Assembly (NCBI GenBank): GCA_029933705.1
Contig: JAOZNQ010000004.1
Coordinates: 1-33,635 of the forward strand
Direction of reading: 5' to 3'
Source: a bacterium
Lineage (GTDB): Bacteria > Hydrothermota > Tepidihabitantia > SM23-42
Length of the DNA: 33,635 bases
Shown here: positions 1 through 33,635 of the stretch, piece by piece
Layout of the letters: the number at the start of each line of letters is the position of its first letter
How positions within the stretch are numbered: the stretch's first letter is position 1
Made by a program: the position numbers and the translations under genes
Notes under the pieces: model-generated
Databases searched by the model: none
The model's input: only the letters and a program-made list of their open reading frames with translations
Told to the model about the DNA's origin: nothing

Positions 1-24
1 ATTTAAAACAATGGCTTTCTTCAT
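1..24 (-). CDS. Possible 5' end of a gene running off the window (MKKAIVLN...)
   Basis: ATG at 24 preceded by GAGAGG and by a TTGATT-17-TATAAT promoter (63-68/40-45); only 8 codons are visible. Confidence 0.35.
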
Positions 25-310
25 CTTCGCCTCTCAGTTATTATATACTCCAACCAAAAAAAAATCAACCCCCTTCTGCAAGCGTTAAGCGACCTTATTT
101 ACAGATAGTGGACTTGAGGGCTAAAGAATTATTATTTGCATATCATTTCAGTAATTTTTTAATTAATCAATTCATCAATTTCTTAATTTTGGAAAGGAGA
201 AATGCATTACTACACCGGTTTTTCATATTCAATTCCGAATTCCGAAATGATGTTTTTCTGTTTCTTATGGCAAGACTTGACACTTTTTAAATTCGTCAGA
301 ACAGGTGGAC

Positions 311-1045
311 CTATTTTTTAGATTCAAATTTTATAATGCGGGCGAAGCTTTCGGGTTTGAGTGATGCCCCACCCACAAGCACGCCATCGATCTCAGGCTC
401 CTGCATCAGTTCATCGACATTTTCTGGTTTGACACTTCCTCCATACAGTATGGTCACAGGCTTCTTCAGTTTGGAACGAATAAACCGATGAACCTCACCT
501 GCCAGTTTCGGGGTTGCGGTCTTACCAGTGCCAATAGCCCAGACCGGCTCATATGCAAAAATCATCTTATGCACTTCATTTTCAATCCCCTTTAGCCCCT
601 GACTCAACTGTTTTTCAATCACCTGCTCGGTCATTCCCTGTTCCCGCTCCTGGGCGGTTTCACCTACACAGAAGATAGAGATCAGTCCGATATCAAGGGC
701 AGTCTTCAATTTTCGGTTTAGCCAGTCGTCAGGTTCGCGCATAATATGTCTTCTCTCGGAATGTCCGATAATCACATATTCACAGCCCAAGGAGGTTAGA
801 AAAAGTCCTGAAATCTCTCCGGTGAATGCGCCCTTTCTCTCCCAATGCATATTCTGGGCACCAAGTTTTATCCGGGTATTTCTCAGAATCTCAGCGACAA
901 TCGGAAGTGAGGTAAAAGGTGGTATTACAATAATCTCCCGATCCTTAACATCACTTACCAACTCCAGAAGTTTTATAACCAGCTCCCGCGATTCACCGGG
1001 ATTCATATTCATCTTCCAGTTTCCAGCAATTATTGGTTGCATCAT
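311..1045 (-). CDS. tpiA: Triosephosphate isomerase
   Basis: Motifs AGNWKMN, IIGHSERR, AYEPVWAIGTG, YGGSV, LVGGASL. Confidence 0.98.
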   Translation of the reverse strand: MMQPIIAGNWKMNMNPGESRELVIKLLELVSDVKDREIIVIPPFTSLPIVAEILRNTRIKLGAQNMHWERKGAFTGEISGLFLTSLGCEYVIIGHSERRHIMREPDDWLNRKLKTALDIGLISIFCVGETAQEREQGMTEQVIEKQLSQGLKGIENEVHKMIFAYEPVWAIGTGKTATPKLAGEVHRFIRSKLKKPVTILYGGSVKPENVDELMQEPEIDGVLVGGASLKPESFARIIKFESKK

Positions 1046-2222
1046 TTATCCTTCAATGCCTTTATCCCGGGTAGTTCTTTGCCCTCGAGAAATTCCAGTG
1101 ATGCACCACCACCTGTGGAGATATGGCTGAATCTGTCCATCATATTGAACTTCTTCAAACTGGCGACAGTATCACCACCACCGACAATTGAGGTTGCGCC
1201 TCTGGCAGTTGCTTCTGCTATTGCCTGGGCAATCGCCCGGGTTCCTTTTGAGAATTCATCAATCTCAAATATGCCCATCGGACCGTTCCAGACAATGGTC
1301 CGGGCAGATTTAATGTATTGAGTAATGTCATCAATCGAGTTTGAACCGATATCCACTCCGTAATAGTTATCCGGTATCTCTTTCACATCAACCTCTTTCA
1401 TTTTAACCCCGGATTTCAGTTCAGGTGCGACTACTACATCTACCGGGATGTATATCTTTTCTTCATTGAGAAGCGATTTTGCCTGTTCTAAGAAGTCGTC
1501 TTCACAAAGCGATTTTCCGATTTTATACCCCTTCGCCTTATAGAATGTGAAGCACATACCACCACCGACGACAATATTCTGCACCACCTTTATGAGATTT
1601 TTAAGCACACCGAGTTTTGTTGAGACTTTTGCCCCGCCGATGATTGCAAGAACCGGTGTGACCGGATGTTTCAAAACCCCTTCCAGATAGTTGAGTTCCT
1701 TTTCCATCAGAAATCCGGCTGCAGGGTCTTCAAAATAATGGGTAATCCCTTCAACCGATGCATGCGCCCGGTGTGCGGCACCGAATGCATCATTTACATA
1801 GAAGTCGGCAAGTCCAGCAAGCTGGCGGGCAAATTCCGGATCGTTCGCTTTCTCCTCAGGGTGGAATCGGGTATTCTCGAGGAGAAGAATATCCCCGGGT
1901 TTCAGGGTCTGGACGGTTTTTTTTACCTCATCGCCGACACAATCCCTTACAAATATTACCTTTCGGTTCAATAATTTTTCAAGGTGCTTTGCTACAGGCT
2001 CCAGGCTCAGTTTTGGATCAACCTTCCCCTTTGGCCTTCCTAAATGGCTGGCAATGATGGGGATACCACCCTGGTTGATGATGTATTCGATAGTTGGTAA
2101 TGCCGCTTTTATTCTCGTATCATCGGTTATTTTCTGATCTTCATCAAGCGGAACATTGAAGTCCACCCTCACAAAGGTTCTTTTGCCTTTGAGGTTCAGA
2201 TCCCGGATTGAAAGTTTACCCA

Positions 2223-2223
<1 letters not shown>
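1042..2223 (-). CDS. pgk: Phosphoglycerate kinase (start re-assigned to ATG 2223, MGKLSIRDL)
   Basis: RVDFNVPL, SHLGRPKG, DAFGAAHRAHAS, WNGPMG, ISTGGGASLEFLEG; the start overlaps the gap stop (TAATG). Confidence 0.98.
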
Positions 2224-3239
<1,016 letters not shown>

Positions 3240-3368
3240 TTATTTAATTATATAAATATTCTCATCCCAGTCAATGCACCACTCTGCCTTTCGGGCAAAA
3301 AAATCGGTGGACCTGAATACTTCACCAATCATATCCCAGGTTCCACCTGATTCTTAAATAACTCTGTC

Positions 3369-3397
3369 ATTATACACAAAAATACCAGGTTCGTCAA
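3369..3397 (-). promoter_or_regulatory. Sigma70-type promoter of gap-pgk-tpiA (TTGACG-17-TATAAT)
   Basis: Near-consensus hexamers about 140 nt upstream of gap. Confidence 0.65.
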
Positions 3398-3505
3398 GAA
3401 GACAAACAGTGAAGGGAAAAGAAATGCGGGTTTATCACCTCTGAGAGGCAAAAAAACTGATAATTTCCAGATAATTAATAAGGTTCAGAAACCTCGTCCA
3501 TAATA

Positions 3506-3533
3506 TTGACAGGCGTAATTTTATCGTTATATT
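3506..3533 (+). promoter_or_regulatory. Sigma70-type promoter TTGACA-16-TATATT, leaderless onto ATG 3539
   Basis: Hexamers read directly from the sequence. Confidence 0.65.
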
Positions 3534-3538
3534 AGCCT

Positions 3539-3652
3539 ATGGGTCCATTCAATATTCCCTGGCTCACATTTACCGCCCTGATTGTTGCATTCGCGGGCAT
3601 CCTGTTTTCTATAATCTGGGCGTTGTTGACCGATAAAAAGAGGAATGAGTAA
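3539..3652 (+). CDS. 37-aa single-TM protein, putative small partner subunit of the symporter
   Basis: MGPFNIPWLTFTALIVAFAGILFSIIWALLTDKKRNE*; overlaps the symporter start; below the ORF-track length cut-off. Confidence 0.7.
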   Translation: MGPFNIPWLTFTALIVAFAGILFSIIWALLTDKKRNE

Positions 3653-5084
3653 CCTGTTTATCTACATCATCGTCCTTGTGGTCTACTTATCGGGTCTGGT
3701 TCTGATCGGGTTGTTTACTGGAAGGCGCACCAAAAATGTCGCAGATTTTTATATCGGGGGCAGGAGAATTGGTCCCTGGGTCACTGCATTCTCATTTGTT
3801 GCAGCATATTTCAGCTCGGTTGTAATTGTTGGAGGAGGGGGCTTCGGTTATATGTTCGGACTGGCCACCTTATGGATCGGTGCTATCAATGTAGTAATCG
3901 GCTGTCTTGCAGTCTGGATTGTGCTTGGCCCCAGACTCAGGAAGTTTACCCAGCATCTGAACACAATGACCATTCCTGGTTTCATCGGAAAGAGATATCA
4001 ATCTAATTTTGCTCTGCTATTCAGCGCAGTAATTATCGTTATATTTATGATTGTTTATAATGTAAGTATTCTTAAGGGGATGGGCCATATCTTTCAGGTC
4101 TTGATGAATATTCCTTATATCTATGGAGTAATCATTTCCGGAATTATCATTCTCTTTTATGTGTCCATTGGTGGTTATCTCGCGGTGGTCTGGACCGGTT
4201 TTACTCAGGCGGTTGTGATGGGCATAAGCCTGATCATCTTGACGGTATTCGCCCTGAAATCTGGTGGTGGTCTGAGTTCGATCAGTAAATCTCTGTCCGC
4301 GATAGACCCAGGGTTGATCAACACACCGGGAATCTGGGGCTGGCAGGGGTTGCTCTCCTTTGCCCTGATTGTAAGTTTTGGTGTTTGGGGGATGCCCCAG
4401 TTACTGGTCAGGTTCTATTCGATAAAGAGTCAGGAGGTCATAAAGCTCGGAACGATTGTTGCCACGATCGGAACCTGTATGGCGTTATTGCCCTATCTTA
4501 ACGGTGCAATTGCCCATATCCTCTTTCCCAATCTTTCCAATCCGGATCTGGCAATCCCGATGCTTGCCAAAAATATCCTTTCACCATTTGGTAGTGCGAT
4601 TATCCTTGCCGGGGTTGTGGCGGCAGGGATGTCCACATTTGCCTCAATCCTTATCATCCTTTCCGGTTCAATTATTCAAGATGTGCTCAAGACCGGGCTC
4701 AGATATAATCTCTCAGAGTTCAGTTCCCTTTTATTCGGAAAGCTCAGCAGTGCAATAATCGGGCTCATCTCGATATTTATTGCATTCCGTCCTCCTGCCC
4801 TGGTTTTGACCCTTACTGCGTTTGCCTGGGCAGTAATTGCTTCAACCACACTCTGGCCCATCCTTTTCGGACTCTACTGGAAGAAGGTTACAAAGCGGGG
4901 ATGTGAATATTCGATGGTGGGTGGTTTTATAACTGCGCTGCTGTGGATGATTCTGGGAAAGCCCTGGGGGATTCATGGTTTCATCCCCGGGATAGTTGTC
5001 GGCTTAATATTGATTATTATTATAAGTCTATTCACAGAAAAACCTTCGCCAGAATTACTTGAAGGCATATTTCCAAAAAAATAA
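3645..5084 (+). CDS. Sodium:solute symporter family (PutP/PanF-like)
   Basis: About 13 hydrophobic segments; DFYIGGR, GGYLAVVWT, GMPQLLVRFY, AAGMST. Confidence 0.9.
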   Translation: MSNLFIYIIVLVVYLSGLVLIGLFTGRRTKNVADFYIGGRRIGPWVTAFSFVAAYFSSVVIVGGGGFGYMFGLATLWIGAINVVIGCLAVWIVLGPRLRKFTQHLNTMTIPGFIGKRYQSNFALLFSAVIIVIFMIVYNVSILKGMGHIFQVLMNIPYIYGVIISGIIILFYVSIGGYLAVVWTGFTQAVVMGISLIILTVFALKSGGGLSSISKSLSAIDPGLINTPGIWGWQGLLSFALIVSFGVWGMPQLLVRFYSIKSQEVIKLGTIVATIGTCMALLPYLNGAIAHILFPNLSNPDLAIPMLAKNILSPFGSAIILAGVVAAGMSTFASILIILSGSIIQDVLKTGLRYNLSEFSSLLFGKLSSAIIGLISIFIAFRPPALVLTLTAFAWAVIASTTLWPILFGLYWKKVTKRGCEYSMVGGFITALLWMILGKPWGIHGFIPGIVVGLILIIIISLFTEKPSPELLEGIFPKK

Positions 5085-5089
5085 CTGAC

Positions 5090-5117
5090 TTGACAGATTG
5101 GATAAAATTGATATAAT
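5090..5117 (+). promoter_or_regulatory. Promoter TTGACA-16-TATAAT, ATG 8 nt downstream (secG)
   Basis: Perfect hexamers; no SD before the start. Confidence 0.75.
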
Positions 5118-5125
5118 AGACCGTT

Positions 5126-5488
5126 ATGTATGGAGTGATTCTTTTTTTACACATTCTGATTTGTGTGCTCTTGATCATCGTGGTCCTCTTGCAACAGACA
5201 CGAGGCACCGGAATGTCGAGTGTGTTTGGTGGAGGGGGAACAGAGTCGGTTTTTGGTGGTAAGGGTGCAACGCCATTTTTCATTAAATTGACCTCGGGTC
5301 TGGCAATCGCCTTCTTTTTGACCTCGCTTACTCTGGTCCTGCTCTCGCGAAGTCCACGGCCAAAGAGTGCTGTGGAAAAAGGGTTGCAGGAAATACCCAC
5401 ACAGCCCGTGGTTCCTGAACAGCCTGCTGGTGTACCTACAGAGCCGGGTCCGGTGATACCTGAGGGACCTTCAGAAGGGGGAAAATGA
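5126..5488 (+). CDS. secG: Preprotein translocase subunit SecG with Pro-rich tail
   Basis: LIIVVLLQQ-x-GMSSVFGGG-x-FG motif; two TM segments. Confidence 0.93.
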   Translation: MYGVILFLHILICVLLIIVVLLQQTRGTGMSSVFGGGGTESVFGGKGATPFFIKLTSGLAIAFFLTSLTLVLLSRSPRPKSAVEKGLQEIPTQPVVPEQPAGVPTEPGPVIPEGPSEGGK

Positions 5489-5796
5489 TGTTTGCAATCG
5501 TTGAAACTGCAGGCTACCAATATCTCGTTTCAAAAGGCGAAAGGATTATTATTCCCGCAAATATCGGTGAGGAGGGGAAGGTGGTGGAGTTTGATAGGGT
5601 TCTGATGGTGAAGAAGGATGGTGAGGTTGAAGTGGGAAAACCATACATTGATGGTGTTAAGGTGCAGGGTGTAATAAAGAAGACGGGCAAACTTCCCAAG
5701 GTGATTGTCTACAAATTCATCCGGCGCAAAAATTACCGACGCAAAAAAGGTCATCGCCAGCAATTTACTGAGGTTGAGATCACCGATATAAAATAG
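5485..5796 (+). CDS. rplU: 50S ribosomal protein L21
   Basis: MFAIVETAGYQY; RKNYRRKKGHRQQFTEVEI. Confidence 0.97.
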   Translation: MMFAIVETAGYQYLVSKGERIIIPANIGEEGKVVEFDRVLMVKKDGEVEVGKPYIDGVKVQGVIKKTGKLPKVIVYKFIRRKNYRRKKGHRQQFTEVEITDIK

Positions 5797-5805
5797 GAGG
5801 AGATA

Positions 5806-6057
5806 ATGGCTCATAAAAAAGGTGTCGGCGCATCAAGAAACGGCCGGGATTCAGCAGGAAAGAGGCTGGGTATAAAGAGGTTCGATGGTCAGTTCGTAAA
5901 TCCAGGTTCGATTATTGTGCGCCAGCGGGGAACTAAAATTTACCCCGGATTGAATACCGGTCTGGGTAATGATTTTACCATCTACGCACGATGTGCCGGC
6001 CGGGTGAAATTCGGTTATAAAAAGGGCGGCAAGAAGATCGTTTCGGTCATCCCATAA
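5806..6057 (+). CDS. rpmA: 50S ribosomal protein L27
   Basis: MAHKKG..SRNGRDS..KRLG; IIVRQRGT. Confidence 0.98.
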
Positions 6058-6385
6058 AAAACCGTTAGTAATTAAGTCATTGTACTGGATACTCGATACT
6101 TGATTCTGGATACTGGATAAAAATATTTAGTCATTGGTCATTGAGTTATTAAAAAACATAAGTCATTAAGTCATTGAGTCATTAAGTCATTGGGAAAACC
6201 GTTAGTCATTAAGTCATTGAGTCATTGACAAACCAGACAAACCAGAAAAACGAGACAAACCAGACAAACCAGATAAACGAGATAAACCAGAAAAACCAGA
6301 CAAACTAGAGAAACGAGACAAACCAGAGAGACATTTCGGAATTAAAGATTGATACTTGATGCTCGATTCTTGATGTTGGATAAAA
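6058..6385. repeat. Mosaic of short tandem repeats: 7-mer GATACT(C/G/T), 8-mer AGTCATT(A/G), and 11 copies of the 9-mer GA(C/T/A/G)AAAC(C/G/T)A at 6227-6325
   Basis: Units counted directly in the rpmA-comM intergenic region. Confidence 0.9.
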
Positions 6386-6402
6386 CATCACCCCCACCTT
6401 AA

Positions 6403-6501
6403 TCCTCCCCCCTCAAGGGGGAGGAAATGGAGGAGGGTTGCGTCCCCTCTGCCCGAGGCGGACAGGCCTCAATGGGGAAGAAATGGAGGATGGATGCGTC
6501 C
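6403..6501. repeat. REP-like palindrome (TCCTCCCCCC-TCAA-GGGGGAGGA) within a 35-bp imperfect direct repeat (6411-6445 / 6467-6501, 31/35 identical)
   Basis: Aligned by eye. Confidence 0.7.
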
Positions 6502-6523
6502 TCTATTCTGAGCTAAAAAGTGG

Positions 6524-6551
6524 TTGACTTTTTTGGGTTATTCATTATACT
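6524..6551 (+). promoter_or_regulatory. Promoter TTGACT-16-TATACT, ATG 6 nt downstream
   Basis: Hexamers read directly; no SD. Confidence 0.7.
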
Positions 6552-6557
6552 CATCTT

Positions 6558-8099
6558 ATGCTTTCCAAGGTATATTCTTGTGCTACCTATGGTATTGATG
6601 GTTATCTGATAGATGTTGAGGTCGACCTTGCACCAGGTCTTCCTGGTTTTACCACCGTAGGGCTTCCTGACAATGCAGTAAAGGAGTCAAAGGATCGGGT
6701 CTTTGCCGCGATAAAGAATGCGGGATTCAGATTTCCCACAAAGAAGATTACAGTAAATCTTGCACCAGCAGACATAAAGAAAGAGGGTTCCAGTTTCGAC
6801 TTACCGATCGCGGTTGGAATCTTGGGAGCAGAGGGTTCTATAAGCACAGGCCAGCTGAATCGGTATGCAATTCTGGGTGAACTTTCTTTGGATGGTTCAC
6901 TCCGTCCGATCAAAGGTGCAATCTCGATTGCATTGGCAGTTAAGGAGAATCGACTTGATGGTCTGATTTTGCCCCGGGTAAATGCCCGGGAGGCGGCAAT
7001 TGTTGATGGGATTAAGGTATATGGGTTTGATAACATCATTGAGGTGGTTGCCTTTTTGAATGGAGAGATTGATAAGACCCCGACCCGGGTGAATCGTGAT
7101 GAGATATTTGAGTCGGCATCACAATATACAGTCGATTTTTCTGAAGTGAAAGGTCAGCATCATGCAAAAAGGGCGTTGGAGATTGCTGCAGCTGGAGGCC
7201 ATAATATTCTGATGATTGGACCTCCAGGAACCGGAAAGACGATGCTGGCACGAAGATTGGTTACAATTCTACCCAGAATGACCCTTGAAGAGGCCCTGGA
7301 GACGACCAAGATACATTCGGTTGCCGGGGTGCTTGGCCAGGGTGAATCCCTGCTTGCAACCCGTCCATTTCGCTCACCTCATCATACAATATCAGATGCA
7401 GGTATTATAGGTGGTGGTCATATCCCAAAGCCGGGCGAGGTGTCACTCGCCCATAATGGTGTATTATTTCTTGATGAGCTTCCTGAGTTTCATAAGAATG
7501 TTTTGGAAGTTCTTCGCCAACCCCTTGAGGATGGTTCGGTAACGATCGGTAGAGCAAAGATTACCCTTACATACCCGGCGAGATTCATGCTTGCGGCCGC
7601 TATGAACCCCTGCCCCTGTGGCTATTTCACTGATCCCTATCATGAATGCCGATGTACGCCCCAGGCGATACAACGGTATCATTCAAAACTTTCTGGTCCA
7701 CTTCTGGACCGTATCGACATCCATATTGAGGTTCCATCCTTGCGATACGATGAACTGAAGTCGAGCCAGCCGGGTGAGTCTTCCGAGGAGATAAGAAAAA
7801 GGGTAAACCAGGCGCGGTCTCGCCAGCTTCAAAGATATAAACATCGAAGAAAGGTCTATTGCAATGCCCATCTCGGGACGCGTGACATAAGAAAGTTCTG
7901 TGTTATCGATGAGAAGTCCCAGTCATTGCTGAAAACCGCGATTGAGCGGTTCGGTCTATCAGCCCGGGCTTATGATAAGGTGCTGAAGGTTGCCCGGACA
8001 ATTGCTGATTTAGAAGGGGTTGAGGATATCAAGACCACCCATATTGCAGAGGCGATCCAGTATCGTAGTTTAGACAAAAATGTCTGGCAGAGACTTTAG
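6558..8099 (+). CDS. comM: ComM/YifB Mg-chelatase-like AAA ATPase
   Basis: [52 protein letters not shown]. Confidence 0.93.
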
Positions 8100-8122
8100 C
8101 CATTGATTTATATTCGAGAGAC

Positions 8123-8150
8123 TTTACAATTTAATATTTATGAATATAAT
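8123..8150 (+). promoter_or_regulatory. Promoter TTTACA-16-TATAAT, ATG 7 nt downstream
   Basis: Hexamers read directly; no SD. Confidence 0.65.
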
Positions 8151-8157
8151 TTGATTA

Positions 8158-9324
8158 ATGAAGCGCGCAATCGTTCTCATTCTCGATGGTGTTGGTATCG
8201 GTGAACTTCCAGATGCGGATCAGTATGGAGATCAGGGAAGTAATACCTTAGGAAATCTTGCACAATCTTGTGGCGGTCTGAACCTGCCATTTTTAGAAAA
8301 ACTCGGTCTGGGCAATATCGCTGATATTGCGGGTGTCAAGAGGGTGGATAAACCTCTTGCCTGCTTTGGTAAGATGGCAGAGAGGTCTCCAGGCAAGGAT
8401 TCTACTTCTGGACACTGGGAACTTCTTGGTGTTGTCTTAAAATCTCCATTTCCCACTTATCCTGAAGGGTTTCCCGATGAGATAATAAAGGAACTTGAAT
8501 CAAGGTTCGGCCATAAGATTCTGGGTAACAAGCCGGCATCAGGGACAGAGATTATCAAACAGTTGGGTGAGGAACATATCAGAACAAAATCACCGATCGT
8601 TTACACCTCGGCGGACAGTGTCCTGCAGATTGCCTGTCACATCGATGTCTTCAGCCTTGAAGAGTTATATAAATTTTGTGAAATCGCAAGAGAGGTTATG
8701 CAGGGGAAGCATAATGTAGCACGGGTTATTGCCCGTCCATTTGCGGGCTCAGCACCGAATTTTTACCGCACCAAGGACCGCCGTGATTTTTCCCTGCCTC
8801 CACCAGAGCCGACACTGCTTGACCTTGCCCAGAGAAAAGGTTATCAGGTTATCGTAATCGGCAAGGTGGATGACCTCTTCAGCCATCGTGGTTATGACCG
8901 CTCCTATCATTCAGTCAATGACCTTGAGTGTGTCGATTATGTGCTCAAATCGATGGATGAGGTGGAGCAGGGTTTGATTGTGGCAAATTTCGTGCAGTTT
9001 GATATGGATTGGGGTCATCGTAATAATATCGAAGGATTCAAGAACGGATTGATTGAGATCGATGGCGGTTTAAAAGAGATAATCGAAAATCGAAGAAGCG
9101 AGGATCTCATTTTTATTACTGCAGACCATGGCAATGACCCAACCACCCCTTCGACCGACCACTCCCGCGAATATGTTCCGATCCTTGCCCATTCGGCAAA
9201 AGCACCCGGGGTTAATTTGGGAATCAGGAGATCGTTTTCGGACCTGGCCAAGACAATTGCCCGATATCTTGATATCGAAGGGATACATTATGGTGAAGAT
9301 TTCCTCGACAGCTGTCTCTCATAA
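8158..9324 (+). CDS. deoB: Phosphopentomutase
   Basis: LDGVGIG, GKDSTSGHWE, YTSADSV, GHRNN, TADHGNDP, DHSREYVP. Confidence 0.96.
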   Translation: MKRAIVLILDGVGIGELPDADQYGDQGSNTLGNLAQSCGGLNLPFLEKLGLGNIADIAGVKRVDKPLACFGKMAERSPGKDSTSGHWELLGVVLKSPFPTYPEGFPDEIIKELESRFGHKILGNKPASGTEIIKQLGEEHIRTKSPIVYTSADSVLQIACHIDVFSLEELYKFCEIAREVMQGKHNVARVIARPFAGSAPNFYRTKDRRDFSLPPPEPTLLDLAQRKGYQVIVIGKVDDLFSHRGYDRSYHSVNDLECVDYVLKSMDEVEQGLIVANFVQFDMDWGHRNNIEGFKNGLIEIDGGLKEIIENRRSEDLIFITADHGNDPTTPSTDHSREYVPILAHSAKAPGVNLGIRRSFSDLAKTIARYLDIEGIHYGEDFLDSCLS

Positions 9325-9706
9325 GCGACTTGCAAGAGAGATGATAAAACTTGTAAAGAAAGGGATTACCAATGCCTATGCGCCTTATTCCTCAATTCCG
9401 GTGAGTGCCGGGCTCTATTGCAAGGATGGCGAAATATTTACCGGGGTCAATATTGAAAATAGTTCTTATTCTTTGAGTATGTGTGCGGAAAGGGTCGCAC
9501 TGTTTAAGGCTGTTGCTTCAGGCCAAAGGAATTTTTTATTATTACTTTTATATTCACCAAAGATAGATTTCATTCTTCCCTGTGGCGCCTGTCTCCAGAC
9601 CCTCTGTGAATTTTCTCCAGAACTTGTGATTGCAACAATGAATACGAATGAAGAATTTAAATTTTATCCATTAAAGACACTTATCAAAAGGCCATTCAGA
9701 TTATGA
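9290..9706 (+). CDS. cdd: Cytidine deaminase (start probably 9290 or 9341, not 9128)
   Basis: AYAPYS, GVNIEN, CAER, PCGAC zinc motif. Confidence 0.9.
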   Translation: MVKISSTAVSHKRLAREMIKLVKKGITNAYAPYSSIPVSAGLYCKDGEIFTGVNIENSSYSLSMCAERVALFKAVASGQRNFLLLLLYSPKIDFILPCGACLQTLCEFSPELVIATMNTNEEFKFYPLKTLIKRPFRL

Positions 9707-11487
9707 ACTATTTTTTCAGTATCTTTCTGAGAGATTTAAATAGAGAGAAGTTTTATGAAATAATTGAAACCTTGGAGCAATTCTCCGGAAGTATCGTTGA
9801 GGTTGAGAAGAGTCTGATCCTCGGTCAATCTGATACCGTTGAGATTGTCGCCTCACTTTTGAAGATGCGTGAATTCTACCCGGAGATGAGGTTCGGTTTT
9901 TCCCAGTATCCAGGTCTTGCCAAGGGCCTTTCCCGTATTGCGAAGTTCGGCGAGGTCCTGATATCTGAAGAGGTTGAGCAGAAACTCCTCGACGACTTTG
10001 AAATCACCTCGCTGGGTATGCTCACGATTGAAGGGATGTCGAGCCAGATACTCGTCTGCAGGATTGACCAGCCCCGGGGAGATTTGAAATTTCCCAAGCA
10101 GATAAGAAAAGAAAATAGAATCTCCCGGGCGGGTCAGATTGATGCCATGGAGAATCTTTTGAGTGTTTCTAATGCGGTTTTGATTGTTGGACCTACCGGA
10201 ATCGGAAAGACGGTCTTCATTGACCAGCTGGTAGAGAGATGGCAGGAACAAAAAGAAGTCCTGCGCACGGTCTGTCCACCCATTATTCGGCGTCTCAGTC
10301 TGGAACCGATTATGGAACTTGTTGAGCAGTTGTTGGAGATTGAGGATGTCGAATCGATTGGAGAAAAACAGCAGGCTATTGAAAGGCGTCTCAAGGAACT
10401 GGGTATTGCCGATATCGGCACGACCTATCTTGCAGTGCTCGATTTTTTGGGTCTGAGCGAGGAGGAGACGATTTTAGAGAAGATGGACCTGAAGGTCAGG
10501 GTTGACCTTGTTACTACCAACATTGCTGAAATTATTAAAAGAATGTCCTGGAATCGACCTCTTGTTATTATCGTCGAGGATGTTGAGAATATGGATCCGT
10601 CTTCGGTCAATTTTATGCAGAACCTTATACTTAAATTGGCCGATGAAAATGTATATTTTATTTTCTCCTCAGCCCTCTCCCAGGTGAACATTTCAGGAAT
10701 CAAGGAATTTGAATTGCGCGAGATCGAGAGGGAGGATTTGATAAACCTGGTCAAGAACGAAATTAATGAAGAGATTAAATTCGCTGCTGCCACCCCACTC
10801 CATATTGCACAGTTTTTACGACTTTATAGGGAGGAGAGGCTCGACTATTTTTATAAACAGTACCAGGGTGAAGCTGCAATCGGAGGCTTTAACCTCCCAT
10901 TCCATGACTTTAAGACAGTGGTCAAACGCCGGGTCGAACTACTGGAAGAGAAGAAGGATTTTATTTATAATCTTGCTATCGCCGGGATTAAGATTATCCC
11001 CGATGAGTTTCCTGTGGACAAAGATAATCTTGGACTCTTTGAATATTTTGTAAAAAGGGGCTTCCTGCGTCGATTTTTAAACTATTACATATTTATAAAT
11101 CCGTTACTCCATAATGAAATCTATGACCTCATCCCGGATAAGAAGAGACGACATCAACATCTGGCAGATTATTACAGTAGGCTTGAAGGATATGAAGAGC
11201 TTGCTGCCTACCATCTTCAGCAGGCGGAGAGTTACAACAAGGCGATTGAGTATCTGATAAAATCTGCTCAGTTAGTAGTTGGAAAAGGGGCGTATGATTC
11301 AGGCATCAATTACTACAAGAAGGCCCTCGAGTTATGTCAGCAGCATCGGGAGCTTGCCAATCTGGAGATTCTGGTGGCTATAAATGAGGGTCTGGCCGAT
11401 ATCTATCGTGCCCTGGATGATGAGGAGACTGCATTAAAATATTATAAGGTTGTTCTGGATAGTTATAAAGAAATTCTTAAGGAATGA
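9703..11487 (+). CDS. Degenerate class III nucleotide-cyclase-like domain + AAA ATPase + TPR protein
   Basis: N-terminal cyclase-like tail GEVLISEE..F..LG..IEG; Walker A GPTGIGKT; Walker B IIVEDVENMD; C-terminal TPR helices (ELAAYH, YYKKAL). Confidence 0.7.
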   Translation: MNYFFSIFLRDLNREKFYEIIETLEQFSGSIVEVEKSLILGQSDTVEIVASLLKMREFYPEMRFGFSQYPGLAKGLSRIAKFGEVLISEEVEQKLLDDFEITSLGMLTIEGMSSQILVCRIDQPRGDLKFPKQIRKENRISRAGQIDAMENLLSVSNAVLIVGPTGIGKTVFIDQLVERWQEQKEVLRTVCPPIIRRLSLEPIMELVEQLLEIEDVESIGEKQQAIERRLKELGIADIGTTYLAVLDFLGLSEEETILEKMDLKVRVDLVTTNIAEIIKRMSWNRPLVIIVEDVENMDPSSVNFMQNLILKLADENVYFIFSSALSQVNISGIKEFELREIEREDLINLVKNEINEEIKFAAATPLHIAQFLRLYREERLDYFYKQYQGEAAIGGFNLPFHDFKTVVKRRVELLEEKKDFIYNLAIAGIKIIPDEFPVDKDNLGLFEYFVKRGFLRRFLNYYIFINPLLHNEIYDLIPDKKRRHQHLADYYSRLEGYEELAAYHLQQAESYNKAIEYLIKSAQLVVGKGAYDSGINYYKKALELCQQHRELANLEILVAINEGLADIYRALDDEETALKYYKVVLDSYKEILKE

Positions 11488-13496
11488 TAATCATCTTATA
11501 CCTGGGGATGGCCGTAGATACAGCTCCGGGTGATACGGTCGATATAATCCATTATCAGGCAAAAGAGATTGTATACGATTTAGAAAAATCGTTGATAACC
11601 CTTTCTGACTCTTCGATAATTACATACCGAGATATCAAATTGACATCAGATAGTGCATATTATCACATTGATGAAAATGTTCTTGAGGCCTTCGGAAATT
11701 GCGACCTCAGGCAGATGGGTGATTCGATCAAGGGCGATTATCTTAAGTATAATATTGAAAATAGAAAGGCATTGATGACCAACGCACGAACCCAGATCGG
11801 TAAGGGATTTCTTGAAGGAAAGAAGGTTATTTGGGTGAGTAAGGATGTTATAAATGCCTACGACGGCGTGTATACCACCTGTAGTAATACACCTCCCCAT
11901 TACTATTTCTACTCCCCGAAAATGAAGATATATCTTGGAGATATGGTTATTGCCCGACCGATCTTTCTCTATATCCAGGGTGTTCCAGTTGTGGCCGCGC
12001 CGTTCTGGTTTGTTCCCATATCGAAGAAACGCAAGTCCGGACTTTTGCCATTTCGGGCCGGAAATTCCCGCGATTTTGGAAAATTTATTCGCGGTTTTGC
12101 CTATTATTTCGTCATCTCAGATTATGCAGACCTCACCCTCCAGGTTGATGCTATGGAGAAGAAGGGGATAATGCCACACTTAGAGGCTATCTGGGATTAT
12201 AACCCATTCACCAAAGGAACGATCCACAGCTCTTATATAAAAGAAACAGATACCAGGCGGAAACGGTATAGTATCGAGGCGAGAAACAGTTCTCCATATT
12301 TTCTTCTGGGTTCGAGTTTCAATTGCGACATTCACTATATCAGCGATAATCAATATCAGCAGGATTTTACAGATACTACAGTATTATGGTTGAAGAAAGA
12401 GATTTCATCACAGGCAACCATCACCGGGGAGTTCAATAGTATAAAGAATACCCTTTTTTTCGAACGGATGGAAAACATAGCTGACAGCACGATAATTGAA
12501 AAACTCCCCGGCTATTCGTTCTCTACACCCTCACGCCTTCTCTTTTCAACGATAAATTATTCGGTCGCTGGACATTTTACCCGTGAACAATACCAATCAT
12601 CTGTTGATACAACCCGGGTTGTGGGCGCGGATATCAGTACCGCCCCTTCATTTAAGCAGAATATACTGGGTCTATTTACAATTTCACCTCGAGTCAATTT
12701 CGATCTTGCGGGATTTGATCAGGATACTGCAGGAAATAGGTTGCGGATGCGTGCTGCATATTCATTTACGACCAGTGCAACGACGATCTTCTACCGGATC
12801 TTTGGACTGGAACTTCTGGGCTTCCATGGTATCCTGCATAAGGTGATTCCACAGATTTCATATTCTTATACCCCTGATTTTCATTCGGAGCGGTTTCCTG
12901 TGGTCTCCGGAATTCCCAGGTTCACTCCCTGCAATCAGATCGCCTTTGGGATCGGTCAGGAGTTTGAAGCGAAGTTTGGTGAAGAGTTGAAGAAGATTCA
13001 TGTCCTCAAGATGAACTGGAATGGTGCGTATAATCTTCTCACCGATTCTTTGACGCCATTTAAATTTTTTGGGGAATTGCCGGCGAACCTTTTTCCTGGA
13101 CCGATCAGCAGTTTTAATTTAAACATAAGAGGTGAATGGAATCCATATAATTATGACTACACCTATACCATAACAAATTCAATCTCTTTTGTACTGAGTT
13201 TCTTTTCAATAAATCTGAATCAGAGTTATACAAAAGCGGGGACATATCAGATTTGGTTCAATGGGAAGTTGAAACCGACACGCAACTGGCTTGTTTCATA
13301 TTCGGCGCGTTATGATTGGGAGACAAAGCGTCTGGTCAATTATAGTTTCAATCTCCAGCGTGACCTCCATTGCTGGCAGGCAAATTTCAGTTTCAATCAA
13401 CTCGGAGATGTGTGGCGCTATGACTTCAAGGTTCAGATTAAAGAGATTCCCGAGGTGCAGATTGGAAAGGGGCTCCTCGGTTATATCTTTGAATAG
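11484..13496 (+). CDS. lptD: LPS-assembly protein LptD
   Basis: OstA-like N-terminus, YTTC..PHY, RKSGLL, C-terminal barrel with RDLHCW. Confidence 0.85.
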   Translation: MIIILYLGMAVDTAPGDTVDIIHYQAKEIVYDLEKSLITLSDSSIITYRDIKLTSDSAYYHIDENVLEAFGNCDLRQMGDSIKGDYLKYNIENRKALMTNARTQIGKGFLEGKKVIWVSKDVINAYDGVYTTCSNTPPHYYFYSPKMKIYLGDMVIARPIFLYIQGVPVVAAPFWFVPISKKRKSGLLPFRAGNSRDFGKFIRGFAYYFVISDYADLTLQVDAMEKKGIMPHLEAIWDYNPFTKGTIHSSYIKETDTRRKRYSIEARNSSPYFLLGSSFNCDIHYISDNQYQQDFTDTTVLWLKKEISSQATITGEFNSIKNTLFFERMENIADSTIIEKLPGYSFSTPSRLLFSTINYSVAGHFTREQYQSSVDTTRVVGADISTAPSFKQNILGLFTISPRVNFDLAGFDQDTAGNRLRMRAAYSFTTSATTIFYRIFGLELLGFHGILHKVIPQISYSYTPDFHSERFPVVSGIPRFTPCNQIAFGIGQEFEAKFGEELKKIHVLKMNWNGAYNLLTDSLTPFKFFGELPANLFPGPISSFNLNIRGEWNPYNYDYTYTITNSISFVLSFFSINLNQSYTKAGTYQIWFNGKLKPTRNWLVSYSARYDWETKRLVNYSFNLQRDLHCWQANFSFNQLGDVWRYDFKVQIKEIPEVQIGKGLLGYIFE

Positions 13497-13501
13497 AAGA
13501 G

Positions 13502-15208
13502 CTACTGGAGGAAGAAGTCATCGCGATTGTCTTCGATCTCCTCCGGAGTGAAGAGTTCCTGGGTAATGAGGTTGAGACGTTCCTGCCTTTTGTACTGAAG
13601 TAGCCGCACCATATTCGAATCGACAGGGGTTATAATCTTACGGTCACAGCGGATGATATATCCTGCCCAATCGGTAACCAGTGGGGGTGAGATTTCATTT
13701 TCATTCAGCGAGGCGACCACACCGGCAAATTCCTCGCCGTAGGCGGTGGCAATCTGAACCAGGGTCTGGTCCTTTATCCCGGACTGGTATGAAATCAGGG
13801 TATCGGTCTTGCTCAATTCAGCCATTGTCTTACCTGTATTCAACTGGTCATAGAGTTCTGCCATATATTGTTTCAGGTTGTCTTTCAGAACCTTATTCTC
13901 CAGTCGCGCCTTGATCCTTGGCCTGGCATCCTCTAATGTCAATTCTTTTGCAGGAATTATTGAGTCGAGTGCAAACAGGTAATAACCGCCGATACTGCTA
14001 AAGGGTCCACCGATATCCTTTGGTCCGGCATGGAAGGTGAAATCTTTCAGTTTCTTTTTATTATTTACTGGAAAATCCACGCCATCCGCGGTGAAGGGGA
14101 TGGTCTGGCGTACCGGTATCTCAAAGTCTATTGCGGTAGAATCAAAACCTATCTCCTTGGCAGATTCCTTGAATGCATTGATGCGGTCGTAGATATCATC
14201 AACCGTGGTTGCAGAGACTTCAATATTTGCCTTGACCCGATAGAATAGTCCTTTGTGCACACGTTTGATTACCTCAAAACCGTGCGCACCCTTGAATATC
14301 CCTGAGACCTCTCCATCTTTCAGGCTCTTGTATACCTTTAAGAGATATGGTTTGACCAGCGATTCTTTTTCAAAGCGGTATTCAACAAGGGTATCATCAG
14401 AGACATCCTTTGCCAGTTTCAGAAAATCTTCGCCCAGTTTTAACTCGGCAAGAAAGTCCTCAAGCCGTTCCCGGGCCTCGGTTGTATCTGCGGATGAAGG
14501 CCGGCGTGGGAAATAGACATACTTCAATATCCTTTTCTCGGGAATGACGAATTCCTTTTTATGCTTTTTATAGTAATTTTCAATTTTGGTATCATCTATA
14601 TTCACCCTTGAGTGCATTTTGTAAAGTGCAATATTGATAAAAGAGAAGTCATATTTCGTATTCTGCCAGAGAAGGAGAATACTATCCTCAAATGGTGAAA
14701 CCCAGCCGAGGGTGGTCAGTATGGTGCGGGCCTTTTCCTTGGGAAGTTCACTCCGTAGTTGTTGTTCATATTGATATAACCACTGGATGCTCTGGGGTGC
14801 CTTCAGGAGCTGGTAATACTTGTTCCAGTCGAATTTCCCATTCTCATCTTTCATATATTCGGAATTGTAGATCTCAGGCGGGGGATTATTTTTGATAATC
14901 GCCCAGATCTCTTCGTCGGTTACTGAAATTCGTTCTTTCTGGAGTAAGCGTGACCACATAATATCATCGATGAGCATAGACCAGATCTCATCCCTGGTTA
15001 TGCCCTTCTGGCTGTTTTCTTTGTTACGGACATAATTTATGTAGTCCTGATATGAGATAGTGATTCCGTCAATTTTGGCAATATTCTTTGACCTCATGCC
15101 GCGACGTCCGGTTACATTCAACCCCCAGTTGAAAAATATTAAGAGGGCGAAGCCTGCCAGAGCAATAAAGAGGATCAATCTTGTCTTTTTCCTTAACTGT
15201 TGCATCAT
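13502..15208 (-). CDS. PpiD/SurA-type membrane-anchored chaperone/peptidyl-prolyl isomerase
   Basis: MMQQLRKK followed by a TM anchor, SurA_N region (ISVTDEEI), parvulin-like DFLKLAKDVSDD. Confidence 0.8.
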   Translation of the reverse strand: MMQQLRKKTRLILFIALAGFALLIFFNWGLNVTGRRGMRSKNIAKIDGITISYQDYINYVRNKENSQKGITRDEIWSMLIDDIMWSRLLQKERISVTDEEIWAIIKNNPPPEIYNSEYMKDENGKFDWNKYYQLLKAPQSIQWLYQYEQQLRSELPKEKARTILTTLGWVSPFEDSILLLWQNTKYDFSFINIALYKMHSRVNIDDTKIENYYKKHKKEFVIPEKRILKYVYFPRRPSSADTTEARERLEDFLAELKLGEDFLKLAKDVSDDTLVEYRFEKESLVKPYLLKVYKSLKDGEVSGIFKGAHGFEVIKRVHKGLFYRVKANIEVSATTVDDIYDRINAFKESAKEIGFDSTAIDFEIPVRQTIPFTADGVDFPVNNKKKLKDFTFHAGPKDIGGPFSSIGGYYLFALDSIIPAKELTLEDARPRIKARLENKVLKDNLKQYMAELYDQLNTGKTMAELSKTDTLISYQSGIKDQTLVQIATAYGEEFAGVVASLNENEISPPLVTDWAGYIIRCDRKIITPVDSNMVRLLQYKRQERLNLITQELFTPEEIEDNRDDFFLQ

Positions 15209-15210
15209 AA

Positions 15211-16464
15211 TTACCTCCTTTGGTTAAGAACAGGCAAGACCACCTTCCCATTGGGGATGATAAATAGTTTGTAATCATTCCCGTGCTCACCTTTTATCTT
15301 TTCAATGGCATCGTTCAATTCGGTTATCGGTTTGAACCCGAGTGATTTCACAGTTTCAGGCTCCAGGTCTGAGAGCACATAGACCTTGTGTTCTTTTAAA
15401 ATTCGGGCGGTAACAAATGCCCGATGACCTCCGATTTCAATCTTATCTTCAGGATAGCCGAGAAGCCGGTCAATACTGTTTTCCTGCATAAGTTTTAAAA
15501 ATTTCATGTTGCCGAACCCCTCCTGACATCGAGCAATGAGAATAATACTGCCTTTCGGTTTGAGTGCACGCATCGCCAGATTCAAGGACTTATGGCTGTT
15601 ATAGAAATCTTTATCGTATGGATAACCTCCGGCACTGACAATCACCGCATCGGCTGGTTGTGTAATGGTCTGTTTCCTCTGCGTGCAGAAGTATTCTACG
15701 GCCTGTTCAAAAGCAAATATCGGGTTACCAAAAAAGACCCGTGATGTTTTTCGGGTCGGGGTCTCCACAACATTCACCAGGTAATCCGGTTTGAAGAGTT
15801 CGGCTGCCTCGGCCATCTCCTGGGCGATGATATTATTTTTCAGTTCAGCAATGGCAACTCCGGGTCGGCGCAGTTTTGAATGATTCGCCCTTGTGGTATT
15901 ATATGAAGATATTCCAGGCAAGATCGATTTCCTTCCTCCGGAGAACCCTGCAAGATAGTGGAAGTCAACCCGACCGGTCAGAATCACGAATTCAGCTTCC
16001 CTTGCCCGTCGGTTCACCTCCACCACCAGATTTGTGCTCGTCTTACCGATACGGACGAGTTCATTGCGGCAGTTATGGAAGGTGAATTCGAATTCATCAA
16101 GAAGCCTGCCGTAGAGTCTTCTGTTCTCTTCCGGGGTGTGGAGGCGGTGGGTGCCGATTGCAATGATGAAATGGATATTCTTTTCATCTACCCCGGCATC
16201 AACAATTTCGCCAATTAAGAATCTCAAGATTTCCTGATAATTGGCGATTGAACGGGTTATATCCGAAACAAGGATCACCAGATCCCTGGGCCGGTTTCGG
16301 CGCAGAAGTTTGACCAATCTCGGGGCACCAATCGGTGCTGTTACACCACTTTTCAACAGTTCTTCAATTCTTAGAGGCTCATCAGGTTTTGGTTCCAATA
16401 CCGCCAGTAAATTTCTCTCAGGTACATTACAGGTAATGGTGCTGGTGCCGTATTTCAATTCCAT
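15211..16464 (-). CDS. larA: LarA family nickel-pincer racemase/epimerase
   Basis: SDITR, AIGTHR, FHYLAGFSGGRKSILPG, SAGGYPYD, GGH. Confidence 0.85.
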   Translation of the reverse strand: MELKYGTSTITCNVPERNLLAVLEPKPDEPLRIEELLKSGVTAPIGAPRLVKLLRRNRPRDLVILVSDITRSIANYQEILRFLIGEIVDAGVDEKNIHFIIAIGTHRLHTPEENRRLYGRLLDEFEFTFHNCRNELVRIGKTSTNLVVEVNRRAREAEFVILTGRVDFHYLAGFSGGRKSILPGISSYNTTRANHSKLRRPGVAIAELKNNIIAQEMAEAAELFKPDYLVNVVETPTRKTSRVFFGNPIFAFEQAVEYFCTQRKQTITQPADAVIVSAGGYPYDKDFYNSHKSLNLAMRALKPKGSIILIARCQEGFGNMKFLKLMQENSIDRLLGYPEDKIEIGGHRAFVTARILKEHKVYVLSDLEPETVKSLGFKPITELNDAIEKIKGEHGNDYKLFIIPNGKVVLPVLNQRR

Positions 16465-16469
16465 AGCCT

Positions 16470-16497
16470 ATTTTACCTAAATAGTGGGTTATGTCAA
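16470..16497 (-). promoter_or_regulatory. Promoter TTGACA-16-TAAAAT, ATG 5 nt downstream (larA)
   Basis: Hexamers read directly; no SD. Confidence 0.7.
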
Positions 16498-16630
16498 CGA
16501 CCAAGGGTTCCACGAAAATTGTGGATTGGGTCATTTAATAAAATTTGGCATCTATACTGAACTGGATAATGCGGAAGGGATATCAGCAATAATTCTTTGA
16601 AATTTAATGTCTTTGCGATGCAGATAGTTG

Positions 16631-16658
16631 TTGACAGGGGTTAGATTTTAGATATAAT
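16631..16658 (+). promoter_or_regulatory. Promoter TTGACA-16-TATAAT (leadered, kelch protein gene)
   Basis: Perfect hexamers. Confidence 0.75.
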
Positions 16659-16782
16659 ATAATGTTGAAATCGTTTCAAACTCTTGAAAGGGGGTGATAG
16701 GAGCAAAAAGTCCGGGTTTAAGGGATAGCCTGAAATGAGAAGAAAAATTATCCCAAATAAATAATAAACGAAAGGAGCAGTA

Positions 16783-19215
16783 ATGAAGAAGTTTATTATT
16801 CTGGCGTTATCGCTTTGCTTAATGCCAATCTTTTTGCAGGCAACATCAGAGGATGTTGCAGCAACACCGGCACATGTGTTTAAGGTGCCGAACCCACAAC
16901 CGTCCCATTATGACGGGCCGCGGTCTACGCCGACTCTGGTTGATACAATCGATTTGAGTCCGATAAATCCAACTGGTTATTGCTGGGGTATTACATATGA
17001 CTGGGACCGTGATGTTCTCTGGATAACCCAGTGGAACTCTGCCTATCCCACGGTCTATGCAATTCAGAAGACATCGCCCTGCACTAAGGTCGATTCCTTC
17101 ACCTTAGGCAGTGGCGCCCCTTCATATCACCTTGGTATCGGCTATGCGGGCAATGATATTATGTATATGGCAGGTTTTGACGCCAATGTCTATCAGATTG
17201 ATATGATAACCGGGAATGGAACGGTCTATCGGTCAATGCCCTGGTCCAGTGCTGAAGGTCTGGGATTTAATGCGGTTGATGATGCAATCTATCCGAGCGA
17301 CTGGTCGGCTGATCAGTGTGCCTGGGCAATACCATCTCAGTCTGGTTCCTGGAATACCTGGAGTGTTGCATCAGCTCCCTGTGGAATGTCCGGTGCCTGG
17401 AGCGCATCTACACCTCCGGATATGATTTTCCAGGCTGAGGAAGCGAACCCGGCTCACTTTTATCAGTATAGCGTGAGCGGTGGTGTGCCCAATACCACTC
17501 CAGATTCGGTCTGGGATTGTGACCCTGGACAGACCCAGGGATATGAGGCAGACTGCGCATTTGACGGCCGGTATGTCTATATCCTTGACCAGTCCGGTCC
17601 GGACAAGGTCTGGGTATATGATGTTGGTATTGCAGGGACCAACCACGATGTGGGTACCCAGGCGATTCTTGCACCTGGGGCAACGATTCTGCCCAATACC
17701 ACGATTAATCCCAGTGCCCGATATCGGAATTATGGTGGATATACCGAGACATTTGATGTCTATTTCCTAATCGATTCAGCCGGAGTTAATATCTATAGCC
17801 AGAGCGCAAATATTACTTTGAATTCTGGAACCGATACCACAATCACCTGGCCCAGCTGGACCTCCTGTGGGACAAGCGGTATTACATATGACATCACCGC
17901 CTACACAGTCCTTTCTGGTGACGAGAATCCGGCAAATGACACCCTGACCAGCCAGACCATTGTTACCACTGTTTACTGGGAGATACTCTCTGCCCAATTC
18001 CCATCGCCAAGTTCAGGACACGAGATGGCGACCATACACGATGGTAAATATATGGTCTTTGGCATTAGAACTACCGGTGGTTATTTGAGCCAGACTCAGA
18101 TTTACGACATTGCTGCAGGTTCCTGGAGTGCGGGTCCGGATAATCCATACGGTTGCGGTGCTTATGGTTCTGCCCAGGGTGTGAATGGCAAATACTACAG
18201 AATTGGTGGAACTGATAGCTGGCCAACAGCACTCACAAGGGTTGATATATATGACCCATCTACTAGCCAGTGGTCAAGCGGTGCGGCCTCACCAAGGGCA
18301 TGGATTGACCATGCGACTGGGGTGTATAATGATTCTCTCATCTTCTGTCTTGGTGGTGGTAACTGGGGAACTGGTAATACACCACATACTGATGTATACT
18401 TCTATGATACCTATCTGGATTCCTGGACCCAGGCAACATCAATGCCCGGTGTTGGCAGAGGTTGTCTTGCTGGTGGTGTGATTGATACATTTGCGATTGT
18501 AGCCTGTGGTTATGATGGCACAAGTACCTATCGCAATGACTATATTGTGGGCATCATTGACCAAAGCGATGCCTCCCAGATTGCCTGGGGTTCGCCAACA
18601 AACATTCCAGGAATGGCTGGCCGTTATCGTGTGCCCAGTGGTGTTGACCACGTTAACAAAGAACTCTGGGTAGTGTGTGGACAGATCTCAGGTGGAGCAA
18701 GTGATGAAACCTGGTCATATAACCCATATACCGATACCTGGACCAACTGGAATAAGCCTAAACCACATCCAATGGGTAATGTCTCACCAGTTGTAGTCAC
18801 CACGACCGCTGCGGGTGATTTTGGTGTTTTTGTTGCGAGTGGATATTTTAATGGTTCATACATTACTGACCACGAGGTCTTCCATACCGGTATGACCGGA
18901 ATCGAAGAGAAGCCGGGTGAATTCACCCAGCCGACCGCGTTCGGCTTTGCTCCGGATATGCCGAATCCGGTTAAGGGTTATGCACCGATTACCTATACGA
19001 CCACAAAACCTGGTCCGGTAACACTTAAGGTGTTCGATATCTCTGGTCGACTGGTGAAGACACTGGTCAATCGTGTGGTTGAGCCACAGGGAACAAAGAC
19101 TGTATACTGGACCCTGAAGGATGATTCTCATCGTCCGGTTGCCAATGGTGTCTACTTCTTGAGACTTGAGGTTGGTTCTGAGGTTGCTACGCACAAGCTT
19201 ACGGTTGTGAAGTAA
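16783..19215 (+). CDS. Secreted beta-propeller / CARDB-like Ig / kelch-repeat protein with FlgD-Ig/T9SS-type C-terminal domain
   Basis: Signal peptide; DENPANDTL Ig motif; GG...YD...W kelch repeats; tail PNP...LKVFDISGRLVKTL...NGVYFLRL...HKLTVVK. Confidence 0.85.
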   Translation: MKKFIILALSLCLMPIFLQATSEDVAATPAHVFKVPNPQPSHYDGPRSTPTLVDTIDLSPINPTGYCWGITYDWDRDVLWITQWNSAYPTVYAIQKTSPCTKVDSFTLGSGAPSYHLGIGYAGNDIMYMAGFDANVYQIDMITGNGTVYRSMPWSSAEGLGFNAVDDAIYPSDWSADQCAWAIPSQSGSWNTWSVASAPCGMSGAWSASTPPDMIFQAEEANPAHFYQYSVSGGVPNTTPDSVWDCDPGQTQGYEADCAFDGRYVYILDQSGPDKVWVYDVGIAGTNHDVGTQAILAPGATILPNTTINPSARYRNYGGYTETFDVYFLIDSAGVNIYSQSANITLNSGTDTTITWPSWTSCGTSGITYDITAYTVLSGDENPANDTLTSQTIVTTVYWEILSAQFPSPSSGHEMATIHDGKYMVFGIRTTGGYLSQTQIYDIAAGSWSAGPDNPYGCGAYGSAQGVNGKYYRIGGTDSWPTALTRVDIYDPSTSQWSSGAASPRAWIDHATGVYNDSLIFCLGGGNWGTGNTPHTDVYFYDTYLDSWTQATSMPGVGRGCLAGGVIDTFAIVACGYDGTSTYRNDYIVGIIDQSDASQIAWGSPTNIPGMAGRYRVPSGVDHVNKELWVVCGQISGGASDETWSYNPYTDTWTNWNKPKPHPMGNVSPVVVTTTAAGDFGVFVASGYFNGSYITDHEVFHTGMTGIEEKPGEFTQPTAFGFAPDMPNPVKGYAPITYTTTKPGPVTLKVFDISGRLVKTLVNRVVEPQGTKTVYWTLKDDSHRPVANGVYFLRLEVGSEVATHKLTVVK

Positions 19216-19231
19216 TTATACAGTTTAAGAT

Positions 19232-19265
19232 AAAGCCCCCGCACAAAAAGTGCGGGGGCTTTTTT
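19232..19265 (+). terminator. Intrinsic terminator
   Basis: AAAGCCCCCGCAC-AAAAA-GTGCGGGGGCT followed by a T-tract. Confidence 0.9.
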
Positions 19266-19350
19266 ATACCGATTTTTTATTTTCAGAGAAAATGGGCGAT
19301 AAATCGGTTTTATAGTAGTTTCTGCAGTTGGGAAAAATTAGTTTATATCA

Positions 19351-19378
19351 TTGACTTGAATTGAAAAAATGGTATAAT
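19351..19378 (+). promoter_or_regulatory. Promoter TTGACT-16-TATAAT, ATG 7 nt downstream (serS)
   Basis: Hexamers read directly; no SD. Confidence 0.75.
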
Positions 19379-19385
19379 AGTCATA

Positions 19386-20651
19386 ATGATCGACATAAAA
19401 ATTTTAAGGGAAGAACCCGAACTTATACGAAAGGCAATTAGGGATCGGGGAGAGGATATCTCCCTGGATGAGATTCTTGAACTCGATAAAAAGAGGCGTG
19501 CCCTGATAACCGAGTTGCAAAGGTTGAGGCAGAAAAGGAATGAACTTTCAGAAAAGGTTGGCCAGTTGAAACGGGAAGGTAAAGATACGAGCGATTTGAT
19601 GGACCGGGCGCGGGAAATAGGTGCACAGATTAAAGAAAAGGAGAAATTATCTAAAAAGGTCGATGAGCAGTTCAGGAGAAAGATGCAATGGCTTCCCAAT
19701 ATTCCGCATAAATCGGTTCCTGTAGGTCCTGATTCGAGTGCCAACAGATATGTGCGGGGATTAAAAGAGCCTCCCAGATTCGATTTTAATGTTCTACCCC
19801 ACTGGGATATCTGCACTGCCCTGGATATTCTGGATCAGAAGCGGGCTTCAAAGATTGCGGGCTCGCGATTCATCCTTTATAAGGGTGCTGGTGCCAAACT
19901 GGAAAGGGCACTGATAAATTTCTTTCTGGATATCCACACGCAGAGACATAGTTATCTTGAGGTTTTCCCACCGGTCCTGAACCCTCCACAATGCCTTTTC
20001 GGCACCGGTCAGCTTCCCAAACTTGCGCGGGAGATGTATTATTGCCAGGATGACAACCTTTATCTTGCCCCAACCGCTGAAGTCCCTTTGACAAATATCC
20101 ATACCGGAGAGATAATTCCAGAGAAGAAACTTCCAATCTGTTATGTTGCCTATACCCCGTGTTTTCGCCGTGAGGCCGGTTCCTATGGAAAGGTGGTGCG
20201 CGGGATTACCCGGGTTCATCAATTCAATAAGGTTGAGCTGGTCAAGTATACAACCCCGGACCAGGGGTATGAGGAGTTTGAAAAGTTGTTGAGCGATGCA
20301 GAAGAAATCGTGAAGATGCTTGAATTACCTTATCGGATTGTAGTTTTGAGTACCGGTGATATGACATTTGCTGCAGCGAAGACCTATGACATTGAGGTCT
20401 ATTCCCCGGGGATGGATGAGTGGCTTGAGGTATCCTCGGTGAGTATTTATGAACAGTATCAGGCAAGGCGTGCTAATATTCGATACCGGAAATCAACCGG
20501 TGGAGTCGATTTTGTATTCACGATGAACGGTTCGGGACTTGCCACACCGAGGGTATTTATCGCTATTGTGGAGAATTATCAGACCCCGAATGGACGGATA
20601 AGAGTTCCTGAGGTCTTAAAAGGTTATATGAAAATGGACTTTATTGAGTAG
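19386..20651 (+). CDS. serS: Serine--tRNA ligase
   Basis: N-terminal coiled coil, PTAEVP, FRREAG, RVHQFNKVE, NGSGLA. Confidence 0.97.
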   Translation: MIDIKILREEPELIRKAIRDRGEDISLDEILELDKKRRALITELQRLRQKRNELSEKVGQLKREGKDTSDLMDRAREIGAQIKEKEKLSKKVDEQFRRKMQWLPNIPHKSVPVGPDSSANRYVRGLKEPPRFDFNVLPHWDICTALDILDQKRASKIAGSRFILYKGAGAKLERALINFFLDIHTQRHSYLEVFPPVLNPPQCLFGTGQLPKLAREMYYCQDDNLYLAPTAEVPLTNIHTGEIIPEKKLPICYVAYTPCFRREAGSYGKVVRGITRVHQFNKVELVKYTTPDQGYEEFEKLLSDAEEIVKMLELPYRIVVLSTGDMTFAAAKTYDIEVYSPGMDEWLEVSSVSIYEQYQARRANIRYRKSTGGVDFVFTMNGSGLATPRVFIAIVENYQTPNGRIRVPEVLKGYMKMDFIE

Positions 20652-20968
20652 TGCTTGATTACCTGAAGAGCTGGTTTGCCCAGATCCATCACGATTATGG
20701 GGTCAACCCTGTAATCTTTGCAATAATCTATTTTGCCGGGGTGGTTCCATTCTGGCTTTCTATCTATAAGATTATTAGCGGTCTGAAAAATAAAAGGTTT
20801 AATCAGGTTCGAACCTTTGGAATTATTCTCGGCATTGTAATCATCGCGCCATTCAGTTATGTAGCACTTTTCGGCCACAACCTTCCTTTCTGGTTCTGGA
20901 TTGTTGCCTTTCTGGTTATTGGATACAGTGTCTATTCGGTATTGAAGAAAATCAGAACCGCAAAATAA
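20651..20968 (+). CDS. Small 3-TM hypothetical membrane protein
   Basis: GTG start overlapping the serS stop; hydrophobic segments. Confidence 0.65.
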   Translation: MLDYLKSWFAQIHHDYGVNPVIFAIIYFAGVVPFWLSIYKIISGLKNKRFNQVRTFGIILGIVIIAPFSYVALFGHNLPFWFWIVAFLVIGYSVYSVLKKIRTAK

Positions 20969-20976
20969 TCCTGGAA

Positions 20977-22992
20977 TTATTTTAATAATTGTGCAAAATT
21001 GCGGAGAAGAGATTCTTCAATTTGAATTAAATTTATCGAATTGAGGAGTGTAAGAAAACCGTCGATGTCGAGAGCTAGGTAGTGGTCTTCAATCTGATAT
21101 TCTAAGGGAAGGTCATAAAAGTATGCTCCACTACCCAGGGCATCTTCTAAGCGTCGGATATTTTCCTTGATGACCTGACGAATCGTATCAGCACGGGGTG
21201 TCGGGAATTTCGGGTCAACTGGCTGAAATTGATTGAGGATGAGCAATTTTCCTTCGAGGTCGATCGTTTCAATGCCCTCTTTGGTCAGTGCCTCGGCAAG
21301 GATGAATCCATATAATGAACCGAACAGGTGCAGGATATGGGTGTCCTTTCCGTCATAGATAAAAGGGAATTCCAAAGCGGGAATCTCAGGAAAGAGTTTT
21401 TTCTTTAATATCGGGGCCAGGAGGTAGTTATATGTTCTCTCACCCTTTCCTTCAAAGACCTGGGCGAGGGCAGAGGCGTCACGGATGAACCGAGCATAGA
21501 CCTTATGCTCTTTTTTCTGAACCTGAACCGTTTCCCAGCAAGCACCACCCAGGATGAATTTTTTACGCACATAATAGATTCTGCCGATCAGGTTACCCCG
21601 GGCGATATCAAAGACATCATATTCACCGAAACTGATTTCGGCGATATTGGAATGAATCTTTCCCCAGCTGATCTTCTTTTCCAGTTTTTCAGAGTCGTAG
21701 TATATTCCTGGCCGCATCTCTTTTATCAGTCCATCGTCAAGCAGTTTCTTGAATACGGTTTTTATCTGGATTTCGTTATATATCGGTTCGAAGATTCGAT
21801 AGAGGCTTTTTAGTGTGGTGCCGATGCGTCGGCGTTGATATAGATAAGAGAATATCTGTTGGGGAATTATGGATAGGGAGGGGTTGTATCTTCCGGCAAA
21901 GAGTTCTCCTTTCTGGGCACATTCAAAGTAGCATTCAAAGAGGAGTTTTTCCCAGTTATCTTTGTAGATACCCAGCGCAAAGAGTCGATTCTGACGGCGA
22001 TTCCCTCTTCCGATACGCTGGAGCAGTGAAGGGATGTTATAGGGTGGACGATGGAGCACAATGCAGTCAACATCTCCAATATCGATGCCCAGTTCCAAGG
22101 TTGAGGTTGCACACAGGATTGCCCGATCATTCTGTGCCATCTCTTTTTCAACATCCTCACGCCGATTTCGGTTGAGGCTGGCATGATGGACTAGAACCCT
22201 ACCTTCGAATGGCGGTCGGTTGAGACGTCGGGAAAATGATTCGGCATAACTTCGGGCATTGAAAAAAATCAATATCTTTTTTAAATGGCGGTTTCGGGCG
22301 ATTTCGAGTAATTCCTTTTCAAAGCGGTTCTGGGAGATGAGCAGATATTCAATCCTCTTTGGCGCCTTGAGAAAGCAGACTGTAGGGTTTTCAAAATATC
22401 GTTTGCCAATATTGAGGTCATCAATTGTTGCAGAGAGGGCACAGTATTGAATATCTGAGGTTATGCGACGCAGGCGATTCAATAATATTCTTAACTGGTC
22501 ACCCCTTGGTGTATTGTCCAGAAGATGTATTTCATCGAGCACCACCACCTTCAGGTTTTTAAATATTTGAGGATTTCTGGTCAGGAGGGAATCGAATGAC
22601 TCGGGTGTTGTCAAGACTATCTGGGGAAGTTTTTTGGGTGTAATCCGAGGGTGGTCCCCGGTTTTGACACCCATTTTTATATCGAGATAGGTCAGGGGTT
22701 GAATCAGCCTGCGATAGAGGTCGTTCACCAAGGCACGGGTGGGTGAGATGTATAAGATAGAAAGATGCGGAGCGTTGAGCAGACCCTGGTCCATTAACCT
22801 TTCAACCAGAGGGGCGATGACCGCTTCGGTCTTGCCGGTGGCAGCAGGTGATATCACAACAACATTCTTTCCTTCCAGGATATGTGGGATGGTCAGGGTT
22901 TGAATTTCGGTAAAAGAGCCGAAGTGTCCAAAGAATGGATGCCAGGTTTTTCGAAGTTTCTTTTTGATTTCCAGAATCTTTTTTTCTGTCAA
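20977..22992 (-). CDS. Lhr-like SF2 DEAD/DEAH-box helicase (BrxHI/SngC-like)
   Basis: Q motif FTEIQ, SPAATGKT, SPTRAL, DEIH, SAT, HHASL, TSTLELGIDIG, QRIGR; further domains after the helicase core. Confidence 0.9.
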   Translation of the reverse strand: MTEKKILEIKKKLRKTWHPFFGHFGSFTEIQTLTIPHILEGKNVVVISPAATGKTEAVIAPLVERLMDQGLLNAPHLSILYISPTRALVNDLYRRLIQPLTYLDIKMGVKTGDHPRITPKKLPQIVLTTPESFDSLLTRNPQIFKNLKVVVLDEIHLLDNTPRGDQLRILLNRLRRITSDIQYCALSATIDDLNIGKRYFENPTVCFLKAPKRIEYLLISQNRFEKELLEIARNRHLKKILIFFNARSYAESFSRRLNRPPFEGRVLVHHASLNRNRREDVEKEMAQNDRAILCATSTLELGIDIGDVDCIVLHRPPYNIPSLLQRIGRGNRRQNRLFALGIYKDNWEKLLFECYFECAQKGELFAGRYNPSLSIIPQQIFSYLYQRRRIGTTLKSLYRIFEPIYNEIQIKTVFKKLLDDGLIKEMRPGIYYDSEKLEKKISWGKIHSNIAEISFGEYDVFDIARGNLIGRIYYVRKKFILGGACWETVQVQKKEHKVYARFIRDASALAQVFEGKGERTYNYLLAPILKKKLFPEIPALEFPFIYDGKDTHILHLFGSLYGFILAEALTKEGIETIDLEGKLLILNQFQPVDPKFPTPRADTIRQVIKENIRRLEDALGSGAYFYDLPLEYQIEDHYLALDIDGFLTLLNSINLIQIEESLLRNFAQLLK

Positions 22993-22999
22993 TGTTCTG

Positions 23000-24283
23000 C
23001 TATTTGAAAACAGGCGTCAATCGATGCCAGTCGAATGTAGCAATTGTGAATTTAATGAACTCCCTCAGGTCGCCTGAGGCCCGGGGGTAGGCATTATTGA
23101 ATATCCGCTCTTTTCTTTCGGGTTGGAGGTTGAAATCTGGATACGCCTTTTTATAGACTGTGTATAGGTTGTTATAGATTAATTCGAATTCTGATTTACT
23201 GAACTTACGAAGCGTCATTTTTTGTTCTACAATACGGTTAAGGTCATCTAAGTCATGATAACTGTGAATCGGGGTGGTGGCAAGTATCAGCAGGATATTC
23301 GGTTCTCCATAGATGTATGGAGTTGGACGGACACGGTTATGTAGCATTGATCTATCAATTTTTTTTAGCTTTTGATTGTTGAGGGCAGCATAGATCAGTC
23401 CGATGAGAAAGCTCTTTCCCCGAAGATAGAGGGTGTTGTTCCAGATATGGGTGATGGTTTCAACCTCATCAAGGATGATTACCAATCCACCCATATTTTT
23501 GAGTTTAATCAGATAACTCAAACCGGTAAGGATATAGGAATAGAAGTCCGCTGCGGTGGAGAAGTCATACAGGGCTGGAATCGACTGTCCACCACGCACC
23601 CGAAACGGTGCCCGGGTATTTGTTGCATAGTCCTTGGTTGATTCACCTTCAATCCACTGCCAGAATACCTCGGTCTGGTTGTCTCCGTTGTCAAGGCGGC
23701 GCAGGTGTCTGAAGACCGGGCTGAGGAAACAGTGGTCTTTGATCTGTATTGAACTCAATTCTTTGAGCAGGTCTCGGTATGTATAGACACAGCCATCCTT
23801 TATGTAACGCAGATTGTGGACAAGTTCCCGATAGATACGCTTGGGGCGATAAAGGGGTGTCTCCTGCGGATTCAATTCACAATATGCGGTAACATAACCA
23901 TATTTTAAGGCGATATGGTGGATATACTCTAAGAGGTGGGTTTTGCCTGAACCGTAGGAGCCTTCAATCAGATAGACCCCACCGCGCCCCTTTTTCAATG
24001 CCTTCAACCCTTTTTCAATCTGGGCGATTTCATAACCCCGGCAGAATGTGAAAAACTCAACATCCTGGTGTGAGACGATGCCCAACCGAAAGGCCTCGAT
24101 TAACCGCTTTGAGGAGATTTGATTGAGTTTGATATTGGGTATTTCGATGGTCTTGAGCCAGCGGGCAGGCAGCCATAAGGTCAGGCCACAATAGAACTCC
24201 ACCTGCACCTCCTGGCCATCCCATTTTCTATTTTTTATAACCCCTTCACCAAAGATCGGGTGGGCGACAATTTTCGCTTTCAT
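23000..24283 (-). CDS. DUF2791/BrxD-like P-loop ATPase with N-terminal Tudor-like motif
   Basis: IEAFRLGIVS..F, GSYGSGKTH, VIILDEVE; N-terminus VAHPIFGEGVI...VQVEF. Confidence 0.8.
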   Translation of the reverse strand: MKAKIVAHPIFGEGVIKNRKWDGQEVQVEFYCGLTLWLPARWLKTIEIPNIKLNQISSKRLIEAFRLGIVSHQDVEFFTFCRGYEIAQIEKGLKALKKGRGGVYLIEGSYGSGKTHLLEYIHHIALKYGYVTAYCELNPQETPLYRPKRIYRELVHNLRYIKDGCVYTYRDLLKELSSIQIKDHCFLSPVFRHLRRLDNGDNQTEVFWQWIEGESTKDYATNTRAPFRVRGGQSIPALYDFSTAADFYSYILTGLSYLIKLKNMGGLVIILDEVETITHIWNNTLYLRGKSFLIGLIYAALNNQKLKKIDRSMLHNRVRPTPYIYGEPNILLILATTPIHSYHDLDDLNRIVEQKMTLRKFSKSEFELIYNNLYTVYKKAYPDFNLQPERKERIFNNAYPRASGDLREFIKFTIATFDWHRLTPVFK

Positions 24284-24299
24284 ATCGGGTGTTTAATTT

Positions 24300-25550
24300 T
24301 TAATATTCTTCCTTTTCAACCGCTTCATGCTCTTTTTCTGAGAGCATTTTTACTGTGGACCTGAGGATCTCCCTTGCAGTCTCTTCGGTTATCAGGGTTT
24401 GCTCCTGTTTTAACCTCTGATAGGCCTCGATTATGCCGACTACAAATATCCTTCGGTAGCTGATATCGAGTGTCTGTAATTCCAGTGCGGCTTCAACCAG
24501 ATTCTTCATTGATGGAATGAAAAGGTTATCTTTTAATCGACAGTCATAGGCGATTTCAAAGATATTCTTCAATTTTTTGCCGAGTCGCGTCAGGAAATCA
24601 ACAGGTTCAAGTCCCAGCTCTTCAAGGTTGATTTTTACACCCATTGGATTGATTCTGGTAAAGTTTGACCTGAGCCGTTGTTTTAAGGCCTCATAGACAC
24701 CGCCGGTTCCTTCAAGGAGAAGATTCTCATCAGGAATCGCATAGAAGAACATTGCCCCAGGAAGACGCGAATTTCCGCATTCATCAATGAGTTGCCTCAG
24801 ATTATCAAGGGCTCGACGTTTATCCCGGGCTGAAGAGATACTCATCCCCCTTTCTGCCTCATCAAAAAGCAAGATCAATCCAGAATAGCCCATTGCGTTG
24901 ATGAATTGAACCAGACTCCTTAACATCCTGAAGGCATTACTCCTGTCGATTCTTTCTGATATCCGATATCTGAGCCGCAATTCCTTGGGCACATCCTCAC
25001 CCTTAAGCCATTGAATTACTTCATAAAAGCCTTCCTCATCTTCGTTCTTAAGATTCAGTATTGCAGCCTTGATTGCATTGGCGAAACTTGAACTTTCAAG
25101 TCGTGATAGTTTCATCAGGATGCCGGTGCTTTTCTTATCGATGTCTTTCAAAAGAATATCGATGCCGATCTGGTCAGAAAATGGCTGCCCGTTTTCTAAG
25201 GGGGGTGCGATATTGAGCACAATCTTTTTGTAGACCAGTTCCAAGCGGTCAAATGGACATTCGGTTGGGCTCAGTGGTGCATAGCTTGTAACATAGTTGT
25301 TCTTCCAGGCGAGATCCCTGAGCATATAAAGAAAATGGGTTTTACCACCGCCATAATTTCCCGTTATCATCTTAAATGAAGAGAGATTCAATTTAAGTAT
25401 ATCCCTTAGATATTCCTCTTCAATCACTTTCAGGAAAGGTTCCAGGCCGACACTGAAATGTTCAATTCCAAACTGGGGCGGGGTACCAGAACTTCCCAGT
25501 TGATGGATTATCGCCTTGGCGGTTTTTTTATCCAGCTTCACCGTATTCAT
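24300..25550 (-). CDS. DUF2791/BrxD-like P-loop ATPase
   Basis: AIIHQL..SGTPP..G...FSVG, GNYGGGKTHFL, QWLKGE, GYSGLILLFDEAE, GVYEALKQRL. Confidence 0.85.
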   Translation of the reverse strand: MNTVKLDKKTAKAIIHQLGSSGTPPQFGIEHFSVGLEPFLKVIEEEYLRDILKLNLSSFKMITGNYGGGKTHFLYMLRDLAWKNNYVTSYAPLSPTECPFDRLELVYKKIVLNIAPPLENGQPFSDQIGIDILLKDIDKKSTGILMKLSRLESSSFANAIKAAILNLKNEDEEGFYEVIQWLKGEDVPKELRLRYRISERIDRSNAFRMLRSLVQFINAMGYSGLILLFDEAERGMSISSARDKRRALDNLRQLIDECGNSRLPGAMFFYAIPDENLLLEGTGGVYEALKQRLRSNFTRINPMGVKINLEELGLEPVDFLTRLGKKLKNIFEIAYDCRLKDNLFIPSMKNLVEAALELQTLDISYRRIFVVGIIEAYQRLKQEQTLITEETAREILRSTVKMLSEKEHEAVEKEEY

Positions 25551-26383
25551 TTTTCAAATGAGATATATGCATAGTGGGTTCCTTCGCCCTGTTCATTCTC
25601 AGGGACCCATAAAAATTGGAGTTTATTAAGGGTGGCATCGAAGGTCGCTACATACAACCTCATTCCCTGCCGGGTATATCCTCCCCTTTTTAACTGATAG
25701 ATGAGATAGCCCAGTTTCATTCGGGAGAATTCATTGTAGTTTTCTCTTTTCGGCTCAATAAAAAATTTTTTCGGTTGATTCAAGAAGACAAATTGTGTCA
25801 AAACTTCAGTTAAAAGGGCTCGGTCACCAAACGGTCTTTTCTTTAATAGTATCGTCCTTTTGTATGCCTCATAGAGTTTCTGGTATAATTCTCCAAGGTT
25901 GGTGCAACTCTTCCTCAGTTCTTCATCAACCTTTTTTATCGTTTCATAAATTGTGGTGGTCTGGAGTGGTATCCTTGCTCTTATCTTTTCAATCTCTGGA
26001 CCAAAAAAGAGGGTAGCAGAGCCGAATTCGAAGTCCAGTTTCAGGGTAAACAGTCCGATTCGCATTATCGGATACTGACCCCTCAGTGCGACCCCATCTT
26101 TTTCCAGGAGAGTTTTCAGCTCCTGCCCGAACCTGAAACGGAATTCTTCTTTAATCTTCTCTAAATTCTCTTTTTCTGTATTGATGAACCTGTTCAGGGA
26201 GCCTTTCAATCCAGGGTCTTCGATTTTGTCTTTTATCTTATTGATTTCCGTGAGTTTTTTGTCGAGGGGATAGGCATTCTTCAGGGGTTCCTGCTTCAGT
26301 CTATTATAAACCTGGAGAAGCTTTATGAGTTGATTGTTCAATTTTGAAAGTGATTTTAATTGCGACAGTAACTCCTGTTCCAT
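25547..26383 (-). CDS. Hypothetical protein (helical/coiled-coil N-terminus), first gene of the ATPase-helicase operon
   Basis: SD AGGAG; 4-bp ATGA overlap with the next gene; no family recognised. Confidence 0.85.
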   Translation of the reverse strand: MEQELLSQLKSLSKLNNQLIKLLQVYNRLKQEPLKNAYPLDKKLTEINKIKDKIEDPGLKGSLNRFINTEKENLEKIKEEFRFRFGQELKTLLEKDGVALRGQYPIMRIGLFTLKLDFEFGSATLFFGPEIEKIRARIPLQTTTIYETIKKVDEELRKSCTNLGELYQKLYEAYKRTILLKKRPFGDRALLTEVLTQFVFLNQPKKFFIEPKRENYNEFSRMKLGYLIYQLKRGGYTRQGMRLYVATFDATLNKLQFLWVPENEQGEGTHYAYISFEK

Positions 26384-26445
26384 CTATATCTCCTGTTTAA
26401 AGTCTGTTACCGATTGAATAGATTTTCTGCCCATTTCCATTTATA

Positions 26446-26473
26446 ATCATATTCAATAATAGAGGGGTGTCAA
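26446..26473 (-). promoter_or_regulatory. Promoter TTGACA-16-TATGAT of the ATPase-helicase operon
   Basis: Hexamers read directly. Confidence 0.7.
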
Positions 26474-26600
26474 GACTATTTGATTTATGGAAAGAAGGGG
26501 CATCGGTCTGAGATAAAAATCCATAGAATTTCTTTGACTTAATTTGGAAGGGCATCTTATGAGATACAGCGAAGGGGATTTCAGCGGTTTATGGTAATTA

Positions 26601-27956
26601 TCACCTCTTCTGATTCAGGAACCTTTCAATCTCATATTCTTTTTGTTTTATTAACTTCTCATAGAATTTTATTATATTCATACCGGTCTCATCACCGTAG
26701 ATTTCTTTTTCTGCCTTTAATGCCTTCACCGTCTTCTCAAAGTCACTCTTTTCTTTGAGCAGATTCTTTATTCGGGAAGTTACATAAGCGATCCTGCTCC
26801 TCTGCTTCAGCCTCTTTCTTATGATATATTCAAACAGGACTATCCCGGTAGGGATCAGAAGAACCGCAAGGATGGAGATGAGTTTAAGATTTACGGGTAT
26901 ATTTGAAGAGAAGAATACTGCAATAATTGTCGCCACGCCGCCGATCGAGCCGAGTACGGTTAAAAGATATTCAAGCCTTCTTGTCGCAGATGTGAGAAGA
27001 CGGGACTGTCTGTTTTCGATTATTTTACCAATGTCACCGATTATAAATTCTATTGAATTTATATTCTTATCTATCTGCTCTTTGTATCTTTGTAATCGGC
27101 AGGCTTCATTCAATTTTTCCGGAATATCCAGCGCAGAATAGAGTGATTCTACATACCCGAGACTGGCAATGACTTCGAGAAAGTTCACCCGCTTTGTTTC
27201 CAGAATTTTCTCCTCCCATTCCCATTCTATCGCCCTTTCAGTTCCAATCCCGGTTCTCAAACCGGTAAGGTCTTTCTTTAAATCATCCATCCATCCTGCT
27301 GTGAAACCTGCATATTTTTTATAGAAAGAGAGGACGAGGATAAAGAATAGCAGCTTTTTCTCTATTCTTTCTGTGAGCAGATAAAATATCCTGCCCTTGT
27401 GGACAGATATCCTATCCTGGTCTATTTCAATCTCAGAGCAACCTGCAGGCAGTTTTGACTGTCTTGAGATGATGTAGGGGAGGTCAAAACCGACAAAGAG
27501 CTGTTCCTTCCCAAGAAAAAGGAAGTTGATGCCTGAATTCTTTACCACATCTTCTTTCACCCGTGAAAAGGAGATTAAATCGCCGGCCTCCTCCAGGGTT
27601 TTCAGTTTGAATATTTTCAGAAAGAATTCAATGAGGAATCCGTATAATGAAGTTGTTATAACTTTATCACCTATCTGGAATTTAAAATTTTTGAGGAAAA
27701 GCTTTTCGAGCTCCTCATAACTCTTTTCACTCCAGATATTGAGTTCAACAATTATCAAACTAATACCACTGGAACTTATATACGCCTCGATTGTAAAATT
27801 CCTGTCCAGAAATTTGCCCTGGACAAGCTGGACCTTAAGGGTTAGATGGTTGTGAATTATTTCAAAACTCGATTCAGGATAGTCTGGACTGATATACTCC
27901 TTAAATTTTGAAATATCCACAGGCCCACCGCAGAAAAAAGGCACCACTATCTTCAT
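26601..27956 (-). CDS. Hypothetical membrane protein with CorA-like layout (soluble domain, long helices, 2 TMs, C-terminal coiled coil)
   Basis: TMs YLLTVLGSIGGVATIIAVFF and LISILAVLLIPTGIVLFEY; no GMN motif. Confidence 0.7.
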   Translation of the reverse strand: MKIVVPFFCGGPVDISKFKEYISPDYPESSFEIIHNHLTLKVQLVQGKFLDRNFTIEAYISSSGISLIIVELNIWSEKSYEELEKLFLKNFKFQIGDKVITTSLYGFLIEFFLKIFKLKTLEEAGDLISFSRVKEDVVKNSGINFLFLGKEQLFVGFDLPYIISRQSKLPAGCSEIEIDQDRISVHKGRIFYLLTERIEKKLLFFILVLSFYKKYAGFTAGWMDDLKKDLTGLRTGIGTERAIEWEWEEKILETKRVNFLEVIASLGYVESLYSALDIPEKLNEACRLQRYKEQIDKNINSIEFIIGDIGKIIENRQSRLLTSATRRLEYLLTVLGSIGGVATIIAVFFSSNIPVNLKLISILAVLLIPTGIVLFEYIIRKRLKQRSRIAYVTSRIKNLLKEKSDFEKTVKALKAEKEIYGDETGMNIIKFYEKLIKQKEYEIERFLNQKR

Positions 27957-27963
27957 TATAGTT

Positions 27964-27991
27964 ATGATATCTGATAAATGGAGAATGTCAA
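27964..27991 (-). promoter_or_regulatory. Promoter TTGACA-16-TATCAT, ATG 7 nt downstream
   Basis: Hexamers read directly; no SD. Confidence 0.7.
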
Positions 27992-28040
27992 GTAAAACAT
28001 TTGGAGTTAATTCTCTACATTCTACATTATTCAGTGAAAA

Positions 28041-28170
28041 TTAATCAGTTCTCAAATATCCATAGCAGGATGTGATAATGTAAGGGAACGTTTTAACCAT
28101 TCTATAACAGCTAATGAATAATAGAATAATGCCTATTACCAGATAAAAAGCTGAAATGAGTATTTCCTCC
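28041..28170 (-). pseudogene. Possible truncated fourth cassette ORF (ILISAFYLVIGIILLFISCY...)
   Basis: GGAGG just after attC3, then a hydrophobic frame without an ATG. Confidence 0.3.
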
Positions 28171-28196
28171 TTTAATTTTACATTTATCGTTATGTC

Positions 28197-28277
28197 GCCT
28201 GATGCTCCGGGGATATGTGAAGTTTGCGATAGCAAATTTGGGCTGAGCGAAGCGACCCACATACCCGCTGGTTAGGC
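28197..28277 (-). mobile_element. attC site 3 (R' degenerate)
   Basis: R'' GCCTAAC, L boxes GCGGGTATGTG/CACATATCCCCG, R' reads ATCAGGC instead of GTTAGGC; the R'' flank AGCAATGTCGCCTAAC mirrors the cassette start GTTAGGGGACGTTGCT. Confidence 0.8.
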
Positions 28278-28287
28278 GACATTGCTT

Positions 28288-28593
28288 TTAACTTTTCACT
28301 ACCTGTATACCCATTATTTTGACTCCGTCTTCTGTTTTTACCGATAATGTTGCTGGTTCTGTAATGAGACACTGTCCTTCTTCAATATTTACTTTCTGTT
28401 GATTAACCCTTACCTCTGCCGTTCCTTTAATAACATAAAAGATGACGTAAGAAGACATTTTACAATCCGGTATCTCTCCACCAGGTGAGAGTTCGATAAT
28501 CCTTACCTTGAATTCCTTAGCCTCGTAAAAGACATTCTTTCCTCTTTCCTCATAAGGATATACCTTCATTGTTTTAACATCAAATACTTGCAT
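28288..28593 (-). CDS. Cupin-domain protein (cassette 3)
   Basis: ELSPGGEIP, IFYVIKG.AEV.V......EEGQ cupin pattern; metal-binding His residues not evident. Confidence 0.75.
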   Translation of the reverse strand: MQVFDVKTMKVYPYEERGKNVFYEAKEFKVRIIELSPGGEIPDCKMSSYVIFYVIKGTAEVRVNQQKVNIEEGQCLITEPATLSVKTEDGVKIMGIQVVKS

Positions 28594-29146
28594 TATTTAC
28601 CTCCTGATTTTGCTTTATTGCTTTTTTAATCAGCCACTCTATAGATATTCCCATTACTACCACAAAAATAATTGTTAGAACAAGTCTTGTTACCATAAAT
28701 TTGAACCCAAGGAATTGAAGTTCTATCATTTCCTGTGGAAGTTTTATACATGCCCACGCAGAGAGGAAGGCAATGATACATGATATTTTAGCTCCTTTCT
28801 TAAGTAAAGCAGAGGCCATTGGGAAAGCTGCATAAAGGGGACCCGTTGGTAATGCACCCATCAATATACCAAGAAAAACTGCTTTTATTCCAGCAGTTTT
28901 GCCCAGATGCTTTACAATCATTTCTTTTGGCACAAACACACTAAAAAGACCCATCAATATCATTACAGCGGGAAGTATCAAAATCATTTCTATGAAAAAC
29001 TTTCGTGATGCTGTGAATACAGGCGTTCGTTTATCAGGAAAGATCGACAATAAAATTATTGCAATAATTAAGGTAGCTCCAAGAATGATAATATCACGTT
29101 TCACTCCGTGCCTTTGTATTTCTTTTTCTTTAGCATAACCTCTCAT
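28580..29146 (-). CDS. Permease subunit, DUF318/ArsP-like (cassette 3)
   Basis: IVKHLG, GALPTGPLYAAFPMASALLKKGA, ELQFLG..F...RL. Confidence 0.8.
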   Translation of the reverse strand: MRGYAKEKEIQRHGVKRDIIILGATLIIAIILLSIFPDKRTPVFTASRKFFIEMILILPAVMILMGLFSVFVPKEMIVKHLGKTAGIKAVFLGILMGALPTGPLYAAFPMASALLKKGAKISCIIAFLSAWACIKLPQEMIELQFLGFKFMVTRLVLTIIFVVVMGISIEWLIKKAIKQNQEVNNASI

Positions 29147-29631
29147 AGAATCGCCCCCATGAGAATACCGATGATAATAGCAATAAGAAAACTTATTCCG
29201 TTTCTCAGTAAAGCCATTTTCATCCCCAATTCTTTTATTTCTAAGGGCAGTGTAACCATACCTATCATTGTCAGGGTGGTTATAAATACTGCAACTGATG
29301 TAATCGAGGCTCCATTTTTAAGTAAAGACGCCGCTAAGGGAAAGGAAACCAGAGAGGGGATATGTAACAATGCTCCTAATAGTGCCACAATAAGCACTCC
29401 ACCAAAACCTGCCCGTTCGCCAACGATTTTAGAAATTTGACTCTGGGGGACGAACCCCAGAAGCAGACCTATAAGGATTATAATAATAAGAACAGTAGGT
29501 AGAATATGAAAGAATGACTTCAATGCCACGATTAATGCTTGTCTTGCTTTCGCCCGACTTTTGATAAATGCAGATATTAAACACCCGAAAGCAAAAACAT
29601 TTATAAATATGACAGTTGTATTCATAGGCAT
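29143..29631 (-). CDS. Permease subunit, DUF318/ArsP-like (cassette 3)
   Basis: ISKIVG, FPLAASLLKNGAS, TLPLEIKELG..ALLRN. Confidence 0.8.
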   Translation of the reverse strand: MPMNTTVIFINVFAFGCLISAFIKSRAKARQALIVALKSFFHILPTVLIIIILIGLLLGFVPQSQISKIVGERAGFGGVLIVALLGALLHIPSLVSFPLAASLLKNGASITSVAVFITTLTMIGMVTLPLEIKELGMKMALLRNGISFLIAIIIGILMGAIL

Positions 29632-29669
29632 TCCCTTTTTACATTTAATTTTAAATATTTAGCAACGTC

Positions 29670-29758
29670 CCCTAACGTTCTCAGCATTAAAGAAGTTTTT
29701 GCGAAGCAAAAATTTGGGTGAGTGCCGTAAGGCACGAACCTTTTATGCTGTGTTATAT
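29670..29758 (-). mobile_element. attC site 2 (intact)
   Basis: R'' ATATAAC, L'' CAGCATAAAAG / L' CTTTAATGCTG, R' GTTAGGG, internal hairpins; R'' TCATATAAC is complementary to the cassette start GTTATATGA at 31797. Confidence 0.9.
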
Positions 29759-29770
29759 GAAGTGGCGGTT

Positions 29771-30604
29771 TCATTTTGTTACTATCAACACTTTTGTAAC
29801 TGCTGTATATGTTCTCTTGCCAAAAGTAAAAACAATCTCATCATTTTTTGAGACCGTTTCCTCATCAAAGAAATTATCAATCTTTTGAAACACAAGAGCA
29901 AAATCTCTTTTCAATTCCCAACTTCTTTCAGGATTTTCTTTGTCTAACAAGACAACAAATAATCTGTTATCGGCTCCAAATCTCTGAGCGCCTTGATTTT
30001 CATACATCCAAATTGCTAACTCTTTAGGGTTTTCTACTGCATAAATCGGATTGTAATCTCGTGGCAGATAGGTTACCTTTAAATCAAACGGTTGACCATC
30101 AAAGAAGATGTCAATTCCTTTTATATTTTTGATAGTAGGAATTACTTTGGGGTGAGTGCTTATATGTTCTTCAATCAATACTGTCGTCCAATGATTGAAC
30201 CAGGTACATATTACATAATTGCTTACATCGTTATGAAGTTTAGCTTTAACATTATTCAACAAGTCATCATACCTTACAAATCTTCTTACATATTCCGCCT
30301 GTATCTTTTGGTCTAATTGTCCCTGAACCACACCCCACGAAAAAGTTTTAACCTTCATTAATTCCTTTTTTAAATCTTCATCTGAAATAATAGCTCTTCG
30401 TTCTTCGATTCTCTCTCTATATCTTTGTTTAATAAATTCGTTAACAATCTCCTCATTCGGTTGTCTTTCAAAAATCCTCTTAATAATCTCGGTTGCCTTT
30501 CCGCTATTAGAAACACCCAACTCTGACGCCAGTATTTTTAACTGTGGCACTTTAATACAACTGAGTTTCAAATTCAAAACCTCTTTCTGGCTCAATAATG
30601 GCAT
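29771..30604 (-). CDS. Putative type II restriction endonuclease (PD-(D/E)xK) with N-terminal SAP-like motif (cassette 2)
   Basis: GIDIFFDGQPFDLKVT catalytic-like motif; adjacent to the MTase; SD GGAGG. Confidence 0.7.
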   Translation of the reverse strand: MPLLSQKEVLNLKLSCIKVPQLKILASELGVSNSGKATEIIKRIFERQPNEEIVNEFIKQRYRERIEERRAIISDEDLKKELMKVKTFSWGVVQGQLDQKIQAEYVRRFVRYDDLLNNVKAKLHNDVSNYVICTWFNHWTTVLIEEHISTHPKVIPTIKNIKGIDIFFDGQPFDLKVTYLPRDYNPIYAVENPKELAIWMYENQGAQRFGADNRLFVVLLDKENPERSWELKRDFALVFQKIDNFFDEETVSKNDEIVFTFGKRTYTAVTKVLIVTK

Positions 30605-30615
30605 ATTACTTCCTC

Positions 30616-31773
30616 CTATTTTTTCTTAAAAAGCATAATATATTCATGCTTGAAGATATAAAATCCACCAACTAATGCTCTATATCGCCAAAGTTCTTTT
30701 TGGTTTCTTTTCCCCCGTGTTTCTTCAAAGTTCTTTACAATGATACTTTTCAATAAATACCCTCTTTTTAGCACCTCTTGCATACAATAAAAACCTAAAG
30801 GTATCCATTCACCCTTAGAGTATTTGTCCCCAATAACAAGAGCAAAATATCTTCCTTTCTCTAAGAATGGGGTTGCATTATCTACTACCTCGCCAAACAT
30901 CTTTAAAAATTCTTTGGTATTCTTTGCATTTGATAGGTCTTTTTCATCTTTTGAAAACTTAATAATGTCATGATACGGTGGATGCATAATAAGAAGTTGA
31001 ACTTGATTTATCTTATGTTTCTCTAAAACTTCCTTAATGTTAATTGTCCTGCTATCACCAATTATTACCTCTGTGGTTACTTTATATCTATTATATTCTT
31101 TATCAATCAATTCTTTTGCCTTTTGTGCGACTTCTTGATTCAATTCTATCCCGATGCCATTCCTTCCTAACCGCTCGCATTCTATCAAAGTAGTTCCACT
31201 TCCAACAAAGGCATCTAAAACCCAGTCTCCTTTTTTAGTATATCTTAACATCATTTGATGAGGGATTTGAGGGATGAAATTACCCCAATACCAGGCAAGA
31301 TGAGCTCCTGAAGAATCTCTTTTATCTAATATCCAAAGACTATCTGTTGTGATTTCATCATATTCTTTCCATCTTAGAAGATTTATATCATTGATCTTAT
31401 TAGTCTTTACTTTTTGAACACCATTTTTTAGTCGTTTCAAATAGTATTTTGCTCTCTTAAGTGTCCTTGCTTCTAAAATCTGATTTAATTCAGAAATTAA
31501 AACATCTCTACGTAAAGAAATCGTATCCCCGTTTAGATCTATATTTAATAGTCCTTCTCGATCGTTTCTAGGAGAATTTATAATTTCCTTTAGGAATATA
31601 ATTTTATTTTTTAACAAAGATGGATTATTTTGATCGTTTATTCCCTCCAAGAAAGAGACCAATTTCTCTTTATTGAATATAACTGTTCCATAAGTAAAAG
31701 GCGCTGATTCCAAATTCTTAAAAAGGGTTGTTTGCTTATCTTTATTATTCATAGCTTTTATTCCTTTACTCAT
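30616..31773 (-). CDS. Amino (N4-C/N6-A) DNA methyltransferase (cassette 2)
   Basis: GNFIPQIP, motif I DAFVGSGTT, GIELN, motif IV HPPY. Confidence 0.9.
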   Translation of the reverse strand: MSKGIKAMNNKDKQTTLFKNLESAPFTYGTVIFNKEKLVSFLEGINDQNNPSLLKNKIIFLKEIINSPRNDREGLLNIDLNGDTISLRRDVLISELNQILEARTLKRAKYYLKRLKNGVQKVKTNKINDINLLRWKEYDEITTDSLWILDKRDSSGAHLAWYWGNFIPQIPHQMMLRYTKKGDWVLDAFVGSGTTLIECERLGRNGIGIELNQEVAQKAKELIDKEYNRYKVTTEVIIGDSRTINIKEVLEKHKINQVQLLIMHPPYHDIIKFSKDEKDLSNAKNTKEFLKMFGEVVDNATPFLEKGRYFALVIGDKYSKGEWIPLGFYCMQEVLKRGYLLKSIIVKNFEETRGKRNQKELWRYRALVGGFYIFKHEYIMLFKKK

Positions 31774-31790
31774 TTTGAAACCTCCATTTC

Positions 31791-31857
31791 ATATAACCTC
31801 CTGTTAAGTGACCCCGATAGGGGCAAGGTGCAAAGCACCGCAGAGCGCCCGATGCAC
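31791..31857 (-). mobile_element. attC site 1 (left arm/R'' apparently deleted)
   Basis: R' GTTATAT present, with internal hairpins; the flank GTGCATCGGGC mirrors the cassette start GCCCGATGCAC, but the expected ...GCTCAAC R'' is missing. Confidence 0.7.
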
Positions 31858-31864
31858 AACAGCA

Positions 31865-32545
31865 TTAAACCTCATCCTCCTTTTTCGGTTGCTTAAATCG
31901 TTCTAACAGTTGTTTTCTTTCTTCTTCTACATCTTCCTTTGTATACATAATTACTTTTATTTTATGAAACCCAGTAGAAAGATGGTGAATATCTTTTTTG
32001 ATTTCTTCTACATTTTTAGCTATTTTGTATAAAGGTGGTTCACCCAATTGGCTTAAACCAATTAGCTGAGAAAAATCAATCATATATACATCCTTGTATG
32101 TTTTACCTATGCTATTTTGATAAGTAACCCTAATTTCAAAAGGCTTTTTTGTTTTTTCTTCAAAATTCTCAATTGTTAAAAAAAATTGTAGTTTTTGGTT
32201 AGGAGCAAGGTATTTTAGACCATTTTTCATAAAACCCAACTCAGATAGGAATTTACCTTTCATATATTCAAAATCTGGGTTAATCTCAAATTTTATATTG
32301 TAGGCCGGTCCTAACCCTATGTTTTGTATGACCATATCTATAAGATTTATCCATTCTTCTCTTGGTTGAATGGTTACTGAAACTTTCAGTTCTGTTTGAG
32401 CTTCTCTCATTTTTCTAGTTTCTGAAACCAGTTTCCATGTCAAAATGGCATATACTATAGTAGCAATGGCTACAACTGCTGAAAATATTACAGCAAAAGC
32501 TCCGCTATTTTCGTTTAGGAATTCCACTAATCCCATTATTTTCAC
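31865..32545 (-). CDS. Single-TM hypothetical protein (cassette 1)
   Basis: N-terminal TM AFAVIFSAVVAIATIVYAILTW, then QNIGLGPAYNI beta-rich domain; AT-rich. Confidence 0.8.
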   Translation of the reverse strand: MKIMGLVEFLNENSGAFAVIFSAVVAIATIVYAILTWKLVSETRKMREAQTELKVSVTIQPREEWINLIDMVIQNIGLGPAYNIKFEINPDFEYMKGKFLSELGFMKNGLKYLAPNQKLQFFLTIENFEEKTKKPFEIRVTYQNSIGKTYKDVYMIDFSQLIGLSQLGEPPLYKIAKNVEEIKKDIHHLSTGFHKIKVIMYTKEDVEEERKQLLERFKQPKKEDEV

Positions 32546-32580
32546 CCTCTATTCCTAATCTTGGTGCATCGGGCATTTCC

Positions 32581-32657
32581 GCTCAACTTGGTTATATCCG
32601 CACTTTTGGTGCTGATATGATTCCAATTTTGGAGGATATCCGCACTTAGTTCGGATA
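32581..32657 (-). mobile_element. Integron attI site
   Basis: GGATATAACCAA-GTTGAGC core; 12-bp direct repeat AAGTGCGGATAT at 32594-32605 and 32636-32647; lies between the integrase tail and the first cassette. Confidence 0.7.
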
Positions 32658-32690
32658 TATTACCTTTCTCTGAATGTTGCCATAATGTTT

Positions 32691-32792
32691 TCATTCTTCA
32701 CCTCTTCCATTAAGATTTATGGTATCTATCGGGCTCACTATCTTTCCCAGATTTTTTGCACTAATATGGGTATAAATTTCCGTGTTTAACAT
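32691..32792 (-). pseudogene. intI: Integron integrase C-terminal remnant (33 aa)
   Basis: MLNTEIYTHISAKNLGKIVSPIDTINLNGRGEE*, matching the TTxIYTHV...SPLD tail of IntI-type tyrosine recombinases. Confidence 0.8.
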
Positions 32793-32829
32793 CACATAAT
32801 AATATATAGCAAAGAAAAGCAAAAAGTCA

Positions 32830-32905
32830 AGTCTTTTTTGCCGTATGTCCTATATAGGTTTTTCCAGTTGTTGATGATTACAGGATATAGACATAGAATG
32901 TGCAT
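32830..32905 (-). pseudogene. GIY-YIG nuclease N-terminal relic
   Basis: The +1 frame from ATG 32905 reads TFYVYIL*SSTTGKTYIGHTA. Confidence 0.65.
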
Positions 32906-32916
32906 TTTTTTTTGAG

Positions 32917-32988
32917 CTCCTCGGGCAGGACTCGAACCTGCAACCCTCCGGTTAACAGCCGGATGCTCTACCATTGAGCTACCGAGGA
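32917..32988 (-). tRNA. tRNA-Asn (GTT), CCA not encoded
   Basis: Acceptor stem TCCTCGG/CCGAGGA, D arm GCTC/GAGC, anticodon arm TCCGG-CTGTTAA-CCGGA, T loop GGTTCGAGTCC. Confidence 0.97.
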
Positions 32989-33118
32989 ATCTTGTTATTC
33001 AAAAACTTCTTCTTATTAGTATTCTTTAAACTTTCAGTCACATAAACCGTAAACATAATCTTTTCTTTTCCTCAACAGCCCTCGCCTGAGGCGAGTCCGA
33101 CTCTGGCGGAATCGTTGT

Positions 33119-33146
33119 ATTATATAGATTTTCGTGCAGTTGTCAA
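33119..33146 (-). promoter_or_regulatory. Promoter TTGACA-16-TATAAT for tRNA-Asn
   Basis: Perfect hexamers. Confidence 0.75.
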
Positions 33147-33164
33147 TTGATTTTTGTTTCTGCT

Positions 33165-33201
33165 AAAAGAGAAGCCCCTTTGCGGGGGCTTCTCTTTTTT
33201 T
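33165..33201 (-). terminator. Intrinsic terminator after the cold-shock gene
   Basis: AAAAGAGAAGCCCC...GGGGCTTCTCTTTT palindrome with A/T tracts. Confidence 0.85.
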
Positions 33202-33202
33202 C

Positions 33203-33409
33203 TTATGCGTGTTCGACTTTAATGGCTTTATCCCCCTTAGGGGTCTGGCTTATCTCAAACTTAACTCTTTCGCCTTCATGTAAAGTCCGATAACCTTCAC
33301 CAATAATATCAGAGAAGTGCACAAATATATCACCGTTGCCATCCTCTCGTTCGATAAAACCAAAGCCCTTCTTACTATCGAACCACTTCACCTTTCCGTA
33401 GGTTGGCAC
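33203..33409 (-). CDS. Cold-shock domain protein (start GTG 33409)
   Basis: [22 protein letters not shown]; SD AAAGGAGG before the GTG. Confidence 0.95.
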
Positions 33410-33490
33410 AGAACCTCCTTTCAAGCCTTATATAAGTTCGAGAATATGTAAGACTTACACATCCTCCAACACACGGTTTGGCTTATTTTC

Positions 33491-33518
33491 ATTTTAGCCA
33501 AAATTTGAAATTTGTCAA
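33491..33518 (-). promoter_or_regulatory. Promoter TTGACA-16-TAAAAT for the cold-shock gene
   Basis: Hexamers read directly. Confidence 0.7.
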
Positions 33519-33535
33519 TGGTTTATTTTTTTATT

Positions 33536-33569
33536 AAAAAGCAGGGGTCGGTAAAAACCGACCCCTGCT
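33536..33569 (-). terminator. Intrinsic terminator
   Basis: AGCAGGGGTCGGT...ACCGACCCCTGCT followed by a T-tract on the minus strand. Confidence 0.88.
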
Positions 33570-33589
33570 GACTTAACAATCCCTTATTT

Positions 33590-33635
33590 TTATTTAATCA
33601 TCACGGTCTTTTTCGTGCTCGTGTATTCGTCGGTG
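33590..33635 (-). CDS. 3' end of a gene entering from outside the window (..TDEYTSTKKTVMIK*), likely T9SS/FlgD-type tail
   Basis: KxxxxK* ending like the protein at 16783; followed by a terminator. Confidence 0.5.
   Translation of the reverse strand, partial: TDEYTSTKKTVMIK

Follow-up and report, generated by a model that had tools for sequence, protein, structure and literature searches.

Four neighbouring genes in a bacterium assigned to WOR-3 encode a protein of no named family, two AAA+ ATPases and a helicase, the last three resembling parts of anti-phage systems. Is this one more defence system, or has a defence-like machine settled in this lineage for the upkeep of the genome itself? 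We lean, with modest confidence, towards the latter: the locus would be the long form, found in WOR-3, of a cassette that is widespread but has no name, and in which a loader-helicase machine has turned into a resident module for genome maintenance or DNA surveillance.

Gene layout

The window, by which we mean the whole stretch of DNA analysed, comprises 33,635 nt of contig JAOZNQ010000004.1 (GCA_029933705.1). Its features of interest are as follows.

25547..26383, minus strand: gene A, 278 aa, predicted partner of B
24300..25550, minus strand: gene B, 416 aa, BrxD/SngB-like AAA+ ATPase
23000..24283, minus strand: gene C, 427 aa, second, divergent BrxD/SngB-like ATPase
24134..24283, minus strand: Tudor-like domain of C, apparently of UvrD/PcrA type, N-terminal (about residues 1-50)
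20977..22992, minus strand: gene D, 671 aa, TTG start, Lhr/Ski2-like SF2 helicase of the SngC/BrxHI kind
20980..21474, minus strand: C-terminal extension of D, residues 507-671, particular to the WOR-3 long form
26446..26473, minus strand: sigma-70-like promoter candidate, TTGACA-16-TATGAT, 11 of 12 consensus positions

In the ORF listing the four genes are neighbours, all on the minus strand, and their coordinates agree with the tight packing claimed for them in the preliminary description: A and B overlap by 4 bp, and gaps of 16 bp and 7 bp separate B from C and C from D. The operon GC content, 0.41-0.46, resembles that of the rest of the window and differs from that of the R-M region described below. 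A single promoter had also been supposed to serve all four genes. The top site of a consensus scan of 20600-26700 does lie about 60 nt upstream of A; however, the scan as a whole returned 13 sites against a shuffle mean of 10.8, which is not above shuffles, so that this candidate is graded as a consensus match only.

The ATPases and the helicase

By profile, both ATPases are of the BrxD/SngB kind. Pfam BrxC_BrxD (PF10923) matches B at 9.4e-49 and C at 2.7e-24, in C over residues 57-159 only; the PADLOC BrxD model gives 8.4e-40 and 3.3e-21 and its SngB model 5.2e-27 and 1e-12 for B and C, respectively, both scoring better on BrxD. The two had been described as intact in their Walker motifs yet highly divergent from each other, and this holds: Walker A and Walker B, invariant in B and in C across 17-row alignments, read GNYGGGKTHF and LLFDEAE in B and GSYGSGKTHL and ILDEVE in C, while identity between the two proteins is 28% over 187 residues. 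B is the most conserved member of the cassette (mean column identity 63% in its 17-row alignment) and ends in a conserved acidic-aromatic tail (EEF/EEY).

Helicase D matches Pfam DEAD (3e-34) and Helicase_C (7.8e-17) and, in PADLOC, SngC (5e-62; residues 18-506 align with positions 23-553 of the 720 in the model) and BrxHI (1e-60). Its helicase motifs, said earlier to be complete, can be read in the translation as AATGKTE, DEIH, SAT and QRIGRGNRR, corresponding to motifs I, II, III and VI. Among solved structures D comes closest to Lhr entries from mycobacteria (5v9x_A, 1.5e-26; 7lhl_A), and it stays well under the cut-offs of the Lhr-type NCBIfam equivalogs (TIGR04121, 185.7 bits against 850; PRK13767, 163 against 849). 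D lengths are bimodal, with 43 short proteins of 483-542 aa and 11 long ones of 669-707 aa, the latter all from WOR-3 core loci; the C-terminal extension gave no Pfam match and, with a domain profile, no PDB sequence match.

The PADLOC matches to SngB/SngC and BrxD/BrxHI could be taken to mean that the cassette belongs to a named system or is what remains of one, and that further genes of that system, be it Shango or type 2 BREX with its accessory pair, have been missed. As had been anticipated, these matches are partial, BrxD/SngB on B and C and SngC/BrxHI on D. Against such an origin, the scores of B (133.9 bits) and C (74.8 bits) fall under the 350-bit cut-off of the NCBIfam BrxD equivalog NF033438, and A together with two ATPases, the latter in every locus with room, is a constant of the cassette. 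The reported absence of pglW/X/Y/Z and TerB genes was borne out as well: none of the 27 window ORFs scanned matched a PglW/X/Y/Z or TerB family, and among the 208 ORFs that flank 38 related loci neither TerB nor Pgl turned up. We consider this explanation very improbable. Judged from these profile comparisons, the cassette is unnamed in the libraries searched, a variant of the Shango/BrxD-BrxHI kind with a full match to neither.

A separate consideration is that the genes might still act against phages or plasmids, as a four-component Shango-like variant fixed in the lineage, with A in the place of the TerB protein SngA, as a sensor or adaptor, and the ATPases in control of D on invading DNA. 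The best matches of B, C and D are all defence models (BrxD, SngB, SngC, BrxHI), and defence by Shango, a TerB-ATPase-helicase system, is reported as shown experimentally (10.1101/2022.11.11.516204). We regard this alternative as a real possibility, though a rather doubtful one in view of the behaviour of the WOR-3 copies described below.

Protein A and its predicted docking on B

Protein A had been introduced as a 278-aa protein of no recognised family; Pfam, PADLOC and NCBIfam indeed gave no match at E<=0.1 save one chance-level row. Its own profile collects 986 representative proteins at E<=0.001. We class A as a new family, for which the structure model (pLDDT 93) predicts three parts: a three-helix bundle at the N-terminus, a beta-sheet/helix domain in the centre and a winged-helix-like domain at the C-terminus. 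Structural alignment of residues 160-278 gave Z scores in the middling range, 8.0 with 8s0e_A (rmsd 2.6 A, 77 residues), 7.0-8.0 with Orc1 winged helices (rmsd 2.6-3.7 A, 77-83 residues) and 6.3 with archaeal Cdc6 1fnn_A. TerB was not among the matches listed in fold searches of A, which taken alone speaks neither for nor against a TerB fold.

Complex modelling predicts that A binds B. The median score of the A-B prediction was 0.63 against 0.00 for the best control, the score mark being one attained by 58 of 80 solved complexes and by 2 of 110 mismatched pairs; contact agreement among the runs is at least 69%, with a partner pLDDT of at least 85. Invariant or near-invariant residues line the predicted interface on both sides (G102, Q103, P105, P129, V245, A246, F248 and T251 of A; Y66, L248, D274, Y286-A288, Q291 and D362 of B).

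The fold of A brings to mind an ORC/Cdc6-like initiator or helicase loader for replication, of the chromosome or, in the short form described below, of an integrated element, with A providing the winged helix and B and C loading D at a specific site. The top structural matches of A residues 160-278 are Orc1/Cdc6 winged helices, BrxD is placed in the ORC/Cdc6 AAA+ clade (PMC12839542), the C profile has weak matches to DnaA and Cdc6 AAA+ chains (E 0.01-0.2), the cassette adjoins rnpA-yidC-mnmE in two genomes of family f3, and a RepA-like gene lies near one short-form locus. However, these structural and sequence matches are weak, D is a Lhr/Ski2-type repair-style helicase and not a ring replicative helicase, and the module is missing from about half of the phylum's families. 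We judge a replication role improbable.

A mobile-looking short form and a probably resident WOR-3 long form

The gene order, whose conservation the four-component proposal presupposed, is strongly conserved: A-B-C-D recurs in 41 of the 42 metagenome loci that had room for it, and A-B-C in 17 of 20 WOR-3 loci. Outside this common order the two forms behave differently. The short A-B-C-D form, to which those 41 loci belong, looks mobile: homologues of its A carry names from many phyla and from one archaeon, and defence or mobile neighbours occur at 11 of 23 loci, among them Cas3/Csd1, a type IIG methylase, DUF499, SNF2-PLD, HNH-SRA/Mrr, HepT, PIN, TnsA and a phage portal. Patchy, transferred occurrence beside defence or mobile genes is what characterises a mobile defence-island gene and what the short form shows, and both observations favour the defence reading. 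Counting against it, a tblastn search with a short-form A found no match in PLSDB plasmids or INPHARED phages.

In WOR-3, 35 of 41 relatives have A, and so do 27 of the 28 of high quality. In a sample of 201 genomes from the phylum, 71 carry A, 70 carry B and 68 carry D; the families concerned are the same for all three, and presence is all-or-none by family (A in 10/10 genomes of f1, 18/19 of f4, 8/8 each of f8 and f23 and 5/5 of f29, versus 0/7 of f7, 0/8 of f16, 0/14 of f17 and 0/20 of f19), although related genomes are not independent and such counts overstate the support. The module is single-copy throughout a large clade of WOR-3. Its four genes are all retained even where they are unlinked, B being elsewhere in the genome in three cases (G100, G099, G048) and D in four (G029, G090, G097, G190). 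B has changed at about the slow pace of seryl-tRNA synthetase (SerS), the identities being 81% for B and 80% for SerS within the genus, 66-71% and 67-72% within f1, 56-61% and 46-47% within f4, and 48-50% and 47-51% within f23. The copies are flanked by housekeeping genes, with no defence or mobile family among 94 flank ORFs at 15 core loci; the defence-island setting expected of the cassette is often seen with the short form and is not seen at the WOR-3 core. In a tree rooted on the distant paralogue C, for which the tool gave a long-branch warning, the core B proteins group into a single clade (SH-aLRT 100) that lies inside the short-form diversity, with f1, f3, f4 and f29 each monophyletic.

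The window itself contains a control of the opposite kind. A methylase (N6_N4_Mtase), 4 kb from the cassette, and a 277-aa partner lie in a region with a GC content of 0.33-0.37, and the presence of this R-M pair some 3.4 kb upstream might by itself be counted in favour of defence. The adjacent restriction-like gene occurs in 13 of 201 genomes and in 0 of 10 in f1, and is 70-83% identical in distant families; it is patchy and transferred, the behaviour of a mobile defence gene and the opposite of that of the cassette. The preliminary description had placed an R-M-bearing integron here. The R-M part stands, with the methylase and its partner, while the integron does not: the ORFs of 26.6-32.5 kb matched no integrase family, and no attC-like array was found in 26300-33635, where no repeat family exceeds two copies.

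Patchiness, distant transfer and defence or mobile neighbours are thus absent from the WOR-3 copy. Its family-coherent, single-copy and vertically structured distribution, its SerS-like divergence, its housekeeping flanks, the retention of unlinked genes and the contrary behaviour of a true defence gene next door all argue against the defence reading, and the WOR-3 cassette has probably been domesticated. The cassette behind the four-component anti-phage or DNA-surveillance system first proposed is real, unnamed in the libraries searched, conserved in order and, in its short form, often close to defence or mobile genes; a stand-alone anti-phage character finds no support for the WOR-3 copy. 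Since every characterised relative of B, C and D comes from an anti-phage system and the short form has defence contexts, a defence role that became fixed nevertheless keeps some share of the probability.

The Tudor-like domain of C

The WOR-3 copies constitute one clade, inherited with the genome, which gained two additions, the apparent UvrD/PcrA-type Tudor domain on C and the C-terminal extension of D. The identity of the former is a modest link from profile and model: its profile finds UvrD C-terminal domains in PDB (7egt_B, E=0.0018; 7egs_B, 0.016; 6yi2_A, 0.017), and Foldseek with the domain model ranks 7egt_B first (rmsd 1.5 A, 30% identity), with 6yi2 and 7egs_B also in the best four, the UvrD matches spanning rmsd 1.5-2.8 A and 30-33% identity at E-values of just 0.014-0.02. 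The Pfam UvrD/PcrA Tudor family, PF21196, had no match on C. The one short-form C in the alignment, that of locus L030, is without the domain, and most short-form C proteins are shorter.

The Tudor domain of PcrA/UvrD has been shown to bind the RNA polymerase beta subunit and UvrB (PMC8318588). Tentatively, one may go further and imagine that the ancestor of the large WOR-3 clade captured a defence-type cassette once and made of it a core maintenance machine, a split ORC/Cdc6-like AAA+ heteromer with a winged helix supplied in trans by A and an Lhr-like helicase, which later acquired a UvrD/PcrA Tudor domain and took over the RNA-polymerase- or UvrB-coupled role of Tudor-bearing PcrA/UvrD. If true, this speculative scenario would show an immune module turning into housekeeping machinery along a path that can be traced. 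In favour of the resident-module reading, PF21196 is found on UvrD/PcrA in 1 of 71 A-bearing genomes versus 46 of 130 A-lacking ones, and the longest and best UvrD-like matches in genomes G000 and G006 are frames of 629 and 647 aa versus 693 and 727 aa in two module-lacking genomes. Families f7, f13, f14 and f19, however, have neither the module nor a detectable UvrD Tudor domain, so that the two are not complementary, and Mfd is present in 5 of 5 genomes tested; both points weigh against the resident-module reading. A search of G000 for the strict PcrA-interaction motif, as described for Bacillus in PMC8318588, was negative, its one occurrence being in a 1076-aa frame on C70 not identified as RpoB or UvrB.

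A possible mechanism

BrxD is described as an ORC/Cdc6 AAA+ ATPase without DNA-binding domains, tightly linked with BrxHI, which it is proposed to load or activate (PMC12839542). In the resident-module reading that we prefer, A, as an adaptor, would dock on B and give it the winged-helix DNA-binding part that BrxD-type ATPases are missing; B and C would perhaps join in one mixed complex, driven by ATP, through which helicase D is loaded or activated on DNA. The Tudor domain of the WOR-3 form might then tether the machine to RNA polymerase or UvrB, and the tethered machine may serve resident genome maintenance or DNA surveillance, at stalled transcription, R-loops or damage, rather than a mobile defence island.

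Comparison with known systems

The first 50 residues of C modestly match the UvrD C-terminal domains by profile and fold; unlike the PcrA/UvrD Tudor, this putative counterpart is N-terminal and belongs to an AAA+ ATPase instead of an SF1 helicase, and PF21196 stays silent on it. With the ORC/Cdc6 initiators the cassette would share ATPases of the AAA+ clade to which BrxD is assigned and a winged-helix-like domain in A predicted to dock on B, a weak, structural likeness, in which the winged helix is in trans on a separate protein and the helicase is SF2, not MCM/DnaB. D resembles the Lhr-core DNA repair helicases in its closest solved relatives and its readable motifs I, II, III and VI, but scores far under their equivalog cut-offs and is always accompanied by A, B and C. 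As in the BrxD-BrxHI dyad of type 2 (Pgl) BREX, B and C match BrxD best and D matches BrxHI; the cassette is without PglW, PglX, PglY/BrxC and PglZ, its BrxD scores lie under the NCBIfam cut-off, and it adds an extra ATPase and A. Like Shango (SngA TerB, SngB DUF2791 ATPase, SngC helicase), it combines a BrxD-like ATPase, an Lhr-like SF2 helicase and a third, non-enzymatic protein in one operon. Unlike Shango, which has one ATPase, it has two paralogous ones; its third protein, A, is without TerB match and has a different predicted fold; and its long form carries a Tudor-type domain on C and is, in WOR-3, vertically inherited.

The four genes of the cassette

The cassette consists of four co-oriented genes, referred to here as A to D:

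25547-26383, minus strand: A, unclassified protein of 278 aa
24300-25550, minus strand: B, BrxD/SngB-like ATPase of 416 aa
23000-24283, minus strand: C, second BrxD/SngB-like ATPase, 427 aa
20977-22992, minus strand: D, SngC/BrxHI-like helicase of 671 aa, TTG start

The tight packing reported in the preliminary description holds, with a 4-bp overlap between A and B and gaps of 16 bp between B and C and 7 bp between C and D. The top-ranked sigma-70-like sequence, a candidate for the single promoter described there, begins the operon's upstream side some 60 nt before A and is a consensus match only. Both B and C match Pfam BrxC_BrxD (9.4e-49 and 2.7e-24, respectively) and the PADLOC models for BrxD (8.4e-40 and 3.3e-21) and SngB (5.2e-27 and 1e-12). 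The two ATPases are as divergent as had been described, with only 28% identity over 187 residues, and their Walker A and B motifs are indeed intact, being legible in both and invariant in 17-row alignments. A search of the PDB with the B profile returned nothing meaningful. The C-terminus of B (window 24303-24320) carries an acidic-aromatic tail, EEF, EEY or EEL, in 17/17 aligned B proteins, with an invariant penultimate glutamate; as a sequence it looks like a docking peptide. In D, helicase motifs I, II (DEIH), III and VI are all present in the translation, in agreement with the earlier reading of a complete set; the protein matches SngC (5e-62) and BrxHI (1e-60) in PADLOC, and its nearest solved relatives are mycobacterial Lhr proteins. 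The profile of its C-terminal extension had no match in the PDB, and Pfam had none for the sub-parts searched (the C N-terminus, residues 95-278 of A and the D C-terminus). Protein A, described before as belonging to no recognised family, likewise found no family match in Pfam, PADLOC or NCBIfam.

Neighbourhood of the cassette

The window carries a set of housekeeping genes (tpiA, pgk, gap, secG, rplU, serS and genes for a ChlI-like ATPase, LptD and a SurA-like protein), and the convergent serS-orf105 pair lies 8 nt from the end of the operon. Matches to named proteins point to candidate division WOR-3. Upstream of the operon the order is a 451-aa ORF, a cupin, two half-size ArsP-like genes, and a 277-aa ORF with an N6_N4 DNA methylase. 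The first of these (window 26601-27956), which adjoins the operon and has no Pfam family, was considered as a cassette member and rejected because tblastn found no match to it in any of 20 related loci. The ArsP-like ORFs (window 28580-29631; 188 and 162 aa, with a 4-bp overlap) both align to the N-terminal half of the ArsP_1 permease profile, at positions 13-146 and 5-133 of 294, and read as two half-size paralogues, not one frameshifted gene. The 277-aa ORF and the methylase (window 29771-31773) lie within 29752-31797, with an inverted repeat of 22 nt on either side (29752-29773 and 31776-31797; 91% complementary). GC content is 0.41-0.46 across the operon, matching the remainder of the window, and 0.33-0.37 from 28 kb on, this pair included, and the pair looks like a transferred restriction-modification cassette. 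The integron that had been placed beside the operon did not survive inspection: neither an integrase family among the upstream ORFs nor an attC-like repeat array was found. Two further ORFs of the window are an 810-aa Kelch-repeat protein with a type IX secretion sorting tail (16783-19215) and a 594-aa STAND-like protein with AAA_16 and TPR (9703-11487).

Distribution and divergence within WOR-3

Homologues of A occur in 35/41 relatives, including 27/28 of the high-quality genomes. Among 201 genomes sampled from the phylum, A was found in 71 (E<=0.001), B in 70 (E<=1e-10) and D in 68 (E<=1e-50), all three confined to the same families in an all-or-none pattern. Seven families (codes are those of the tool, and counts are of sampled genomes) carry A in all or nearly all members, and A was not found in f7 (0/7), f13 (0/6), f16 (0/8), f17 (0/14) or f19 (0/20). 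As a yardstick of divergence we used SerS, found in 195 of the same 201 genomes.

Presence of A, and identity of B and SerS to the window's copies
Genus: B 81%; SerS 80%
f1: A in 10/10; B 66-71%; SerS 67-72%
f2: A in 6/6; B 61-65%; SerS 69-72%
f4: A in 18/19; B 56-61%; SerS 46-47%
f5: A in 4/4; B 58-59%; SerS 51-52%
f8: A in 8/8; B 55-58%; SerS 49-53%
f23: A in 8/8; B 48-50%; SerS 47-51%
f29: A in 5/5; B 47-50%; SerS 56-58%

Judged by these identities, B has therefore diverged about as slowly as an aminoacyl-tRNA synthetase. The restriction-like 277-aa neighbour served as a control: it was found in 13/201 genomes, in 0/10 of f1, its own family, and at 70-83% identity in families whose SerS is only about 47-52% identical. 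Such patchiness, together with transfer, is what one expects of a defence gene, and the four-gene module presents the opposite pattern.

Among 20 fetched loci, A-B-C is contiguous in 17, and three hold A alone, with orthologues of both B and D elsewhere in the genome. D directly follows C in 11 loci and follows it after an IS200-like insertion in one more; in four others the D orthologue is elsewhere in the same genome, and in one the contig stops after C. The flanks of the cassette are conserved only up to the genus or family level.

Several individual loci deserve mention. The insertion between C and D is an IS200-like Y1 transposase (locus L019, 9654-10541, genome G028) that leaves all four genes intact. 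In both f3 genomes (L018 and L019) the cassette adjoins, in its upstream flank, the rnpA-yidC-mnmE cluster, which is near the replication origin in many bacteria. In one f5 genome (G090; L024, 2067-5414) a reverse gyrase lies two genes from the cassette, with SAICAR synthetase between them, a hint of thermophily in this member of the phylum. In genome G011 the core copy is accompanied, on a second contig (C72), by partial genes resembling B (46%) and D (42%). Genome G087, the only one of six in f27 with a module, carries a short variant (L030, 5953-13480) followed by an 819-aa DNA methylase.

The short form and its surroundings

The profile of A retrieved 986 representative proteins at E<=0.001 among 1.84 billion. 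Relatives of the short-form A of G087, 37-56% identical, are spread across many named groups: Latescibacteria, Thermoanaerobacterium, Brocadia, a deltaproteobacterium, Dehalococcoidia, Clostridia, Chloroflexi, Poribacteria and a Methanomethylicia archaeon. The ESM Atlas gave unnamed clusters only, labelled WOR-3, Chloroflexota and Acidobacteriota. A tblastn search with one short-form A (P0313) gave no hit among the plasmids of PLSDB or the phages of INPHARED, collections in which cultured hosts are over-represented.

A metagenome scan with 22 short-form A-type proteins as queries yielded 80 loci, without taxonomy. B lies next to A in 53 of the 58 loci that extend 1.3 kb or more beyond A on its downstream side, and the order A-B-C-D is kept in 41/42 of those that extend 4.3 kb or more, near-duplicate contigs included. 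The length of D is bimodal, with 43 short (483-542 aa) and 11 long proteins (669-707 aa); all metagenome loci with a full-length D, together with G087, have the short type, and the long type is exclusive to the WOR-3 core loci. In a tree of 61 B proteins rooted with 13 C paralogues (quick IQ-TREE run, LG+G4), the 17/17 WOR-3 core sequences form one clade (SH-aLRT 100, stem 0.59) nested within the short-form diversity. Inside it, each family with at least two rows (f1, f3, f4 and f29) is monophyletic and f1 joins f2; the B of G087 is placed among the short forms. Because the tree program flagged long-branch joining near the root, a change from short to long form is graded here as likely.

Flanks of both forms were surveyed by an identical protocol, four ORFs per side within 5 kb. 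Around the short form (114 ORFs, 23 loci), clear defence or mobile families were present at 11 loci, ambiguous ones at 2 and ordinary genes at 10.

Families flanking the short form, one locus per line unless stated
HepT
SNF2-NOV_C, PIN, excisionase-like HTH and RepA
Phage portal (two near-duplicate loci, with TnpB also present at one)
HNH-SRA and Mrr_N
Type IIG methylase and SF1 helicase
DUF499
Cas3 and Csd1
Eco57I methylase and SNF2-PLD
TnsA
MNT-type nucleotidyltransferase and JAB

At 15 loci of the WOR-3 core form, no defence or mobile family was found among the 94 flanking ORFs, and the neighbours include SerS, sigma-70, DnaG, a MutS-like protein, MnmE-YidC-RnpA, GltX, FtsK and reverse gyrase. 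A defence or mobile setting is thus seen at 11 of the 23 short-form loci but not around the core form to which the window's copy belongs. The main rival to the reading we prefer below is that the module serves defence in WOR-3 as well, in a role that became fixed in the lineage. The defence-system matches of B, C and D and the surroundings of the short form would fit such a role; the core flanks and the contrast with the 277-aa gene speak against it, and we consider it rather unlikely.

Predicted fold of A and its predicted binding to B

The structure model of A (pLDDT 93, pTM 0.81) divides into three parts:

Residues 1-94: three-helix bundle
About residues 95-160: sheet-plus-helix domain
Residues 160-278: C-terminal domain

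Foldseek found no match to A in the PDB at E<=0.001, and helical bundles aligned to residues 1-83 took up the results of a wide VIA search. In a second structure search, the top matches of the C-terminal domain were Orc1/Cdc6 winged helices (8s0e_A, Z 8.0, rmsd 2.6 Å over 77 residues; 7jpp_A, Z 7.5; 4xgc_A, Z 7.2; archaeal Cdc6 1fnn_A, Z 6.3), Z values that the tool rates as middling. In PMC12839542, BrxD is described as an ORC/Cdc6-clade AAA+ ATPase without DNA-binding domains, forming with BrxHI a tight pair in which it perhaps loads or activates the helicase.

Modelling of A with B gave a median score of 0.63, against 0.00 for the best of three controls; the same mark was met by 58/80 solved complexes and 2/110 mismatched pairs, a calibration that is only rough since the model was built on custom alignments. 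Contact agreement among runs was at least 69%, partner pLDDT was at least 85, and the predicted interface contains the most conserved residues of A and of B. The model supports binding of A to B as a prediction.

A probable Tudor domain on C and its possible relation to UvrD

Core-form C has about 50 additional N-terminal residues, which are absent from the C of L030, the one short-form C in the alignment. The four best sequence matches of this part in a profile search of the PDB were UvrD C-terminal domains (7egt_B, E=0.0018; 7egs_B, E=0.016; 6yi2_A, E=0.017; 4c2t_A, E=0.18). The best Foldseek match of the domain model (pLDDT 79.5) was again 7egt_B (rmsd 1.5 Å, 30% identity), a UvrD C-terminal domain with UvrB, and the best four also include 6yi2 and 7egs_B, the latter a UvrD C-terminal domain with an RNA polymerase lobe. 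Pfam PF21196 was not detected on the N-terminal domain of C, including those of genomes G000, G006 and G069.

According to PMC8318588, PcrA/UvrD uses its Tudor domain to contact both RNA polymerase beta and UvrB, through a shared hairpin motif. The strict PcrA-interaction motif, [VIL]DxxTGE[VIL][VILT], has one match in G000 (VDELTGEIT, in a 1076-aa frame, G000:C70:4291-7518), and a loose version has one, in a 698-aa frame on contig C99; as a motif search, this lends no support to a Bacillus-type contact.

On UvrD-like genes, PF21196 was detected in 47/201 genomes, 46/130 without A and 1/71 with A, and the best UvrD-like frames of G000 (629 aa) and G006 (647 aa) are shorter than those of two genomes without the module (693 and 727 aa). 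A link between the core module and a UvrD without its Tudor domain is suggestive only, because module and Tudor domain are both missing from several families and because genomes that are related do not count as independent. Strict complementarity of the two was rejected because f7, f13, f14 and f19 have neither. Displacement of Mfd by the module was rejected as well, because Mfd is present in 5/5 genomes tested.

Interpretation and comparison with known systems

In our view the family as a whole makes a good candidate for a defence system that has yet to be described, of the same kind as Shango and BrxD-BrxHI. The window's copy falls within a derived clade whose behaviour is that of a chromosomal function under selection and resident in its genome. 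For this core form we lean, with modest conviction, towards a genome-maintenance or DNA-surveillance role, in which the probable Tudor domain of C would tether the machine; the partner of that domain, the substrate and the protein contacts beyond A-B we infer. Among the papers found, none describes a cassette combining two BrxD-like ATPases, a helicase and A; such contexts may be listed in supplementary material to PMC12839542 or to the Shango work.

Protein A is a new protein family and the cassette an unnamed four-gene unit beyond the 2023 PADLOC models, Pfam and NCBIfam; as such it is a concrete, testable candidate defence system. For genome scans it carries a caution, namely that homology to defence proteins is insufficient for calling a defence island. 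Through the WOR-3 clade, the mobile and the resident state of one machine can be compared as they occur in nature, together with dated gains (a probable Tudor domain and the extended helicase), and this comparison bears on the exchange of parts between immune modules and DNA-repair machinery. Lastly, the cassette provides a testable model for the role of BrxD/SngB-type ATPases beside Lhr-like helicases, a question that is open for both Shango and type 2 BREX.

Follow-up and report, generated by a model that had tools for sequence, protein, structure and literature searches.

What occupies positions 28192-32831 on the minus strand of this window (by which we mean the whole stretch of DNA analysed, 33,635 nt of an uncultured WOR-3-type bacterium), and does it deserve the name integron? 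The original prediction was of a decayed integron at tRNA-Asn, with an attI and three or four cassettes. On the minus strand, a promoter-like block is followed by a 33-codon tyrosine-recombinase stub, an attI-like site and three cassettes. GC content is 0.347 across 28192-32840 and 0.446 across positions 1-26477, so the cassette DNA is more AT-rich than the core genes, as had been proposed. We conclude that the segment is very probably an integrase-less, partly decayed three-cassette array of an integron-like gene-capture system, and we are similarly confident that this system occurs in WOR-3 bacteria and in several other phyla. The array with its partner sites is integron-like rather than a canonical integron because the integrase of its relatives lacks the IntI-specific domain. 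The features, in array order, are as follows (the crossover between G and TT is written G/TT).

32916-32988, minus strand: tRNA-Asn(GTT) (ARAGORN; Rfam tRNA, 74.2 bits); flank, outside the element
32801-32831, minus strand: promoter-like block (TTGACT, 18 nt, TATATT), predicted, heading the array
32691-32792, minus strand: 3' remnant of an integrase gene, 33 codons, MLNTEIYTHISAKNLGKIVSPIDTINLNGRGEE
32575-32660, minus strand: attI-like site directly 3' of the stub (two inverted repeats, a motif and a simple site)
32636-32660, minus strand: attI inverted repeat 1
32623-32635, minus strand: attI motif CCTCCAAAATTGG, flanked by both inverted repeats
32594-32621, minus strand: attI inverted repeat 2
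32575-32599, minus strand: attI simple site, ATATAAC-CAA-GTTGAGC, crossover G/TT between 32587 and 32586
31797-32586, minus strand: cassette 1, a single ORF (31865-32545, 226 aa) with an N-terminal membrane helix
31776-31857, minus strand: attC1, a remnant with its interior deleted (core previously placed at 31791-31857); 5' module 31812-31845, R'' TCACTTAAC at 31803-31811, then AGGAG, then R' GTTATAT (GTT at 31795-31797)
29676-31796, minus strand: cassette 2, a type II restriction-modification pair
30616-31773, minus strand: cassette 2 methyltransferase (PADLOC MTase_II, 492 bits; Pfam N6_N4_Mtase)
29771-30604, minus strand: cassette 2 putative endonuclease, a 277-aa ORF whose role is assigned from position only
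29665-29764, minus strand: attC2, intact, 88.7 bits with model R1 (a training sequence); R'' ATATAAC, 1-nt spacer, inner stem, CCCAAAT, hairpin, CTTC, inner stem, 5-nt spacer, R' GTTAGGG
28203-29675, minus strand: cassette 3, a split ArsP-family permease pair and a small cupin
29143-29631 and 28580-29146, minus strand: cassette 3 permease halves (Pfam ArsP_1 twice)
28288-28593, minus strand: cassette 3 cupin (Pfam Cupin_2)
28192-28283, minus strand: attC3, the array's last site, hairpin intact, 69.7 bits with model R1 (a training sequence)
26478-28191, minus strand: rest of the stretch absent from a congener, with a 451-aa ORF (26601-27956) and a promoter-like site (27991-27964)

The attI-like site and the attC family

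The attI and the three attC sites originally placed in this stretch are all present to within a few bases, but attC1 fails as an attC. The stretch of the attI, predicted at 32581-32657, folds far better than shuffled sequence (z -3.9 and -4.3, 0/200). Its design is kept in relatives, as two inverted repeats about a CCCAAAT-like motif and then a simple site of the form ..AAC-N2-3-G/TT.., with the same architecture lying 3' of the stop codon of a full integrase in five WOR-3-type genomes (G038, G041, G031, G032 and G017) and after the integrase in records from Nitrospirae, Thermodesulfovibrionia, Geoglobus and Archaeoglobus. Judged on its sequence, 32575-32660 would thus be an attI adjoining an integrase gene and carrying a G/TT crossover, as integrons have.

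The attC sites were analysed with a covariance model, R1, built from eight sites in three genomes, attC2 and attC3 of the window among them. Across these eight, 92.6% of cells pair, compared with 27-42% when the partner is slid, and 8/10 inner-stem pairs show compensatory changes. Alignment A2, in which 27 sites from outside model building were fitted to R1, gives figures of 91.4% against 27-39%, with compensatory changes in all ten inner-stem pairs. In 24/27 of these sites the R and L boxes are separated by spacers of 1 nt and 5 nt, and the loop has a conserved motif; in relatives the family appears as hairpins of 80-105 nt ending each cassette. The internal hairpin core said to be common to attC2 and attC3 is borne out, in the form CCCAAAT..hairpin..CTTC, and proves to be family-wide. 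Folding the bottom strand had been suggested as a check; this strand is predicted to be the more stable in 32/35 sites, a preference that PMC5027507 describes for attC.

The R1 model finds 11 sites on six contigs of this genome, which holds at least three truncated platforms, and further sites in 37/81 related genomes, spanning 23/37 genera; within each of seven loci all sites lie on one strand. An Rfam search returned no attC match. The canonical attC is described with extrahelical bases near L'' and an unpaired central spacer that is symmetric.

Individually, the three sites of the window differ. R''/R' and L''/L' hairpins closing a cassette, which mark an integron attC, are fully present in attC2, which folds above shuffles (z -3.7 and -3.2) and has a 92% identical copy on another contig of the same genome (C272). 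They are present in attC3 too (-18.5 and -19.4 kcal/mol, z -3.1 and -3.0), except that in alignment its crossover triplet reads ATC in place of GTT, so its acceptance as an attC carries that reservation. The claim fails for attC1 as a working site: it scores 14.2 bits (E 0.71) with R1 and folds no better than shuffles (z -0.9 and -1.9). It is homologous to an intact site on contig C37 of the same genome, which retains the inner stem, and the comparison reveals that in attC1 the interior between R'' and R' has been deleted.

The integrase stub and its full-length relatives

Of 24 aligned stub residues, 18 are identical to their counterparts in the full integrase P0001 (positions 368-391, E 7e-12), and the four copies of the stub (in the window, on contig C250 and twice in the related genome G011) differ mostly at third codon positions. 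The promoter-like block stands in place of the bulk of the integrase gene, down to the last 33 codons. This block matches the promoter consensus at 10/12 positions in a scan that is not significant alone (22 sites, versus 23.6 in shuffles). This genome contains four copies of the 31-nt unit, each of them at a platform or a cassette, and a shuffled genome contains none; the unit also heads both G011 platforms.

Where the integrase is complete, it is a tyrosine recombinase of 350-400 aa, upstream of the array and co-oriented with the cassettes, in which an extra N-terminal domain precedes an IntI/Xer-like core with no IntI-specific domain. Two genomes (G038 and G041) display the order integrase, attI and then cassettes closed by attC sites of the family. 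Such a gene is present in 5/81 related genomes, compared with 37/81 that have sites. A search of this genome for further attC clusters and an intact intI, as had been advised, succeeded in the first respect but not in the second: no full integrase of the family was found, the best matches being Xer-like genes with 34% identity. The array is therefore probably frozen and immobile at present, although an integrase gene could be unassembled, the genome being in 302 contigs at 96% completeness.

The link between this integrase and the sites extends beyond WOR-3. Among 25 public loci with integrase relatives, all eight R1 matches lie downstream and on the integrase strand; they fall in five of the 13 loci with at least 1 kb of downstream sequence, including loci from Nitrospirota, Deltaproteobacteria and the archaeon Geoglobus. 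Closer integrase loci with downstream DNA give a firm match in four of seven cases and a weak one at L050 (24.9 bits, E 0.002), and the more distant loci (30-39% identity) give none in six.

Could the array instead be what is left of a canonical integron whose true IntI had the specific domain, the domain-less recombinase being a mere bystander? The attC R boxes fit the integron consensus (..YAAC / GTTR..) with a G/TT crossover, and the bottom strand is favoured; moreover, PMC9668308 reports that integrase-less attC clusters are common in surveys and that IntI1 recombines archaeal attCs. Against this, neither this genome nor any of 81 related ones contains a gene that reaches the cut-off of TIGR02249, the window stub belongs to the domain-less family, and it is directly after the stop codon of that family that attI is found, in the five WOR-3-type genomes and in other phyla, just as all eight public-locus model matches fall just downstream of a domain-less integrase. 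We consider this alternative improbable.

The domain difference is evident by several measures. In place of an IntI with the specific domain near patch III, the window holds the 33-codon stub, and the full relatives fall below both integron-integrase cut-offs (217-225 bits with TIGR02249, cut-off 265; 156-160 bits with PRK15417, cut-off 435) while exceeding that of NF040815 (230-244 bits, cut-off 220). The best PDB match is IntI4 (2a3v), in a two-piece alignment where IntI4 residues 180-238 are faced by only 17 query residues. The strict label of integron is thus withheld because the cognate integrase lacks this domain and scores below the cut-offs; what stands of the original description is a decayed cassette array with an attI and three cassettes. 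Both the definition of integron integrases and the searches for them rely on this one extra domain, which is held to be essential for recombination of folded attC sites, and the chemistry of an integrase without it may therefore differ from that of integrons. As for the extra N-terminal domain, the HARP family PF07443 (cut-off 25) scores 26.1 and 25.8 bits in two of four homologues and 18.3 in a third, with no match in the fourth or in P0001. The predicted domain (residues 12-82, pLDDT 83-89) resembles UvsW (1rif_B; Z 6.7, rmsd 2.2 over 62 residues) and XPB (Z 5.8-5.9); from these middling scores, it may be HARP-like in some homologues.

Cassette boundaries and the tRNA-Asn flank

The start of each cassette was said to be mirrored at its own end, and this holds for all three: cassette 1 has an 11-nt pair (32564-32574 and 31847-31857), cassette 2 a 22-nt pair at 91%, and cassette 3 a pair matching at 14/16 positions. 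For 22 cassette units in 13 arrays, cognate starts and ends agree at 7.9 of 11 positions, compared with 5.1 for non-cognate pairs, and 0/10,000 permutations did as well.

With regard to content, the cassette 1 ORF has no Pfam or PADLOC family and its Atlas clusters are unnamed; in run X2, contigs about 4% different from this cassette reach a depth near 1000, compared with about 10 for the flanks. The cassette 2 methyltransferase shares 62% identity with the one encoded in G041 by the second cassette after its full integrase, and Atlas leads for the 277-aa putative endonuclease score 0.78-0.80. In run X1, a single contig joint skips the cassette 2 ORFs (29774 to 31772), its shorter side being only 26 nt. 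Cassette 3 recurs at 78% identity in a different array of a genome of the same genus (G001, C8:34691-36107), and the homology begins exactly at the GTTAGG box. We interpret the array as a store of accessory genes that is now frozen; it contains one gene for a membrane protein, a restriction-modification pair, and a permease pair accompanied by a cupin. Of the three or four cassettes first proposed, three stand; a fourth, in 26478-28191, is not supported, as that interval holds no attC-like site (no R1 match even with filters off), and its 451-aa ORF has no firm family match.

In place of window positions 26478-32916, the congener G001 has 267 nt, that is, an empty site, next to a tRNA-Asn that is 100% identical. 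The missing 6.4-kb AT-rich stretch starts at a distance of 85 nt from the tRNA's 3' end, and the integrase stub lies alongside, as might be expected if a classical phage-type integrase had inserted a genomic island at the 3' side of tRNA-Asn and the hairpins were unrelated repeats. An island of that kind is recognised by an integrase beside a tRNA and by direct repeats of the tRNA 3' end, but no tRNA-derived direct repeat was found flanking the stretch, and tRNA genes are present at none of ten other array or integrase loci. Furthermore, the stub is of the cassette-array family, attI ends in a G/TT site with no tRNA-derived core, and one G011 platform is 2.2 kb from tRNA-Asn, in opposite orientation and with two genes between. 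We therefore regard an island as very improbable; the adjacency to tRNA-Asn that was originally noted is real, but it is incidental.

Equally improbable is a reading without recombination, in which the hairpins are structured repeats between genes (REP-like elements, terminators or RNA elements). They are multi-copy, lie 3' of genes and fold on both strands, and covariation alone cannot separate DNA from RNA folding. However, none of seven terminator-like sites in a terminator scan falls at an attC, and the stems lack trailing T runs; the two ends of a unit are mirrored over distances of 0.3-3.5 kb; across phyla, the sites are found together with a single integrase family and its attI; and one GTT-bounded cassette is found in two different arrays.

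Proposed mechanism and comparison with known systems

By analogy with integrons, the recombinase of this integron-like system would bring double-stranded attI together with attC in a folded, single-stranded form and exchange strands at G/TT, so that circular cassettes would be inserted at attI and transcribed from a promoter lying upstream; in the window, the cassette genes are probably transcribed from the promoter-like block. Only attI and attC2 look usable here, and at most cassettes 1 and 2 might leave together, given an integrase in trans. A broader reading, which we put forward tentatively and think somewhat less probable than its opposite, is that of a separate integron-like branch in several bacterial phyla and Archaeoglobi, in which a HARP-like N-domain that binds DNA in a structure-specific way and the CCCAAAT motif of attI and attC replace the I2 domain and extrahelical bases, and promoter-headed integrase-less platforms such as that of the window multiply themselves as expression arrays, perhaps because a cassette can carry an attI.

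Recombinases of a family without the IntI-specific domain stand at the head of arrays in WOR-3, Nitrospirota, Deltaproteobacteria and archaea, and the sites of these arrays resemble attC in their folding, their covariation and the way they bound mobile cassettes. If the family is active, standard surveys would overlook an entire class of gene-capture platforms and record the arrays as orphan clusters, and the family would offer a natural test case for the origin of single-strand recombination from Xer-like enzymes. For this genome, the system explains a 6.4-kb strain-specific stretch and 11 assembly-breaking repeats, and places a restriction-modification pair in a cassette. A literature search found no paper combining integrons with WOR-3, in agreement with the suggestion that integrons are little described in this lineage.

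The likeness to sedentary integrons and to CALIN elements (as defined for IntegronFinder, PMC4889954) lies in the following: co-oriented cassettes, folded ..AAC / GTT.. sites with a G/TT crossover, an attI beside the integrase gene, site families that are homogeneous within a lineage, a favoured bottom strand, defence genes among the cargo, and more integrase-less arrays than complete ones (37/81 genomes with sites, 5/81 with a full integrase). By the criterion quoted in PMC9668308, a CALIN has two or more attC sites spaced closer than 4 kb and no integrase gene in the vicinity; in the window, 1.4 kb separates attC2 from attC3 and there is no integrase gene, the sites being scored with R1 and not with the canonical model. 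The integrase differs from that of sedentary integrons in its orientation, which is that of the cassettes, in the absence of the IntI-specific domain and in the presence of an additional N-terminal domain; the attC sites have 1-nt and 5-nt spacers, a geometry that differs from the description in PMC5027507, and share a CCCAAAT..CTTC core with attI; and the window's integrase gene has been replaced by a promoter-like block.

Archaeal integrons, as presented by Ghaly et al. 2022 (PMC9668308), are alike in that attI, semi-conserved between phyla, directly adjoins the integrase gene on its 3' side, and in that most arrays are integrase-less; the same paper reports some attCs common to archaea and Nitrospirota or Desulfobacterota. 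R1 likewise matches a Geoglobus record, and in Geoglobus and Archaeoglobus records the integrase is followed by an attI of the same design. The IntIs of archaeal integrons carry the IntI-specific domain in that account, whereas the family described here does not.

In its core the integrase is close to Xer in both fold and sequence. Its fold resembles archaeal XerA in particular (PDB 4a8e and 5hxy; VIA Z 16.2 and 14.4), it scores above the NF040815 cut-off and it has no I2-type insertion. Xer enzymes act at one dif site in chromosome dimer resolution. Unlike them, this family adjoins attI and cassette arrays, and it has an added N-terminal domain and an IntI-like ..SPLD tail.

Layout of the array and its surroundings

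Between 28192 and 32831 the minus strand carries an integrase-less cassette array, real and partly decayed, that belongs to an integron-like system; every called gene in 20977-32545 is on this strand.

Features of the array and its flanks, in order from the tRNA
32916-32988, flank: tRNA-Asn(GTT), from which the array is read on the minus strand
85-nt gap between the tRNA-Asn and the promoter-like block
32801-32831, minus: promoter-like block (TTGACT, 18 nt, TATATT)
32691-32792, minus: 33-codon ORF, the 3' end of a tyrosine-recombinase gene
32575-32660, minus: attI-like stretch
Cassette 1, minus: 226-aa membrane protein (ORF 31865-32545)
31776-31857, minus: attC1 of the original prediction, a short structured stretch
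Cassette 2, minus: type II methyltransferase (PADLOC MTase_II, 492 bits) and a 277-aa partner
29665-29764, minus: attC2
Cassette 3, minus: ArsP-family permease in two halves, and a cupin
28192-28283, minus: attC3
26601-27956, minus: ORF of 451 aa with membrane helices towards the C terminus and a promoter-like site of its own (27991-27964), inside a stretch absent from the same-genus genome G001

The cassette DNA had been described as AT-rich, and the GC content of the array is indeed 0.347, against 0.446 in the rest of the window and 0.429 in the genome. An Atlas look-up returned only unnamed clusters for the 226-aa protein, and only unnamed clusters and weak endonuclease leads for the 277-aa protein; the cassette 2 methyltransferase shares 62% identity with a methyltransferase from the second cassette in a related genome, G041.

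G001 aligns with window 24003-26477 and with the tRNA, and 267 unrelated nucleotides stand for window 26478-32916. Three cassettes are present, but the fourth that the original prediction allowed for is not supported, since a covariance model of attC sites (R1), run with filters off, finds no site within 26478-28191. Family searches with the 451-aa ORF gave no firm family, and R1 finds no attC there. Adjoining the array on the minus strand (20977-26383) is a defence-type set comprising a helicase resembling SngC/BrxHI (208.7 bits), a pair of BrxD/SngB-like ATPases and an unassigned 278-aa protein; as G001 carries this set at 75% DNA identity, it lies outside the indel.

A tRNA accompanies none of 10 other array or integrase loci, and a repeat search of the indel ends found no tRNA-derived or other direct repeat. 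In the related genome G011, a platform (the block, integrase stub and attI that head an array) lies 2.2 kb from tRNA-Asn, in opposite orientation. We take the tRNA-Asn neighbourhood to be incidental. In the tRNA-Asn gene of G011 (L036 1014-1448, corresponding to G011:C45:27013-27447), the anticodon loop contains a group I intron that splits the gene (RF00028 in Rfam, with 91.5 bits and E 5e-24), and ARAGORN misses it; the same two half-matches occur in G003:C121, from another relative, and the window tRNA-Asn is intron-free.

The attC sites and evidence for recombination

The attI stretch, attC2 and attC3 fold more stably than their dinucleotide-shuffled versions on both strands (z -3.0 to -4.3), whereas attC1 does not (z -0.9 and -1.9). 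Searched against Rfam with E up to 1, the whole window gave the tRNA as sole passing match and no match to an attC family. A structure with an outer R stem of 4 pairs and an inner L stem of 10 pairs was set on an alignment of eight sites (two from the window, two from other contigs of its genome, four from the related genomes G038 and G041), which served to train R1. Pairing holds in 92.6% of cells, against 27-42% with slid partners, and 8 of the 10 L pairs show compensatory changes. For 27 non-training sites, in an alignment made to R1 and hence leaning towards it, 91.4% of cells pair, against 27-39% when slid, and compensatory changes extend to 10 of 10 L pairs. The consensus reads ..TAAC, 1 nt (24 of 27 sites), L'', a variable hairpin, (C)CCAAAT (exactly CCCAAAT in 14 of 27), a second hairpin, CTTC (27 of 27), L', 5 nt (24 of 27) and GTTA... 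The bottom strand is predicted to be the more stable in 32 of 35 sites, the same bias being described for attC in PMC5027507.

Of the three attC sites originally predicted, two, both training sites, score high with R1: attC2 with 88.7 bits and attC3 with 69.7. In attC3, ATC stands at the GTT position, and of the other 34 aligned sites only three lack GTT there. The third, attC1, scores only 14.2 bits (E 0.71); compared with an intact site on contig C37 of the same genome, it keeps R'' and R' and has lost all between. Some attC sites carry a conserved two-hairpin module (CTCTGCGG..GCACC..TTGCCC..GGGG; window 31812-31845, C37:150-195, and about 1370-1440 of the G041 locus L012) directly 5' of R''; the module splits the extended arm, which pairs with the start of the cassette.

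A search for further attC clusters was rewarded: R1 detects 11 sites on 6 contigs of the window's genome. Among relatives it has matches in 37 of 81 genomes, which represent 23 of 37 genera, and the sites are clustered on a single strand per locus. Whole-genome BLAST finds a 92% copy of attC2 on C272, and on C29 and C37 sites related to attC3 and attC1. In the window, R1 with filters off also gives weak matches at 22239-22339 (13 bits) and at 33458-33532 (11.5 bits), which we attribute to chance.

Four lines of sequence comparison argue that the sites of this family are recombination sites: mirrored cassette ends, linkage to an integrase, the empty site in G001, and the presence of cassette 3 elsewhere. 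That each cassette start is mirrored at its own end was part of the original prediction, and is borne out by 22 nt at 91% in cassette 2, 14 of 16 positions in cassette 3 and an 11-nt pair in cassette 1. In 22 cassette units from 13 arrays, the first 11 nt behind GTT were compared with reverse-complemented unit ends: 7.9 positions match the unit's own end and 5.1 match other ends, and none of 10,000 permutations was as good. One window pair is mis-assigned in this test because attC1 is no model match. Cassette 3 is 78% identical to G001:C8:34691-36107, which sits within another array behind a different upstream site, and the homology starts at the GTTAGG box. None of the seven terminator-like sites found coincides with an attC.

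Contigs of four public runs break at attC sites. Joints of 28225-28243 to 31793-31821 in such contigs contain 16-38 other letters; they are other, intact attC sites of the community and were rejected as deletions of this locus. A joint of 29774 to 31772 was discounted as loss of cassette 2, its shorter side being 26 nt. The stretch occurs in none of the public RNA runs. Among vent and sediment metagenome contigs, cassette 1 (31865-32545) has a summed depth of about 1000 in one public run (X2), with ~4% differences, and the attC2 region (29580-29851) has depths of 104-2870 in four runs, with flanks at about 7-10. In these communities, cassette 1 and the attC family greatly outnumber the window's genome.

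attI and truncated platforms

The attI predicted at 32581-32657 is corroborated by its fold and by its counterparts in relatives. Full integrase genes of 352-404 codons occur in G038, G032, G041, G017 and G031, and behind the stop codon all five have, on the gene's own strand, two inverted repeats around CC..AAAT..TGG, then ..AAC, 2-3 nt and GTTR..GAAAT, the design seen in the window. Records from Nitrospirae, Thermodesulfovibrionia, Geoglobus and Archaeoglobus show this design behind the integrase too. In G038 and G041, cassettes behind attI close with sites of the attC2/attC3 type and have starts mirrored at their own ends. In 25 public loci with relatives of P0001 (a 397-aa full integrase from a relative), all eight R1 matches lie downstream of the integrase and on its strand. 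R1-positive loci make up 5 of the 13 with at least 1 kb downstream: at 41% identity or above they number 5 of 7, among them L050 with only a weak match (24.9 bits, E 0.002), whereas at 30-39% there are none in 6 loci. A CCCAAAT-like motif is common to attI, between its two inverted repeats, and the attC loop, and may be a protein contact shared by both.

The 33-codon ORF has 18 of 24 residues identical to residues 368-391 of P0001. We found no full integrase gene of this family in the window's genome, the best matches being two Xer-like genes at 34% identity; the assembly consists of 302 contigs, so a full gene could be missing from it. The promoter-like block occurs four times in the genome (window, C250, C222 and C29) and not once in a shuffled genome, and also heads both platforms of G011, which belongs to a different genus. 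On C250 there is a 77% copy of window 32570-32839, and a third truncated platform, at a contig end (C222:14316-14691), consists of block, stub with a hairpin-like insert, attI and cassette start. The integrase stub behind the block varies in length: C222 has about 48 codons, C29 has 7, and the window, C250 and G011 have 33 each, which looks like nested deletions from one truncated ancestor. Differences among the four 33-codon copies fall mostly on third positions; the window and C250 are separated by 6 synonymous and 2 non-synonymous codons (small numbers). G001:C8 has three composite junctions in succession in one array (L031 3830-4000, 5500-5720 and 7100-7400), each made up of an attC 5' half (to CTTC), a common 30-nt stretch, the block, a short leader and a one-palindrome attI ending AACGAGTT.

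The integrase family and its relation to known integrons

P0001 has the NCBI name 'site-specific tyrosine recombinase/integron integrase [candidate division WOR-3 bacterium]'. Its close homologues, 58-78% identical, belong to Nitrospirota, Stahlbacteria, Thermodesulfobacteriota and Acidobacteriota. For three members of the family, NF040815 (site-specific tyrosine recombinase/integron integrase; cut-off 220) gives 230-244 bits, TIGR02249 (cut-off 265) gives 217-225, and PRK15417, the IntI equivalog (cut-off 435), gives 156-160. The search for an intact intI came up empty, with no gene over the TIGR02249 cut-off in this genome or 81 relatives. By sequence, the best solved relative is the Vibrio integron integrase IntI4 (2a3v, E 4.6e-44), with which the C-terminal ..SPLD tail aligns; the alignment is in two pieces, so that IntI4 residues 180-238, the region of the IntI-specific domain, stand opposite only 17 residues. 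This domain is described as defining and necessary in PMC9668308 and PMC8138268, the latter describing the insertion as 'not fully conserved' within its integron-like subgroup.

An AlphaFold model of the integrase (mean pLDDT 69; residues 11-85 at 83-89) best matches XerA (Z 16.2), with IntI4 at Z 12.7. Its N-terminal domain resembles the N-domain of T4 UvsW (Z 6.7, rmsd 2.2 over 62 residues) and XPB (Z 5.8-5.9). Pfam HARP is above cut-off in 2 of 4 homologues scanned, and the N-terminal 120 residues of P0001 match no Pfam family with E up to 5; the HARP reading of this domain is based on homologues and a middling fold match. The N-domains of HARP, UvsW and XPB bind branched DNA, and we infer that the domain may have a role in reading the attC junction.

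In literature outside subscription journals and supplements, we found no published account linking integrons with WOR-3, in line with the original view of a lineage where integrons are little described; nor did we find a description of integron-like arrays whose recombinase lacks the domain or bears HARP. Supplements of the published papers may already include some of these arrays as CALINs (clusters of attC sites lacking an integrase). The locus had been called a decayed integron: it is a decayed cassette array with attI and attC, but its integrase family is without the IntI-specific domain, and the array is thus integron-like by every structural test run, yet no integron member by the integrase criterion. 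Archaeal integrons, as PMC9668308 describes them, include orphan arrays and have attCs common to archaea and bacteria; like the family here, they have an integrase co-oriented with the cassettes and attI just downstream.
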